Assembly (NCBI GenBank): GCA_013791785.1
Contig: VMTD01000047.1
Span: 1,704-65,703 of the forward strand
Source: Methanobacteriota archaeon
GTDB taxonomy: Archaea > Thermoplasmatota > Thermoplasmata > SG8-5
DNA length: 64,000 bases
Direction: 5' to 3'
Shown here: one piece after another, positions 1 through 64,000 of the stretch
How the letters are laid out: the number at the start of each line of letters is the position of its first letter
How positions within the stretch are numbered: the first letter of the stretch is position 1
Program-made: the position numbers and the translations under genes
The notes under the pieces: model-generated
The model's input: the letters and a program-made list of their open reading frames with translations, nothing else
The model's database searches: none
What the model was told of the DNA's origin: nothing

Positions 1-69
1 CAAAGTGCTCACTCGGACATAGATTGCGGCCCTAGTTTGCATGGAGCACTACCCCCTCGTCAGAAACCC

Positions 70-90
70 GTATATAAAAGTTCGGTGAAC
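70..90 (+). promoter_or_regulatory. putative archaeal BRE/TATA box (cccgtatataaaagtt) upstream of the 134 start
   Basis: TATA-like tatataaaag about 50 nt upstream of the first ATG, preceded by a purine-rich BRE-like stretch. Confidence 0.3.
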
Positions 91-133
91 ACTTATATAG
101 TCGCTCCAGCAACACGGCACCAATGTCGCATAC

Positions 134-1723
134 ATGATATTAGCATCGCAGTCCGTCATTCTCTCCCTGGCACTAATCGTTTTCGGTTGGGCCATGCCCA
201 GCGCCTCCCAGTTAGTGATTATCGTGTGCTCGCTCGTGATAGGAAACGCGATTACTCACACGTTCCTGGATTTCATTCCGTCGGTGTTCCTGGGGGCTCC
301 GGATGATTCCACCGCGCTTTCCGTCCTCCCGGGCCACAGGATGGTGCTGGCCGGCCGGGGTTACGAGGCAGTGAAATGCTCAATCATAGGCAGTTTCGGC
401 GCGGTCCTGGGTGCGCTGGCTTTACTCATCCCCATGCGCCTGATTATCGGCAGCCCCATAAATGCCTACGATGCAGTGGCGAAATGGATGCATCTCTTCC
501 TTCTGGCAGTCAGCATTTTCCTGATAATGACAGAGAGTTCCAGGCCAGGCGATTACTGTCCCAGAGGCAGAAAGTTCGAGATGAGGGGGCATTGTCTTCT
601 CGGGGCGCTGAAACCCGATGAGGGCCTCCACACGGGCCAAGTTGTCCACACTCTCGGGGAGCTGGAAGCGGCCTCCAAGGGCACCATGGCCATACGGGCG
701 AAGGTCGTGAACAAATTTTCCGACGCCGGTGCAAGGTTCTACTTACTGGAGGACAGCAGAAAGCAAGTCCTCATGGAGGTGCTGGGCGAGCCGAAGATCG
801 AGCCGGACATCGGCGAGGAAACAGTCGCGGTCGGGTCGATACGCCAGGTTCTTGGCTGGAAGGATCATGCAATAAAACGGGCAATGGCCCTATGTGTTTT
901 TCTCCTGGCAGGGGCTCTCGGTTCCGCTTTGCTGGTGATTCCTGGGATGGCTTCCAGGAACATATTCCTGATTAATTTCCAGTCTGTGGACCAAGGCACG
1001 GTGCTGCTGTTTCCGTTGTTCACCGGCCTTTTCGGCATTTCCACACTTCTGCTGAGCCTGAAGGACAGCCCCAAGATACCGGAACAGAAAGTGGATAATG
1101 TCCGAGTGAAATTACCCCTGAAACGGCAGCTGAAAGCCATATTCTCCGGCTGCATAGCCAGCATGGCCTCCTGGTTTCCCGGAATCTCCGCGGCGATATC
1201 CACCATCATCTCGGTATTTCTAACCCGTTCCCGCGATATCGAATCGGACGAGAGGGATTCGGAAACACTGGAGTTCATCGTTTCCGTATCCGCCGTGAAC
1301 ACCGCAGTCGCGCTGTTCAACCTCATGGCGCTCTTCGTAATTCTGAAATCCAGGAGCGGGGCAATGAAAGCGGTTGAAGCCCTGATATCCACCGAGCTGG
1401 TGGCCTGGGAGCCCCTGAATGCGGTCCCTCTGGCAATGTCCGCCCTGATATTTTCTGCACTGGTTGCGGCGATTGTTTCCGTGCCGCTGGCGCTGTTTTT
1501 CGGAAAACTGTTTGCGCGGCATTGCTCCAGGATCAATTACTCTCTGATGGTGAAGAGCGTAATCGTCTTGCTCCTGGTAATGGTCCTGCTGTTCTCCGGC
1601 GTACTCGGCCTGGCAATACTGGCCGTGGCCATCTGCGTGGGCATGATACCGCCGCTCATCGGGGTTAAACGCGTCCACCTCATGAGCTGCCTGATAGTGC
1701 CTGTGATAATCTTCTTCATGTGA
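134..1723 (+). CDS. polytopic membrane protein with a central soluble OB/TRAM-like insert (TctA/DUF112-like topology)
   Basis: 529-aa ORF with several hydrophobic helices at both ends and a charged soluble middle segment (EMRGHCLLGALKPDEGLHTGQVVHTLGELE...). Confidence 0.55.
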   Translation: MILASQSVILSLALIVFGWAMPSASQLVIIVCSLVIGNAITHTFLDFIPSVFLGAPDDSTALSVLPGHRMVLAGRGYEAVKCSIIGSFGAVLGALALLIPMRLIIGSPINAYDAVAKWMHLFLLAVSIFLIMTESSRPGDYCPRGRKFEMRGHCLLGALKPDEGLHTGQVVHTLGELEAASKGTMAIRAKVVNKFSDAGARFYLLEDSRKQVLMEVLGEPKIEPDIGEETVAVGSIRQVLGWKDHAIKRAMALCVFLLAGALGSALLVIPGMASRNIFLINFQSVDQGTVLLFPLFTGLFGISTLLLSLKDSPKIPEQKVDNVRVKLPLKRQLKAIFSGCIASMASWFPGISAAISTIISVFLTRSRDIESDERDSETLEFIVSVSAVNTAVALFNLMALFVILKSRSGAMKAVEALISTELVAWEPLNAVPLAMSALIFSALVAAIVSVPLALFFGKLFARHCSRINYSLMVKSVIVLLLVMVLLFSGVLGLAILAVAICVGMIPPLIGVKRVHLMSCLIVPVIIFFM

Positions 1724-1755
1724 CCTATAATATACGGCAAACCATTCCGTGCCCA

Positions 1756-4449
1756 ATGAGATTATTGGGGAATCTCCTGCTGGGTATGATTGTAATACTG
1801 GCAACATTGTCGGTTGTTCCATTTCAGCACGGGCCATGCCCGGCGTTGACAGAAGGAACGGCCAGGGCCGGAATGTCAGTGCGCCTGGCATCGATTGGCG
1901 ACATAATAATCAACGAGGTCATGTACGACCCCTTTGACTCGGAGACAGAGGGCGAGTGGGTGGAGCTTCATAATCCCGGCACCGTTGATATCAGTGTAAC
2001 TAATTGGACAATCTCGGACCAGGAAGGAAATCTGGATTTCATTTTCCCTGCCATGGACTTCCCTGCCGGAGGATACGTACTGATTCATGTGGGGGTCGGT
2101 CAGAACGATACAGAATTCGTGAACAAGACGGCAGAGTTCTTCATGGGAAGGACCACTACCCTGCTGTCCAACACCGGTGACGACGTGCTTCTGTCGGATT
2201 CCCTTGGCGCCACCATGAATTTCATTTCCTACGGCCAGTGGGACGGCGCATCTGTCGGTGCAGTTCCGGCGGATTTCGATTACCAGCATTCCAATGCCAC
2301 TGCCTCGGAGGGATATTCCCTTGCCAGGCTGGGTGATGACTTGAGATCGTCAGTGCCAACCCCGCTTTACCCCAATGGGAACGATTCAGCATCGGGCATC
2401 ATTTTCACGGAAGTCCATTACTATGCCTGGGGGGACAACGAGTTCTTCACAATCTGCAACCCGTTGGGATATGCCATGGACATTTCTTCCTGGTACATGA
2501 CCGACCTGGAAGGGGTAATTGCCTTTCCCCTCGGAACCGTCATAATGCCTGGTGGAACACTCACCGCGGCCCAGAATTCCACGAATTACATGTTGCAGAG
2601 GCTGGCAAGCCCGGATCTGGAATATTTCGATTATGATATGCTGATACCGGACATGGTCACTCTCAACGCAATACCGGCGCTGGCCAATGCCGGCGACGAG
2701 GTGCTCCTCAGAACCAATTTCGGTACGGTTGCCGATGCATTCATCTTCGGAACTTCCAGCTATATCGGCACAGGGTGGGACTCAGGCCCGGTTCCGGCCC
2801 AATCCCAGGGCAGCATTGCCAAACGTCGTACGTACGCTGACACCAATGTTTCCGGGGATTGGGTGTACATTCGTCAATATTTCATAGGCCAATCTGACTT
2901 CGGTGTTTCTTCTTTCACATCAAATTTCCCGCTGACGCTGTTTGCATCTCCTGACTCCAGTTTCGAGGCCTTATCCGCCGAGCTGGACAACGCCACCCAG
3001 AGCATCTGGCTAACAGTCTATGAATTCACCAGCTACCCGCTGGCCCAGAAACTTCTTTCGGCAATAGGCCGGGGCGTGGTGGTTCGCGTGTTCCTGGAAG
3101 GTGCGCCAGTGGGGGGCATAACTGCCATGGAACTCTACATCTCAAGGAAGATTGCGGAGGCAGGCGGCTCGGTCCGCATAATGACCAATGACCCGGACAA
3201 TGACATCCATTCCAGGTACACCTATGTCCATGCCAAATACGCGGTAATCGATTCCGATACCCTGGTCATCATGTCGGAGAACTGGGGCCTGTCCGGTGTT
3301 CCGCTTCCGGATACCAGTGGCAACAGGGGCTGGGGCGCCGTTGTGAAGGATGCCACAACCGCAAGTTACTTTGCCGACGTATTCGCCGAGGACTGGGAGC
3401 CGGAACGCTCTGACAGCGTGGCCTTTGACCAGTATCATTCATTGTGGAGCGCCGGAATCAACACGACGTACTCAAGCCAGTCATTTGAACCAATGTTTCC
3501 TGCGGTGACCGTGACCTCCAATTCCGTGTTCACACCGGTTCTCTCCCCGGACACTTCCCTTTCTTCCGGGACAATACTGGGCCAGCTGGCTTCCGCTTCC
3601 CGGCGGGTTCTGGTCCAGGAATTCTACATATACAAGCACTGGGGCGACAGGTCCGTCGGCACCGTTGAGACGACGCCCAATCTCTATCTGGAAGCGGTGA
3701 TAGATGCGGCAAGGAGGGGCTGCCAGGTGAAGGTCCTTCTGGATGCCACTTTTTACAATGTAATGGGGGACGATCCCATTGACAATGATGACACGGTCGC
3801 TTACATCAATGCTGTTGCGCTGGCAGAGGGCCTGGACATGGAGGCCAAACTGGTCAATCTGAACGAGCACGGTTTCGAGAAGATACACAACAAAGGCCTC
3901 ATCGCGGATGATTCCGTTCTCATATCCAGCATCAACTGGAACCTCAATTCCGTCACCCGGAACCGGGAAACCGGCCTTATAATCCGGAATTCCGGCGCCG
4001 CCGATTATTTTGCGGCAATATTCGACCATGACTGGATTGATGACCTCACCCCGCCGTTCGCCCATTTCTCCATTGAAGATTGTTACGGCACGAATGTCAC
4101 TGTCTGGCTCAATTCCAACACGTCATCCGACAATTCCGGCATAGTGAACCATACCTGGAAATTAGACGGCCAGGTTGTTTGCCATGACCCGTATTTCAGT
4201 CATATTTATACCATGCCGGGCCAGTATCTCGTGGAACTGACGGTCCGCGACTTCTGGGGCAACGCGGCGTCTTATGCCAGGGCGCTCAACGTGACCGCCG
4301 AAGGACCGTCGGAGGACGACGGTACGCCTACCGATAACGAAAACATCGGGGAGGACAGTGCCTTCACCGCAATGATAGGAGTGCTCCTGCTGGTGCCTAT
4401 CTTCATATTCGCGGTTCTGGTCCTGGTGTCCCTCAAGCGCAGGCGATGA
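1756..4449 (+). CDS. secreted, C-terminally anchored LTD - tandem PLD (HKD x2) - PKD domain protein; alternative GTG start at 1720 overlaps the upstream stop
   Basis: signal peptide MRLLGNLLLGMIVILATLSVVP; lamin-tail-domain motif (INEVMYDP...EWVELHNPG); two HxK(x)4D motifs (HAKYAVIDSD..SEN and HNKGLIADDS..SIN); PKD-like segment; C-terminal TM helix + RRR. Confidence 0.7.
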   Translation: MRLLGNLLLGMIVILATLSVVPFQHGPCPALTEGTARAGMSVRLASIGDIIINEVMYDPFDSETEGEWVELHNPGTVDISVTNWTISDQEGNLDFIFPAMDFPAGGYVLIHVGVGQNDTEFVNKTAEFFMGRTTTLLSNTGDDVLLSDSLGATMNFISYGQWDGASVGAVPADFDYQHSNATASEGYSLARLGDDLRSSVPTPLYPNGNDSASGIIFTEVHYYAWGDNEFFTICNPLGYAMDISSWYMTDLEGVIAFPLGTVIMPGGTLTAAQNSTNYMLQRLASPDLEYFDYDMLIPDMVTLNAIPALANAGDEVLLRTNFGTVADAFIFGTSSYIGTGWDSGPVPAQSQGSIAKRRTYADTNVSGDWVYIRQYFIGQSDFGVSSFTSNFPLTLFASPDSSFEALSAELDNATQSIWLTVYEFTSYPLAQKLLSAIGRGVVVRVFLEGAPVGGITAMELYISRKIAEAGGSVRIMTNDPDNDIHSRYTYVHAKYAVIDSDTLVIMSENWGLSGVPLPDTSGNRGWGAVVKDATTASYFADVFAEDWEPERSDSVAFDQYHSLWSAGINTTYSSQSFEPMFPAVTVTSNSVFTPVLSPDTSLSSGTILGQLASASRRVLVQEFYIYKHWGDRSVGTVETTPNLYLEAVIDAARRGCQVKVLLDATFYNVMGDDPIDNDDTVAYINAVALAEGLDMEAKLVNLNEHGFEKIHNKGLIADDSVLISSINWNLNSVTRNRETGLIIRNSGAADYFAAIFDHDWIDDLTPPFAHFSIEDCYGTNVTVWLNSNTSSDNSGIVNHTWKLDGQVVCHDPYFSHIYTMPGQYLVELTVRDFWGNAASYARALNVTAEGPSEDDGTPTDNENIGEDSAFTAMIGVLLLVPIFIFAVLVLVSLKRRR

Positions 4450-5435
4450 CAAGCTTAATCAATACTGAGCGAATGCGCATTGCCATGAACACGACCATGC
4501 TGTGCGTTCTGAATTCCGAAACTCTGGCAACCAGCCTGGGCAAGAAGGGCACGGAAAGCGATATCACCCTATACAACCACAAACAGGGCGAGAAAGCCAT
4601 CTCCGTGGTAATGCCCACCAGGTATCCTGATAAGCTTACTCCTCTTCTCTATTCACTTTTCCTCGGCTCGGAGGTATTCATGGTCATTGACAAGCTGGAC
4701 AGGACCATCGGAGAGGAACTCGTCGCCTGCGATGTCATGGGAAAGACCAAGGGCACCATATTCCTGGAAAATTACATCACCCCGGAGCAAATCAAGCCAT
4801 TGCTGAGCGGTACCGGCCTGAGCGGCTGGCAGATTGTGGAGGGCCTGGGCAACCCCAATGAGATGAGGGAAGAACTCATGGCCAGGGAATCTATACCCAT
4901 ACCCGGTCCGACCAGGGTAAGCATCGACCACTCTTTCCCTGTCAAGGGCCTCGGAACAGTATGCCTCGGCATAGTGGACCAGGGCGTCGTCAAGAAGCAT
5001 CAGGAACTGACAATATATCCGACAGGCAAGAAATCCCTGGTCCGGTCAATCCAGGTCCATGACAATGACGTCACGGAAGCCAGTTCCGGAAACAGGGTCG
5101 GCCTGGCCATGAAAGGCGTTGAGCCCGAAGACATCGGCAGAGGAACAATCCTGGCCGAGGAAGGCGTCCTGGCAGTGAAGAACCGCCTTGATCTAACAGT
5201 AACAATCAACAAATTCTGGAAGGGCGCGCTGAAGAACGGCATGGTGGTCCATGCGGCCAGTGGCCTCCAGTTCATACCTGCGACCATCACCATGGGCGGC
5301 GAACTGAAGGCCGGCCAGTCAGGGAAATTGCACATCGAACTGGAATCCCCCATGGCGTTATCCTCATCGGATGCAGTCATAATATGCTGGCTTGATTCGG
5401 TTGGGTCCAGGGTGGCGGGGAAGGGCGTGCAGTAG
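4446..5435 (+). CDS. EF-Tu/SelB-family protein with a degenerate G domain (no GxxxxGKS/T P-loop) and a recognisable EF-Tu domain-2 beta barrel
   Basis: 329-aa ORF; RVSIDHSFPVKGLGTVCLGIVDQGVVKKHQELTIYPTG...VGLAMKGVEPEDIGRGTIL resembles EF-Tu domain 2; the N-terminus lacks canonical G1/G4 motifs. Confidence 0.5.
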   Translation: MTSLINTERMRIAMNTTMLCVLNSETLATSLGKKGTESDITLYNHKQGEKAISVVMPTRYPDKLTPLLYSLFLGSEVFMVIDKLDRTIGEELVACDVMGKTKGTIFLENYITPEQIKPLLSGTGLSGWQIVEGLGNPNEMREELMARESIPIPGPTRVSIDHSFPVKGLGTVCLGIVDQGVVKKHQELTIYPTGKKSLVRSIQVHDNDVTEASSGNRVGLAMKGVEPEDIGRGTILAEEGVLAVKNRLDLTVTINKFWKGALKNGMVVHAASGLQFIPATITMGGELKAGQSGKLHIELESPMALSSSDAVIICWLDSVGSRVAGKGVQ

Positions 5436-5436
5436 T

Positions 5437-7401
5437 TTACCAGTCTATTGTCCAAATAACATCCGCCGGAACCAGTACCCAATATCCATTGCCAGGCGAC
5501 ATAACATAATCCGGCCCGACCTCTATGATATATGGTGGCTCTGGGTCGAAGGCCTCCACCCTGATCGCACCGGTTCCCCAGAGGGCGTCTGCCACAGTCC
5601 TAGGGGTCAGGCTCGGGTATCCCATCAGGTTCCAGCCGGCTTTCAGTTGTATCTGGGGTTTTGTCAGAATATCCCCAATCACGCTCAACATCCCGTCTGT
5701 CGGGTCGGTGATATACACCCAGAGGCCCATGGTGTAATCCACATATGTGAGGTCATTGACAGTTGAGCCTGGCCGATATGTCTTCCACCGGCCTGTGGAT
5801 GCGTCATACCACTTCACCACGCTCCAGTCGTCCCCCACGTCGTTCAGAACAATGTCCGGGGAGCCCATAGCGTCCACAGGGAAGGAGATAAGGTTCCAGC
5901 CCATGAATATCTCAATGTCGTAGCTGGGGGGCGGAGACACCATCATGATAGGGCCGGCCAGCCCCAATACTTGGCTGTTTGGCGTCGCGGCCATGTCCGT
6001 GGCCTGACCGCTGTATTCCACCAAATCCCCGGCAGAGAATGTTCCTGCAGGGATTGTATACCTCAGAGAGTACAGGTAGCTTCCGTATCCGGCGAACGTT
6101 GCCTCCCAGGTGAAGTTCTGCCATGAACCACCGTTCACACGGTAGCTGAAGTATGAATTCGCAAGGTCGGTGTCGAGGGCTGTGAAGTCCTCGTAGAAAG
6201 CGGTGAACATCAGGTTCGAATCGACATAGGCGGTTGCTCCCGGCACCGTACCCCAGGCTGTCAAAGGTGCGGTGGTGTCTGTGATGGTGAAGTCTGCCGG
6301 AACTACTAAGCTGTATTCATATCCATCAAATGCGCGGACATCAACGCTGTGGAGTCCTTCAGTGTACGGGGATGGGAACATCAGGGCGACCGGGCTCGTG
6401 AAGGTTGTCCATGGACTGCCATCTATACTATATTCCAATGTTACTGGATTCATGTCTAAGCTGCTTCCTGATGCAGTCAGGGTCACGTATTCGGTTACTA
6501 CATTTCCGTTGTGCGGATTGGGGCTTACATTTGCATAGTCAACTGTGACATGTGGCGGATGCCACCAGCCCTGTGTCGGTTCGCTGTATACCAATGACCT
6601 GATACCGCCTTTCCATATTGGCACAGCACAATACCAATCAAAGTCTACAGTAGCATATGAAATAGGACTTCCAAATGCTGACACCCCGACCTGGGTCCAG
6701 GGGCCGTTATCATCAACGCTTTCCATCAAAGCCCAGGATTCAATCTGGCCGTTGGTGTCTCCAGCTACATCAGACGGTCCTGAAACGCCGGCCCAGGTCC
6801 ATGTCATTCCATCTAATGATGTTGGCACTGGCATCTCCAGCACCTCGAAGAAGCTTGTCGGGGGTGAGGTTCCGGGCAATACTTCCTGGTCTCCGACAAA
6901 GCTGTCGTGGATGTCAGTTCCTGCCCAGATATACCCATGCGGTACGGTACCAATCTGCGCACCGTTGTTCATATATACCCTCGGAGGTGTTACCACATTC
7001 TTGTCCAGCTCCATCACGAAGATAATGTTTTCACCAAAGGTCGGTTCGGTCTGCGAAAAGGCTGTCTGAACCATGGCGCAGTAATCCACGCCGGTCTGGC
7101 CTTGCGCCCCGATGATGTCGCTCATTCCCGGATAAGGCCAACCACCGAAAGGAATTACATCAGTGTTTACCTCGGCGGGAGTGTCCTCCACCCAGCACCG
7201 AACAACACCACCATTTGGATTTGTTCCATCTGAGGTTGTATCTCGAATGCGCAAGTCATCCAGGGACCATGATATTGTGTCGGTGAACCAATAGCTGTGC
7301 GGGTTAGCCCCCCGGGTTGATGCGGGTATCAATGCTAGGGCAGAAATCATAATCACAACAGAGACGAGTATCACACTCATTTTCCGGCATTTGTTTTTCA
7401 T
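5437..7401 (-). CDS. secreted protein (654 aa); its C-terminal ~150 aa domain is shared with the protein at 8692..10626
   Basis: N-terminal signal peptide; RBS gggggtg 7 nt upstream; shared domain GWNLISFPV...WSVVKWYD...GLWVYITDP. Confidence 0.7.
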   Translation of the reverse strand: MKNKCRKMSVILVSVVIMISALALIPASTRGANPHSYWFTDTISWSLDDLRIRDTTSDGTNPNGGVVRCWVEDTPAEVNTDVIPFGGWPYPGMSDIIGAQGQTGVDYCAMVQTAFSQTEPTFGENIIFVMELDKNVVTPPRVYMNNGAQIGTVPHGYIWAGTDIHDSFVGDQEVLPGTSPPTSFFEVLEMPVPTSLDGMTWTWAGVSGPSDVAGDTNGQIESWALMESVDDNGPWTQVGVSAFGSPISYATVDFDWYCAVPIWKGGIRSLVYSEPTQGWWHPPHVTVDYANVSPNPHNGNVVTEYVTLTASGSSLDMNPVTLEYSIDGSPWTTFTSPVALMFPSPYTEGLHSVDVRAFDGYEYSLVVPADFTITDTTAPLTAWGTVPGATAYVDSNLMFTAFYEDFTALDTDLANSYFSYRVNGGSWQNFTWEATFAGYGSYLYSLRYTIPAGTFSAGDLVEYSGQATDMAATPNSQVLGLAGPIMMVSPPPSYDIEIFMGWNLISFPVDAMGSPDIVLNDVGDDWSVVKWYDASTGRWKTYRPGSTVNDLTYVDYTMGLWVYITDPTDGMLSVIGDILTKPQIQLKAGWNLMGYPSLTPRTVADALWGTGAIRVEAFDPEPPYIIEVGPDYVMSPGNGYWVLVPADVIWTIDW

Positions 7402-7405
7402 CGGT

Positions 7406-8458
7406 TCACACCCCCAATGTGGCGACAGGACATGTCCATGTCATCTCCGAAGCCGTAGAGAGAACGAGCCTGTAGCACTCACCGGGCATGAGATTGAAAT
7501 TCGTACCGGCTATCATGACTCTGGCCTCCCACATGCTGGTGTCCTGGTTCCAGCGATTCACAGAGGAAACGGCATTTATTGGTGTGCCAGTGCCTCTAAT
7601 GTTCGAAATTAAATAAGCAGCTGTGTTTGCAGTGAATGCATAATGGTATGGAAGTGAAATGTAATTGTTATCTGCTCCGGCCACTCCGGTGCCCTTAAAA
7701 AGGAGATGAATGTAATCCGGGTCGTACGCCCCCACCATCTTGTAAATAACCACTGGTAGGGTAACCACTGCTCGGTATCCCTCGCCGGGTTTGAGGACGA
7801 AATTCGTACCGGCAAAAGAAGTTCTGGCTTGCCACATGCTGTTGTTAGAATCCCATCTGTTCACAGACGATATGCCATTGATTGGAGTTCCATAGGTACG
7901 CATGTCGCCTATGAGGGCCGCCGCGTTATTCGTGTGTGTGCTATAGGTGATGTTCACCCGATATGGAAGCGAGATATAGTTCTGATCCATTCCAGCGGAA
8001 CCCATTCCCTGTCTCAGAGTGATGCACTTCTTCCAGGCGATGTTGGAAATGTCAAGGTTCTCGGTGGTTCCGAAGACGGACGTAACCACCCAGGCATAAT
8101 CGCTGGCTGTGGCATACGCGCCCACATCCGTCCAGATAATTTTTCCTGTGCCGGTGGCCGGAACCACATCATAAGGCGATGAGTAATTGAACCCGTCCCC
8201 GCGGACGCTGGTTGACCTGTAAATCCTGTACTCTGTCGCGCCGGATATCTCTGACCACTCCAGCTGAACGTCGGTTGCGGTGGGCGCGTGGGGGGTGGCC
8301 AGTAGGTCCATTATTTCGAAAACCGTCGGCTGAATCGGTGTGGGCGGAACCCTGGCGATGCCGCCGCGCGCTTTTCCCTCTGCCAGTCCCGCACCTGCAA
8401 GGATTATGGCCAAAATTATGAGAACGGCCGCAACCCCCAACAATCTCGAGTCTCTCAT
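7406..8458 (-). CDS. secreted FN3-like protein with an internal tandem duplication of a ~100-aa module (track start 8467 is TTG; ATG at 8458 preferred)
   Basis: signal/TM segment; DVQLEWSEISGATEYRIYRS (FN3-like); two copies of ...NYISLPY...SSVNRW(D/N)...SMW(Q/E)AR...AGTNF.L.PGE.YR.V; TATA-like aaattatatatag upstream. Confidence 0.65.
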   Translation of the reverse strand: MRDSRLLGVAAVLIILAIILAGAGLAEGKARGGIARVPPTPIQPTVFEIMDLLATPHAPTATDVQLEWSEISGATEYRIYRSTSVRGDGFNYSSPYDVVPATGTGKIIWTDVGAYATASDYAWVVTSVFGTTENLDISNIAWKKCITLRQGMGSAGMDQNYISLPYRVNITYSTHTNNAAALIGDMRTYGTPINGISSVNRWDSNNSMWQARTSFAGTNFVLKPGEGYRAVVTLPVVIYKMVGAYDPDYIHLLFKGTGVAGADNNYISLPYHYAFTANTAAYLISNIRGTGTPINAVSSVNRWNQDTSMWEARVMIAGTNFNLMPGECYRLVLSTASEMTWTCPVATLGV

Positions 8459-8691
8459 GATATCCAATAGTGGAAAGTCACTATATATAATTTATCTTGA
8501 ACGTGTACATTAAACATAATAGTTCGGGCAATTTGGAGATGATTATTCATCCCATACGAACGAAAACATGCAGTGCTCCCCCCTTTTTGCGCGCATCTCT
8601 TCTGTTATCTGGACACCCACGACCTTTCTGTCAAGGGTCGGCTAGCTCGAGGGTGGTTGGTGGGAAAAGGAAGCCGAGGCGGTTGAGCACT

Positions 8692-10626
8692 TTAAGTGAC
8701 AGTGAAAACGTGCGGGTCGGGGATGCCAATCAGCGGATTTGTCTCATCCCTGCCTGACGCATCAGAGGCATGAATGTAATACTGGATTGTGACTCCCGGC
8801 ACCTGGCCCGGTATGAAGGCGGTGTACTGGTTACCGGTAACTTGCGACATTGGAACGACATGATAGGTCGGCTCCGTGGAAAGCTTCCAGCACAACTCCT
8901 GGGCAGTGATATCAGAACCGCTGTATGCCGTAATCTTCGCCTTAATCTCTATCGGCTCGCTGTCTGGCTTCGGTCCCCTGACTGGGAAATGCTGGATATA
9001 CAGCATTCCCAAATCAGGAATGCCTCTTGTCCTGCAGTGCAATGCGTCAGTTGATTCCCATGTCCCGGTGAAGCCGATTATCTCATAGCCTGGCATGGCT
9101 GCCTGATACGATGCTATAGCTTCGTCATCCCAGGAGCCGCCCATGATGGGCAGCAGAACCTTGTCATTCAAAATCAGGCAATTCGAGTACGGCTCGTCGT
9201 TCGGCGTATAAACCCTGTAAACCTGATATGGGGTGCCGTAAGCAGATATCTGGCTCTCGAAGTAATCCACCGCAGCTTCAATTTCATCGTACTGGATATG
9301 TTCCACAGGAACTTCGCGAATCATTATCTTGTCCACATCCAGGTACTTGGCCCAGCAGTCTATGTGCTTGATATATTCCCCGTTCGCATCCGGAACGATA
9401 TGGTATGTGTCTATGTTCAGGTAATCCTTGTGCAGCTGTCTTACCTGTGTCTCCGTGAGACCGGCATTCTCCTCCAATACCAAGTCGGTCGAAACAGAGA
9501 TGCCCTGGCCGTCTGTCATGTAATTTCCGCCAGCATGATATACGTCCATGTAGTCCAAAGGCACACCGAGATAGCTGGCGACTGCGGCAGGAACCGCATT
9601 GTCAGCCGGTCTCGGTCTGTTATATGGGAAGTCCACAATCCCGAAATCGCCGTTTTCGTCTGTAATCCACCATGGACCGTAATCCCTGGTCCAGTAGGAG
9701 TCTGAATCCGCAATTATCCACTCGCAGTTGGCCAGGTTCACTCCGTTGTTCCCGTAAAAGTTTATGGCCTGGTTCATTACCGTGGTACTCCTGACTAGGG
9801 TGTAAACGATATCTTCTTCCGCAATTTCGGCGATGACGTCATAGGATATTCCAAGCGTGTACCTAATCAGCACGCCCTGCATTCTCTCGAACTCTGCTGT
9901 CTGACGTATGGGCTCCGGGTTCACGACGTCCCATGTGATATCGGAAGTGGAATGCACCCAGTAGCCGTGGCCTGTCTCCAAGGTAACGCCGGCCAGGTCG
10001 GCAGTGTCTATTATGTAGGGCGAGAGCGTCTGATAGTATGACATAATATCCACAGTCAGGGGAAGAGTTTCACTGGCGCTTACCTGTACCCGGGACGGGT
10101 AACCGACAAGGTTCCAGCCCGCATAAAGCAGTATCTGGGTCACGCCCGGCTCTTCCCCATTTACGCTCAGCATCTCGTCTGAGCCTGGATCAGTTATATA
10201 CACCCACAATCCCATGGTGTTGTCGATGTAATTTAGGTCATTAGTTGTTGCCCCGATGCGATAAGTCTTCCAGGGATTGGCCGGTGTCTGAGGATTGTAC
10301 CATTTCACGACACTCCAGGTCGTGTCACCCCCGGCGTCGTTCAACACCGATTCAGGCGAGCCAGCTGCTGTGACAGGGAATGAAATGAAATTCCAGCCGC
10401 TGATAATAGGTGTGTCGTAATGCGGGCTCGGCGCGGGGTGGCTGCGGGGGCCAGTTTCGGCCGGGGGACTGTCCGTTACATTATAGAACAAATGGGCCGC
10501 TGTCTCCGGCGTTCCGTGCGAGTCAATGCTTTGTGTATCCACCATTCCCATGAAAATGCTCGAGAACATCAAAGCTGCAATAATGAATCCAATCGCAAAA
10601 ATCCTTGTAATGCTATTGTCTCTCAT
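8692..10626 (-). CDS. secreted protein with agmatine deiminase / Porphyromonas-type peptidylarginine deiminase (guanidino-modifying) catalytic domain plus beta-rich domains
   Basis: signal peptide; WTRDYGPWW and DALHCRTRGIP (catalytic Cys) motifs typical of the agmatine deiminase/PPAD superfamily; the N-terminal region is paralogous to the C-terminus of 5437..7401; TATA ctttatatacg about 30 nt upstream. Confidence 0.6.
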   Translation of the reverse strand: MRDNSITRIFAIGFIIAALMFSSIFMGMVDTQSIDSHGTPETAAHLFYNVTDSPPAETGPRSHPAPSPHYDTPIISGWNFISFPVTAAGSPESVLNDAGGDTTWSVVKWYNPQTPANPWKTYRIGATTNDLNYIDNTMGLWVYITDPGSDEMLSVNGEEPGVTQILLYAGWNLVGYPSRVQVSASETLPLTVDIMSYYQTLSPYIIDTADLAGVTLETGHGYWVHSTSDITWDVVNPEPIRQTAEFERMQGVLIRYTLGISYDVIAEIAEEDIVYTLVRSTTVMNQAINFYGNNGVNLANCEWIIADSDSYWTRDYGPWWITDENGDFGIVDFPYNRPRPADNAVPAAVASYLGVPLDYMDVYHAGGNYMTDGQGISVSTDLVLEENAGLTETQVRQLHKDYLNIDTYHIVPDANGEYIKHIDCWAKYLDVDKIMIREVPVEHIQYDEIEAAVDYFESQISAYGTPYQVYRVYTPNDEPYSNCLILNDKVLLPIMGGSWDDEAIASYQAAMPGYEIIGFTGTWESTDALHCRTRGIPDLGMLYIQHFPVRGPKPDSEPIEIKAKITAYSGSDITAQELCWKLSTEPTYHVVPMSQVTGNQYTAFIPGQVPGVTIQYYIHASDASGRDETNPLIGIPDPHVFTVT

Positions 10627-10669
10627 GTAATCCGATAGTGAATAGAGCGTATATAAAGATTATGAAATT

Positions 10670-10834
10670 TTACTGCATAAATGCTCGAGAAAGCCCAGCC
10701 TTGAGGGGCTGAGATGAATCGGCATAAGCAGTAAACTTCCAGCCCTAGCAACAAACGCCAGCCACTTTAGGGGCTGGTAGTTTACGGTATAAGCAGTAAA
10801 AACGTGATAGACCGCCGTGCACATATGCATGGCC
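10670..10834. repeat. interspersed mosaic repeat family A, copy A1 (modules: tactgca.aaatgc.gaga..gggctgagatgaatcgg / cttccagcc..gccagccactttaggggctggtagtttac / cgtgatagaccgccgtgc..atatgcatggcc)
   Basis: near-identical modules recur at 17871..18110, 21779..21950 (inverted), 30851..30957, 43901..44093, 49213..49264 and 58944..59070. Confidence 0.8.
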
Positions 10835-10860
10835 CATACTATTCAATGTCGAAGTCCTGG

Positions 10861-11445
10861 TCACTCATCCCAGACAAACGAAAACACGCAGTGTTCCGCG
10901 CCTTTGTGCACACACTGCTCCTCCGTAACTTTCACGTCCGCTGCCTTTGCCACCCTGACACCAACGCCGTGGAAGAAGCCGGCCAGGTAGGTGCAGAGTA
11001 TGGGCGAGTGTTTGAAATCTGTGAGCGTTAACTTACCCCGGCCCGGCTCGTTCTCCAGAACCTCCAGCTTGCCTGTGTTGTAGTTGTTGCCCCACATCTC
11101 GGGTGCATGCTTCAGAGCCTTGTTGACAGTAAGGAAGTAAGAAATGAAGGACATGATTACGGACGAGTGCTGAGCCGCATCCGAGCCCATGAGGTATATT
11201 CTCTTGTCATTCCATTCAAGCTCGCTCTTGCAGGCCTCGAGAAAAGCGATACGCATATCCAGGGGGAACCAGTCCTTCTCCCGCATATTGCCCACGTCGA
11301 ACGATGGCCAATTCTGTCCCATTCTGGCATTGATCTTCTGGAGCCCCTCCCCGCCGCCTATCTTCCTGATGTAACTGGCATTGACCTTGAAGATGGCTCC
11401 TTTGCACTTAGGGTGTGTTCCGGAATCCATGTGAATACAATACAC
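10861..11445 (-). CDS. V4R (4-vinyl reductase-like) domain protein
   Basis: C-terminal CTYLAGFFHGVGV...EEQCVHKGAEHCVFSF matches the V4R C..G...G....E.C...G...C.F pattern. Confidence 0.5.
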   Translation of the reverse strand: MYCIHMDSGTHPKCKGAIFKVNASYIRKIGGGEGLQKINARMGQNWPSFDVGNMREKDWFPLDMRIAFLEACKSELEWNDKRIYLMGSDAAQHSSVIMSFISYFLTVNKALKHAPEMWGNNYNTGKLEVLENEPGRGKLTLTDFKHSPILCTYLAGFFHGVGVRVAKAADVKVTEEQCVHKGAEHCVFSFVWDE

Positions 11446-11522
11446 TCGGCGTTATAATAAACCTTGCCGCAGCAGTGCGGGAAAAGATAATACTTTTATG
11501 CAACCCCTACATCCCAGCCTCA

Positions 11523-13292
11523 ATGAGGATAGCCACCCTGAACAAGGACAAGTGTCAGTCAAAGAGATGCAACCAGGAGTGCATCAGCTATTGCCCCAGA
11601 GTGAGGAGCGGCGACGAAACAGTCGTCATGGGGGAGAACGGCAAGCCCATAATATCGGAGGAACTGTGCGTGGGCTGCGGGATTTGCGTCCACAAGTGCC
11701 CCTTCGATGCAATACGGATAATCAATCTTGCAGAGGAGCTGGAGGGCGAACTTGTCCAGCAATATGGTGTGAACGGTTTCCGGCTTTATCGGTTGCCGAT
11801 ACCGAGGCCTGGCGAGGTCGTCGGCATGCTGGGGCCCAATGCTATCGGCAAGACAACCGCCCTGAAGATACTCAGCGGCCAGGAAATACCCAACCTTGGT
11901 AACCTTGACGCCACACCGACATGGGAACCGGTCCTGGAGAAGTACGCCGGTACCGAGCTTTACAATCATCTGGAGAAGGTGGCCAACGGCAAACTAACGT
12001 TCTCCTTCAAGCCCCAGTATGTGGATATGTTGCCGAGAGTGCATTCCGGGAAAGTAAGGCAGTTGCTGGAGAAGGTCGAGACCGTGAAGGATATAACCGC
12101 CGTTGCTGCGGAACTGGACCTGAATCCCTGCATCGACAGGGATATCGGCCAGCTTTCCGGCGGCGAACTCCAGAGAGTGGCAATAGCCGCCACCGTGTTG
12201 AAAGATGCCGATATTTATTTCTTCGACGAACCATCGTCCTATCTGGACATCTATCAGCGCCTGAAGATTGCCAAGGTTGTGCAGTCCCTTGCCGAGGAGA
12301 AATCCGTCATGGTCATCGAGCACGATCTGGCAGTGCTGGATTTCCTTGCGGATACAGTTCATCTCATGTACGGCTCCGAGGGTAGCTACGGCGTGCTGGC
12401 CCAGCCACGGACAGTTCGCAACGCCATCAACACGTATCTCGACGGTTTCCTGAAGGAGGAAAATGTCCGAATAAGAGACAGGCCGATCAAATTCGAGGCC
12501 AGGGCTCCCAGGAAGGATTGGGCCGCGATTTCCCTGGTGAGCTTCGGCCAACTGAGAAAGGACTTTGCAAAATTCACGCTGACCACCGAACCCGGCGCGA
12601 TAAAGGCCGGTGAAGTTGTGGGCATAGTGGGCCCCAATGCAACCGGCAAAACAACTTTTGTGAAGATACTGGCCGATGAGATAAAACCCGATGCCGGGGA
12701 AATAGACGCCAACGTGAAAGTGAGTTACAAACCCCAGTACATCGAGCCGAGCTTCGGCGGCACGGTGAACGAATTATTCATGACCGAGCTGGGCAATCGC
12801 ATGACAACCGGATTTTTCAAGTCGGAGATATCCACGCCGCTCAACATGGCGCCGCTCCAGAACAGGGAATTGAAATCCCTCTCCGGCGGAGAACTCCAGA
12901 GGGTAGCAATCGCCCTGGCCCTGGGCAGGGAAGCGGATATCTATCTCATTGACGAGCCGTCTGCGTACCTCGATTCCAACCAGAGGATGGAAGCGGCCCG
13001 AACCATCCGGAGGGTAATGGAAAAGTCCGGGCGCAGCGGCATGATAGTGGATCACGATGTTTATTTCATTGACATGGTCTCCGATTCAATAATGGTCTTC
13101 AGCGGCGAGCCGTCCGTCAGCGGAAAAGGCGAGGGGCCCTTGGGAATGAGAGAAGGCATGAACCTCTTCCTGAGGAATGTGGACATTACTTTCAGACGGG
13201 ACAATGACACGAACCGCCCGAGGATAAACAAGAAAGATTCGCGCCTTGACAGGGAACAGAAATCTTCCGGGGAATTTTATTATACCGAGTAA
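11523..13292 (+). CDS. abcE1: ABCE1 / RNase L inhibitor-type ribosome-recycling ATPase (N-terminal 4Fe-4S domain + two ABC domains)
   Basis: CNQECISYCP and CVGCGICVHKCP FeS motifs followed by two Walker A (GPNAIGKTT / GPNATGKTT), LSGGELQR signatures and Walker B; the ORF-track start at 11415 is N-terminally over-extended, first plausible Met is at 11523. Confidence 0.9.
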   Translation: MRIATLNKDKCQSKRCNQECISYCPRVRSGDETVVMGENGKPIISEELCVGCGICVHKCPFDAIRIINLAEELEGELVQQYGVNGFRLYRLPIPRPGEVVGMLGPNAIGKTTALKILSGQEIPNLGNLDATPTWEPVLEKYAGTELYNHLEKVANGKLTFSFKPQYVDMLPRVHSGKVRQLLEKVETVKDITAVAAELDLNPCIDRDIGQLSGGELQRVAIAATVLKDADIYFFDEPSSYLDIYQRLKIAKVVQSLAEEKSVMVIEHDLAVLDFLADTVHLMYGSEGSYGVLAQPRTVRNAINTYLDGFLKEENVRIRDRPIKFEARAPRKDWAAISLVSFGQLRKDFAKFTLTTEPGAIKAGEVVGIVGPNATGKTTFVKILADEIKPDAGEIDANVKVSYKPQYIEPSFGGTVNELFMTELGNRMTTGFFKSEISTPLNMAPLQNRELKSLSGGELQRVAIALALGREADIYLIDEPSAYLDSNQRMEAARTIRRVMEKSGRSGMIVDHDVYFIDMVSDSIMVFSGEPSVSGKGEGPLGMREGMNLFLRNVDITFRRDNDTNRPRINKKDSRLDREQKSSGEFYYTE

Positions 13293-13318
13293 TCATTCTG
13301 AATCTGTGGAGGCATACC

Positions 13319-13666
13319 ATGAAACACATGCATTACACGGAAATCGAAGAGGAAATTCCGACCGAAGAGGGCGTCAAGGGCATGACCGTTCGCTGGCTCA
13401 TATCCGAGAAAGATGGCGCTGAAAATTTCGCCATGAGGGTGTTCACAATCCAGCCAGGCGGCTACTCGCCGCACCATCAGCATGACTGGGAGCATGAGGT
13501 TTTCATACTGGAGGGAAACGGTATACTCCGGTCCGGTGACAGGAAAGAACCGCTGAAACCGGGCGATTTCATATTCATCAAGCCGGGCGAGCTGCATCAG
13601 ATAAGGAACGAGAGCGACAAAATCGCACGTTTCATGTGTTTGATACCGTCCAAGGGCAAGTGTTGA
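13319..13666 (+). CDS. cupin-2 domain protein
   Basis: 115 aa; cupin motif ...FTIQPGGYSPHHQHDWEHEVFILEGNG...PGELHQIRN. Confidence 0.65.
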   Translation: MKHMHYTEIEEEIPTEEGVKGMTVRWLISEKDGAENFAMRVFTIQPGGYSPHHQHDWEHEVFILEGNGILRSGDRKEPLKPGDFIFIKPGELHQIRNESDKIARFMCLIPSKGKC

Positions 13667-13737
13667 AACCTTGATGCACCAGTCCTGGCATGGGGTATGC
13701 TATTCATAAATAGTATAATCCCGCCAATCAATTGACG

Positions 13738-13852
13738 GTAAGAGTTCAGTATTTTGAAATTTTAGATTTTAGATCTTAGATTTTAGATATTTGCTGGCAG
13801 AATGTCGTCCGTCGTAAATCTACAATCGAAAATCTAAAATCTACAATCGTTA
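13738..13852. repeat. repeat family B, copy B1: inverted arms of tagattttagat(c)ttagattttagat and atctacaatcgaaaatctaaaatctacaatcg around a 28-nt spacer
   Basis: same arms plus the conserved leader taagagttcagt.tt.tgaaatttt recur at 32370..32630; a solo right arm sits at 28255..28315. Confidence 0.75.
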
Positions 13853-13913
13853 TTGGGTAATGTCCTCGATTGTACCGCATAACTAATATACTTGATGTTG
13901 CATATATGTTCTT

Positions 13914-14384
13914 ATGGCGAGACCACGAAGTGAAGTAAAAATTACGTGCCAGATTCCCACGTGCAAATATTATCTTAAAGAAGAAAAAAAGGACATCCTT
14001 AAAAGAGGCAAGAATAAAGCTGGCCATCAACAATATTATTGTAATCACTGCCACAAATGGTTCGTCGAAACAGCGAATACACCGTTATATCATAAACATC
14101 TGTCCGAGGAAGAAATCATCAATATATGCAAACATCTGGTTGAAAAGAATGGTTTACGTTCGATACAGCGTATAACAGGCCACCACCGAGATACGATTGG
14201 CCGTCTTGTAGTAGATCTTGCCGAGCACGCGGAAAGAGCAAATAATTTTCTGATACACAATGTAAAATTGACCCCCATAGAGTGCGATGAATTGTGGTCA
14301 TTTGTGAAAAAAAACAAAAGAAAGTTGAGCCCGGCAGCCCAGATAGCCATGAAGAAGGTGATGCTTGGGTCTACGCAAGCATAA
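13914..14384 (+). CDS. insA: IS1-type transposase N-terminal ORF (InsA-like; zinc finger + HTH)
   Basis: CQIPTCKYY...CNHCHKWF zinc-finger-like; HTH segment; ends just after ECDELWSFVKKNKRK, a hallmark IS1 motif. Confidence 0.7.
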   Translation: MARPRSEVKITCQIPTCKYYLKEEKKDILKRGKNKAGHQQYYCNHCHKWFVETANTPLYHKHLSEEEIINICKHLVEKNGLRSIQRITGHHRDTIGRLVVDLAEHAERANNFLIHNVKLTPIECDELWSFVKKNKRKLSPAAQIAMKKVMLGSTQA

Positions 14385-14905
14385 AACGAAACACATATTT
14401 TTGGCTCTCTTATTCTCTTGGTAAATGGACACAGGAAACGTGCCGTGAAATGATAGAACTCATGTATCACAGACTCGAATTGCCATTTCCGAGCAACAAA
14501 CTTGAAATCTATACCGACGGAAATGATGATTATACCTATGTTTTTCCAGAATATTATGCGAACACCTGTATCATTTACGGGCAGCTAATAAAAATCAAGA
14601 AAGGAGGTCGTCTGGTTAAAAAGATAAAACGACCGATATTTGGAGATCCACGACTGGAGGATATAGAAACAACCGAAATAGAGAATATGAATGGGATAAT
14701 GAGAGAGCGTCTTGGGCGGTTGGTTCGAAAAACTAAGTGTTTCAGCAAGGACATACAGATGCAATGGTGTGCCCTTCAGTTGTTTCAATTTCATTGGAAT
14801 TTCATGAATAGATTTCGGAGAGGAGCAACACCAGCGATGTTGGAAGGGCTGGCTGACGCGCCGTGGACATGGGAGAATTTTTTAACGACTCATTATGCGG
14901 TGTAA
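14294..14905 (+). CDS. insB: IS1-type transposase catalytic ORF (InsB-like), reached by a programmed -1 frameshift at gtgaaaaaaaac (~14303..14314)
   Basis: ORF is in the -1 frame relative to InsA and overlaps it by 91 nt; the A7 run precedes a DAWVYASIK... continuation typical of IS1 InsAB fusions. Confidence 0.65.
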   Translation: MVICEKKQKKVEPGSPDSHEEGDAWVYASIKRNTYFWLSYSLGKWTQETCREMIELMYHRLELPFPSNKLEIYTDGNDDYTYVFPEYYANTCIIYGQLIKIKKGGRLVKKIKRPIFGDPRLEDIETTEIENMNGIMRERLGRLVRKTKCFSKDIQMQWCALQLFQFHWNFMNRFRRGATPAMLEGLADAPWTWENFLTTHYAV

Positions 14906-14986
14906 ATTAGGACACTACCCGAAATTAATTTATACCTTGACAATCATATATTAATATATGGCATTCAGACAGGGGATTTTAGGAAA

Positions 14987-16392
14987 GTGGTAAGTATGCT
15001 TACATTGAAACAGACAATTTCACATGTGCTCATAGGGCAAAAGGGTGGGCCGAAAAGAATTCAGATCATTGAACTGATTAAGGTACGACCATACAATATC
15101 AACCAGCTTGCAGAGATTATGAAATTAAACTATAGAACAGTGAAACATCACATGGAAACCCTCTTGAGAAATGGTTTTGTTATCTCCTCAAAAAGCAGCG
15201 GTTACGGGGAGGTGTTTTTCTTGTCCCCTCTGCTTGAGGATAATTTCGAGCTATTCGAAGATATTATTAAAAAAGCAAACATTACCTCATCACATACCTT
15301 CTTCCAGAACGTGATAGAACAGACAGATACGGCTGTTATTCTCATAGATAAAGATGGAGAGACCTTCTTCTGGAATGCTGCCGCTGAAAAACTTTCGGTT
15401 ACAAAGTAACGGAAGTGATGGGAAAGAGCATCCAGATTTTTCATTATTCGGAACATCTGGAGAGCATAGTAAAAACAGCCATGCAGGGTAAGAAATCCAC
15501 GGCCTTCGATACAATCGCCAAACACAAGTCTGGAGAAATTTTTGATATAAATGCTAGAATTGACCCTATCAGGGATACGGAAGGTTCGATAATCGGATTC
15601 TCCATACTCGCCCAAGACATCACCGACCAGAAAAAAGCAGAAAGGGCATTACGAAGTTCGGAAGAAAGATTCCAGGAGCTTTTCAAGAACACGTTAATCG
15701 GTATCTACCAGACAACCTCCGAGGGCCAAATTCTCCTGGCAAACCCGGCGCTCGTCCGTATGTTAGGATTCTCATCCTTAGCAGAACTCTCCAAACGAAA
15801 CCTGGAGAAGGAGGGATTTGCCGAGAGTGTTTCACGTTCTGACTTCAAGAAACGCATAGAACGTAATGGACAGGTCGCTGGGTTCGAAACCTCTTGGACC
15901 AAGAAGGATGGTTCCATTCTTCACGTCCGTGAAAACGCCAAAGCGGTCCAGGATGGTAAAGGTAATATTGCGTTCTATTGTGGAACCGTTGAAGATCTCT
16001 CTCAGCAAAAGAAAATTCATGAAGATCTACACGAATCGAAGATAATGTTCGATACGCTCGTGAGCATCCTCCCCGAGGCCGTGATGATGACGGATATCGA
16101 AGGAAAAATCATATATTCGTCGCAACAGGCGCTTGAAATGTATGGACACTCAAGCGAGAAACAGATGCTGGGGAAAAATATTATTGACTTTGTTACACCC
16201 GAAGATTACAGAAAGGCTACGAAATTTATGAATCGAACTCTATCTGAGGGTATTGTAAATGAGATAAAATGCAAGTCGTTGAGGAAAGACGGCTCAAGCT
16301 TCCTGGCCGAACTGAGTGCCTCGGTAATTCGGAACAGCGAAGGGAACCCGAAAGCCATCATCGTGACGATAAAGGAATGCAGTACCCGATGA
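14987..16392 (+). pseudogene. winged-HTH + three PAS-domain sensor regulator, split into two ORFs (14987..15409, 15415..16392) by a frameshift in an A5 run (~15387..15391)
   Basis: reading ttcggttacaaagtaacggaagtgatgggaaag in the downstream frame gives ...AAEK(L/T)FGYKVTEVMGKSIQIF, a continuous PAS core; the two ORFs are adjacent and on the same strand. Confidence 0.6.
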
Positions 16393-16445
16393 TTAAAGAT
16401 ATTCTCACCGAATTCACGCTAATTGTATCTGAAACGTTTTCATGC

Positions 16446-16594
16446 GTCATCGGTTAAGGCGAGCCGGGCATAATCAACACGCCGTATAGCCGAACTCGGG
16501 CGAACCGCCGATTTCGTCTCGGCCCAGCGAGGTTCTGAGTTCGGGCTTCCGAGAGGACTAATCCGTCACAGAGCTAGCATCCTTAACCGATGAC
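16446..16594. repeat. family E cassette: a 14-bp perfect inverted repeat gtcatcggttaagg / ccttaaccgatgac bounding ~120 bp
   Basis: the same 14-mer pair bounds a different ~130-bp interior at 18143..18301. Confidence 0.6.
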
Positions 16595-16656
16595 CAATGA
16601 ATGTGTATTACTTCTGTAACTTCTCTTCCTTTAACGATACCTCTGTGACACGGCAC

Positions 16657-17808
16657 CTACATGTCGGCATCCAGTTCTCTCATGGCTTCTGCAGTCTTCT
16701 TTAGATATCCGGTCGCGTTCAACTTCCTGAAGCCCTCCAGAGCCTTCATGTACACTTTCTTTGCTTCGTCCTTTTGGCCGAAATCCTTGAGAGCCCTGCC
16801 GTAATCGAGGGAAACGATGCTGATGTCGTAGGGCGCATTGAGTTCTTTCAGGATATTCAGCGCGGTTTCGAACTCCTGTCGGGCACCATTTTGATTGTTC
16901 GTTTTGTGGAGGATGAGAGCTCGGACATAATGGGTGTAGGCGATAGCATATTTATCGTCCATGGTAGCGAGTATCTCTTCCGCCTGCTTGACCCGTTCTT
17001 CCGCTTCCCCGATATTGCCCAGCCTCGTCAGGCACTCCGCCGCGTTCGTCAGGCCATATGCTTCGGTGTGCCTGTCGTTTGAGCGTTTGGAGGCGTCCAC
17101 ACACTTCTTGTACTGTTCGCTCGCCTTAAGATAGTCTCCCGTTCCTTTGTAGACCTCGCCCAGGTTGTTGAAGGAGCGGGCCATCTCCTTGAAGTCGCCA
17201 GCCGCTTCGCAGACCACTATGGCCTCCCCGAATCTCTTTATGGCAATATCTGTATCCCCAACATTGTCTGCTATGGTGGCCAGAAGGTTGAGGGCCTGGC
17301 CCCTGAGATTGCCGCCGTTGCAATCCTCCGTCATCTTCAGAGACTTCTCGGTTCCCACACGCGCGGCGTCCATATCCCCCAAACGCCATGCGACGTACGC
17401 GAGGCCATAGTGGCATTTGGCGATGATCGTGTTCACGCCGTGCTTCTTTCCGAGTTCCAGCGTGTCAAGGTATCGCTTCCCTGCCTCCTTCCACACGCTC
17501 CGGTTCGTGAGTATCTTCGCAGCCCTCAGGTTTGCTTCCATCTCAAGCCGACGGTTCATATGCTTCCTGGCGGTTTTCGTGATAGTATCGATGTACATGA
17601 GTGCGTCCACCCAATTGCCGCTCGAATCCAGCACATCCACGATTTTCAGGAGGATCTCGTTCCGTAATTTCTCTGTTCGATGCGAGGACGACTGTCCGGT
17701 CGCCACATCCAGTGCACTTTTGTAATGGTTCAACGCCGTCTCATAATCATAATTTCTGTAGGCCTCGTCAGCGGCCATCAACTGAACTTCCACATCTCCA
17801 GCGCTCAT
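16657..17808 (-). CDS. TPR-repeat protein
   Basis: 383 aa of repeated 34-aa helical units (...YDYETALNHYKSALD..., ...AYTHYVRALILHK...). Confidence 0.7.
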   Translation of the reverse strand: MSAGDVEVQLMAADEAYRNYDYETALNHYKSALDVATGQSSSHRTEKLRNEILLKIVDVLDSSGNWVDALMYIDTITKTARKHMNRRLEMEANLRAAKILTNRSVWKEAGKRYLDTLELGKKHGVNTIIAKCHYGLAYVAWRLGDMDAARVGTEKSLKMTEDCNGGNLRGQALNLLATIADNVGDTDIAIKRFGEAIVVCEAAGDFKEMARSFNNLGEVYKGTGDYLKASEQYKKCVDASKRSNDRHTEAYGLTNAAECLTRLGNIGEAEERVKQAEEILATMDDKYAIAYTHYVRALILHKTNNQNGARQEFETALNILKELNAPYDISIVSLDYGRALKDFGQKDEAKKVYMKALEGFRKLNATGYLKKTAEAMRELDADM

Positions 17809-19039
17809 CTAAGACCCCATCCAACACGGACAATAAAAAGGTTTCGACGTTTGTCTCGTTGAAAGTTGTTTTACTGCACAAATGCCGAGAACGCTCAGTC
17901 CTTCAGGGCTGAGATGAATCGGCATGAACAGTAAAAACGTAGGAAACCGCCATGCACCGTGCAATTATTGGCAAATGAAATCAAAGCGCATTAGCTTTGA
18001 TAATTCAGGTGCATGGCCCCATAGGTAAACTTCCAGCCCAGAATCTTGTGACAATGGTTCCATACGTAAACGGCAGCTCATTTATGGGCTGATAGTTTAC
18101 AGAAAAAAGGGCGCTAACGGGTAGTGCTAGTGCTTTCCATCGGTCATCGGTTAAGGAAGAACCGTCTGTGGGGCTGTGGCAAACACACAGTACAGACAAG
18201 GGTTTTTACCCGTGATGTGCGCCTGCCCTGCTTTGACCGCCAAGGAAATAGTCACCAACCTCCTGTTCATTTTCTAATGAGCCAGAACCCTTAACCGATG
18301 ATACTGGATAAGCCATACTCTCCTTTCATCTGGATAGCGGCTCTCAATACATAGCCACGTGTGCTGTCGGGATATTCATTGATAACACGCCTACAATTCA
18401 AGCAAATGAGTGCTCCCCTGCGCAGGTATATACACACCGAATAACATGAAATTTGATTGCTCACAGAGTCATTCAGGACGATTTGAGTATATCCATGGCA
18501 TAGAATATCGAGGGGAGCCCTTTGTTTAAACAATTTCTCGCCACTGGAATAGCTTGAAAACGCCCGTATCCGCAGATTTAAAGTCGCGGTATATGGGCGA
18601 GAACATGTTTAATCAATGCCATTCCGATTCCTGGTGCCCGACAATATACTCCTACAACCCCACAACAACGCTTTTATCCAATGACCGCATTAATGATTAT
18701 GGTCAACTACTACTCGGAGCGGGAATAATCGAGGAGATAGCCTACTCGTTCTTTCTGAGCGGTAGTTGACCAACGATCTCCTCGGTTCCTTAAGCTGGGG
18801 AAAATGGAGTTCAGTATCAAGACCCATATGTCGTGTTCGGTCAGATATCAATAAAACTTCAAGTATGAATGACATAAAAATCCGGATTCTACAGAATGAT
18901 ATTGACGTGGAAAGTAATAAAAAGTTACACCTAAATTAGGGAGACAGATTCAAATGAATAATATATTTGACATCAATGGAGAGGCCCCCATGTGTAAATT
19001 ACCAGACCCTAAATCAGATAACATTCGCCGGGGTGAAAT

Positions 19040-20941
19040 ATGTTGATCATTTTCATAGGGATTATCGCAATTCTACTCCAGTTATCTACGGCTTTTCTCG
19101 CATTCCGACTGATAAAGGTCACGGGCAAGCGATGGGCTTGGACGATGGTCGTCGTTGCGATGCTCTTAATGTTTGTGAGGCGAATCATTGCTTTGGGGGA
19201 TATAGTCAATGGAGGGGATGCAACTTCGTCAATGGTGATTACCGATACTTTCTTCACCTTTATGATATCCATAGCCATGCTCGTGGGAGTTGTGGGTATC
19301 GGTTCGTACTTCTCGGAGATGGAGAAAAGCATTGCCAAGCGCAAGAAGGCGGAAGATGAATTGAGCAAGGTTCATGATGCTTTGGAATCGAGCGTAAACG
19401 GCGTGATAATTGCCAATCTGGACGGCGAGATAACATATGTCAATTCCGCGTTCATGGAGATGTTTGAATACGAGAAAATAGAACAGGTAATAGGGAACCC
19501 GGCATCCAAATTGTTTGCCACCGAGAAGATCCAAAAGTTCGCAGATGTCACAACGATAATAGACAAGGTAAAAGGCGAGACAGAAGATTTCACAGCACGC
19601 CGCAAGGACGGGACCCTGTTCCCGGTAGAGGTGTCTTCCTCGATTGTTACCGATAAAAACAACAACACCATAGGCAGGATGGCATCGTTCGTAAACATCA
19701 CCAAGCGCAAGAAGGCGGAGAAGTTGATAGTGCACCAGAACCGAGTACTACGCGCGATTCGCAATGTTAATCAGCTCATAGTCCAAGAAAGAGACCGCGA
19801 CAAATTACTCGATAGTGTCTGCAATATTCTAATTGAAAATCGTGACTATTATAATGCCTGGATTGCACTTTTCGATGGAGATGGGACGTTTATTACAACC
19901 GCCGAGGCGGGTCTGGGTAAGGTTTTCTTGCCCATGCTCGAGCTTCTAAAAGATAATAAGATGCCTGCTTGTATTCAACTGTCTTTACCAAATGAGGGCG
20001 TGTCTCTTATTGATCGCGCCTTATGTTCTGATTGCCCAGGTTTTGATAAAGATGCTGAAACGGAAGCGATGTTTGTCAGAATAGAACATGGTGATAGGAT
20101 ATATGGTATGTTGTCAGTCACTCTTGACAAAGACTATGCTACATTAGAGGAAGAGCAGGGATTGTTTTCAGAGGTTGCCGGAGACATCGCTTTCGCACTG
20201 TTCAACATGGAACTGGAAGAAGAACGGAACCTGGGTGTGGAAAGAATTAAAGAAGAGTACAAACGCGCCGAATTCTACAACGACTTGATGTCACATGACA
20301 TCAGGAACTACAATCAGGGCGCAATGTCGAACCTTGAATTACTCTTGATGTCTGAAAATTACCCTGATGAATACAAAAGGAACACTCAAAACGCTCTCAG
20401 CCAGGTGATAGGCAGCTCTAATCTGATATCCAATCTCAGGAAACTGGGTGAGATGAAAGCGACAGAGTCGGAACTCAGGAGCATTGAGTTGCTGCCGGTG
20501 TTCCAGGACGCAGAGGATAGGGTGAGAACGCAATTCCCCAATAAGCACCTGGAGATAGTATCGGACATCAGCGAGAAAGAATACAAAGTAATCGCTAATG
20601 AACTGCTGACTGACGTGTTCGTAAATCTTTTGGGCAATGCGATGAAATTCGACAGGCGCGATGTTGTGCAAGTGGGTGTTTGCGTCAGTGAGGTCAATAA
20701 CGATTTCTGTAAAATAGAAATTAAGGACAATGGCTCAGGAGTAGATGACATACGAAAAGCCATTATTCTTGACAGGTATAATATGGGCGAGCCTTCAGTA
20801 TCCGGCTCGGGCCTCGGGTTAACCCTTGTGAAGCACATCATTGAAGGTTACGGCGGCAGGATTTGGATCGAGGACAGGGTGGAAGGTGTATCGGACCAGG
20901 GAAGCAATTTTGTGTTTTTAATACCGAGGGGAGGGGATTGA
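19040..20941 (+). CDS. membrane sensor histidine kinase (TM - PAS - GAF-like - HisKA - HATPase_c)
   Basis: N-terminal TM helices; PAS (NGVIIANLDGEITYVNSAF...); phospho-acceptor H-box (MSHDIRN); ATPase motifs (DNGSGV, GSGLGL). Confidence 0.8.
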   Translation: MLIIFIGIIAILLQLSTAFLAFRLIKVTGKRWAWTMVVVAMLLMFVRRIIALGDIVNGGDATSSMVITDTFFTFMISIAMLVGVVGIGSYFSEMEKSIAKRKKAEDELSKVHDALESSVNGVIIANLDGEITYVNSAFMEMFEYEKIEQVIGNPASKLFATEKIQKFADVTTIIDKVKGETEDFTARRKDGTLFPVEVSSSIVTDKNNNTIGRMASFVNITKRKKAEKLIVHQNRVLRAIRNVNQLIVQERDRDKLLDSVCNILIENRDYYNAWIALFDGDGTFITTAEAGLGKVFLPMLELLKDNKMPACIQLSLPNEGVSLIDRALCSDCPGFDKDAETEAMFVRIEHGDRIYGMLSVTLDKDYATLEEEQGLFSEVAGDIAFALFNMELEEERNLGVERIKEEYKRAEFYNDLMSHDIRNYNQGAMSNLELLLMSENYPDEYKRNTQNALSQVIGSSNLISNLRKLGEMKATESELRSIELLPVFQDAEDRVRTQFPNKHLEIVSDISEKEYKVIANELLTDVFVNLLGNAMKFDRRDVVQVGVCVSEVNNDFCKIEIKDNGSGVDDIRKAIILDRYNMGEPSVSGSGLGLTLVKHIIEGYGGRIWIEDRVEGVSDQGSNFVFLIPRGGD

Positions 20942-20950
20942 ATCGCGACA

Positions 20951-21727
20951 GTGTTCACGGTGGATGATGACCCATCGGTCATTGAGATATTCAGAGAGAT
21001 CCTGGAGTTGAAGGGGCACCGGGTTATTGCAGAGGCCTTCAACGGCGAAGAAGCTGTGAGAATATATGGCGGTCTTGCCAATAAACCGGAAATCGTGATA
21101 TTGGACCACAGGATGCCTATTAAGAATGGTATTGAAGCCATGAAAGAAATACATGCGATCAATCCAATGCAATGTATACTTTTTGTCACTGCCGATGATA
21201 AAGCCGCCAAAACCGCTATTGAGATGGGTGCAAATAATTCTATTATTAAACCATTCGATTTGGGCACTGTTCTGAATGCAATAAGCACCGCAATACTTGA
21301 AACAGACAACCGATCAAAGACCATAAGAGAGAATCTTTTGGGAATCGTTTCGAAGTTCAAGGGCTCGGGTGCAGGCGCGCTCAGACACCTTTGCGACGCC
21401 ATAGAAAAGGATATTATCGATATTTACCTTCAGAACATGAAGAAGGATATAGTTAGTTTGGAAATGAGTTCCAGGTGGTCCTGCGAGTTCATGAATCTCT
21501 GCGGGTTCGAATTTCATTACGAACTAAAGGACGAAAACAATGCAGAGATAATAAATGATAGATGTTACTGGCATGAAAAGTTCGGTACCAATCCTATATT
21601 ATGCAGCGTGACCAGGGGCATCTTGACAAGGTTTGCAATGAAGACTGGTCGTGAAATAGACCTTAGGCCGGACATGGTGTTAATGGACGGCAGTGATCGT
21701 TGCCAGTTCACAGTCAAATTGTCTTAG
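20951..21727 (+). CDS. response regulator: receiver domain + C-terminal V4R-like domain (GTG start)
   Basis: TVDDDPSVIEIFREILE...VILDHRMP (receiver D-D-K pattern); C-terminal CSVTRGILTRFAMKTGREIDLRPDMVLMDGSDRCQFTV (V4R-like); RBS ggagggg upstream. Confidence 0.7.
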   Translation: MFTVDDDPSVIEIFREILELKGHRVIAEAFNGEEAVRIYGGLANKPEIVILDHRMPIKNGIEAMKEIHAINPMQCILFVTADDKAAKTAIEMGANNSIIKPFDLGTVLNAISTAILETDNRSKTIRENLLGIVSKFKGSGAGALRHLCDAIEKDIIDIYLQNMKKDIVSLEMSSRWSCEFMNLCGFEFHYELKDENNAEIINDRCYWHEKFGTNPILCSVTRGILTRFAMKTGREIDLRPDMVLMDGSDRCQFTVKLS

Positions 21728-22133
21728 CACTCCAGCATCTCTTTTGCCTTCCTCTTGCCAATTAATTGTTTTCATTGTGTAAACTACCAGCCCCTAAAGT
21801 GGCTGGCGTTTAGAGCAACGATACTCGTTGCGACTTAGCCGAACTTTGAGTTCGGCGATAATAGCCAGGCTGGAAGTTTACCTAGGAAGTCATATGCTGG
21901 TATATGCAAGGTGCATGGCAGGTCATGCACATGTGCACAGCGGTCTACCTTTCACCTATATTCGTGTAAATGGCCTTTCATCCCGGTTTAAAAGCCAGGG
22001 GGTTCCCGGCCATTATCACTAAAGATTGCGGTATTAGGACGAGGGCATGTTCAATCAAACAAGTTTTCACTCCTGATAACCGGGTCATTATGTTCATAAT
22101 CCTCTGCAAATATATCAGAAACTAGGTGAATGA

Positions 22134-22319
22134 ATGGAAGAAAACGTTCCAGTTGACCAAGATAGACCTTTCGTATGGGTCGTGTATTCGATGAAGAGGC
22201 TGAAACTCGGTGCTAAGAACCTTGTCCCGAAGTTTCTTCTGGTCGGTGAGGGGGTGGTATCGATAGGACGGGATAAGCTATACACGCCCTTCAATCGGAT
22301 AACCGCACTCAATATATAG
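22134..22319 (+). CDS. small hypothetical protein (61 aa)
   Basis: RBS aggtga 6 nt upstream; followed on the same strand by the hairpin + T7 terminator inside repeat C1. Confidence 0.3.
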   Translation: MEENVPVDQDRPFVWVVYSMKRLKLGAKNLVPKFLLVGEGVVSIGRDKLYTPFNRITALNI

Positions 22320-22429
22320 TTCCGCATGCTGTCGAAATTTATTGTTAATACACACATATTTCACGCGAAAATATTCACAATTCCACAATCGTCGGGCAAA
22401 ACCTTATCAACTTATACATTCTTGATAGT

Positions 22430-22550
22430 AGCGGGAAGCATGAATCTATTATGTGGGCAATTCCTATCACGATAAACTCTTCCCCACTTTGAGCGGGGCA
22501 AATCTCTCTCCAACCTGGGCGTTATGCCCGAAGCCCCGCCCACCTTTTTT
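22430..22550 (+). repeat. repeat family C, copy C1 (gggaagcatgaatct.ttatgtgggcaattcctatcac ... GC hairpin + T-run); doubles as a + strand intrinsic terminator
   Basis: second copy at 27896..28012; hairpin gagcgggg..ccccgccc followed by accttttttt. Confidence 0.6.
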
Positions 22551-22573
22551 TATCGGATGAGTGGATAAACATT

Positions 22574-22972
22574 TCAAATGTCATGGATCCCTGATTTCCT
22601 CAGGAGAACTACCAGGGAATCGAGAAACGCCACCTCTGATTCGTGATTAAGCGATTTCATCCTGTTTTTCGGGTCAAAAGAATCGACCGTGATGTTCACA
22701 GTACAGGTCGTTTCCGTGCCCCTGATAGTTACCTCGACCGTGTAGAGAATCTCATCGATATCCGGTTCTATGGGTTCCAACCCCTCGTACTTGAAACAGC
22801 ACATGCCACCGTGATGCACATTTTCCGCATGATAATGCTTTCTCGCCCAGCCTCTGGCCTCCAGATGATCTCTCAACCTCTTGTAAACCGGGCACATCTT
22901 CTGCCTGGACTCGTCGAATGGGACTCCCAGGGTTACTTTGCAGGCTTTCAGTTTCAATGCGATATTCTGCAT
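22574..22972 (-). CDS. hypothetical Cys/His-rich protein (132 aa)
   Basis: adjacent to and co-oriented with the 65-aa ORF 22973..23170; TATA-like tttattaatattatag upstream of the pair. Confidence 0.4.
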   Translation of the reverse strand: MQNIALKLKACKVTLGVPFDESRQKMCPVYKRLRDHLEARGWARKHYHAENVHHGGMCCFKYEGLEPIEPDIDEILYTVEVTIRGTETTCTVNITVDSFDPKNRMKSLNHESEVAFLDSLVVLLRKSGIHDI

Positions 22973-23170
22973 TCACACCTTCCCCATATAATTATCCTGA
23001 AGATTGGTTAAAGCATTCTCCATTAAGTTTCTCAATAAGTACAGGTCTTTTCTTCCTGGCTGGCGTTCAATAATATTTGTCAATCTCTCGACACACTGGG
23101 AGAGATTGTCGCATTGTTCCCTGATGCATATTGTCTTTTCGTTTGTTTCCAGCTCTATTTTTCGCATCAC
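22973..23170 (-). CDS. small hypothetical protein (65 aa), first gene of a two-gene unit
   Basis: ORF abuts the downstream gene with no gap; promoter-like AT-rich element upstream. Confidence 0.35.
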   Translation of the reverse strand: MMRKIELETNEKTICIREQCDNLSQCVERLTNIIERQPGRKDLYLLRNLMENALTNLQDNYMGKV

Positions 23171-23457
23171 AAGTATCTATAATATTAATAAAGGTAATAA
23201 ACCTTTGTTTGGATTTTGTCTGAATGTTGATGAATAGCTTTACAGCATCCATATTCAAGTCATGCTTTATCCCATACCCCCACAGCTTTGGCTATGTAAT
23301 CTCTCATGCTCTGAAAAAAAGAATGTTAGATGTATCAAATGAAACAACTTTAAACGTCATCTCGCGGGTTTTATTTTTTCCCGCTCCAATGCCAAAACAT
23401 AACTGTTCGGAGAACAATAATAAGTAAATGAACATCATTCAAGAACGGAGGTGTTAC

Positions 23458-23604
23458 ATGGTCCGAACAAGTGGTCCGAGAGTGGTCAAGAAAAACAAGG
23501 CCGCCATCCCGAAGTTCGTCAGGCAGGCATGGAAACTGAAGGATGGCGACAAGATAAAGTTCAAACTACTGGACGATGGCAAGGTTATAATCTGGAAGGC
23601 GTGA
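23458..23604 (+). CDS. AbrB/SpoVT-family small DNA-binding protein (48 aa), missing from the ORF track because it is shorter than 60 aa
   Basis: MVRTSGPRVVKKNKAAIPKFVRQAWKLKDGDKIKFKLLDDGKVIIWKA fits the swapped-hairpin AbrB pattern (IP..VR..L.LK.GD.I.F...DDGKVI..K); RBS ggaggtg 6 nt upstream. Confidence 0.5.
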   Translation: MVRTSGPRVVKKNKAAIPKFVRQAWKLKDGDKIKFKLLDDGKVIIWKA

Positions 23605-23950
23605 ATAGTTCGTTTTTGTCCCGGCAAAAGCTGATTTTCTACGCAAATCAACAAAACCAGGCAGTGATGGTTGTACGCAAGGCACAGACCATACAGGACG
23701 AGTTAGGGCTGAGGGGGAGCAAAGGTTTCACTTTCAACAAACCCTCCCAATACTTTATATATCGGAAAGTATGAAAGGCATGCGAACCAACTAAGTCGTT
23801 TTCCCATAACAGAACTATTTCTGGCAGTATGGTTCCAAAGACATTTTACAATTTTAATTTCTGATAATCAATAATGATAATCATAAGCGAATTTTTATAT
23901 CAACTCAACGGAGAATGACCTCCGCTCAATAAAGAGCGAGATGAGAATAG

Positions 23951-25090
23951 GTGATGTATATGAAAAGAACGACAATAGGAAACAAAAGATATCTTCCGGT
24001 GTTTTTCACCATGGCATTAATGCTAGCAGGCATGAGCGGATTAGTGAACGCGGCAGATGTGGCAACAAGCACGGATACGGCTGGCGGTCTGCAGGTTCAA
24101 GCAGACAATGTCGCTCCTGCGATAACGGGTTTTGAGATTGTGAATGCGGGTTATACTACAATATTAGATGCCCAGGTTGACGTTAATACGGAAATTACCG
24201 TAAATGTGACCATAGAGGACAACAACGGCTGGGACGATGTGGACACCATTCAGGTCATGTGCTGGTATGATGGTGGAAGCGAAGGATATTTCTCTGGTCA
24301 GACAACGGGTCATAATTACAGGGTATTGCTCTATTATGACAACACGGCTGCCGGAGGAAACGGGCAAACTGTTCCGACAACAGGAAACATGGATGCAAAA
24401 TATTCAACAACTGTTGACCATTCCACGGTAACAGATGGCACACATGCAGTAACTGAGGTCACGGCAAATCAGAAATACAAACTGACATGGAAGTTTACTC
24501 CCAGCTACCAGTTCAAGCAGGCAGACATACCTGCGGTTGCTGATGGAGTGGCATTTGCCAATGCCAACTCATGGAATGTGATGGTCAACGCTACGGATGC
24601 AGCTGCGACCACGAGCCAGAAGGATAGCGGTTCCGATGCTTACGAGTTCGGAATATACAAGTACACATATATTTCCAGTGCAAGCAATACATGGAACGTC
24701 GGAACTGTGGCACCAAACGCCAACTCTGATGCTACAGCGGCCAGTGTTACCACCAGGTCGAACGACGACATGGACCTAACCGTTTGGATAAATGGCGACC
24801 TGACCTGCGCAAGCCCCAGCGACACGATACCCACAAGCGGCTCTTATGTGAAAATCCTGGCTGCTGCAAGCGCAGCGGATGACATAGCCGGTGACCTGAC
24901 TTACACTGCGAACCTGGAGGCAGGCGAGAAAACAATCCTCGCCAATACTGGATACGGTGATCACAGCGCCTATATGGCGAGCAACAGTGCGCTGACAACG
25001 AGCGTGAACTTCAACATCGCAGTGCCCTATGGTACCTTGCCAGGGACATACACTGCTGTATTGACGTTCCAGGTTACTCAGGTAGCATAA
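23951..25090 (+). CDS. secreted Thr/Ala/Asn-rich surface protein, candidate major structural subunit of a surface layer or fibre
   Basis: signal peptide ending LVNA; low-complexity beta-rich composition; TATA tttttatatc ~50 nt upstream; strong terminator downstream. Confidence 0.65.
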   Translation: MMYMKRTTIGNKRYLPVFFTMALMLAGMSGLVNAADVATSTDTAGGLQVQADNVAPAITGFEIVNAGYTTILDAQVDVNTEITVNVTIEDNNGWDDVDTIQVMCWYDGGSEGYFSGQTTGHNYRVLLYYDNTAAGGNGQTVPTTGNMDAKYSTTVDHSTVTDGTHAVTEVTANQKYKLTWKFTPSYQFKQADIPAVADGVAFANANSWNVMVNATDAAATTSQKDSGSDAYEFGIYKYTYISSASNTWNVGTVAPNANSDATAASVTTRSNDDMDLTVWINGDLTCASPSDTIPTSGSYVKILAAASAADDIAGDLTYTANLEAGEKTILANTGYGDHSAYMASNSALTTSVNFNIAVPYGTLPGTYTAVLTFQVTQVA

Positions 25091-25107
25091 GAAAAACAAT
25101 CGAAAAT

Positions 25108-25150
25108 GGAGGAGTTTACTCCTCCTCCTTTTCCCTTTTCTTTCATTTTT
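25108..25150 (+). terminator. intrinsic terminator (ggaggagtttactcctcc hairpin + T-rich tract)
   Basis: perfect 7-bp stem with a 4-nt loop followed by ttttcccttttctttcatttttt. Confidence 0.6.
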
Positions 25151-25197
25151 TCAATTATCACATTTGATAATATTAACGATAGATATTATTCTCATAA

Positions 25198-26496
25198 ATG
25201 ATTTTTACAGGACAGGTAATAATCATGGCTAGAAAAAAATCAATATTGATATTGTGTACTATCATGCTAATCGCATTTTCTTTCCCATTATCCCAAATGA
25301 GTACAGCAACCGATGGAATCGAGAATGTGCAACTTCATATGCCAGTGGAATCTATTTTTTTCAATGACGCAAATCAAATGGTGATGATTACCGGTTTCTG
25401 GCACATATTGGAATTTGACGTTCCTTCTGCAATGGATGCATCTATGGAACTCACGAAAGGAATAGATAGGTATGAATGGACATACAATGAAGGAGCATGG
25501 AACGAGTTAGAACATAACTTGTTCATAGACCAGACGAAGTGTTCATTCAACGGGGAAAGGATATTGTTTTGGATAGCTGTTGACCAATCTGCCATACCTG
25601 GTATTTGGCATCTTGCCGTAAACGCAGGCGAACTGAAAAGTGAACAAGATATTGAATTACGGGAAAGAACAGGGGGTGTGGGATTTTCCACGGCGGATTT
25701 CCTCATCGCAGTACCTCCATATACCCAGATGCAAGTGGAGACTGCAGACACGGGGCAATATGCCAGAGTCCACAATGAGGATGTCGTACCGGTAAATGTG
25801 GATTTTTTCATTGATAATGATAATTGTATAATGATTCCGGGTGAACGTACGCTATCCCCGCTCTCAATGGGGGAGTACTCCCTTGTCTATTCCAGTAACC
25901 CTCTAACTTCCCAAAGACAGGAATTTGGGGGTGAGGTTCTGATTACATACAAATATGTTGGCCCGAGCATTGGGACCGCCCAGTTAATTCCCTCTTACAA
26001 CTATCCATTTGATATCATCATCTTTGTGGGAGACCCTGACCTCGAATTTGTGGAGGCCGATGAATACACTGTACAGTATGTAACCAGCGTCCGAATGGCT
26101 TCCAACGAGACCAGAACCTTCCCGTTGATATTAGACGGCCAGGGGGATATCGACCTTGACATAAATGGGATTGGCTGCACGGTTTCATCGATAGAATTGA
26201 ATGGTGTGGAGGTAGATATGCCGTACCATCTGGAACTGGCTGGTGACAGGTCCGAAACCTTCAACATAATGGTTGAACCAATAATAACCAGCGGCAATGC
26301 TTCTCTTGTGTACCAGATAAACGGTGACCAATACACCACCGTTATTGAGATTGACTCTACTGGCGAACTTCAGGAAAAAATAACAGAAAACTATAGTGGA
26401 TATCTGAACAAGGTTTTACCCCCGGCAGTAATTGGAGTTTTAATCGTTGGTATCCTCATGATGTTATACAAGAGGAGAAGGAGGGTGAAAAGCTGA
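25198..26496 (+). CDS. secreted surface protein with a C-terminal TM anchor + RRRR tail
   Basis: N-terminal signal peptide; C-terminal PPAVIGVLIVGILMMLYKRRRRVKS. Confidence 0.65.
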   Translation: MIFTGQVIIMARKKSILILCTIMLIAFSFPLSQMSTATDGIENVQLHMPVESIFFNDANQMVMITGFWHILEFDVPSAMDASMELTKGIDRYEWTYNEGAWNELEHNLFIDQTKCSFNGERILFWIAVDQSAIPGIWHLAVNAGELKSEQDIELRERTGGVGFSTADFLIAVPPYTQMQVETADTGQYARVHNEDVVPVNVDFFIDNDNCIMIPGERTLSPLSMGEYSLVYSSNPLTSQRQEFGGEVLITYKYVGPSIGTAQLIPSYNYPFDIIIFVGDPDLEFVEADEYTVQYVTSVRMASNETRTFPLILDGQGDIDLDINGIGCTVSSIELNGVEVDMPYHLELAGDRSETFNIMVEPIITSGNASLVYQINGDQYTTVIEIDSTGELQEKITENYSGYLNKVLPPAVIGVLIVGILMMLYKRRRRVKS

Positions 26497-26534
26497 GGTC
26501 TCCAGCTATTGTACTTGTATTCGTCGTAATACTG

Positions 26535-27089
26535 TTGGCAGGTACAACCAGCGTCATGGGGGACGATGGCGGCGTGCAGGTGGAAAATGTATATCCCACA
26601 TTCTCAAATCTGTCGGTGAGTGAAATTAACGGCAATACCCTGGTCACAATCAACGTTTCAGACTATAATTCATTTTGGGACATAGATAGAATATTCATAA
26701 ATGTGACAGATGGAAACGAAGGGGTCTTAAGCATTGCCTACTTTGCGAATAACACCCGTGATTCGCCAAACGGGCAGCTCAGGAACGTTATTGGAAACAA
26801 TCTGGTTTCAGAACTTTCTGGAATTAAACACAGCAATGAAAGCGAGGAATCGGAGAGTTGTTACCTTTTATTAGAAATATGCTTCACTCCTGTTGATGGA
26901 ACCTTCCTAAACGTGGTGGTATGGGATGTGGGTGGACTCTCTGCAACGTACACTGGGCAGTATGTATATCCCCCACTCGCCGGAAAGGCCAACATGAACA
27001 TAATAATCGGGGCGGTTGTGTTCTCTCTCATCCTAACGGTTTCGATTCAGATATTATTAAAACGGAGACACAAAAATGAGAATGTCTGA
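26535..27089 (+). CDS. secreted surface protein with a C-terminal TM anchor (TTG start)
   Basis: signal-like N-terminus; C-terminal NMNIIIGAVVFSLILTVSIQILLKRRHKNENV. Confidence 0.55.
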   Translation: MAGTTSVMGDDGGVQVENVYPTFSNLSVSEINGNTLVTINVSDYNSFWDIDRIFINVTDGNEGVLSIAYFANNTRDSPNGQLRNVIGNNLVSELSGIKHSNESEESESCYLLLEICFTPVDGTFLNVVVWDVGGLSATYTGQYVYPPLAGKANMNIIIGAVVFSLILTVSIQILLKRRHKNENV

Positions 27090-27675
27090 GAATATTCTCA
27101 ATCGAAGTATTCTGAACACCGTGTTACAGTCGTTCTGGCTATTTCTCTCAATCCTCCTCCTGTTTATATTAATTCTCCTAATATATGTTCCCGGTCTTAG
27201 TGCCCCGGCTGTTCTATTGTCCATGTCCCCCGATCATAGCGGCACAAATCAACCAGGCAGTATTTTTTTTGCTCTCTGTTTAGTTGCAACTATCACAGCC
27301 CTGCACTTTTTGGAGAATGACAAAGCAATTAAGCTGTCTATCATACTATCATTCATGATAATGATCATACTCGGAAACAATCTATTCAACACCAGCGTTC
27401 CGGTCCCCCTTCATTTTTATGGGCTCTTTTTTGCTGTGGCCTTGATGATTATTTTTGATGCGTTTATTGTATCAGAAATCATTGCTACACCATCAGATAC
27501 CAAAAGGAAAATTCCCATGTCGTCCGATTTATCCGAGCGGATTAGCGATTACCTCACAGAATCAAATACGGACGATAATTTGATGAGATATCTTGACAGC
27601 CTTGAAGGAATCCTTATTGAAAGCGATTTAGAGTTTGAATTAGAACGGATTATTCAATCCTACAATTCTCCTTAG
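27076..27675 (+). CDS. integral membrane protein (199 aa), last gene of the surface-protein operon
   Basis: four or five hydrophobic helices; overlaps the upstream gene by 14 nt. Confidence 0.55.
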   Translation: MRMSENILNRSILNTVLQSFWLFLSILLLFILILLIYVPGLSAPAVLLSMSPDHSGTNQPGSIFFALCLVATITALHFLENDKAIKLSIILSFMIMIILGNNLFNTSVPVPLHFYGLFFAVALMIIFDAFIVSEIIATPSDTKRKIPMSSDLSERISDYLTESNTDDNLMRYLDSLEGILIESDLEFELERIIQSYNSP

Positions 27676-27895
27676 GTAATACATTTTTAGATTGCAGGAT
27701 AAAATTGGCGTTAGGTTAATAGTGTAGTAAATTTAGATAAAGTAAGGATAAGAAGCTAGGCTATAGTGGATTTTATATATTTCCAGCGTGGTGAGAAGAG
27801 GGGGGATGGCTCCACGGAGACACGTAACGGTGTAGAGAGGATGAAGGCAAGAGCAATATCCAAATCTTTATACCGAATTAATCAATTATGCCTTT

Positions 27896-28012
27896 CGGGA
27901 AGCATGAATCTGTTATGTGGGCAATTCCTATCACTATTATCTCTTCCCCACTAGGGCGAGGTCATTCTCTTTCCATAAGGGCTTAAGCCCAGGTCCTCGC
28001 CCCATTTTTTCC
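27896..28012 (+). repeat. repeat family C, copy C2, with terminator hairpin gggcgagg...cctcgcccc + T6
   Basis: 92% of the core is identical to 22436..22480; lies 220 nt downstream of the 27076..27675 gene. Confidence 0.6.
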
Positions 28013-28254
28013 CGCAAAATCATGCTTCCAGTTGTTTTTTATGATTTTGCGGAAATTCCAAAGACCCTGTGAATCATTAATGAAGATAGAACGTCGATTC
28101 ATGGCGAACGCTCATTATTGCATAGATTTAGTTTCCGCATTCACCGATTGCTTGCAAAATGATGGGAATTTATGGTGCTGGATTTAGTTTGTAATTGTTT
28201 CCGCATCATTGGCGAATGCGCCGTTTTCAAACGTTGCCAGCTGCATTCACCGCA

Positions 28255-28315
28255 CGTCGTAAATCTAAAATCTACAATCCCAAAATCGAAAATCGTTATA
28301 CATCTACAATCGACG
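28255..28315. repeat. repeat family B, solo right arm (copy B3)
   Basis: cgtcgtaaatctaaaatctacaatc..aaaatcgaaaatcgttata matches the right arms of B1/B2. Confidence 0.55.
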
Positions 28316-28377
28316 AGAATTGCATTCAACAACCGTCGCTGATTCGCCCCCACACTGGCCAACCCGGTCCAACGGCT

Positions 28378-28790
28378 GGTTCCAGCCCAGGCCATCATGC
28401 CCCGTCTGAATTGGAACATTTTGATAGCTGGAGGGCGGGGTATTCGCCATCGAATTTTCCGAATTCGATGTCGTGTGACACGATTCTCGCCATCATCCTT
28501 TTAAAGCCCCGCCTGTGAGGGCGGGGTTAGCTTAAACCGGCACACAACCCGGCCCCGGGGCTACGGCACCGGCCAACTCCCAAAGCACCCTTTCTCAGGT
28601 TTAACGGTGATGGCGCGCGCCTCCAATCCCAAATCGTCAGCTAGCCTGGGTGCCGTTGTTACCCCGGCCTTACAGCCGGGGCTTTGAAAACAGGGTGCCA
28701 ACAAAATGCCTTTTTGCCAACAATATGCTGTCACCCATACAGCCAATAGATTGAAACCCCGCCCTCACAGGCGGGGCATGCTACTTACTT
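28378..28790. repeat. repeat family D, copy D1: GC-rich ~410-bp element with CCCCGCC-N5-GGCGGGG hairpins and an atcgaatt/aattcgat palindrome
   Basis: the 5' ~130 bp and 3' ~40 bp are shared with 44290..44885 (gggcggggtattcgccatcgaatt..ccgaattcgatgtcgtgtgac; aaaccc.gccctcacaggc.gggcatgct). Confidence 0.7.
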
Positions 28791-29705
28791 CCCGCGCTCC
28801 TCCGTCACGACGTTCATAACCTTCTGGAGAAACTCGTTCCAGGTTTCTTGTGAATTTCTGAACTTCTCTGCGGCTTCTGAAACAAGTCCTGCAATCTCGC
28901 TGTTAATTTCAGAAGAGATTTTGCTCCAATTCACCAGCACCTCTTCGGTTTTACCCGGCACGAACATTTGATGCATTCCACCATCTGCCATCATTTGATA
29001 TGCATTTTCATCCGTTGTTATCTCCGTCAGCATTGTATTCATCCGGTTGGTGAAATCACGCCACGAGGATTGTATCTCCTTGTATTCATCAATCGTTGCC
29101 TCGCTGTTTTCAGCGAAGAACGCAGTGGTGTACCCGGACACTTCTTCATACTCCTTCTTGAGATCTTCGATGAGTTCAACTTGCTCTTGTCCGCTGGATG
29201 ATGCAATTCTGCTAATGAGTTCTGCAATTGTCCTCCATTTTCCGAATAACTTCGTATACTTACCGGTGCTCTTTTGTGTATTCTTGATTAGGGAGGCGTT
29301 CATCTTCCCGTAATGCTCGTTCCAGACGCCGGAGATTTGTTTGTATTGTTCCTTTCCGAAATCAGGCAGGATGCTTTCCCATAGGTTATCATTGAACTTC
29401 GACCACATCTCCCAGATGTTCGTATTGAATTTCTGCTGCTCACCTATCACATCGTTCATGCGAGTCAGTAAACCGAATTGCTGTTCAGTGCACAGGTTCA
29501 TTATCTCCCGCATGCGGTCCTCCGAAGTCACTTCCACCTTTGAATTGCCTTCCTCATGGTCCCCAGTGGTCTTCCACACTTTGGGATTGCTCTCTTCGCT
29601 CTTTTTCGTCCCCGAGGTTTCCACCACTTTTGGAATGCTCTCTTCGCTCTTTTTCGTTTGTTTCATGTTCTTTTTTGTCATGTTCATCCTCTCCATATTG
29701 TTCAA
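28785..29705 (-). CDS. Trp-periodic helical repeat protein (306 aa), paralog of 29702..30580
   Basis: six or more repeats of h-x2-W-x2-(F/Y)-x3-M-N-x-x-(I/L) every ~25-35 aa; N-terminal KKSEES.PKV repeats; translationally coupled to the upstream paralog. Confidence 0.65.
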   Translation of the reverse strand: MNNMERMNMTKKNMKQTKKSEESIPKVVETSGTKKSEESNPKVWKTTGDHEEGNSKVEVTSEDRMREIMNLCTEQQFGLLTRMNDVIGEQQKFNTNIWEMWSKFNDNLWESILPDFGKEQYKQISGVWNEHYGKMNASLIKNTQKSTGKYTKLFGKWRTIAELISRIASSSGQEQVELIEDLKKEYEEVSGYTTAFFAENSEATIDEYKEIQSSWRDFTNRMNTMLTEITTDENAYQMMADGGMHQMFVPGKTEEVLVNWSKISSEINSEIAGLVSEAAEKFRNSQETWNEFLQKVMNVVTEERGK

Positions 29706-30580
29706 TTCAACTTTTTCTCCAACTCCTCCACTTTTTTCTTCAGTTCCGAGATCTCATTGTGCAATGCGTGAGCACTCGGGAACCGGAACATCATGAGGTT
29801 TTTCTGGATGGCCCCCGTCCTTTCAAAATATGTTTGATAAAGGCTCTCAATATCGGTACCGAAATCCTTTGCCAAACTGGTAAACCATCCGTTCATCTTC
29901 TTGGTTTCGTTTATCCAAGTGGCATAGATGTCCTTGTAATGCGTTTTGTCGTCCTTGAAGAAACTTGTCATTGTTTCTCCGAATTTTTCGGACATGGATG
30001 ACCAGTGTGCGGAGAGTTCGTTGAGTCCGATTCCGTTTTGATTGGTTAAAGGAACCATAAGACTGTTCATCTTCTCGATGAAATCGCCCCACAGGTCAAT
30101 CATTTTTTGATGGTCATCATTACCTTTAACCATCAGTTTGTTTATATTGGCGTTCATATCGTTCGTAAAATCAAACCATGCTGTGTGAAGATCCGATACC
30201 GTGTCCTTTTCCGGTTTGCCACTTTTCAAAATGTTCTCCATTGTGTTCTTCGAGTACTCGCCATACATTTTCATCATTCTTTCTGCATTAGTCGAATTCT
30301 CGGAAACTATATTGTTCAGCCTGGCGCCAATCTTGTTGTTGTAGTTCTTCCAGACATTGAAAAGTTCTTTGTAATTGGATTGTTCCTCATTCGATGTTGG
30401 ATTTATTCTTGTCTCTAGACTCTTCGAAAAATCCACCCAGCCATTATAGAGTTTCTCGCATTCGGCATGGTTTTCCTCCAGGGCCGTGGTGATTTGATTC
30501 TCCAAAAGTTTGGAGTAATCTGTCCATTCGTTAAATATGCCCATAGTACTTGCTTTTTCCTCTTTTTCTGGTTTTACCAT
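29702..30580 (-). CDS. Trp-periodic helical repeat protein (292 aa) with a C-terminal coiled coil
   Basis: repeats FNEWTDYSKLLEN / YNGWVDFSKSLET / FNVWKNYNNKIGA / HTAWFDFTNDMNA / IDLWGDFIEKMNS / SAHWSSMSEKFGE / YATWINETKKMNG. Confidence 0.65.
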   Translation of the reverse strand: MVKPEKEEKASTMGIFNEWTDYSKLLENQITTALEENHAECEKLYNGWVDFSKSLETRINPTSNEEQSNYKELFNVWKNYNNKIGARLNNIVSENSTNAERMMKMYGEYSKNTMENILKSGKPEKDTVSDLHTAWFDFTNDMNANINKLMVKGNDDHQKMIDLWGDFIEKMNSLMVPLTNQNGIGLNELSAHWSSMSEKFGETMTSFFKDDKTHYKDIYATWINETKKMNGWFTSLAKDFGTDIESLYQTYFERTGAIQKNLMMFRFPSAHALHNEISELKKKVEELEKKLN

Positions 30581-30961
30581 ATTTTTACCTCCCTTATTTT
30601 ATTCTGGAATTGATGATTTGACTAAACTTAGATTCCCCCATTGATGTTCAACTCTTTTAATCGTAAATGTCCTGACCATATTAACTAACTTTTTCAAAAT
30701 TGAGTACAGATGATGTACACATCTTTTACACATGTTCAAAATTCAAAATGCATTGTACGCATAGAAAACCATCATGCACCAGCTCTCGGATGCTGCTTTC
30801 CCGAGGATGTTGAAAAAACCTACGACAGGAGCTTCGAAAAGTTCGCTGTACATATGCCGAGAAAGCCCAGCCCTGGGGGGCTGAGATGAATCGGCATAAG
30901 CAGTAAACTTCCAGTCCTGGCAACAAACGCCAGCCACTTTAGGGGCTGGTAGTTTACGTAA

Positions 30962-32305
30962 TTAATCCTTAAAGGCCCTTGCACATTCACCCAGAGCCTC
31001 GCACAATGTCGGATGAGGGTGCATTAGCTTTGCCAGGTCCTTGACTGTCATTTTTTTCTCTATTGCCAGCAATGCCTCGCCAATAAGATTGGACGACTCA
31101 TGGCCAACTATGTGGACACCCAATATCTGGCCGTTTTCTGCTGCCACGATTTTTACAAAGCCGCGTGTGTCATTCATGGCCAGTGCCTTACCAAGGGCTG
31201 CGAAATAATAACGTTTCACAATGGTACCTGGAATTCCTTTAGCCTCGGTTTCAGTCATGCCCACACTCGCAACCTCCGGGTCCGAATAGACCACATACGG
31301 TGTGAGCATCGAATAATCGGATTCTATTCCCATGATGGTATCAGCGACCATAAGCCCGTCCTGGGTGGCCTTGTGGGCCAGCTGTGCGCCTCCGATAACA
31401 TCACCGATTGCGAAAATTCCCGGTTGGGATGTCCCCATTTTTTCGTTAACGCGGATAAATCCCGCCTCATCAATTTCAATGCCAGCATCCTTCAATCCTA
31501 GGCCTTCTATGTTGGCCTTCCTTCCCACTGCAATCAATATTTTATCGAATGCCAGTGAATCTTCCGGGCAGGTATTTATGTGGACCTGCAATCCACCTGG
31601 TCCTGTTTCACCGCAGGTGGCCATCGAATTGACATGAATGCTTATGCCCAGTTCTTTCAAACTCCTGACTACAGCCCTCGAAACATCATCATCGGTGTTT
31701 GGCAGAATCTTGGCCAGCGCCTCAACCACAGTGACCTTTGAACCGAGTTTTGCCAGGAATGTGGCCATCTCAACTCCGATAGCACCGCCGCCGATTATGC
31801 ATATGCTCAGAGGCACTTCTGTCATGGCCAGTATATCCTCGTTGCTCAAAATTCTGGAATGGTCGAAAGTGAATCCAGGAATACTCCGGGGTACTGAGCC
31901 AGTGGCCAGTATGATATTTTCAGCTGAAAATTCTATGCCAGTGTCAAGTTTACCCCTTTTTCCGGGCATGAGGCTCGCCCTCCCAGAAATATATTCCACA
32001 CCTGCTTTCTTGCAACCAGCCAGTATATTGTCGATTGTCTTTTGGATAATGCCGTATTTCCATTCCTGGAATTTTACCAAATCTATTTTGGATGAGCAAG
32101 TTATTCCAATCTTTTCGTTTTCCTTGTTATAATACTGGCTTGCCATGTAGAGGAAGGCTTTTGAAGGTATGCAACCCGAATTCAAGCATACTCCTCCAGC
32201 TTTTTCGCTTTCAATGAGAATGACCTTTTTGCCGTGCTTGCTCAAACTCAAAGCAGCGGCGTATCCACCGGAACCTGCACCGATTACTATGACATCAGCT
32301 TCCAA
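30962..32305 (-). CDS. lpdA: dihydrolipoamide dehydrogenase-type FAD/NAD(P) disulfide oxidoreductase (TTG start)
   Basis: GAGSGG FAD motif; redox-active disulfide GGVCLNSGCIPSK; dimerisation-domain HPHPTLCEALGE; RBS aggagg 6 nt upstream of TTG. Confidence 0.8.
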   Translation of the reverse strand: MEADVIVIGAGSGGYAAALSLSKHGKKVILIESEKAGGVCLNSGCIPSKAFLYMASQYYNKENEKIGITCSSKIDLVKFQEWKYGIIQKTIDNILAGCKKAGVEYISGRASLMPGKRGKLDTGIEFSAENIILATGSVPRSIPGFTFDHSRILSNEDILAMTEVPLSICIIGGGAIGVEMATFLAKLGSKVTVVEALAKILPNTDDDVSRAVVRSLKELGISIHVNSMATCGETGPGGLQVHINTCPEDSLAFDKILIAVGRKANIEGLGLKDAGIEIDEAGFIRVNEKMGTSQPGIFAIGDVIGGAQLAHKATQDGLMVADTIMGIESDYSMLTPYVVYSDPEVASVGMTETEAKGIPGTIVKRYYFAALGKALAMNDTRGFVKIVAAENGQILGVHIVGHESSNLIGEALLAIEKKMTVKDLAKLMHPHPTLCEALGECARAFKD

Positions 32306-32369
32306 TCATTGCCTCCTAGCGATTTGTCAAATAGAGAAGGCTCAATGCATATATATTTGACGCCCCACC

Positions 32370-32630
32370 GTAAGAGTTCAGTCTTCTGAAATTTTAGATT
32401 TTAGATCTTAGATTTTAGATTTGTGCTGGGAATATGCTGTTTTGTCAATCTTTTTTAGTGATAAGTGATAAATGAAAAACTGAGTATTTTTGTCCTTGAG
32501 AGCCGATTCATTCATCATTTACCTCCCAACGTCACTTTTCACTATTCACTTTACACTTTTCACTAATCACTTCGGCCAGTCAATCCGTCGTAAATCTACA
32601 ATCGTCAATCTACAATCTACAATCGTTATC
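32370..32630. repeat. repeat family B, copy B2, with an expanded AT-rich ~150-bp core carrying nested inverted repeats (agtgataagtgataaatgaaaa / ttttcactattcactt...)
   Basis: left arm/leader ccgtaagagttcagtcttctgaaattttagattttagatcttagattttagat and right arm cgtcgtaaatctacaatcgtcaatctacaatctacaatcg. Confidence 0.7.
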
Positions 32631-32973
32631 GTTTCACTGAATACTAACACCCCATCTTCAGTTTGACCTATGTGAAAACAAGTTAAAATATTTCTATCAT
32701 TAAATAGTTAAACGTCATTCATCGGTCATATGATAGTCCTCGAGGACGATTTCAACCTGCGCCTTCTGAGGCATCCGGCCTCCGGAAACGCTGTCAGAGT
32801 AAACATCAACTCGCTGGCAAAGGACCTGGGCATGCACAGGACCGCGACCGGACAGTTCATATTGAAAATACCTGGATTACCCTATCCTAATTAGCTGAAT
32901 TACTGTTGACCAAATCACATATATACATGAAAAAGATACCTCGTGCCATCCCTCAAAGGGGGCATTAATTAAC

Positions 32974-33468
32974 ATGATAAATCATGATAACATCGCTAAC
33001 TTAGAAAATATAACAGATGCTGTATTAAACAGATACAATTATGAAAAACACTCTTTGATATCAATATTGCTCGATATTCAGACAAATTTCAATTATTTAC
33101 CAAAAGAAGCTATGATTATGGTTGCAGAAGAATTGAACATACGAGTCATTGATGTGTATTCCGTTGCCACATTTTACACGGTCTTCAGCTTGAAACCAAG
33201 AGGGAAATACATAATCAATGTATGCGTAGGTACAGCCTGCCATGTGAGGGGAGGACGCAGGATAGTTGATAAAATTCAAAAAGAACTGAATATCGATGTT
33301 GGTGAAACAACAGAAGATATGCAATTCACCCTCGAAACAGTCCGATGCCTCGGCGCATGTGCTCTGGGTCCTGTTATGGTAATTAATGGAGAATATTATG
33401 GTCAGTTGAGCACCAAAAAAGCAAATACAATACTACAATCATATAAAGTACAGGAGGCGGCGACATGA
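32974..33468 (+). CDS. NuoE/HoxE-like 2Fe-2S thioredoxin-fold subunit
   Basis: CVGTACHVRGG ... CLGACALGP four-Cys motif; RBS aagggggc upstream. Confidence 0.85.
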   Translation: MINHDNIANLENITDAVLNRYNYEKHSLISILLDIQTNFNYLPKEAMIMVAEELNIRVIDVYSVATFYTVFSLKPRGKYIINVCVGTACHVRGGRRIVDKIQKELNIDVGETTEDMQFTLETVRCLGACALGPVMVINGEYYGQLSTKKANTILQSYKVQEAAT

Positions 33469-33881
33469 TACATCTAAAACTCAAGTGCCACCATTGTGGA
33501 GAAAGCCTGATGGACCCAGATTTCGAGATTGACGACCATCCCAGTGTGAGAATTATTGTTGCATCTAATGGAGAAAAAGGAATATTACGCTTGAGCTCAC
33601 TCTATGGAAGTCACAAAAAAGATTCTGAATTAGATGTCCAAGAGGGAGAAATTGTTCGAATATTTTGTCCACATTGCAATGTCGATATGAAGAGTAGCAG
33701 GTTTTGTTATGAGTGCAAGGCACCCATGATCACATTTGAATCTCTTCTGGGTGGATATATTCGAGTATGCTCACGATGGGGTTGCAAGAAACAACTTGCA
33801 GAGTTTGAGAATTTGGAAACAGAGCTTAGGGCATTTCATGCGAAATATTCTCTCTCTCCTCAAGGGAGGGGGGAAAAATGA
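33465..33881 (+). CDS. double zinc-ribbon (4x CxxC) small protein translationally coupled between the hoxE-like and hoxF-like genes
   Basis: CHHCGE...CPHCNV...CYECKAP...CSRWGC; ATGA overlaps at both ends. Confidence 0.6.
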   Translation: MIHLKLKCHHCGESLMDPDFEIDDHPSVRIIVASNGEKGILRLSSLYGSHKKDSELDVQEGEIVRIFCPHCNVDMKSSRFCYECKAPMITFESLLGGYIRVCSRWGCKKQLAEFENLETELRAFHAKYSLSPQGRGEK

Positions 33882-36800
33882 CAGCAGAATTCAAAAATAA
33901 TGATGATATAAATAAATTAAGAAACATAATCAATAAGAAAAAAGATTCAAACAAGACATTTATTACAATGTGCTCTGGAACGGGATGCTTGGCTTCCGGC
34001 AGTGGAAAAGTTACTGAAGCCTTTAGAAATTCGTTTAAAAAAATGAATCTTGAAAGCAAGGTCGAGGTTAAAACAACTGGCTGTCATGGTTTTTGTGAAC
34101 ATGGCCCCCTTATCGTGATCCGCCCTTCTGGTATATTTTATCATAAAGTAACACCAGAGGATGTGGATGAAATCATTTCGGAAACTATTCTCAAATCCAA
34201 AGTAGTCGACCGTTTGTTATATGTCAATCCATCAACAGGGGAAAAAATCATTTATGAAAAAGACGTTCCATTTTATAATAAACAAATGAGAATCCTTTTT
34301 GGTAAAAATGGCATCCTTGACCCCACTAGTATCGAAGAATATATCGGTCTGGGTGGTTATTCCGCTTCAGAAAAGGTATTTTCCCGAATGTCATCAGATG
34401 AGATTATTGACGAAGTAAAAAAATCAGGCCTTAGAGGTAGAGGTGGTGCAGGATTTCCAACTGGTTTTAAATGGGATTTCTGTAAAAAAGCAAAGGGCGA
34501 TATGAAATACATTGTATGCAATGCTGATGAAGGAGACCCTGGCGCATACATGAATAGAAGCTTGTTGGAAGGAAATCCACACAGCGTTCTGGAAGGAATG
34601 TTAATCGGTGCATTTGCCATTGGTGCATCCGAAGGCATCATTTACATTAGACATGAATATCCGTTAGCAGTAAAAACAATTGAAAACGCCATGGATCAGA
34701 TGCGAAAATATGGCTTGCTTGGTAATAATATATTAGGATCAGGTTTTAATTTTGACATAAGGATTGTTCCTGGCGCCGGTGCATTTGTTTGTGGTGAAGA
34801 AACAGCACTTATCGCATCAATAGAGGGGAAAAAAGGAGAGCCCAGACAGAGGCCACCTTTCCCAGCTCAAAAAGGAATCTTTGGCAAACCCACGAACATA
34901 AACAATGTTGAAACATGGGCAAATATACCATTAATCATCAACAATGGTGCAGAGTGGTTCACTAATATTGGAGTTGAGGGAGCCAATGGCACAAAAATAT
35001 TTTCTTTGGTTGGAAAAATAAACAACACAGGCTTGGTAGAAGTTCCATTGGGTACCACAATAAGGGAAATGGTATATGATATTGGTGGTGGAATACCCAA
35101 GGGCAAAAAGTTCAAAGCAATACAAACCGGAGGTCCTTCTGGAGGGTGCATACCTGAGAACTTGCTTTCAACACCAATTGATTATGTAAAACTAGCTCAA
35201 GCCGGTTCAATAATGGGTTCCGGCGGTCTTGTAGTAATGGATGAAGATACCTGCATGGTAGATGTGGCAAAATATTTCCTTGGATTTCTTCAGGAGGAAT
35301 CCTGTGGCAAGTGCCTCACATGTAGAGAAGGAATAGAGAGGTTATTGGAAATTGTAACTGATATTACTGAAGGCAAAGGCAAAATGAGTGATATCAATTT
35401 ATTGGAAGAGCTTGGCAATGTTGTTAAAGATGCTTCAATGTGCGGACTTGGCCAAACAGCCCCCAATTCAGTACTTTCGACATTGAGATACTTTATGGAT
35501 GAATATGAACAGCACATCAAATACAAAAGATGCCCTGCTGTAGTCTGTAAGGAAATTATATCCTCGCCATGCCAACATGTTTGTCCGATAGATACAGAAG
35601 CACCTTTGTACATCTCTCTGATAGCCGAAGGACGGTATGAAGAGGCCTTCAATGTTATTATGAAAGATAATCCTCTCCCATCAGTCTGTGCCAGAGTATG
35701 TAGCCATCCCTGCGAGACAAAATGCCAGGCAGGCAAATTCAGCGATCCTATTTCTATCAGAGGACTAAAGAGATTTGTAACTGATTATGCCCAGAAGAAT
35801 GATTTGAAATACTTGCCTGAAAAACAAGAAACAAAGAAAGAAAAGATTGCGATCATCGGTTCAGGACCCGCTGGATTGATTGCGGGCTACTACCTTGGAA
35901 TGAATGGATACCAGACTACGATTTTTGAATCCTTGCCAGTTCATGGTGGCGCATTGTCAGTATGCATTCCCGAGTACAGATTGCCCCAGGCTATACTTGA
36001 ACATGACATTAAAAATATTACAAACATGGGTGTGGAAATAAAATACAATGTTACGGTAGGCAAGGACATTTCATTTGAAGAACTGCGAAAAACCTACCAG
36101 GCAATATTTATTGCGACAGGCGCACGCAAGTCCATTAAATTGGGCATACCCAATGAGGATGCTGATGGGGTACTTTATTCCATGGACTTCCTAAGAGATA
36201 TGGCTCTCGGAAAAAAGATCAATGTCGGTTCACGAATAGGCATTATTGGGGGCGGAAATGCTGCGGTGGATGCAGCCAGGATGGCCAGCCGTATTTCAAG
36301 TATCGAAGAGGCCTCGTTCAATGCTATGATAGATACAGCCGGAATGGCCAGCCGCCTTACGGATTTTGAAGAAGCCACATTGATATACCGGAGAACCAAA
36401 TCCGAAATGCCTGCCTTCGAAGAAGAAATAAAAGCATGCCTGGATGAACGTGTCAAGATGCAGTTCCTTACTGCACCTAAAAGAATATTGGTCAAGGATG
36501 GAAAAATCACTGGATTAGAATGCCTAAAAATGGAATTGGGAGAACGGGACGATTCTGGCAGAAAGAGACCCATCCCCATCGAGGGCTCTGAATTCATAAT
36601 TGAATTGGACACATTGATTATCGCAATCGGTGAACGGCCGGACCTTTCCTTTTTAGATGAAATAGAAGGATTCGAGGTCAATAAGGGAGACACTATCAAA
36701 GTTGACACAGAACTCTACACAACAGGGATAGATGGTGTTTTTGCAGGTGGTGACGTGGTAACTGGCCCGAATACAGTGATTGAGGCCATGGGATCTGGAA

Positions 36801-37099
36801 AGGTAGTAGCTGGATTGATAGATAAATACCTTAAAGGAGAGCCTGTAGAACGAAAATACGAAGTTACCAGACCATCAATGTTCGTGAAACCTGTTGAATT
36901 AACCGAAGAAGAAGTAGCAGAGGCAAGGCGGCCCCTAATGCGATGCACTCCCATAGAAAACAGAACATGCTCCCTTGACGAAGTGGATTTGGGACTATCT
37001 GAGGAAAATGCGATAAAAGAGGCTAGACGTTGCTTGAGATGCGATCTGGAAACTGAGGAAGGAAAGAAACAATTTGAACCGGCAGAGGAAGTGGCATAA
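33878..37099 (+). CDS. NuoF/HoxF-like (NADH/FMN/4Fe-4S) fused to a GltD/NfnB-like FAD/NAD(P)H domain (1073 aa)
   Basis: N-terminal 2Fe-2S Trx-like (CSGTGC..CHGFCEHGP); GLRGRGGAGFPTGFKWDF; ESCGKCLTCREG; ferredoxin Cys clusters; then GSGPAGLIAGYYL... and GGGNAAVDAAR dinucleotide motifs. Confidence 0.85.
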   Translation: MTAEFKNNDDINKLRNIINKKKDSNKTFITMCSGTGCLASGSGKVTEAFRNSFKKMNLESKVEVKTTGCHGFCEHGPLIVIRPSGIFYHKVTPEDVDEIISETILKSKVVDRLLYVNPSTGEKIIYEKDVPFYNKQMRILFGKNGILDPTSIEEYIGLGGYSASEKVFSRMSSDEIIDEVKKSGLRGRGGAGFPTGFKWDFCKKAKGDMKYIVCNADEGDPGAYMNRSLLEGNPHSVLEGMLIGAFAIGASEGIIYIRHEYPLAVKTIENAMDQMRKYGLLGNNILGSGFNFDIRIVPGAGAFVCGEETALIASIEGKKGEPRQRPPFPAQKGIFGKPTNINNVETWANIPLIINNGAEWFTNIGVEGANGTKIFSLVGKINNTGLVEVPLGTTIREMVYDIGGGIPKGKKFKAIQTGGPSGGCIPENLLSTPIDYVKLAQAGSIMGSGGLVVMDEDTCMVDVAKYFLGFLQEESCGKCLTCREGIERLLEIVTDITEGKGKMSDINLLEELGNVVKDASMCGLGQTAPNSVLSTLRYFMDEYEQHIKYKRCPAVVCKEIISSPCQHVCPIDTEAPLYISLIAEGRYEEAFNVIMKDNPLPSVCARVCSHPCETKCQAGKFSDPISIRGLKRFVTDYAQKNDLKYLPEKQETKKEKIAIIGSGPAGLIAGYYLGMNGYQTTIFESLPVHGGALSVCIPEYRLPQAILEHDIKNITNMGVEIKYNVTVGKDISFEELRKTYQAIFIATGARKSIKLGIPNEDADGVLYSMDFLRDMALGKKINVGSRIGIIGGGNAAVDAARMASRISSIEEASFNAMIDTAGMASRLTDFEEATLIYRRTKSEMPAFEEEIKACLDERVKMQFLTAPKRILVKDGKITGLECLKMELGERDDSGRKRPIPIEGSEFIIELDTLIIAIGERPDLSFLDEIEGFEVNKGDTIKVDTELYTTGIDGVFAGGDVVTGPNTVIEAMGSGKVVAGLIDKYLKGEPVERKYEVTRPSMFVKPVELTEEEVAEARRPLMRCTPIENRTCSLDEVDLGLSEENAIKEARRCLRCDLETEEGKKQFEPAEEVA

Positions 37100-37100
37100 T

Positions 37101-37805
37101 ATGGCATCATTCAGAATTGACGGTTTAGATGTTGAAGCAGAAGAAGGATGGACCATACTGGAAACAGCCAAATTCTATGGGATAGATATACCTACTCTCT
37201 GCCATGATGATGGCCTTACCTCCTATGGGGCTTGCAGATTATGCATAGTTGAAGTGGGCGAAGGAAAAAATGCAAAATTGACCACCTCTTGCACAACGCC
37301 GGCTCAAGAAGGAATCAGAGTCAGAACCCACTCCAGAAGAGTAATGAATGCCAGAAAGATGATTATAGAATTGATGATTGCGCGTGCCTCGGGTTCAAAG
37401 ACACTTCAGGATTTGGCAGTAGAATACGGTGTACAGAGTGTTAGATTTAAACTCAAGCATGATGATTGTATTCTCTGCGGTCTTTGTGTGCGCATGTGCA
37501 AGGAGCAGATGATGTCCGGTGCCATTGATTTTGTCGGTCGTGGCAAGGATAGGCGTATTACGACGGCCTTCGACGAAAAATCGGTAGATTGCCGTTTTTG
37601 CGGCGGTTGCATGTATATTTGCCCGATATGTGAACTCAGATGTCAAGGCCCGGATCCACCCGGGGCCATCTGTGGTAGTTGTCTAAATATGGCACCAACA
37701 TGTCTGGATCATTATGATGATGCGCAATGTTTCATGGCTGAAGATGGCTGTGGAACTTGTGTGAGAGAACCAGCAAAAGAAAAAATAGCAGAAAAGGAGG
37801 AATAA
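37101..37805 (+). CDS. HoxU/NuoG-N-terminal-like 2Fe-2S + 4Fe-4S electron-transfer subunit (track start 37074 is over-extended)
   Basis: Fer2_4-type N-terminus (DIPTLCHDD..GACRLCIVEV..TSC) followed by CILCGLCVRMC and CRFCGGCMYICP. Confidence 0.75.
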   Translation: MASFRIDGLDVEAEEGWTILETAKFYGIDIPTLCHDDGLTSYGACRLCIVEVGEGKNAKLTTSCTTPAQEGIRVRTHSRRVMNARKMIIELMIARASGSKTLQDLAVEYGVQSVRFKLKHDDCILCGLCVRMCKEQMMSGAIDFVGRGKDRRITTAFDEKSVDCRFCGGCMYICPICELRCQGPDPPGAICGSCLNMAPTCLDHYDDAQCFMAEDGCGTCVREPAKEKIAEKEE

Positions 37806-37807
37806 AA

Positions 37808-39391
37808 ATGTCGTTTACAAAAACAAACGCGAGTGCAGCCACCCTATCAAAGAACAGAACACCGGGAACAATAACACATTCCAGCGGGATGTGCGCAACA
37901 TGTGTTGATGGATGTATAGGAATGTGTGAGATAGGAAAATCGGCCTATAGGGGACATGAGGTCATATATCCTCAGCCATTTGGAATAATCACCTCGGCAA
38001 ACGAAAAGGACTACCCTGTAGATATGTCTCATTTCACCATACTTGGCGGCGTCGAAAATCCAAAGGGAATCGAAGCTGATAGTGACAAGGCTCTGTTCTC
38101 CAACGTGAATGTTGAACAAAGAATTGGAAAAGATAAAAAAATCAAGGTCAGAATGCCCATGGTCATTCCCGGGCTTGGTTCAACAGCTATTGCAAAGAAT
38201 AACTGGGAAGGATTGGCAATCGGCGCGGCACTGGCTGGCATCCCCCTTACAATTGGTGAAAATGTTTGCGGAATGGATCCTGAATCTGTAATTGTTAATG
38301 GAAAAGTACAACATTCACCGGAACTCGAATGGCGCGTGAACACCTATAAAAAATGGCAGCAAGACGGGTATGGCGCAATAATTGTTCAGGCCAATGTGGA
38401 AGATACTGCACTGGGAGTGCATGAGTATGCCATTTCAAAATTGGACGTTGATGCAGTCGAACTCAAATGGGGCCAGGGTGCAAAGAACATTGGCGGCGAA
38501 GTGAAAATCTCCAATCTGAAAAAAGCACAAATGCTGAAAGAAAGAGGATATGTAGTAATACCCGATCCAACAGACCCGCATGTTATTGAATCATTTGAAA
38601 AGGGTAATTTCAAGGAGTTTGAAAGACACTCCAGAGTTGGTATGGTGGACGGGGAGGCTTTCATAAACAGAGTTAAAGAACTTAGATCACTAGGAGCAAA
38701 GCATGTTTTCCTGAAAACAGGTGCATACAGGCCACTCGCTTTGGCAACGGCCCTTAAATTAGCATCAAAGGCCGGGATAGATATGCTAACCGTCGATGCC
38801 GCAGGCGGCGGAACCGGTATGAGCCCCTGGAGAATGATGAATGAGTGGGGTATTCCTGAAGTGGAACTCCATTCCATGCTTTACAAATATGTCGATATCC
38901 TTGCCAAGAAGGGCGAGTATATCCCAGATATTGTTGTTGCAGGCGGCTTTACCTTTGAAGACCATATCTTTAAAGGCTTATCAATGGGCGCACCTTATGT
39001 CAAACTGATAGGCATGGCAAGGGGACCTCTCGCAGCCGCTATGGTCGGGAAGACCCTCGGAAAACGCATCAATGAAAATGATATGCCTGTTTATGTAGGC
39101 CGATTTGGAAGTTCGAAAGAAGATGTATTTGTCACGGCTTCCGAAGTCAAACAAAAACTTGGAGAAGAGAAGTTCAAGGAACTTCCAACAGGTGCATTGG
39201 GCCTTTACACATACGTAGAAAGGCTTAATCAAGGGCTTAGGCAAATAATGGCTGGCAGTCGTAAATTCAGCTTAGAACATTTGACACGCGATGATCTTGC
39301 CGCATTGACAAAGGAAGCATCTGAAATTTCTGGAATCCCTTGGGTCATGGACATCGATAAAGATGAGGTCGAAAAATTACTTAACGAATAA
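37808..39391 (+). CDS. glutamate-synthase large-subunit FMN-binding domain homolog (GltB domain 2 / PF01645-like) with an N-terminal Cys cluster (track start 37757 is over-extended)
   Basis: CATCVDGCIGMCE; GltB central-domain-like segments (GAALAGIPLTIGENVCG, VELKWGQGAKNIGGE, DAAGGGTGMSPW, VAGGFTFEDHIFKGLSMGA). Confidence 0.7.
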   Translation: MSFTKTNASAATLSKNRTPGTITHSSGMCATCVDGCIGMCEIGKSAYRGHEVIYPQPFGIITSANEKDYPVDMSHFTILGGVENPKGIEADSDKALFSNVNVEQRIGKDKKIKVRMPMVIPGLGSTAIAKNNWEGLAIGAALAGIPLTIGENVCGMDPESVIVNGKVQHSPELEWRVNTYKKWQQDGYGAIIVQANVEDTALGVHEYAISKLDVDAVELKWGQGAKNIGGEVKISNLKKAQMLKERGYVVIPDPTDPHVIESFEKGNFKEFERHSRVGMVDGEAFINRVKELRSLGAKHVFLKTGAYRPLALATALKLASKAGIDMLTVDAAGGGTGMSPWRMMNEWGIPEVELHSMLYKYVDILAKKGEYIPDIVVAGGFTFEDHIFKGLSMGAPYVKLIGMARGPLAAAMVGKTLGKRINENDMPVYVGRFGSSKEDVFVTASEVKQKLGEEKFKELPTGALGLYTYVERLNQGLRQIMAGSRKFSLEHLTRDDLAALTKEASEISGIPWVMDIDKDEVEKLLNE

Positions 39392-39439
39392 ATTTTCATT
39401 TGTTCAGCGAAGCTATGGAGTCAAGGAGGTATTTGTAAA

Positions 39440-40774
39440 ATGGTAATCGAACAAGTAATCGAAAAGGTTAAAAATCGAGACCCGGACCAGAAAGAATTCC
39501 ACCAGGCTGTATGGGAAGTGCTGGAATCAATCGAACCGGTCCTGAAGAAGAACCCCCAATATATGAAGGCCAAGATTTTAGAACGCATAGTCGAACCCGA
39601 GCGCCAGATAATGTTCCGCGTACCCTGGACCGACGATAAAGGCGAAGTTCAAGTGAACAGGGGCTTCAGGGTCCAGTTCAATAGTGCCATAGGCCCGTAC
39701 AAGGGTGGTCTGCGGTTTCACCCGTCGGTCAATCTTAGCACCATGAAATTCCTGGGTTTCGAGCAAACCTTCAAGAACTCGCTCACAGGTCTACCCATGG
39801 GCGGCGGAAAGGGCGGTTCCGATTTCAATGCAACTGGCAAAAGTGAATCAGAGGTCATGCGTTTTTGCCAGAGCTTCATGATGGAATTGTACCGTCACAT
39901 AGGCCCCGATACTGACGTCCCAGCTGGCGATATCGGAGTCGGAGGCCGCGAGATAGGATACCTGTTCGGCATGTACAAGAAGCTGCAAAATGAATTCACT
40001 GGCGTGCTGACTGGCAAAGGCAGAAATTGGGGCGGGTCCCTTATAAGGCCTGAGGCAACAGGCTTCGGCGTGGTCTATTACACACAGGAAATGCTCCGAA
40101 CCGACAACCTCGACATCAAGGGCAAGACTATTGCGATATCCGGTTTCGGGAACGTGGCCTGGGGAGTAGCCAAGAAATGCGAGATGTTGGGTGCCAAGGT
40201 GGTTACGCTTTCAGGTCCGGACGGATACATCTACGATGAAAATGGCGTAACAGGCGCCAAGGTTGATTATATGCTTCAAATAAGGGCCAGTGGTAACGAT
40301 TGTATCAAAGATTATGCTGACAAGTACGATGTCCCATTCTTCCCAGGCGAAAGGCCGTGGTCCGTGAAATGCGACATAGCGATACCTTGCGCCATCCAGA
40401 ATGAGCTGGGCCTTGATGATGCCAAGAAGATAATTGACAACGGTTGTAAGTATGTTACAGAAGCAGCGAACATGCCTTGCACGGCAGAGGCCGTTGAGTA
40501 CTTGCTGAAGAATGGTGCCATGGTCGCCCCGGCAAAGGCCGCGAATGCGGGCGGCGTGGCGACTTCGGGCCTTGAGATGAGCCAGAACAGCATGCGGCTC
40601 AGCTGGAATGCAGAGGAAGTTGATACACGATTGCACCAGATCATGGTCAACATCTACAAAAACTGCTACGATTCGGCCGAGAAATACGGCCATAAGGGCA
40701 ACCTTATTGTCGGCGCAAACATTGCCGGTTTCGTGAAAGTCGCGGACGCAATGCTTGAGCAGGGCATAGTGTGA
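39440..40774 (+). CDS. gdhA: glutamate dehydrogenase
   Basis: KGGLRFHPSVNLSTMKFLGFEQTFKNSLTGLPMGGGKGG catalytic Lys region; GFGNVAWG Rossmann motif; strong RBS aggaggt. Confidence 0.9.
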   Translation: MVIEQVIEKVKNRDPDQKEFHQAVWEVLESIEPVLKKNPQYMKAKILERIVEPERQIMFRVPWTDDKGEVQVNRGFRVQFNSAIGPYKGGLRFHPSVNLSTMKFLGFEQTFKNSLTGLPMGGGKGGSDFNATGKSESEVMRFCQSFMMELYRHIGPDTDVPAGDIGVGGREIGYLFGMYKKLQNEFTGVLTGKGRNWGGSLIRPEATGFGVVYYTQEMLRTDNLDIKGKTIAISGFGNVAWGVAKKCEMLGAKVVTLSGPDGYIYDENGVTGAKVDYMLQIRASGNDCIKDYADKYDVPFFPGERPWSVKCDIAIPCAIQNELGLDDAKKIIDNGCKYVTEAANMPCTAEAVEYLLKNGAMVAPAKAANAGGVATSGLEMSQNSMRLSWNAEEVDTRLHQIMVNIYKNCYDSAEKYGHKGNLIVGANIAGFVKVADAMLEQGIV

Positions 40775-40810
40775 AAAAGCTGACCTTGCACACATAATGA
40801 AAACTACAAT

Positions 40811-40858
40811 CCCCTGAACCCTTCGGTCAGGGGATTATCTATTCTTTTTCTATTTTTC
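40811..40858 (+). terminator. intrinsic terminator hairpin cccctgaacccttcggtcagggg + T-rich tail after gdhA
   Basis: 7-bp GC-rich stem followed by attatctattctttttctattttt. Confidence 0.5.
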
Positions 40859-43817
40859 TGATCAATCCGGTTCCAGACCTGCCGTCGACCTTTATTTCCA
40901 GTTCGTAAGGCAATTCAACATGGGTAACATATTTGCCTTCGTATTTGGATTTTTGTTGAGTGAGCCAGTCCCATCTAATCTTATTATCTGGTGCATCGAA
41001 AAGAACGCTGAAATACATGATGCCCAGTGATGTGATATTGTGGAAGAAGTGGGTACCATAAGAGGGATCAATTCTGTAATTTTCAAGTTCCACCTCAACC
41101 ATTGCTCTAGCATGCGATATATTGTCCCAAGTCACCGGAACGCCAAGAAACCTATCTCGAGTGCCCCATCTTCCAGGACCTATGAGCAGGTAGGGCCTGT
41201 TTTTGAGGGTTGCGTTCACCCAATCAATCTCGCTCGCTATGTTGAGTGTTTGTGTATTGTCGAATTTTTCAGGGCTGATAAACACCACATCTCTCACACC
41301 TTGGAGGATGCCGTTGCCCATGGCTCTGTTCGAGCAAATGAGAGAATCGTTTATTGCGCAGGGTTCGATTGTGACCATGATTCGTTCTCTGAGTGAGGTT
41401 AGTGGCCTAATCTGAACAGCATGGAATTCCGGTTTTCCGGAATCATCAAACATCATTGCAAATTCCATTTCAACATGTCCGCCCATGCCCCTTGAACCAA
41501 TATTGAGGAGTGTTTTAATAATTTCCAACATGGGGAGCATCTGATACTTTAGAACTCCTGCGAATGTAATTAATTTTAGCCCCTGCCCAGACACACCGTC
41601 CTTCATTCTGGAATCGTTCATATCATATGTGCTGGCAACATAATCCAGTGTTCCATCTGGCTCAGCTTCGGAAATTGGCATGGAGAGCAATGTCGAATAT
41701 GTGTCCATTTTAAGGGCGCATGGCTCTTTTCCCATTTTGAGGGCGAAGAATTGATTCTGAGAATTTTGCATTATCTGCTCAGGTGTTGAGAAACCCAACA
41801 CAATATCTGGATGATTGGGCGAAACAGATAGCACTTTTCCGCCATCCACCACAATGTTTCCCAGGCCAAGGGCCACACTCACTATGCCATCCTCCCTCTT
41901 CAGCGGTGCCACCGGATAGAAATTGTATGACTGGGCAACCCCGGAAAATATAGGATAGAATCGGTCTCCGTAAGTATTTCCAACCATTTTCTGTAAGACA
42001 ATGGCCATTTTTTCTTCCTCACAACTGTGAACGGTAGATTGTATGTATGCTTTTGCAGATTTGAAGAATACCGATGCGTAGACAAGTTTTATAGCATCAC
42101 AGAGCAGATTTAGGCGGGTCTCATCATCCTGACAATTCGGAAGCATATAGGTTGAGTATATGCCTGCGAACGGTTGATTCTGGCTGTCCTCCAGCAGACT
42201 TGAGGAGCGCACTGCCAGAGGTCCTCTGATATGCTCCAGGTATTTTCCCAAGTGCTTGCAGATATCATCGGGTACCATACCCTGCAAGAATAATGTCTTG
42301 ATTTCTTCATCCGTCATATCTGGTTTCATCGCAGCAATCAATCCGTTTTCTTCCATGAATCTGTCGAATATTTCTGTTCCGATGACCAGAGTATCGGGTA
42401 TGCGCACATGACATTGAGTAATCATTTTGTCAATACGTTTATGGGCAAACATTTCAAATAAGAAAGCGAGTCCCCGGCCTTTCCCGCCGAGTGAGCCTCC
42501 TGCCAGCCGTGTGAAAGTTTCCTCGGCATCGAAATTTTGTTGCGAGAAATCCGTTATAACACCTCTTCGTTGAGAGTGATCCAGTTCCCTGAAAGAAGCT
42601 GCAAGGTACTGTCTTATCTCCTCGTCATTCTTGAAGTCAGAAACTTTATTCGGTCTGAGCTTCAGGGCCATGCCTATCTCACCCCTGGCCATGAGCCAGT
42701 TGGAGAAATGATTGGCGTTGGCATGGTAACGGACGGATTCTGCCGGGACCTTTTCCAGTAGATATAGGAATTCCGTCATATCTCTGGCGCTACCGATGAC
42801 TTCACCAGCGGGTGTCCGGAACACGAAATCACCGAACCCGAGCGATTCCTTGAAGAACTTACGAAGGTCATGAAGCAGTTTATCCGACTGCTTTCTTGTG
42901 AATGGAATTTCAAGAGCTTTCGCTTTCGCTTCATGTGCTTCATTCGAAGAATGAATTAGGACAGGAATTCCCTCGTCAAGTTCCTGAATGAGCTGAAATC
43001 CAGCTTCTTCCTCTTCCTGGCCATCTCGATTGAAAGTCACGTCGGTTATGACACCAAAAATATTATCCTTATATTGATTATACTTCTCCATCGCCTCTTC
43101 AAAGTTTTGAGCAATAACGATTTTTGGTCTTGCCCTTTTTCTGAAGGACTTCATATGCTCGTTCAGGCTCTCAGATATGAGGTCATGAGTCTGTAGCATT
43201 ATCTCCTTGTATACAACGGGAAGGAATGTCGAATAGTACCTGGGAGAATCCTCAACAATCAGAAGCACCCGTATAAAGCTATTTTTTGCATCCTGTTCCG
43301 TGTTCATCAAATCTTCTGTGTATTTTGTTATGGCAAATATCAGGGAAGAATCCCCATACCAGTAAAATATCATGTCAATATCCTTGCTCTTGCCAGGTTT
43401 GTTATAAATCGGAATCTCGGCAATATCGGTGAGAAGCAGCATCACGGGTATGCCCTTCTGAATGCTTTTAGCCTCCCTGCCAAATTCAAATGGTTCCATA
43501 TCCACAATCCTGGGCATGGTGACAATCATGTCATAACGTTTTTGTTTCAATTCATTAAGAGCATCCTCGCAGGTTTCAACCCTGGTAATCGTGGGTGGTG
43601 AAGTTGTGAGGGAAAGATCCCTGTAATCTCCCGAAATCTGGTCGGAAAGCAGGCCATCCTCTTCCAGAATAAAAGCATCATATAAGCTGGAGACCAACAA
43701 TATCTTGTGAACACGATGCTTCATCAAATCAGAGAAACTATGAAGAGCAGACTTGAAATCTCCGTTCTGATCATTATTATCATTACTTTTGTTAATTGGT
43801 TTCGTCTGTTCATCCAT
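40839..43817 (-). CDS. 992-aa protein: two receiver-like N-terminal domains + pyruvate phosphate dikinase-type nucleotide-binding (PPDK_N) domain, no swivel phospho-His domain
   Basis: HKILLVSSLYDAF and RVLLIVEDSP receiver-like openings; AGGSLGGKGRGLAFLFEM...RIPDTLVIGTEIFDRF resembles the PPDK/PEP-synthase ATP-grasp N-domain. Confidence 0.55.
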   Translation of the reverse strand: MDEQTKPINKSNDNNDQNGDFKSALHSFSDLMKHRVHKILLVSSLYDAFILEEDGLLSDQISGDYRDLSLTTSPPTITRVETCEDALNELKQKRYDMIVTMPRIVDMEPFEFGREAKSIQKGIPVMLLLTDIAEIPIYNKPGKSKDIDMIFYWYGDSSLIFAITKYTEDLMNTEQDAKNSFIRVLLIVEDSPRYYSTFLPVVYKEIMLQTHDLISESLNEHMKSFRKRARPKIVIAQNFEEAMEKYNQYKDNIFGVITDVTFNRDGQEEEEAGFQLIQELDEGIPVLIHSSNEAHEAKAKALEIPFTRKQSDKLLHDLRKFFKESLGFGDFVFRTPAGEVIGSARDMTEFLYLLEKVPAESVRYHANANHFSNWLMARGEIGMALKLRPNKVSDFKNDEEIRQYLAASFRELDHSQRRGVITDFSQQNFDAEETFTRLAGGSLGGKGRGLAFLFEMFAHKRIDKMITQCHVRIPDTLVIGTEIFDRFMEENGLIAAMKPDMTDEEIKTLFLQGMVPDDICKHLGKYLEHIRGPLAVRSSSLLEDSQNQPFAGIYSTYMLPNCQDDETRLNLLCDAIKLVYASVFFKSAKAYIQSTVHSCEEEKMAIVLQKMVGNTYGDRFYPIFSGVAQSYNFYPVAPLKREDGIVSVALGLGNIVVDGGKVLSVSPNHPDIVLGFSTPEQIMQNSQNQFFALKMGKEPCALKMDTYSTLLSMPISEAEPDGTLDYVASTYDMNDSRMKDGVSGQGLKLITFAGVLKYQMLPMLEIIKTLLNIGSRGMGGHVEMEFAMMFDDSGKPEFHAVQIRPLTSLRERIMVTIEPCAINDSLICSNRAMGNGILQGVRDVVFISPEKFDNTQTLNIASEIDWVNATLKNRPYLLIGPGRWGTRDRFLGVPVTWDNISHARAMVEVELENYRIDPSYGTHFFHNITSLGIMYFSVLFDAPDNKIRWDWLTQQKSKYEGKYVTHVELPYELEIKVDGRSGTGLIRKIEKE

Positions 43818-43900
43818 GATATCGTCAATGATTTACAATATATATGTTTTTATCTTATCTTGGATTCAATCTTCGAGTGCTATTTCTGACTGAATTATAA

Positions 43901-44093
43901 CGTGATAGACCGCCGTGCTTATATGCATGACCTGCCATGCATCGTGTTCATATGCATGACCTGCCATGCATCGTGTACATATACCTGCATATGAAATCAA
44001 AGCTTGTGAGTTTTGATAATTAGGTGCATGGCCCCTCAGGTAAACTTCCAGCCATGGCAACAAACGCCAGCCACTTTACGGGCTGGTAGTTTA
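43901..44093. repeat. repeat family A, copy A5, including a 2x ~29-bp tandem repeat (atatgcatgacctgccatgcatcgtgt)
   Basis: modules cgtgatagaccgccgtgc, gaaatcaaagc...gtgcatggcc and cttccagcc...gccagccactttacgggctggtagtttat. Confidence 0.7.
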
Positions 44094-44289
44094 TGCAATT
44101 CACTATAAAATTACAATGTTTTTGTGATGAGACACCCTAACCAAAGAAAAAGAAAAAAATAGAGGGAGTAATCGTGATAGTACACAATTCTCAGCGCAGT
44201 ATATACCACCTTTCCCGAAATTCTCGATTATGATAATGATGCCTGTCGAACCGGGCTTCACCGGGGTACCGGCCCTACCAACCCAGCGG

Positions 44290-44885
44290 CTGATTCCGGC
44301 CTTCCCGATTCTGTAGCTGCTTCCAGCCAACCCCATCATGCCCCGTCTGAATCGCTCCTCATGTTGTCTGGAGGGCGGGGTATTCGCCATCGAATTTTTC
44401 GAATTCGATGTCGTGTGACCGATTCCCGTATCATCCTTTGGAAACCCCGCCTGACATTCTATCACATTTTATTAGGGCGGGGAGGAGTTTAAACCGGCGT
44501 TCAACCCGGCCATGTAGCTGCTTCCGATTAACTGCCCGAACCCCCCTACCTAGCTGAGCTACGGCGGGGCACCGGCCAACCCGCCACAGGGCCAGTCCCA
44601 GCCTTTTCGGCTACGAAGCTGGTTCCGGCCTTCCCGGTTCCTGTAACCGGTTCCAACGTTCGTTTCTAACACGCTACGCGAAGGATGAACGAATCGCTCC
44701 TTTGCAAGATCCGCGTAATGGGTTTCACCCGGCATGCGATGGCCGGGCGAGTACCTGGCACCCCGCCCTTACGGGCGAGGATTGACAATTGAAGATTGCA
44801 TAATGCATCATTTGTTTGGAAGAATATCACTTGATGCCAGATTAGTATAAAACCCTGCCCTCACAGGCAGGGCATGCTGCTAACA
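44290..44885. repeat. repeat family D, copy D2 (GC-rich ~600 bp, variable middle, ggttcc(g/a)(g/a)cc short direct repeats)
   Basis: conserved ends shared with 28378..28790; internal hairpins ccccgcc..ggcgggg. Confidence 0.7.
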
Positions 44886-44953
44886 GTCTCAATGCTATTC
44901 TAATGTCCTGTCCTTGTATTGAAGACAACCGTCGGGAATCCGGGATTACCGGA

Positions 44954-46414
44954 TTACAGCTTGCACGTCATATCGTCCGGCAATGCTTCCGGTGATGCAA
45001 TTGCCTTCTTGACGCCCATCAGCTTCTCGTGAATGTCCATTGCGGATTTCCTGCCTGCGCCCATGGCCTCGATGACCGTGGCCATTCCGGTGACGATGTC
45101 GCCCCCGGCCCAGACCCCCTCTTTCGAGGTCTTGCCCCATTCATCCGCGGTGATGTAGCCCCATTTGTTGAGCTCCAGCCCCGGAGTCGAAGTGGTCAGT
45201 AGGGGATTGGCTCCCGCACCTATGGCATTGATCACTAGGTCGCTCTCGATAACATACTCGGAATTGGGAATTAGAATTGGTTTTGAGCGGCCAGATTCGT
45301 CGGGTTCTCCAAGTTCCATCCTCGAGCATTTGAGCCCATTCACCATATTGTTCTCGTCGCCCAGTATCTCGACTGGATTGGTGAGAAGGCAGAGTTTCAC
45401 GCCTTCCTCCTCGGCATGGTGTATTTCTTCGGCTCTTGCTGGCATCTGCTCCCTGGCCCTGCGATAAACTATCGAAACATCCCCGCCCAGCCTGAGTGCG
45501 GTTCTTGCGGAATCCATAGCGACATTTCCGCCGCCGATGACGCATACTTTTTTTCCCCTAACTATTGGCGTATCGTATTCTGGAAATCGGTAAGCCTTCA
45601 TAAGATTGCTTCTGGTGAGGTATTCATTGGCTGAATACATTCCCCCCAAATTTTCCCCGGGAATACCCAAGAACTTCGGCAGGCCTGCGCCAACGCCGAT
45701 GAACACCGCATGGAAGCCTTTTTCAGTTAGTAATTCATCTATTGTAACTGTCTTTCCAACAATCTCGTTGAGCTTGAGATTCACACCGAGCTTCACCAGG
45801 TAATCAACTTCTTTCTCCACAATGTCCTTGGGAAGCCTGAATTCCGGAATTCCGTACATCAGCACGCCACCGGGTTTGTGAAATGCCTCGAAAATAGTCA
45901 CATCATATCCCAGTAGAATCATATCGCCTGCAACTGTCAGGCCTGAAGGCCCCGAGCCAACGACGGCGATTTTCTTGCCGTTGAGCGCTGCCTTAGGGGG
46001 GATTTGGACGAGTTCATGCTCCCTTTCGAAATCTGCTGCGAACCTTTCCAATCTGCCGATTGCTACGGCACGTCCCATCTTGTTCAGGACGCACTGGGCC
46101 TCGCACTGGCTCTCCTGCGGGCACACCCTGCCGCATACCGCGGGAAGTGCATTTGTCTCCTTTATCTTCCTGGCAGCTTCCGCGAATTTTCTCTCTGTGA
46201 TTAACTGGATAAATCCAGGAATGTTGATATTGACCGGGCAACCGCAAACACATGCCGGAACCTTGCACTGAAGGCATCGCTCCGCTTCTTCAACAGCCAT
46301 CTCGGCGTCATAGCCAAGCGGCACTTCCAGGAAGTTCTTCGCCCTTACTTCGGGGGCTTGCTCCGGCATTGGCACTTTATCTTTCCTTCGGGGCTTTTTC
46401 GGTGCAGGGCTCAT
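44954..46414 (-). CDS. nfnB: NfnB/SudA/GltD-family NADPH-dependent FAD oxidoreductase (two [4Fe-4S] + FAD + NAD(P)H sites)
   Basis: CLQCKVPACVCGCP and CGRVCPQESQCEAQC clusters; VVGSGPSGL and GGGNVAMD dinucleotide motifs. Confidence 0.8.
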   Translation of the reverse strand: MSPAPKKPRRKDKVPMPEQAPEVRAKNFLEVPLGYDAEMAVEEAERCLQCKVPACVCGCPVNINIPGFIQLITERKFAEAARKIKETNALPAVCGRVCPQESQCEAQCVLNKMGRAVAIGRLERFAADFEREHELVQIPPKAALNGKKIAVVGSGPSGLTVAGDMILLGYDVTIFEAFHKPGGVLMYGIPEFRLPKDIVEKEVDYLVKLGVNLKLNEIVGKTVTIDELLTEKGFHAVFIGVGAGLPKFLGIPGENLGGMYSANEYLTRSNLMKAYRFPEYDTPIVRGKKVCVIGGGNVAMDSARTALRLGGDVSIVYRRAREQMPARAEEIHHAEEEGVKLCLLTNPVEILGDENNMVNGLKCSRMELGEPDESGRSKPILIPNSEYVIESDLVINAIGAGANPLLTTSTPGLELNKWGYITADEWGKTSKEGVWAGGDIVTGMATVIEAMGAGRKSAMDIHEKLMGVKKAIASPEALPDDMTCKL

Positions 46415-47241
46415 TTCTTCGCCTCCTCAACATACTTTTCGAGTGAACATTTCTCTTCTGCCAGATAAATTTTCTGGCGTGAAGTAAGTAAATTCCAGTC
46501 AACCTGGTGCCCATCGAATTCTGGCCCATCAATGCAGGTGAATTTCGTTTCATTGCCGACATTCACGCGGCAACCGCCGCACATGCCTGTGGCGTCAATC
46601 ATTATGGAGTTCAAACTGACTATTGTCTTGACTCCGAACGGTTTCGTGGTAAACGTGCAGAATTTCATCATCGGGATTGGGCCTATTGCATAGACGACCG
46701 CGACCTTCTCTCTCTCGCATATTTCCTTCAGTGGTTCCGTTACGAGGCCTTTTCTTCCGAATGTTCCATCGTCCGTCGTAATAATATGCTCGTCGCTCAC
46801 ACCGGCTAGCTTGTCTTCCCAGAAAAGAAGCTCCTTGGTTCTGGCACCCTGGATGGAGATTACTTTGTTGCCTGCCTTCTTGAGTTCTCTGGCAATCGGG
46901 TAGATGGGGGCGGTCCCGACGCCGCCGGCAACCATCACGACAGTGCCGTAATTCTTGATTTCGGAAGCATGACCCAGCGGTCCCACGAATGCATAATATG
47001 AATCGCCTGCCTTCATCGCGGCAAGTTTGTAAGTGGACGTGCCAATCGTCATGAAGACAATTGTAATTGTGCCCTTTTCCCTGTCGAAATCGGCTATAGT
47101 AAGGGGAACGCGTTCTCCCTTCTCATCCGGCATGACAACCAAAAACTCGCCGGCTTTCGCTTTCCTGGCTATCTCAGGAGCTTCGACCACCGCTTCGTAA
47201 ATGGTGGGGACAAGCTCCTTCATGCTCAGTATCTTGGACAT
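46411..47241 (-). CDS. nfnA: NfnA/SudB-family PyrK-like FAD + 2Fe-2S subunit (start moved to the second Met, which has an RBS)
   Basis: ferredoxin-reductase fold motifs; C-terminal CGGCRVNVGNETKFTCIDGPEF 2Fe-2S; aggagttgacccatATG. Confidence 0.75.
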   Translation of the reverse strand: MSKILSMKELVPTIYEAVVEAPEIARKAKAGEFLVVMPDEKGERVPLTIADFDREKGTITIVFMTIGTSTYKLAAMKAGDSYYAFVGPLGHASEIKNYGTVVMVAGGVGTAPIYPIARELKKAGNKVISIQGARTKELLFWEDKLAGVSDEHIITTDDGTFGRKGLVTEPLKEICEREKVAVVYAIGPIPMMKFCTFTTKPFGVKTIVSLNSIMIDATGMCGGCRVNVGNETKFTCIDGPEFDGHQVDWNLLTSRQKIYLAEEKCSLEKYVEEAKK

Positions 47242-47396
47242 ATGGGTCAACTCCTGGGGGTAGGCAATCATGATTTCTTATTTATAAGCTTTCCAGGAAA
47301 CATTTTTGGCATACCTAAAACTGTTTCCATTATTGGCTCATAGCATGGGTCATCGTAGGCATTGGCCTCTAAGCAATCTTCAGAGAATTCCGTGGT

Positions 47397-49082
47397 TTAA
47401 TCGGGTATGGTAGAAGAAGCCACTTTCAATTTCCCTTTCTGTGCCATGTAAATATTGTACCCGCCGCTTATATTCTTGCATTTGAATCCGTTCTGGACCA
47501 TCATTCTGTAGGCTATGTATCCTCGCAAGCCAATAGCGCAGTATATGTTATACGTCTTGGTCTTGTCAAGTTCTCCCAGCCGTTTTCGAAGTTCATTTAG
47601 TGGAATGTGTGTAGCTCCCTCGAGAATAGGATATATCTCAATCTCTTCATTATCCCGCACGTCCAATAACTTTTCAGTGTTATGATCTATGGAATCCACT
47701 TCATTCCAGTGAATGTTTTCCACATCTTTTCTAAGAATGTTGCTGGCAACGAATCCAGCCATGTTCACCGGGTCCTTGGCCGAGGAGAACGGAGGTGCGT
47801 ACGCTAGTTCCAGCTCTTCAAGGTCGTAAACAGTCATGCCTGCACGAATGGCCGTTGCAATAATGTCTATACGCTTATCAACGCCATCCATGCCCACTAT
47901 CTGTGCTCCCAGTATCTTACCATCATCCGGGGCGAATAATAACTTGATATTCATCATCCGGGCACCAGGGTAATAAGCTGCGTGGGAGCCGGATTCCGTA
48001 TAAGAGGCAATATAAGGAATATTGTTGCGTTTCAGGCTTTTCTCATTGTTTCCTGTAAGGGCGACGGTCATCTCGAACACCTTGACAACCGCTGAACCCT
48101 GGGTTCCCTTGTAAGTAGAATTTCTTCCGAATATATTATCTGCGACGATACGGCCCTGTTTGTTCGCGGGACCGGCAAGCGGAATCATTGCTGGTTGACC
48201 GGAAATGAAGTCTGTTACTTCTACAACGTCCCCAGCAGCGTAGATATTGGGATCTGAGGTCAGCATATTCTTGTTTGTCTTTATTCCGCCACGCTCGCCC
48301 ATTTCAAGTCCGGAAATCTTTGCCAGCTCATTGTTTGGTCTAACGCCAATTGAAAGAATGACCATGTCGGTTTCCAACTCGGCACCACTCTTGGTTTTGA
48401 CCACTGTTTTGCTGCCTTTCTTGTGGAATGAGTCGACTGCATCCGATAAATGAAGGTGACAGCCATGATCGATGATATGTGAATGTACAATCGATGCCAT
48501 TTCGAAATCCACCGGAGGCATGACCTGGTCCAACATCTCGACGATAGTAACCTCCAGGCCCAGGGCGATAAGATTCTCTGCCATCTCCAGTCCTATGAAT
48601 CCTCCTCCTATTACAACTGCAGATTTGGTTTTGTTCTTGTCGATATATGCTTTGATTATGTCCGAGTCCGGAATTGTCCAGAGGGTGAATACCGAGTCAA
48701 GATTGATGCTTTCTAATGGTGGTTTGATTGGTTGGCCGCCTGGACACAGGACTAATTTGTCGTAACTCTCCGTGTAAGTTTCATTAGTCTTCAGGTTATT
48801 GACAGTAATTTCCTTCTTTTCTTTGTCTATATCGACGACCTCATTGAATGTTCTCACATCAATATTAAATCTATCCTGAAGAAGTTCAATAGTGGTCACC
48901 AGCAGGTCATCTCTATTTTTTATCTCATCGCCGATGTAATATGGCAATCCACAGTTTGCAAATGAAATAAATTCTCCACGTTCAAAAAGAATTATCTCTG
49001 CATCTTCGCTCAACCTGCGCGCTCTCGTGACAGTACTTGCGCCACCAGCGACGCCCCCTACAACCAATACTTTAATTGACAT
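47397..49082 (-). CDS. CoA-disulfide reductase / NADH oxidase family flavoprotein with a C-terminal rhodanese domain
   Basis: VVGGVAGGAS FAD motif; redox Cys in SFANCGLPY; second Rossmann VVIGGGFIGLE; C-terminal rhodanese with active-site CAIGLRG; RBS gggaggt. Confidence 0.8.
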   Translation of the reverse strand: MSIKVLVVGGVAGGASTVTRARRLSEDAEIILFERGEFISFANCGLPYYIGDEIKNRDDLLVTTIELLQDRFNIDVRTFNEVVDIDKEKKEITVNNLKTNETYTESYDKLVLCPGGQPIKPPLESINLDSVFTLWTIPDSDIIKAYIDKNKTKSAVVIGGGFIGLEMAENLIALGLEVTIVEMLDQVMPPVDFEMASIVHSHIIDHGCHLHLSDAVDSFHKKGSKTVVKTKSGAELETDMVILSIGVRPNNELAKISGLEMGERGGIKTNKNMLTSDPNIYAAGDVVEVTDFISGQPAMIPLAGPANKQGRIVADNIFGRNSTYKGTQGSAVVKVFEMTVALTGNNEKSLKRNNIPYIASYTESGSHAAYYPGARMMNIKLLFAPDDGKILGAQIVGMDGVDKRIDIIATAIRAGMTVYDLEELELAYAPPFSSAKDPVNMAGFVASNILRKDVENIHWNEVDSIDHNTEKLLDVRDNEEIEIYPILEGATHIPLNELRKRLGELDKTKTYNIYCAIGLRGYIAYRMMVQNGFKCKNISGGYNIYMAQKGKLKVASSTIPD

Positions 49083-49275
49083 GATTTTACCTCCCATATT
49101 CACAATTTTGCGCTATGATATGCATCAATGTATATGATGGAGGGTTGAAGTTAGACACAATATATAAATTTTTATATCTCATTATTCAGATATAAATTTA
49201 ACATTGATATATTACTGCACAAATGCCGAGAACGCTCAGTCCTTCAGGGCTGAGATGAATCGGGGAGCACTCATC

Positions 49276-50334
49276 CTATTCTCCCCTTTCCCTTTCTATC
49301 AGGGCCAATTTTCTCTCTTTTATTACACCAAGACATACCTTCTGCTGGTCGATCGTGGCAGTTACTCTCGGTGACAAGTAGGTCTTTTTCATTGCCCCGA
49401 AACACTCATCTGGGAATATTTCATGCAGATGTTCTTCCCATTTAAAATGCTCCTCAACGTTGGGGAAAGTACCAAAATACAACAAATTATATCTTCCTGA
49501 GTGGCCACGATAAGCTATGGGGATGCTGCAGTGATTTTTTATGTATTCATATATTCGTTCTTTGCACTTATTTAGTCTGACAAAACAAAATACAAGTACG
49601 TAATCTGGTGGAACGAAGAACCTGGGAAATCGACACAATGGTCTTGAAATGATCCCCTCCTCCTTGAATTTTTCTATTCGCCGTTCAATCGTTCTCCTGT
49701 GAGTGTTTAATTTATTTGCTAAAAGGTGCTCATTGGTTTTGATTGCCTCTCCCCGAAGTAATTTTTTTAATATTTTGAAGCCGAGTTCCTTTATTTTATA
49801 TCCATTGATCACCAGTTCATTATTTTCTTTAAATGCTTTTTCCAGACAATAAATGCTTGAATTCGGATCATATTTGATACGAAGTTTATTATCTAAGAAT
49901 AGGACATCAGCAGGAAACCTGTTCTCCAACGGAGGTAAAATATTATCACTCACCAATCGTTCCTTCCATGTATAATAGGAAGACATATCCTTATGAAATT
50001 CGAATAATAATGTATTATAACCTTCGTCCCATGATCTAAAAGAAGCGAAGATAGATTCATCTTCGAGAAGGAACTTTTCCACCTGCTCTGTTTTTGGAAG
50101 ATCTGCTTTAACGACTGCAAAAAGAGGCCGTTCGTTAAATACTTCAGTAAAAGGATAATAGGGGCCAACAATAATATTATTCTGATAAAGTTCGTCGACC
50201 TGGGTCTTGATTGTGTTCCTATGTTTATCCAAACTTTTTGAAAGGGCGCTAATATTAACACTCACTCCATTTCCTGACACTATGTTCTCCAATATCTCAA
50301 GGTTTAACTTGTCGTTTAGCAAATCAGTCATCAA
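49276..50334 (-). CDS. putative transcriptional regulator with two winged-HTH-like segments, transcribed divergently from the hybrid hydrogenase operon
   Basis: LEILENIVSGNGVSVNISALSKSLDKHRNTIKTQVDEL and ELGFKILKKLLRGEAIKTNEHLLANKLNTHRRTIERRIEKFKEEGII HTH-like stretches; 215-bp AT-rich divergent intergenic region. Confidence 0.5.
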   Translation of the reverse strand: MMTDLLNDKLNLEILENIVSGNGVSVNISALSKSLDKHRNTIKTQVDELYQNNIIVGPYYPFTEVFNERPLFAVVKADLPKTEQVEKFLLEDESIFASFRSWDEGYNTLLFEFHKDMSSYYTWKERLVSDNILPPLENRFPADVLFLDNKLRIKYDPNSSIYCLEKAFKENNELVINGYKIKELGFKILKKLLRGEAIKTNEHLLANKLNTHRRTIERRIEKFKEEGIISRPLCRFPRFFVPPDYVLVFCFVRLNKCKERIYEYIKNHCSIPIAYRGHSGRYNLLYFGTFPNVEEHFKWEEHLHEIFPDECFGAMKKTYLSPRVTATIDQQKVCLGVIKERKLALIERERGE

Positions 50335-50549
50335 ACCACAATATAATTATCAATATTAATACTTTGGGGTCTTAATGATGCAAGTTATGTACATTATGAT
50401 AGTTAATACTAATACATAATTACTGTTACATTATTCATTAAATAATAGCTATTAATTATATATTATAACCTTAAAAGATAGCATTTATGTCATTTATTGC
50501 CCATGATAATGTGATTTACTGTTAAATACCTCCTCTCTGATTACTGTTC

Positions 50550-52322
50550 ATGAACATAATAAAATCAAATGATAATAATGACATTAGTGCTGATATATCC
50601 TCAAAACCCCGAGTAGGATTCTTTGATTTTGCAAGTTGTGAAGGGTGCCAACTTCAAATCGCCAACCTCGAAGAGGAAATTTTGGATGTTGTCGATCGAC
50701 TGGAGATTGTATCTTTTCGTGAGGTCATGAAAAATCACTCTGATGACTATGACATTGCATTTATTGAAGGTTCAATCCACAGGCCAATAGACGAGGAGCG
50801 TCTGAAAGACATACGCTCTAGAGCCGCCATCCTCATCGCTCTGGGGGACTGTGCGTGTACTGGTAGCGTGAACAAGCTTCGCAATGACTGGTCTGTGGAC
50901 AATGTCAAAGCTGAGGTGTACAGGGGTGCTGAGGCCGCCATGAAGAACAACGATTTCTTCGATATATTCCCGACAAAGAGGCTCGACGAAGTCGTTGATG
51001 TTGACTTTTACATTCGTGGATGCCCTGTCAGGAAGGAGCAGGTGCTCTACTACATTAAGCGCCTATCCTCCATGCCACCGCACAAGAATCTGGATCTGAG
51101 ATTTGGTGTCGTACCCAGGGACATTGAAAAAGATGTGCGTTCCATAATCCAGTACAATCCACAAAAGTGTATATTGTGCAGACATTGCGAGATAATATGC
51201 AATGACATTCTAAACGTCCATGCTATAGGGATAACGAATAAAGGAAATGAATCTATTGTTTCCACTCCTTTCGATATCGGGCTGGACAATAACAAGTGCA
51301 TATCATGTGGCCAGTGCCTGGTAAATTGTCCTGTGGGTGCATTCACATCTTCCTCATCCGTGGAGAGAGTCCTGGAACTCCTTGATGATCCAGAAAACTT
51401 TGTGGTGTTCGTCATAGATCCAATTGCAGTGGCTTCGGCCATGGAGATTCTGCCTACAGAGAATACGCAACTCAGACCGGTGATGGGGAGCCTGATTGCT
51501 GCCCTCAGGGACATGAATGTCAAGAAAGTGATTGATTTCACTCACTTTGGTTATCTGTCACTGGCCGCACAGGGCGAGCATGTGAAAACCCACAAGGATA
51601 TGACCTTTACCTCATGGTGTCCCAGCGCCCACAGCTACATAGAAAAGTTCCTTCCCGAGTTCAAGAAACATATTCACAAAGAAACGTCCCCGGAGTACCT
51701 GATGCTGAAAGCATTTAGAAAATGGTACGGTGATGAGAATCTCAAGATAGTGTTTCTTTCCCCTTGCATAGTTCATAAAGGCAATCCTGATTTCGACGCG
51801 GTCCTCACTGCCAGGGAGCTTCCCGGCCTGTTGAAATCCAGGGCGATTGATTTGGATTTCTATGACCCGGAGAAGGGTGCGTTCGATTGTGAACTTGGTC
51901 TGTCCAGTGTTTATGTCAAGGGCGCAAGTAGTGATTATACTTACTCATTGCCCATAATCGAGATTGCCTACATGAGCAAGTTCAACAACCTGGACGCAGG
52001 GTTAGCTGTTACCACCATAGGCGATTATGCCCATGAACTGGCCTTTGACAGCGAGGAGGGCTTTTTCAACGCTCTTGTGATCGAGGATATTACCAGGGCA
52101 AGTAAATACCTGAAAAAAGACATCAGGAAGTACAATGTTGTAGAACTCTATCCGTGTTTCCATGGTTGCTTGACCGGTGGGGGTCAGGTTCCCACAACGT
52201 CCATGGACCTGCTAAATAAGCGTCGCGACCTCCTGAAAAATTATAAAGGCGAGTGCAAGGCCAAGGATTTGTTCGTTTCCCAGATAATTTCTGCATATGA
52301 TTCGATTAAGGAGGTGGAGTGA
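50550..52322 (+). CDS. fusion protein: [NiFe]-hydrogenase small-subunit (proximal-cluster) domain + 2x[4Fe-4S] ferredoxin-like + [FeFe]-hydrogenase H-cluster domain
   Basis: FDFASCEGCQ / GDCACTG / IRGCP; CILCRHCEIICN + CISCGQCLVNCP; TSWCP (C357), SPCIVHK (C406), ELYPCFHGCLTGGGQVP (C536, C540). Confidence 0.75.
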   Translation: MNIIKSNDNNDISADISSKPRVGFFDFASCEGCQLQIANLEEEILDVVDRLEIVSFREVMKNHSDDYDIAFIEGSIHRPIDEERLKDIRSRAAILIALGDCACTGSVNKLRNDWSVDNVKAEVYRGAEAAMKNNDFFDIFPTKRLDEVVDVDFYIRGCPVRKEQVLYYIKRLSSMPPHKNLDLRFGVVPRDIEKDVRSIIQYNPQKCILCRHCEIICNDILNVHAIGITNKGNESIVSTPFDIGLDNNKCISCGQCLVNCPVGAFTSSSSVERVLELLDDPENFVVFVIDPIAVASAMEILPTENTQLRPVMGSLIAALRDMNVKKVIDFTHFGYLSLAAQGEHVKTHKDMTFTSWCPSAHSYIEKFLPEFKKHIHKETSPEYLMLKAFRKWYGDENLKIVFLSPCIVHKGNPDFDAVLTARELPGLLKSRAIDLDFYDPEKGAFDCELGLSSVYVKGASSDYTYSLPIIEIAYMSKFNNLDAGLAVTTIGDYAHELAFDSEEGFFNALVIEDITRASKYLKKDIRKYNVVELYPCFHGCLTGGGQVPTTSMDLLNKRRDLLKNYKGECKAKDLFVSQIISAYDSIKEVE

Positions 52323-52808
52323 GTGGACACCAAAGATAAGTTCATAATTGATACGATACTGGAAAAATTCACCGACATGAAAGACCCTACTTTAATGATA
52401 TTACAGAACATCCAGGAGATACTGGGATGTGTGCGAGAGGAATATCTCACATACGTGGCCGAAAGCAACGGTTATTCTTTGACAGAGTTGTATGGTATAG
52501 TATCATTCTATCCGCAGTTCAGGTTGAGCCCGCCAGGTAAACACACGATCAAGATATGCAAGGGAACAGCGTGCCATGTTCGCGGCGGTGCCGCTATTCA
52601 GAAGAACCTGCAGAACCTCCTTGGAATCAAACCAGGTGATACAACCGAGGACGGTGTTTTCACTCTGGAATCCGTGAGATGTCTGGGATGTTGTGGCCTT
52701 TCCCCGGTCATAATGATAGATAATGAAACCTATGGAAGGGTGAAAACATCAAAACTACAGGAAATTTTGGTCAAGTACAAGGGGGTGAGTGCTAATGAAA
52801 ATCAGTAA
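52323..52808 (+). CDS. NuoE/HoxE-like 2Fe-2S subunit
   Basis: CKGTACHVRGG ... CLGCCGLSP; start overlaps the upstream stop; RBS aaggaggtgg. Confidence 0.85.
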   Translation: MDTKDKFIIDTILEKFTDMKDPTLMILQNIQEILGCVREEYLTYVAESNGYSLTELYGIVSFYPQFRLSPPGKHTIKICKGTACHVRGGAAIQKNLQNLLGIKPGDTTEDGVFTLESVRCLGCCGLSPVIMIDNETYGRVKTSKLQEILVKYKGVSANENQ

Positions 52809-55800
52809 TATTTCAGACCTCGACAAAATGGCCAGGGAGGGCGAGGAAAGACTTTACAATACACGTGCCCAGTTGATATTTGGCCTTGGTACATGTGGCA
52901 TTGCAGCCGGCGGTTTGCCTCTGAAGGAATTTGCTGAGAGTTACATTGACGAGAAAAACATCAAGGCAGACATAATCTCGGTTGGCTGCATTGGTATGTG
53001 TCATGCTGAACCCCTGGTAGACGTCAAGCTTCCTGGAAAACCCAGGGTCACATATTCTGAAGTTGACCTAGAAAAGTTGAAGATAATAATCGACGAGCAC
53101 CTAATTGGCGGTACTCCCTCACGGGATATGGCCCTTTGCCAGCTGACCAAGGAGATATCCGAGTGCGATTATGGAATTATTGACGAACCAGACCTTTACG
53201 ATGACATACCAACCTATGAGGAACTCCCATTCTTTTCAAAACAGCGCAGAATAGTCCTGAGGAATTGCGGAATAGTGAATCCAGAGGACATCACAGAATA
53301 CGTGGCCAGAGGAGGATACCGGTCCGCATTCAAGGCTCTTCACGAAGTGGCCAGGGGCGGTATCATTGATGAGATGAAGATATCTGGAATCAGGGGAAGA
53401 GGAGGTGCTGGTTTCCCCACTGGACTGAAATGGGATTTCTGTAGCAGGGCTCCGGGTGATGTAAAGTACATGATTTGCAACGCGGATGAAGGCGATCCCG
53501 GCGCATACATGGACCGTGCTGTCCTTGAAGGTGACCCTCACAGTGTAATAGAGGGCATGGTGATAGGCGCATATGCCATGGGTGCCAGCCAGGGCTATAT
53601 CTACATCAGGGCAGAATATCCGCTGGCCATAGAGCGTCTGAAGAAGGCAATTGAGCAGGCTGAAACGCTTGGCATACTGGGCGATCGAGTTTTAGGTGTG
53701 GATTTCAGTTTCAGGATACACATTCGCGAAGGGGCAGGCGTGTTCGTTTGCGGTGAAGAAACAGCGCTCATCCGTTCCATCGAGGGTAAGAGGGGCGAGC
53801 CCAGGCCCAGGCCTCCGTTTCCGGCGGCCAGTGGTCTATGGGGAAAGCCCACGAACATAAACAATGTAGAGACATGGGCAAATGTGGCCATGATACTCCA
53901 GAAGGGCGGTAAATGGTTCTCCTCAATGGGAACAATGAAAAGTCCTGGCACCAAGGTTTTCTCACTGGTTGGAAAGACCGAACGTGCAGGTCTCGTTGAA
54001 GTGCCCATGGGCATTCCAATGAAGGATATAATATTCGAGATAGGGGGGGGCATCCCGGACGGCAGAAAGTTCAAGGCCGTTCAGACTGGCGGTCCATCGG
54101 GAGGCTGTATACCAGCCGAACATCTGGATATCGGAGTGGATTATGAGAACCTGAAGACCCTGGGTTCGATAGTCGGCTCTGGGGGAATGGTCGTGTTGGA
54201 TGAGGATACTTGCATGGTAGATGTTGCCAGGTATTTTCTTACGTTCACATCCGAGGAATCGTGCGGCAAATGCACACCATGCCGTGTTGGAACGCGAAGG
54301 ATGCTGGAGGTTCTGGACAAAATATGTAATGGCCATGGCGAGATGTCTGACATTGACATTCTGAAAAGTCTTTCAGTCCAGATAAGGGACAGTGCCCTGT
54401 GTGCATTAGGCGGCACCGCGCCCAACCCTGTAATGACGACGATGAAATATTTCATGAACGAGTACCTTGAGCATGTTCAGCTGAAAAAGTGCTCTGCCTC
54501 GGTTTGCGCTGCACTGTTCAAGTCACCGTGTCAGAACACATGCCCTGCAGAGACCAATGTTCCTAGTTACATCCAACTTATCAACGAAGGTAGGTTTGTG
54601 GAAGCCTATGAGGTCAACAGGGAAAACAATCCGTTCCCATCAATTTGCGGAAGGGTGTGTGAGCATCCCTGCGAACCCAGGTGCCAGCGCGGTCAACTTG
54701 ACGAGGCCATTGCCATTCGTGAGCTCAAGAGGTTCTGCTCCGACGAAGCAATCAAGGCAGGCCAACCAGCAAAAATATCAACACTGGAGAAGGTGAACAA
54801 GACCGTTGCCATCGTTGGCGGAGGCCCATCCGGCCTTTCTGCAGCATATTTCCTTGCCAGACTCGGTTACTCTCCAACAGTGTTTGAATCCGCACCAAAG
54901 GCCGGTGGATGGCTGAGATACGGAATTCCAAAATACAGATTACCACACGATGTTATTGACAAGGAAATAGAGGACATAGTCAACCTGGGTGTGGAACTCA
55001 AGACTGGAATTGCAGTTGGCCGTGACGTGACCCTCTCCAAACTTAAAGAGGAGTATGATGCAGTATATCTGGCAGTTGGGGCCCAACTTGATAAGAAACT
55101 CGGATTGGAAGGTGAAAATTTACCTGGCGTTCTTCCTGGATTGCAGGTTCTCAGGGATATCAACTCAGATAAGCCAGTCAATATTGGAGAAAAGACTCTA
55201 ATCATTGGTGGTGGCAATGTTGCAGTTGACGTTGCTCGAACAGCAGTTCGCATGGGCACTGAGGTAACTATCTGCTACCGAAGAGAGGAGCAGGACATGC
55301 CTGCCTACGATGAAGAAATTCAGCATTGCAAGGAGGAGGGCGTTGTCTATCATTTCCTGGTATCTCCCGAGAAATTGATTATAGAGAATGGCAAGGCCGT
55401 AGGCGCAGTATTCCGCAGGAATGTTATGGGTGACTTCACAAAGTGGGGCAGGAGAACGCCAGTGCCCACAGACGAGACATTGGAGGTCAGGGCAGACAGC
55501 GTTATTGTTGCCATAGGCCAGGACCTTGATGGAAGATTTGCAAAAGATTTCCATGGTGAACTTTTCAGCAAGTCCAACCTGGTAATTGCAGGTGACGGTC
55601 TTGTAACCGGTGACCCCAAGATTTTCGCAGGCGGAGACGCTGTCAGAGGCCCTGCCAGCGTCATTGATGCCATAGCCGATGGTAAGCAGGCGGCCAGAAG
55701 TATAGATATCTTCCTGGGAGGTGAGGATAGGTTTGCAGAGCTGGAGAGGTCCAACTTCAAGGATTACGGAATGGAAGAACCCAAGAACGAGGACACTCTT

Positions 55801-55944
55801 CTACGCCAGTTATCCAAAGAGCTTGATTCCCAGGAAAGAACCTGTGGATTCGAGGAAGTGGTCATGTGCCTGGACGAGGAATGTGCAAAGAAGGAGGCCT
55901 TCAGATGTCTCAGATGCGACCTCAGTGCAGAGGAGGTGAAGTAG
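52789..55944 (+). CDS. NuoF/HoxF-like fused to a GltD/NfnB-like domain (1051 aa), paralog of 33878..37099
   Basis: GIRGRGGAGFPTGLKWDF, ESCGKCTPCRVG, CEHPCEPRCQ, VGGGPSGLSAAYFL, GGGNVAVDVAR. Confidence 0.85.
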   Translation: MLMKISNISDLDKMAREGEERLYNTRAQLIFGLGTCGIAAGGLPLKEFAESYIDEKNIKADIISVGCIGMCHAEPLVDVKLPGKPRVTYSEVDLEKLKIIIDEHLIGGTPSRDMALCQLTKEISECDYGIIDEPDLYDDIPTYEELPFFSKQRRIVLRNCGIVNPEDITEYVARGGYRSAFKALHEVARGGIIDEMKISGIRGRGGAGFPTGLKWDFCSRAPGDVKYMICNADEGDPGAYMDRAVLEGDPHSVIEGMVIGAYAMGASQGYIYIRAEYPLAIERLKKAIEQAETLGILGDRVLGVDFSFRIHIREGAGVFVCGEETALIRSIEGKRGEPRPRPPFPAASGLWGKPTNINNVETWANVAMILQKGGKWFSSMGTMKSPGTKVFSLVGKTERAGLVEVPMGIPMKDIIFEIGGGIPDGRKFKAVQTGGPSGGCIPAEHLDIGVDYENLKTLGSIVGSGGMVVLDEDTCMVDVARYFLTFTSEESCGKCTPCRVGTRRMLEVLDKICNGHGEMSDIDILKSLSVQIRDSALCALGGTAPNPVMTTMKYFMNEYLEHVQLKKCSASVCAALFKSPCQNTCPAETNVPSYIQLINEGRFVEAYEVNRENNPFPSICGRVCEHPCEPRCQRGQLDEAIAIRELKRFCSDEAIKAGQPAKISTLEKVNKTVAIVGGGPSGLSAAYFLARLGYSPTVFESAPKAGGWLRYGIPKYRLPHDVIDKEIEDIVNLGVELKTGIAVGRDVTLSKLKEEYDAVYLAVGAQLDKKLGLEGENLPGVLPGLQVLRDINSDKPVNIGEKTLIIGGGNVAVDVARTAVRMGTEVTICYRREEQDMPAYDEEIQHCKEEGVVYHFLVSPEKLIIENGKAVGAVFRRNVMGDFTKWGRRTPVPTDETLEVRADSVIVAIGQDLDGRFAKDFHGELFSKSNLVIAGDGLVTGDPKIFAGGDAVRGPASVIDAIADGKQAARSIDIFLGGEDRFAELERSNFKDYGMEEPKNEDTLLRQLSKELDSQERTCGFEEVVMCLDEECAKKEAFRCLRCDLSAEEVK

Positions 55945-56628
55945 ATGTCGTCAAGTTCATTCAAGATAATGATTACCATAGATGGAAATGAAATTGCATG
56001 CAAGCCTAACCAGACCGTTCTGGATGTGGCTATAAAGAACAACATAGACATCCCAACACTTTGCTACAATCCACTCTTCAGCGAGCACAGGATAGGTGCA
56101 TGCCGGATGTGTCTTGTGGAGATAGTAGCCGGCGGACGACCCGGGTTACAGACCAGCTGTACATTGCCTGTTTCCTCGGGGCTGTCCGTGTCAACGACCA
56201 GTGAAGCAGTGTTCCAGACAAGAAGAACGGTTGTTGAACTTCTGCTTTCCGAACATGTTCAGGATTGCCGGAACTGCATTAAAAGCGGTGATTGCAGCTT
56301 TGCCAAGCTGTGTAGAGATTATGATGTTAACGGGGTGTCAGTGTGTGCGGAGTGCCCGAATCAGGAGGAGGGGTGCCTGCTTTCCAGAGGCGTGCTATGC
56401 ATGGGTCCTATAACTTACGCTGGCTGTAATGCCTATTGCACCAGGGAAGGGTACAGATGCGAGGGCTGTCACACAGTCATGGTCAATGAGGACATCCTAC
56501 GATTTGGACTGAAGGCCTACAAGGACCAGGGATTCGGCAAGGACGAAATTCTGGAAGCGGCAAAGGTGTTCTCTTTTGATTCAGTAAAGAAGCTTGAAAA
56601 GATTATGATAGAGGAGGAATTCGCATGA
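55945..56628 (+). CDS. HoxU-like 2Fe-2S/4Fe-4S electron-transfer subunit
   Basis: DIPTLCYNP..GACRMCLVEI..TSC (2Fe-2S); HVQDCRNC; CAECP; start overlaps the upstream stop. Confidence 0.7.
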   Translation: MSSSSFKIMITIDGNEIACKPNQTVLDVAIKNNIDIPTLCYNPLFSEHRIGACRMCLVEIVAGGRPGLQTSCTLPVSSGLSVSTTSEAVFQTRRTVVELLLSEHVQDCRNCIKSGDCSFAKLCRDYDVNGVSVCAECPNQEEGCLLSRGVLCMGPITYAGCNAYCTREGYRCEGCHTVMVNEDILRFGLKAYKDQGFGKDEILEAAKVFSFDSVKKLEKIMIEEEFA

Positions 56629-57923
56629 GCGAAATAAACATCAATGTGGAGCATCTGACCAGGGTCGAGGGTCACGGTAACATAGTACTCAATGCGAAGG
56701 ACGGAACCGTGGAGAATGTACAGTGGCAGGTCTCCGAGGCTCCCAGGCTCTTCGAGGCCTTTGTCAGGGATAAACCATATCATCAACTTGCCCAGATAAC
56801 TTCCAGAATATGTGGAATATGCTCCATCGGCCATACTCTTGCCTCTCTCAAGGCAACGGAAGCCGCAATGGGCATCGAGATATCGGAGCAGAGCCAGATA
56901 TTGCGAAGATTGGCCATACACGGCGAGAATATGCAGAGCCACATCCTTCATGTGGGCTATCTTGTGGCACCGGACATGTTCGGTGTTGGCAGTGTCATAC
57001 CCATGGTGGAGACCCATACCGATGCAGTGCTGGCAATTGTCAACCTGCACAGGCTTTCCAATGAATATTCTGACCTGATATGCGGCCGCACAACACATCC
57101 AACCAACCTTGTGCCAGGCGGTATTTTCAAAACTCCCTCACCGATAAAGCTGAAGCAGATGAGGCAGAGACTGGTTGACGCTGTTCCCACTGCAAATGCT
57201 GTTGCCGAGGTCGTGCTGGCCAATGCCCACGCACTTCCGGATTTCACAAGGGAAACAGAATTCATTGCACTTACCAGCGATGATGAATATGCCCTTTACG
57301 ACGGTGAAGTTGGCTCGACTGACACCGGCAGGCATTCTGTAGATGATTACCTGTCCTTGACAAATGAATTCGTGGTACCTCAATCAACAGCCAAGTATAC
57401 CAAACACAACAGAGATTCATATATGGTGGGTGCTCTTGCAAGGCTTAACCTGAATTACAATCAGCTCCATCCTCTGGCAAAATCATGGTCCGATAAGTTC
57501 GGCCTGAAGCCGGTAAACCACAACCCGTTCATGAATAATGTTGCCCAGCTTGTTGAGTTTGTTCATTCAATAGAGGATTCAATTGCCCTTATTGACAAGC
57601 TCTTTGAGACCGGGCTGAAGAAAGAGCCAACTCCCAAGATAACTCCGAAAGCTGGCCGAGGCATAGGAGCAGTCGATGTACCCCGTGGAATCCTGTTCCA
57701 CGATTATACCTATGACGAGAAAGGAATATGCCAGAAGGCCAATTGCATTATTCCCACCAACCAGAACCACAACAACATTCAGAAAGATTTCGAGGTTTTT
57801 GCACCGACTCTGCTGGACAAATCGGAAAAGGAAATTGAACTGAACTTGGAGATGCTTGTCAGGGCCTATGACCCATGCATATCTTGCTCGACCCACTATC
57901 TTAATGTAGAATGGAAAAAATAG
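56625..57923 (+). CDS. [NiFe]-hydrogenase large subunit (group 3-like), with no separate small-subunit gene in its operon
   Basis: RICGICSIGH N-terminal and DPCISCSTH C-terminal Ni-Fe ligand motifs; ~75% identical to 61900..63282. Confidence 0.85.
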   Translation: MSEININVEHLTRVEGHGNIVLNAKDGTVENVQWQVSEAPRLFEAFVRDKPYHQLAQITSRICGICSIGHTLASLKATEAAMGIEISEQSQILRRLAIHGENMQSHILHVGYLVAPDMFGVGSVIPMVETHTDAVLAIVNLHRLSNEYSDLICGRTTHPTNLVPGGIFKTPSPIKLKQMRQRLVDAVPTANAVAEVVLANAHALPDFTRETEFIALTSDDEYALYDGEVGSTDTGRHSVDDYLSLTNEFVVPQSTAKYTKHNRDSYMVGALARLNLNYNQLHPLAKSWSDKFGLKPVNHNPFMNNVAQLVEFVHSIEDSIALIDKLFETGLKKEPTPKITPKAGRGIGAVDVPRGILFHDYTYDEKGICQKANCIIPTNQNHNNIQKDFEVFAPTLLDKSEKEIELNLEMLVRAYDPCISCSTHYLNVEWKK

Positions 57924-58341
57924 AGAATTTTAACTCTATTTTTCTACGTAACGTCACCGGAATTATGAATAGTAGCCATTAGAATACACTGCAAGAATAA
58001 CATTCAATAATTGTCTTCCATCAGAATTCCCTGTTCAACATATCATTTAGCATTTTTAACATAAAATATGGGTATTAATATAAATTATTGGCTGTTTCAA
58101 GTTATAAATTTAAAATAAATGAATGAAAATCATGATAAGAAACACACACAATGTCATACACATTTTTAAATGGCCAGTGATATAAGTGGTACTATTTCAC
58201 ACAGTAAAATGGCATATTCATCATTTATTGTTGATAATAGTGTAATTCCATTCTAAATAGAAATATCACCTATACTATTCATGAAAGCAAATAAGATCGA
58301 AGATGGTGAAAGATACGATAAAATAAAAAGGAGGTAGAAAA

Positions 58342-58905
58342 ATGGAAAGCGTAACAAAAAAATTAGCACATGAAGAAAAGATGCATGATTTAAGTGGGAT
58401 AGAAGAACTTATAAAATCTTGTGGAGAAGGAAATGGCCTTGCACAACAAGAAGCGCGTATTGCCCTCGAAAACATCGGAGAGGCAGCAGTAGAACCCATC
58501 ATTCAGGCTCTTCTGCACTCTGAAAATCCTATCATCCGGTGGAGGGCCGCAGAGGCTCTTGGGCATATAGGTGGTCCTAGAGCAATAGAGCCATTGATAC
58601 AGGCATTAGCGGATAAGGAGACTTCCGTCCAATGGAGAGCCATAGAGGCGCTTGCAGATATTGGAGAACCCGCAATGGATTCCTTATATTTTGCTGCGGA
58701 AAATGAAAACGTGGAAATCCGATGGGGTGCCACGAGGGCTGTCAAGGACATCAAAGCGAAAATATGCATGGAAGAAAATAAATGTCTGAGTGCAAAGATG
58801 GAAGATATATGCTCTGAAAAGATTGAGATGTGTTCAGTTTGTAAGAAATACCCCGTAGTGAACTTCGGTTACTGCATTGAATGTTCAGGAAGAAGAGGAA
58901 TATAA
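58342..58905 (+). CDS. HEAT/PBS-lyase repeat protein with a C-terminal zinc ribbon
   Basis: repeated (E)ALG.IG...A...L..AL.D motif x3; CSVCKK...CIECSG. Confidence 0.6.
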   Translation: MESVTKKLAHEEKMHDLSGIEELIKSCGEGNGLAQQEARIALENIGEAAVEPIIQALLHSENPIIRWRAAEALGHIGGPRAIEPLIQALADKETSVQWRAIEALADIGEPAMDSLYFAAENENVEIRWGATRAVKDIKAKICMEENKCLSAKMEDICSEKIEMCSVCKKYPVVNFGYCIECSGRRGI

Positions 58906-58943
58906 ACAAAAGGAAGATCGCCATGCACTGTGCAGATATTTCC

Positions 58944-59070
58944 ACATGAAATCAAAGCTAAATGACTTTGATTTCATGTGCATGGCCTACAATTGTAAAC
59001 TTCCAGCCTTGAACCAATGGGTACAGGATCCAAGCGATAATGCTAGCCACTTTAGGGGCTGGAAGCTTAC
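58944..59070. repeat. repeat family A, copy A7 (partial)
   Basis: gaaatcaaagc..gctttgat..gtgcatggcc and cttccagcc...gccactttaggggctgg modules. Confidence 0.6.
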
Positions 59071-59208
59071 ATGATTTTTAATTTTTGAATATGCGCATTA
59101 ATAATTTTTTCATCGATTGTGCAATGCCTATTAAGCAATGTATTTTTATACGATATGCTATTTACCGACCTGTAAATCAATCAAATTTGTCAAAGAGGAG
59201 GAAATAAA

Positions 59209-61116
59209 ATGAAAATAATATCAAAAGAAAATTTCCACGCCTTTGTGGACTCTCTGATACAAGAGGGGTCGATGAACATTGAAGGCGTGAAGGCTAAGGA
59301 AGAAAAATTTGTATTTGGACCACTGGATTCGGCAAAGGAACTGCGTTTAGACTACGACGTGACCATACTTTCACCGAAGAAGTATTTCATGCCGCAATTC
59401 GAAACCATGATGGCTTTCGATTCGACCGGCGTTAAGAAACCAGCACCTGCAAAGCAAAAGGTCATAATCGGAATTCATCCGTATGATATTCTGGCAATAA
59501 TGCAGATGGACAAGTATTTCTTTGACACCAATGTGGACGATGCTTATTTGCAAAAGAGGAAGAACACCACAATTATAGGTATGATACCGAAAAATGTGTC
59601 TGAGAAGGCCTTTTATGGGAACATGTCCCAGCTTTTCGATTCACAGCCCGAACTTGCATTTGACCTGATGCTGGCCGACCTTGGCAACAAATATGCGATC
59701 ATGGTCGGAAGCGAAAAGGGAAAAGCAATTCTGGCGAAGGCCCAGAATGTCACGGAAGCCACGCCTGAAGAAGCCCAGCAGGTCCAGCAAATGCAGAAGG
59801 ATGTTCAGCAAAAGGCAACCAGGGACCTCAAGGCAAGCCCAAGGGCATGGCATGACCTACTCGCCGCGAATTATAATTCAGCAGTTTGGAAAGAACAAGG
59901 CGACAAATGTCTAGGGTGCGGAACCTGCACACTGGTCTGCCCAACCTGTTTCTGTTACGATGTCAAGGATGAAGTTAACCTCGACCTAACATCTGGCACA
60001 AGGATTAGAACATGGGATGGTTGCCTGCTCCGCGATTTCACCAAAGTAGCACCAGGCGAAATATTCCGCGAGAAGATTGAAGACCGGTACAGGCATCGTT
60101 TCAACAGGAAGGGCCAGTATCTCCCCGATATGCTGGGATTTGTGGCCTGCGTCGGCTGTGGCCGTTGCTCAAGTCAGTGCGTCCCAGACATAGCTGACCC
60201 GGTCGAGTTATTCAACAAGCTGGCTGAGGGCGGAATGGTCCCTGATGGACCTGCCTTCGAACAACCTGCAAAGATTGATGTTGCAACCATATCCGACACA
60301 ACTAACCTTTACATACCACGTCCCGCAACTTTGAAGCGCGTTGAAAAGGTGACGAAAACCGAGACATTCTTTGAAATTCAAATGGACGACGGCCAGCCAC
60401 TGGGACACCAGCCCGGCCAATTCGTCGAGGTTTCGATTATGGGTATCGGTGAAGCGCCAATTTCAGTAAGCTCAGCACCGGGTGGCAATACATTCGAGAT
60501 GGTTGTCAGAAATGTGGGAGACGTCACATCAAAGCTTCACGCATTGAAGCTAGGCGATAAAATCGGAATCCGTGGTCCTTTCGGAACCGGATTCGACGTT
60601 GAAGGCTTGAAAGGAAAGAACCTTCTGTTTGTAGCTGGCGGTCTTGGAATTGTGCCAATGAGGTCACTGATTAACCATGTGCTCAATAGCCGCAATGACT
60701 ATGGCAAGGTCCAGATTCTGTATGGCTGCAAGGAACCATGTGAGCTGCTTTTCGGTAATGAGATAAAAGCATGGCCAGATAAAGGTGCTGAGCATCTTTT
60801 AACTGTTGATAAATGCCCCGAAGGCGAGTGCTGGGAAGGCGGCATCGGTGTTGTCGGAACCCTCATCCCGAAGATCCAGTTCAATCCGCAGGATACGATG
60901 GCAATAGTGGTCGGGCCTCCAATATTCTACAGGTTCGTAATTGCTGACCTGAAGAAAATGGATGTTCCCGAACAGAACATCATTGTCTCGCTGGAAAGGC
61001 GCATGAAGTGCGGCGTTGGTAAATGTGGCCATTGCCAGATGAATGGTATTTATGTGTGCAAGGAGGGGCCTGTATTCAAACTTGCAGACCTCAAAGACAT
61101 ACCGGAGGCGTTCTAA
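59209..61116 (+). CDS. fused sulfhydrogenase-type beta (HydB-like 4Fe-4S) + gamma (HydG/PyrK-like FAD/NAD(P)H, 2Fe-2S) subunit
   Basis: CLGCGTCTLVCPTCFC and CVGCGRCSSQC clusters; then a ferredoxin-reductase fold with C-terminal CGVGKCGHCQMNGIYVC. Confidence 0.75.
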   Translation: MKIISKENFHAFVDSLIQEGSMNIEGVKAKEEKFVFGPLDSAKELRLDYDVTILSPKKYFMPQFETMMAFDSTGVKKPAPAKQKVIIGIHPYDILAIMQMDKYFFDTNVDDAYLQKRKNTTIIGMIPKNVSEKAFYGNMSQLFDSQPELAFDLMLADLGNKYAIMVGSEKGKAILAKAQNVTEATPEEAQQVQQMQKDVQQKATRDLKASPRAWHDLLAANYNSAVWKEQGDKCLGCGTCTLVCPTCFCYDVKDEVNLDLTSGTRIRTWDGCLLRDFTKVAPGEIFREKIEDRYRHRFNRKGQYLPDMLGFVACVGCGRCSSQCVPDIADPVELFNKLAEGGMVPDGPAFEQPAKIDVATISDTTNLYIPRPATLKRVEKVTKTETFFEIQMDDGQPLGHQPGQFVEVSIMGIGEAPISVSSAPGGNTFEMVVRNVGDVTSKLHALKLGDKIGIRGPFGTGFDVEGLKGKNLLFVAGGLGIVPMRSLINHVLNSRNDYGKVQILYGCKEPCELLFGNEIKAWPDKGAEHLLTVDKCPEGECWEGGIGVVGTLIPKIQFNPQDTMAIVVGPPIFYRFVIADLKKMDVPEQNIIVSLERRMKCGVGKCGHCQMNGIYVCKEGPVFKLADLKDIPEAF

Positions 61117-61898
61117 TGACAAAACCAAGAGTAGCATTTTTCGACTTTTCCAGCTGTGAGGGCTGCCAGCTTCAGGTCGTGAACCTGGAGGAAGCCATAC
61201 TCGATGTCCTGAAACTGATAGACATAGTCGAGTTCAGGGAGGCCATGAAAGAATCCTCAACAAAATACGACATCGCAATAATCGAAGGTTCGATAACCCG
61301 ACCGATTGATGTTGAGAGAATCAAAAAGATAAGGGAAAGAGCCAGCATCCTCATCGCTATGGGTGCATGCGCTCACCTCGGTGGCGTCCAGCGCATGGGA
61401 AACAAATGGACTCCTGAGGAGAACAAAGCCGAAGTTTACAAGAGACATCCTGGTTCAGAGATAACCAAGGGCGATGCTAACCCCTACTTCGCACAGCCGA
61501 GACACAGGGCGGTCGACGAAATAGTGAAAGTCGATGCAACCATACCCGGTTGTCCGATAGACTCTAATGAGTTCGCCAGGATATTGATTGCACTTCTTCA
61601 GGGCAAGAAACTGCCAATACCGGATTATCCAGTTTGCGTCGAATGCAAGAAGAACGAGAACATATGCGTGTTCGAAATTGGAGGATTCTGCATGGGCCCA
61701 ATAGCCAGAGCAGGGTGTGGGGCACCATGTCCGACCCATGGCGGTGAGTGCGAGGCATGCCGTGGTTACGTGGATCACCCGCACACCCAGGCACATAACG
61801 AAGTACTTAAAAAATATGGCCTCACACCGGAACAGATAATGAACCGGAAAACCATGTACACATATCGGTATGTTGAAGAAGCCAAAGGAGGTGAATAA
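61116..61898 (+). CDS. [NiFe]-hydrogenase small subunit (group 3b HydD-like); track start 61023 is over-extended
   Basis: FDFSSCEGCQ, GACAHLGG, IPGCP proximal-cluster motifs plus CVECKK..CMGPIARAGCGAPCP..CEAC medial/distal clusters; ATG overlaps the upstream stop (TAATGA). Confidence 0.85.
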   Translation: MTKPRVAFFDFSSCEGCQLQVVNLEEAILDVLKLIDIVEFREAMKESSTKYDIAIIEGSITRPIDVERIKKIRERASILIAMGACAHLGGVQRMGNKWTPEENKAEVYKRHPGSEITKGDANPYFAQPRHRAVDEIVKVDATIPGCPIDSNEFARILIALLQGKKLPIPDYPVCVECKKNENICVFEIGGFCMGPIARAGCGAPCPTHGGECEACRGYVDHPHTQAHNEVLKKYGLTPEQIMNRKTMYTYRYVEEAKGGE

Positions 61899-61899
61899 T

Positions 61900-63282
61900 A
61901 TGGGATTTTTCTCTAAGAAAAAAGAAACACCAGCAAAACAACCCGCACCAGCACCGCATCCATCTACTGTTGCAGCCCCGGGCGGAAGGACTGTGAACAT
62001 CAATGTAGAACATCTTACAAGGGTGGAAGGCCATGGTAACATAGTTCTGAATGCCAAGGACGGAAAAATCGAGAAGGTCCAGTGGCAGGTCTCCGAGGCT
62101 CCGAGATTCTTCGAGAGCTTTGTCAGGGGCCGCCCTTACAACGAGCTGAGCCACATCACTTCAAGGATTTGCGGCATTTGCTCAATAGGGCACTCGCTAG
62201 CATCACTTAAGGCCACGGAGGCGGCAATGGGCATACAGACAACCGAGCAGACCGAGATATTGAGACGTCTGGCCATTCATGCTGAGAACCTGCAGAGCCA
62301 CGTTCTGCATGTTGGATATCTGGTAGCGCCTGACCTTCTTGGCGCGCCGAGCGTCGTACCGCTGGCAAGTTCCCACACCGGTGCTGTCCTGAAGATTGTC
62401 GGATTGCACAGACTGGGCAATGAATTCTCCAACCTGATGTGCGGCAGAACAGTACACCCAGTAAGTTTAATACCCGGCGGATTCAGTCATATCCCATCCG
62501 AGAAGCAGCTGAAAGAAATGAGGCAAAAATGGGTTGACGCCATTCCGGATGTCGTTGCAGTTGCGGAGATTGTCCTGGCCAATGCCCACAAGCTTCCTAA
62601 CTTTACAAGGGAAACCGAGTTCATCGCTCTCACCGCAGATGATGAATACGCAATTTACGACGGCGACATCGGTTCGACCGATGGCGGACGCTGGCCGGTT
62701 GCTGAATACGAGAAAATAACCAATGAATTCGTAGTTCCGCATTCCACAGCCAAATACACCAAGCACAAGCGCGCCTCATACATGGTCGGCGCACTGGCAA
62801 GGCTCAACCTGAATTATGATAAACTTGGACCACTGGCCAAAGAATGGGCTGGCAAGTTCGGCCTGAAACCAGTCAACCACAATCCGTTCATGAACAATGT
62901 CGCTCAATTGGTTGAAATCGTGCACAGCATCGAGGATACGCTGGCTCAGATAGACAAGCTCCTGGAAAAGGGTGTGAATGTCAATGAGAGACCGAAGTTC
63001 GAAGTGAAAGCTGGCAGGGGCGTCGGAGCAGTGGATGTTCCCAGAGGAATTTTATTCCATGACTACACTTACAATGATAAGGGAATAATCACGAAGGCCA
63101 ACTGCATCATCCCGACCAACCAGAACCACAACAATATCAACCTGGACTTCCAGGCTTTCGCGCCAACCATTATTGACAAACCGGAGAAAGAGATAGAACT
63201 ACTCTTGGAAATGCTAGTGAGGGCCTACGATCCGTGCATATCCTGCTCCACACATTATCTGGACGTCAAGTGGAAACGGTAG
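61900..63282 (+). CDS. [NiFe]-hydrogenase large subunit (group 3b-like) with a ~35-aa Pro/Ala/Lys-rich N-terminal extension
   Basis: RICGICSIGH and DPCISCSTH motifs; RBS aaaggaggtg 8 nt upstream of the ATG at 61900. Confidence 0.85.
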   Translation: MGFFSKKKETPAKQPAPAPHPSTVAAPGGRTVNINVEHLTRVEGHGNIVLNAKDGKIEKVQWQVSEAPRFFESFVRGRPYNELSHITSRICGICSIGHSLASLKATEAAMGIQTTEQTEILRRLAIHAENLQSHVLHVGYLVAPDLLGAPSVVPLASSHTGAVLKIVGLHRLGNEFSNLMCGRTVHPVSLIPGGFSHIPSEKQLKEMRQKWVDAIPDVVAVAEIVLANAHKLPNFTRETEFIALTADDEYAIYDGDIGSTDGGRWPVAEYEKITNEFVVPHSTAKYTKHKRASYMVGALARLNLNYDKLGPLAKEWAGKFGLKPVNHNPFMNNVAQLVEIVHSIEDTLAQIDKLLEKGVNVNERPKFEVKAGRGVGAVDVPRGILFHDYTYNDKGIITKANCIIPTNQNHNNINLDFQAFAPTIIDKPEKEIELLLEMLVRAYDPCISCSTHYLDVKWKR

Positions 63283-63333
63283 AAGAAACAGAATGGAAGG
63301 GGTAAAGTACCTCTTCCCCTTTTCATTTTATTC

Positions 63334-63783
63334 ATGAACAGAGTAGCGGTTATCGGCATTGGCAACATTCTCATGTCAGACGATGGCGCAGGAGTAAAGG
63401 TACTGGAGCTTTTATTCCCATTACCGAAAGGAGTGGTCATTATCGAACTCGCCACCGGAGGCATGACCCTGTTGCACCAGTTTGACGGTCTGGATAAGGC
63501 CATCATAATCGATGCAGTGGACTTCGGCGGCAAGCCTGGCGAGGTGCGTGTTTTTAAACCTGAGGATGTAACATCCATCAAGACAGTAGGGTATTCCCTC
63601 CATGACCTGGATATCCTGAAGGTGCTGGAACTGGCTGGGAGGATGGGCACCCTGCCGAAGGCGGTTTTCATTGCAGCCATACAGCCCGCCAGCCTGGAGA
63701 TGGGGGAAGGCTTGAGTCCCGAGGTGGAAGGGGCGCTGCCGGAGCTGGCAGCGCGGGTGATGAAATTGCTCCCGGAAACCTGA
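63334..63783 (+). CDS. hydrogenase maturation endopeptidase (HycI/FrhD/HoxW family)
   Basis: VIGIGNILMSDDGAGVKV N-terminal motif and size (149 aa) typical of hydrogenase C-terminal processing proteases. Confidence 0.8.
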   Translation: MNRVAVIGIGNILMSDDGAGVKVLELLFPLPKGVVIIELATGGMTLLHQFDGLDKAIIIDAVDFGGKPGEVRVFKPEDVTSIKTVGYSLHDLDILKVLELAGRMGTLPKAVFIAAIQPASLEMGEGLSPEVEGALPELAARVMKLLPET

Positions 63784-63817
63784 AATCATTTTATCCCATA
63801 ATCGCATACTCCTTTTC

Positions 63818-64000
63818 ATGAAAGGCCACGTCGAGATCCGTGTTCGGTACATCGAGATAGACCAGATGGGCGTCGTGAACAATGTGAATTATTTCAGGTG
63901 GCTGGAGGAAGGTCGGGTTGAGCTTTTGCGGGACCTGGGCATGCCCCTCATTGACATAGAGCGTTCCGGCACCATACTCATGATTGCCGAGACGCTATGC
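63818..64000 (+). CDS. hotdog-fold acyl-CoA thioesterase (4HBT/YbgC-like), 3' truncated by the window end
   Basis: MKGHVEIRVRYIEIDQMGVVNNVNYFRWLEEGRVELLRDLG matches the thioesterase N-terminus. Confidence 0.55.
   Translation, partial: MKGHVEIRVRYIEIDQMGVVNNVNYFRWLEEGRVELLRDLGMPLIDIERSGTILMIAETLC

What the first reader, a model, noticed from the sequence alone, without database searches (positions are those of the whole stretch)
51609..52190. H-cluster domain of the hybrid has a TSCCP to TSWCP substitution (proton-relay Cys replaced by Trp) while all four cluster-ligating Cys are kept
All four H-cluster Cys equivalents are retained, so cluster binding looks intact. In canonical group-A [FeFe] hydrogenases the first Cys of TSCCP is the proton-transfer residue next to the 2Fe subsite. 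Here it is Trp, and the Glu of MPCxxKxxE is not conserved (SPCIVHKGN). This pattern is reminiscent of sensory or slow [FeFe] hydrogenases. It could mean the H-domain acts as an H2 sensor or redox regulator of the NiFe site rather than as a fast catalyst.
Basis: partly seen in the sequence, partly recalled or inferred. Interest (0 to 1): 0.55.

Follow-up and report, generated by a model that had tools for sequence, protein, structure and literature searches.

The report
Trp hallmark of hybrid hydrogenase subunit
The Trp-for-Cys change is real, but it is a near-invariant trait of an already published family of archaeal "hybrid" [NiFe]/[FeFe] hydrogenase subunits rather than a peculiarity of this genome, and it raises the question of whether the [FeFe]-type domain makes hydrogen in the cell at all.

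Summary
ORF 50550-52322 (590 aa) is a [NiFe] small-subunit domain, then a 2x[4Fe-4S] ferredoxin domain, then an [FeFe] H-domain. Its motif is T354-S-W356-C-P (nt 51609-51623, W = TGG). All four cluster-ligating Cys are kept (C357, C406, C536, C540), and the second motif reads SPCIVHKGN.

The Trp is not an error and not special to this genome. Among about 95 fused homologs, down to 31% identity, 94 have Trp there and one has Phe. No fused protein with TSCCP appeared in a profile search of 1.84 billion representatives.

The operon is fusion, NuoE-like, NuoF+GltD, HydD, then [NiFe] large subunit. This is the published "group F [FeFe] / group 3f [NiFe] hybrid hydrogenase" (Greening et al., Cell 2024). 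The archetype modelled there (UBA147) is 62% identical and also reads SWCP and SPCIVHKGN.

Much more than the relay Cys is missing: M353, K358, E361, M497, Q325 and the E279/S319/E282/R286 proton path are all replaced. The pocket positions are aromatic-rich and bulkier.

My best reading is that the intact [NiFe] site does the H2 chemistry, while the H-like domain carries a side-branch [4Fe-4S] cluster or a weak, non-canonical site. Published in-vitro activity of a homolog argues against a dead site. No evidence found for the sensor idea.

The parts
50550..52322 (+). HyhS-HydA fusion subunit (590 aa) of a group F / group 3f hybrid hydrogenase
   Evidence: Pfam hits are Oxidored_q6 (aa 30-171), Fer4 (aa ~200-266) and Fe_hyd_lg_C (aa 292-544). 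It is 62% identical to the UBA147 archetype. AF2 mean pLDDT is 84, and the best structural matches are TmHydA, TkHydA and CpI.
50601..51074 (+). [NiFe] small-subunit (HyhS) domain, aa 18-175, with proximal-cluster Cys (C30, C33, C101, C158)
   Evidence: It matches MvhG, sulfhydrogenase delta and the A. mobile HydS in the PDB. It is 54% identical to the group-3b small subunit at 61023-61898. Invariant or near-invariant Cys are listed.
51135..51353 (+). 2x[4Fe-4S] ferredoxin (F-cluster) domain, aa 196-268
   Evidence: Pfam Fer4_7 and Fer4_6 hits. Invariant Cys are C207, C210, C213, C217, C250, C253, C256 and C260.
51402..52229 (+). H-cluster-like domain, aa 285-560
   Evidence: Pfam PF02906, E = 1e-24. 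pLDDT is above 90 throughout. It scores far below the NCBIfam cut-offs for [FeFe] hydrogenases: 138 bits against 406 for group A.
51609..51623 (+). TSWCP motif; W356 (TGG, 51615-51617) lies at the CpI C299 proton-relay position and C357 is the C300 ligand
   Evidence: W is present in 94 of 95 fused homologs.
51417..51419 (+). D290, an invariant Asp at the CpI A230 pocket position
   Evidence: 95 of 95 fused homologs have Asp; group A3 homologs have Ala or Ser.
51759..51785 (+). SPCIVHKGN motif: C406 is the C355 ligand, S404 replaces M353, H409 replaces K358, and K410 is near-invariant but one residue out of register
52146..52190 (+). ELYPCFHGCLTGGGQV motif: C536 and C540 are the C499 and C503 ligands, and Y534 replaces M497
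52323..52808 (+). HydC (NuoE-like [2Fe-2S] thioredoxin-like subunit)
   Evidence: Pfam 2Fe-2S_thioredx, E = 3e-45.
52789..55944 (+). HydB (NuoF-like FMN/FeS module fused to a GltD-like FAD/NAD(P) module, 1051 aa)
   Evidence: Pfam Complex1_51K, NADH_4Fe-4S, Fer4_20 and Pyr_redox_2. NCBIfam nuoF_fam and gltA/GltD families.
55945..56628 (+). HydD conduit subunit: the HydA/NuoG N-terminal [2Fe-2S] part plus the C-terminal FeS part of a [NiFe] small subunit
   Evidence: Pfam Fer2_4 and NADH-G_4Fe-4S_3. NCBIfam FeFe_hydrog_A6 positions 1-126 and sulfhyd_HydD positions 164-254.
56625..57923 (+). HyhL, group 3 [NiFe] large subunit with intact RICGICSIGH and DPCISCSTH motifs
   Evidence: Sequence. Pfam NiFeSe_Hases. 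NCBIfam sulfhydrogenase alpha families. 74% identical to the large subunit at 61870-63282.
49276..50334 (-). Divergently oriented HTH protein, conserved in the same position in UBA147
   Evidence: Weak HTH Pfam hits. A homologous 358-aa ORF lies at L002 6721-7797, directly upstream of the UBA147 fusion gene.
63334..63783 (+). HycI-type [NiFe] maturation protease, at the end of the neighbouring group-3b cluster; the only such protease in the window
   Evidence: Pfam HycI, E = 9e-25.

Best explanation
Shown. The ORF is a new member (62-64% identical to the nearest species-representative genomes) of the published HyhS-HydA fusion family, the group F [FeFe] / group 3f [NiFe] 'hybrid hydrogenase'. 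It is encoded with HydC, HydB(-GltD), HydD and HyhL. The Trp at the proton-relay position is a near-invariant hallmark of the whole family (S-W-C). It comes with an invariant Asp at CpI position 230, aromatic residues at positions 268 and 497, and loss of M353, K358, E361 and Q325 and of the E279/S319/E282/R286 proton path. The four Cys that hold the [4Fe-4S] part are invariant.

Inferred mechanism.
- H2 is activated at the intact [NiFe] site in HyhL.
- Electrons pass from the proximal cluster of the HyhS domain, through the two F-clusters and HydD, to the bifurcating HydBC core.
- The H-like domain holds a [4Fe-4S] cluster on a side branch next to the F-clusters, comparable to the plain A5 cluster that occupies the H-cluster position in Acetomicrobium mobile NiFe-HydA.
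- Its former diiron pocket is largely filled by Trp and other aromatic side chains, so in vivo it is not a canonical H2 catalyst. At most it is a weak one that uses a different proton route.

Confidence by step: identity and family-wide Trp about 0.95; 'cannot use the canonical Cys relay' about 0.95; 'cluster-only or vestigial in vivo' about 0.45.
For: Identity.
- Domain architecture, operon content, 62% identity to UBA147 and the same motifs there, and the family definition in the paper.

Hallmark.
- W in 94/95, D230 in 95/95, four Cys in all.
- All full-length fused representatives in an exhaustive profile search have W or F, none has TSCCP.

Non-canonical pocket.
- All canonical second-sphere and proton-path residues are replaced, while 19 group A3 homologs in the same alignment keep them.
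- The 13 pocket positions carry about 4 aromatic residues against about 1, and about 180-280 cubic angstroms more side-chain volume than group A.
- The protein fails the NCBIfam [FeFe]-hydrogenase cut-offs by a wide margin.

The same operon persists with still more reduced H-like domains.
- These are about 500 aa long, have the 417-423 loop deleted, carry W at 325 and L/M at 358, and mostly give no Pfam PF02906 hit.
- They occur in Hadarchaeota, Balneolales and Planctomycetota.
- More distant HyhS fusions even lack the C300 ligand.

Other support.
- Solved-structure precedent for a plain FeS cluster at the H-cluster position of a NiFe bifurcating hydrogenase.
- The [NiFe] motifs are intact and a HycI protease is nearby.
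- No HydE/F/G-like ORF of 220 aa or more in the 64-kb window.
- Most archaeal genomes with [FeFe] hydrogenases lack these maturases.
Against: - Greening et al. report that one of two group F fusion proteins (Th1, Thermoplasmata SG8-5) evolved H2 at about 5% of the CrHydA1 level after [2Fe]adt was added to lysates. They conclude these are bona fide hydrogenases. By family invariance Th1 almost certainly carries the Trp, so a diiron subsite can apparently be accommodated in at least one long-form member.
- Pocket positions are more conserved than the domain average (long form p = 0.013, short form p < 1e-4). W356, D290, K410 and Q341 (D in short forms) are near-invariant. This points to a constrained site rather than neutral decay, though buried core positions are conserved anyway.
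- In the long-form clade, position 358 is H, Q or Y, all of which could hydrogen-bond a CN ligand.
- I had no model coordinates, so the pocket-filling claim rests on alignment and residue volumes only.
Confidence: 0.5

Rival explanations
1. The H-like domain is a genuine, catalytically competent H-cluster site of an unusual kind, which is the published reading. It binds [4Fe-4S]-[2Fe] in vivo, and protons reach the diiron site by a route that does not use Cys. Candidate residues are the invariant D290, the conserved Q341/E343, or water. The complex would then have two H2-active sites.
For: - In-vitro H2 evolution by Th1 after [2Fe]adt addition.
- All four Cys, P381 (CpI P324), the GGG motif and a near-invariant Lys next to the K358 position are conserved.
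- Pocket columns are under constraint.
- The H-domain fold is predicted with pLDDT above 90 and resembles bifurcating HydA best.
- Groups C/D show that H-clusters can exist without C299 and M353.
Against: - A Trp cannot relay protons and is about 120 cubic angstroms bulkier than Cys, at the residue that in CpI sits next to the adt amine.
- K358, M353, M497, Q325 and E361 are all replaced.
- Short forms in the same operon delete the 417-423 loop.
- The second protein tested (Th2) was almost inactive, and no spectroscopy was possible for group F.
- Maturases are absent from most archaeal genomes with [FeFe] hydrogenases.
Confidence: 0.35
2. One reading: the H-like domain is an H2 sensor or redox regulator that tunes the NiFe site or gene expression, as proposed for group C/D HydS enzymes.
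For: - The loss of C299 and M353 resembles the putatively sensory TamHydS.
- In Planctomycetota the short-form fusion carries N-terminal receiver and histidine-kinase ATPase domains and follows four two-component genes.
- A conserved HTH gene lies divergently upstream here and in UBA147.
Against: - There is no PAS or other signalling domain in this protein.
- It is a stoichiometric subunit carrying the proximal cluster of the NiFe module, inside a complete enzyme operon.
- The kinase-fused relatives have the most degenerate H-like domain, so any sensing there is more simply ascribed to the NiFe site or to the cluster redox state.
- The reported Th1 activity is far above that of sensory enzymes.
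Confidence: 0.08
3. Artefact: the TGG is a sequencing or assembly error of a Cys codon (TGT or TGC), or the gene is decaying, or another Cys supplies the relay.
For: TGG differs from TGT or TGC by one base.
Against: - W is found at this column in 94 of 95 independent homologs from many assemblies, including the published archetype.
- The ORF is intact and the domain is confidently folded.
- No other conserved Cys is present in the domain.
Confidence: 0.01

Closest known systems
Group F [FeFe] hydrogenase fused to group 3f [NiFe] small subunit (HydA-HyhS hybrid hydrogenase; Greening et al., Cell 2024, PMC11216029)
   Same: It has the same fusion architecture and the same five-gene cluster of fusion, HydC, HydB with a glutamate-synthase-like domain, HydD and HyhL. 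It is 62% identical to the modelled archetype from UBA147, with the same SWCP, SPCIVHKGN and YPC..GCLTGGGQ motifs and the same upstream HTH gene.
   Different: It comes from a different, unsampled species; the best species-representative genome is 64% identical. The main text of the paper speaks of conserved Cys ligands and a 'true' catalytic subunit and does not mention the Trp or the missing second sphere. I could not see its Figure S4 logos.
Acetomicrobium mobile electron-bifurcating NiFe-HydABCSL (PDB 7T2R; Feng et al. 2022, PMC8880783)
   Same: A NiFe small and large subunit are attached to HydABC-type bifurcating subunits. The position of the H-cluster is occupied by a plain FeS cluster (A5) at the end of a dead-end branch.
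   Different: There HydS and HydA are separate proteins, and HydA has lost the H-cluster-binding motif altogether. Here the small subunit is fused to the F- and H-domains, the four Cys are all kept, and HydB carries an extra GltD-like module.
Putatively sensory group C/D [FeFe] hydrogenases (TmHydS, TamHydS)
   Same: The relay Cys is naturally absent (Ala137 in TamHydS), as are the pocket Met residues and the group-A proton path. Turnover is low.
   Different: Those enzymes have a small residue rather than Trp at the relay position. They carry a C-terminal cluster and PAS domain and are not fused to a NiFe small subunit. The group F H-domain is a separate deep lineage.
Prototypical and bifurcating group A [FeFe] hydrogenases (CpI, TmHydA, TkHydA1)
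   Same: The fold of the F- and H-domains is shared (Foldseek E = 1e-25 to 1e-21). The four cluster Cys, P231, P324 and the GGG motif are also shared.
   Different: TSCCP becomes TSWCP, MPCxxKxxE becomes SPCIVHKGN, and M497 becomes Y. The proton path is absent. The protein scores 138 bits against the 406-bit cut-off of the NCBIfam group A model.
Eukaryotic Nar1/NARFL (IOP1) proteins
   Same: These have an H-domain fold that keeps the four Cys and binds only a [4Fe-4S] cluster, with a non-Cys residue at the relay position. This rests on my own knowledge and was not tested here.
   Different: They are cytosolic FeS-assembly factors, not part of a hydrogenase complex. As far as I recall they keep Met and Lys in the second motif, so loss or retention of second-sphere residues is not a strict predictor of diiron binding.

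Membership tests
Group F [FeFe] / group 3f [NiFe] hybrid hydrogenase (HydA-HyhS fusion) | N-terminal group 3 [NiFe] small-subunit domain fused to a C-terminal [FeFe] H-domain in one polypeptide | tested here: met
   Pfam Oxidored_q6, Fer4 and Fe_hyd_lg_C in one 590-aa ORF. PDB sequence matches to MvhG/HydS for aa 18-175 and to HydA for aa 183-573. Foldseek agrees.
Group F [FeFe] / group 3f [NiFe] hybrid hydrogenase (HydA-HyhS fusion) | Contiguous genes for HydC (NuoE-like), HydB (NuoF-like with glutamate-synthase-type domain), HydD (NuoG-like conduit) and a group 3 [NiFe] large subunit | tested here: met
   ORFs at 52323-52808, 52789-55944, 55945-56628 and 56625-57923 with the expected domains.
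Group F [FeFe] / group 3f [NiFe] hybrid hydrogenase (HydA-HyhS fusion) | Sequence relationship to named members | tested here: met
   62% identity over residues 8-587 to the fusion protein of Methanomassiliicoccales archaeon UBA147 (L002). This is the genome used as the group F example in the paper.
Group F [FeFe] / group 3f [NiFe] hybrid hydrogenase (HydA-HyhS fusion) | H2 evolution after insertion of synthetic [2Fe]adt | not testable with these tools
   Reported for one of two homologs (Th1) in lysates. It is not known for this protein.
Prototypical group A [FeFe] hydrogenase | Signature motifs TSCCPxW, MPCxxKxxE and ExMxCxxGCxxGGGQP | tested here: not met
   The motifs here read TSWCPSA, SPCIVHKGN and ELYPCFHGCLTGGGQV. 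The 19 group A3 homologs in the same alignment keep C299, M353, K358 and E361 without exception and M497 in 18 of 19.
Prototypical group A [FeFe] hydrogenase | Proton pathway C299-E279-S319-E282-R286 | tested here: not met
   The equivalents are W356, Q341 and H376. E282 aligns with H344 or the neighbouring E343, and R286 is deleted. The alignment around positions 279-286 is less certain than at the motifs.
Prototypical group A [FeFe] hydrogenase | Curated family score (NCBIfam TIGR02512 and NF040763) | tested here: not met
   138 bits against a cut-off of 406, and 161 bits against a cut-off of 765.
Sensory group C/D [FeFe] hydrogenase (HydS) | C-terminal extra [4Fe-4S] motif and PAS domain, encoded as a stand-alone regulator | tested here: not met
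   No PAS or other signalling domain is present, and the protein ends about 45 residues after GGGQ. The gene is the first of an enzyme operon.
Sensory group C/D [FeFe] hydrogenase (HydS) | Relay Cys and pocket Met replaced by small residues | tested here: inconclusive
   M353->S resembles group D, but C299->W and M497->Y are bulky replacements not described for groups C/D.
NiFe-HydABCSL-type bifurcating [NiFe] hydrogenase (Bfu family) | NiFe small and large subunits together with HydA/B/C homologs in one cluster | tested here: met
   The A. mobile small subunit and HydA both appear among the PDB sequence matches.
NiFe-HydABCSL-type bifurcating [NiFe] hydrogenase (Bfu family) | HydA lacks the residues that coordinate the H-cluster | tested here: not met
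   All four coordinating Cys are present and invariant in the family.
NiFe-HydABCSL-type bifurcating [NiFe] hydrogenase (Bfu family) | Coupled NAD(H)/ferredoxin-dependent bifurcation | not testable with these tools
   This can only be inferred from the NuoE/NuoF-type subunits. The extra GltD-like module suggests NADP(H) may also be involved.

The most novel reading that the evidence does not exclude
The '[FeFe] hydrogenase' domain of all group F hybrid hydrogenases, including the published archetype, is not an H2-activating site in vivo. It would be a Trp- and aromatic-plugged, [4Fe-4S]-only relic, or a repurposed redox or structural module. The celebrated '[FeFe]/[NiFe] hybrid' would then be a NiFe-driven Bfu-type enzyme that has kept a fossil H-domain, caught at several stages of decay: long form, short form, and forms with only three Cys.
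Probability: 0.4. Interest if true: 0.55.

Novelty: new member of a known kind. Interest (0 to 1): 0.3.

Why it matters
The gene cluster is another example of a published family, so its existence is not news.

Every fused HyhS-HydA protein I could find has Trp (once Phe) where all working group-A enzymes need Cys, and also lacks the Lys, Met and Glu second sphere. The accessible text of the describing paper does not discuss this.

The observation bears directly on whether 'hybrid' hydrogenases really have two H2-active sites. It also suggests a simple experiment: W356C or W356A variants, with infrared detection of the diiron ligands. If the site does work with Trp, it would be a natural example of H-cluster catalysis without the Cys relay. 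If it does not, the hybrid concept needs revising.

Tried and rejected
- Sequencing error or pseudogene: rejected by ortholog comparison.
- A nearby Cys taking over the relay: rejected, as no other Cys in the domain is conserved.
- K410 as a direct equivalent of K358: both HMMER and MAFFT place it at K359, one residue out of register, so I treat it as unresolved.
- Short forms as recent derivatives of the long form, which would have argued for decay: the HyhS-domain tree interleaves the two. This turned out to reflect near-identical N-terminal domains joined to very different H-like domains, 92% against 25% identity. That is recombination or gene conversion, so no polarity can be read from it and I dropped the argument.
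- Supplementary tables of the Cell paper, which hold the Th1 and Th2 sequences and the motif logos, are not held as text. I therefore could not confirm directly that the active Th1 protein carries Trp.
- Literature searches for any discussion of a Trp at this position in group F found nothing beyond the Cell paper.
- Model coordinates are not returned by the structure tool, so the cavity could not be measured. Only fold and confidence were obtained.
- HydE/F/G in the window: none among ORFs of 220 aa or more. A 64-kb window says little about the genome.
Full report
**1. What is in the sequence**

The region lies in one ORF, 50550-52322 on the + strand, of 590 aa. Pfam finds three parts:
- a [NiFe] small-subunit domain (Oxidored_q6, aa 30-171);
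- a two-cluster ferredoxin domain (aa ~200-266);
- the C-terminal domain of the [FeFe]-hydrogenase large subunit (PF02906, aa 292-544, E = 1e-24).

The DNA at 51609-51623 reads acc tca tgg tgt ccc, which is T354-S-W356-C357-P.

HMMER alignments to the solved bifurcating HydA1 of T. kivui (8a6t, E = 3e-41), to T. maritima HydA and to CpI give these equivalences:
- W356 lies opposite the first Cys of TSCCP (CpI C299).
- C357, C406, C536 and C540 lie opposite the four cluster ligands C300, C355, C499 and C503.
- SPCIVHKGN lies opposite MPCTSKKFE.

A separate MAFFT alignment agrees. It included CpI, whose sequence I entered from memory; its numbering was checked and matches the fragments printed.

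**2. The Trp is a family hallmark**

A search of about 5.8 billion proteins returned about 95 full-length fused homologs at 31-91% identity. They fall into three groups:
- a long-form clade containing the query (about 570-590 aa);
- a 580-aa Thermoplasmatota clade;
- a large short-form group (about 500 aa) whose H-like domain mostly no longer hits PF02906.

At the C299 column, 94 of 95 have Trp and one has Phe. The four ligand Cys are present in all. Nineteen canonical group A3 HydA proteins in the same alignment keep C299, M353, K358, E279, E282, R286, S319 and E361 without exception and M497 in 18 of 19.

A profile search that reads every one of 1.84 billion representatives found no fused protein with TSCCP. 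The additional representatives read T-W-C and P-W-C. No other Cys in the H-like domain is conserved.

**3. What it is**

The downstream genes are:
- a NuoE-like [2Fe-2S] protein (52323-52808);
- a 1051-aa NuoF-like protein fused to a GltD-like module (52789-55944);
- a 227-aa conduit protein (55945-56628);
- a group 3 [NiFe] large subunit with intact RICGICSIGH and DPCISCSTH motifs (56625-57923).

This is exactly the five-gene cluster that Greening et al. (Cell 2024, PMC11216029) defined as the hybrid of a group F [FeFe] hydrogenase with a group 3f [NiFe] hydrogenase. Its defining feature is the HyhS-HydA fusion.

A scan of species-representative genomes found the paper's own example, Methanomassiliicoccales archaeon UBA147, at 62% identity. 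The UBA147 protein reads FASWCPSAS, LISPCIVHKGN and ELYPCLGGCLTGGGQ, and it has the same divergent HTH gene upstream. The window is archaeal, because it encodes an ABCE1/RLI protein. The best hits are Thermoplasmata. This is a new member of a known family.

**4. How far the site departs from a working H-cluster pocket**

Besides C299->W, the query has M353->S, K358->H, no E361, M497->Y, Q325->E, S232->I, I268->F and A230->D. The proton-path residues are Q341 (for E279) and H376 (for S319), and R286 is deleted.

Across the family:
- D at position 230 is invariant.
- Position 268 is always F or Y.
- Position 497 is mostly Y or F.
- In all 61 short forms, position 325 is Trp and the 417-423 loop is deleted.
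- K410 is near-invariant, but it sits one residue after the K358 position.

The 13 positions that line the diiron subsite in CpI (a list from my knowledge of the literature) carry about four aromatic residues here against about one in group A. They also carry about 180-280 cubic angstroms more side-chain volume. That is of the order of the diiron unit itself; this is my estimate and a rough alignment-based heuristic.

The protein scores 138 bits against the 406-bit cut-off of the NCBIfam group A model. The domain itself is well folded: pLDDT is above 90, and the best structural matches are TmHydA, TkHydA and CpI.

**5. Mechanism**

Three things are shown:
- The canonical Cys relay and proton path are absent.
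- The [4Fe-4S]-binding Cys are under absolute conservation.
- The [NiFe] module is intact. HyhL is 74% identical to the large subunit of the neighbouring group-3b cluster, which ends with a HycI protease.

My preferred reading, at about 0.45, is inferred. The NiFe site is the H2 catalyst. Electrons run through the proximal cluster, the F-clusters and HydD to HydBC. The H-like domain holds a side-branch [4Fe-4S] cluster.

Support for this reading:
- The solved A. mobile NiFe-HydABCSL has a plain FeS cluster (A5) at the H-cluster position, at the end of a dead-end branch.
- The identical operon persists in Hadarchaeota, Balneolales and Planctomycetota with much more reduced H-like domains.
- Still more distant HyhS fusions have lost one of the four Cys.
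- Most archaeal genomes with [FeFe] hydrogenases lack the HydEFG maturases.

Evidence against it:
- Greening et al. measured H2 evolution at about 5% of the CrHydA1 level for one of two group F fusions after adding [2Fe]adt to lysates. No spectroscopy was possible.
- Pocket columns are more conserved than the domain average.

I therefore keep 'genuine but non-canonical H-cluster site' as a strong rival, at about 0.35.

This protein has no signalling domain and is a core subunit of the enzyme. The only hint is a Planctomycetota relative in which receiver and kinase domains are fused to the short form.

**6. Comparison with what is known, and novelty**

The family, its operon and the retention of the Cys ligands are published. 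The main text of that paper calls the domain a 'true' catalytic subunit and never mentions the Trp or the missing Lys, Met and Glu residues.

The addition from this work is modest:
- The Trp is essentially universal in the fusion family.
- The family extends into bacteria and into shorter, more degenerate forms.
- The pocket is aromatic-rich.

Interest is low to moderate, mainly as a pointed and testable question about whether hybrid hydrogenases have one or two active sites.

Noticed in passing
P0007 (= L001 8001-9716) versus P0028; by extension window 50601-51074: A long-form and a short-form fusion protein are about 92% identical over the HyhS domain, and nearly identical over the first ~150 residues. 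They are only 54% identical in the ferredoxin domain and 25% in the H-like domain. This points to recent recombination or gene conversion of the N-terminal domain between two deeply divergent paralog types. A HyhS-domain tree interleaves long and short forms accordingly.
   Followed up: partly
L081 9001-11610 and flanks (Planctomycetota metagenome contig): The short-form fusion carries N-terminal response-regulator receiver and histidine-kinase ATPase domains (869 aa). It sits in the same operon, with a HycI protease. The operon is preceded by four two-component-system genes and a NicO nickel transporter gene.
   Followed up: partly
window 55945-56628: HydD looks like the reciprocal product of a domain swap. 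Its first ~130 residues match the N-terminus of HydA/NuoG, and residues 131-220 match the C-terminal FeS part of the sulfhydrogenase small (delta) subunit. The fusion protein carries the complementary halves.
   Followed up: partly
window 33878-40774: A second, paralogous NuoE/NuoF/GltD fusion (1073 aa) is followed by a BfuA-like 2Fe-2S/4Fe-4S protein (37074-37805). Next come a protein with a glutamate-synthase domain (37757-39391) and a glutamate dehydrogenase (39440-40774). This may be a Bfu-type NAD(P)H/ferredoxin enzyme linked to glutamate metabolism.
   Followed up: no
window 59209-63783: A complete group-3b-like [NiFe] hydrogenase cluster lies just downstream. It has a fused beta/gamma-type FeS-flavoprotein (635 aa), a small subunit, a large subunit and a HycI protease. 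Its large subunit is 74% identical to the hybrid operon's HyhL, and its small subunit is 54% identical to the HyhS domain of the fusion.
   Followed up: partly
window 44954-47271 (- strand) and 47397-49103 (- strand): An NfnAB-like pair (a GltD-type 486-aa protein plus a 286-aa DHOD-B-type FeS flavoprotein) and a CoA-disulfide-reductase-like protein with a rhodanese domain lie just upstream of the hybrid operon. A homolog of the 286-aa protein also lies upstream in UBA147.
   Followed up: no
P0125-P0144, P0178, P0100, P0101 (434-501 aa): More distant HyhS fusions have an even more reduced H-like domain in which the first ligand Cys (CpI C300) is usually replaced (P-x-S). The Brockarchaeota protein P0101 instead keeps P-C-C.
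   Followed up: partly
P0124 (4122 aa): A giant predicted protein contains seven tandem copies of a canonical H-domain, with FTSCCASW repeated every 444 residues. This may be an assembly artefact or a polyprotein.
   Followed up: no
P0103, P0106, P0112, P0113, P0117-P0119: Seven of 19 group A3-type HydA homologs read TSCSP: the relay Cys is kept but the C300 ligand column is Ser. This could be a misalignment or a known subgroup. I did not examine it.
   Followed up: no
window 58342-58905: A small HEAT/PBS-lyase-repeat protein with a Cys-rich C-terminus lies directly after HyhL. A HEAT-repeat gene also lies near the Planctomycetota operon.
   Followed up: no
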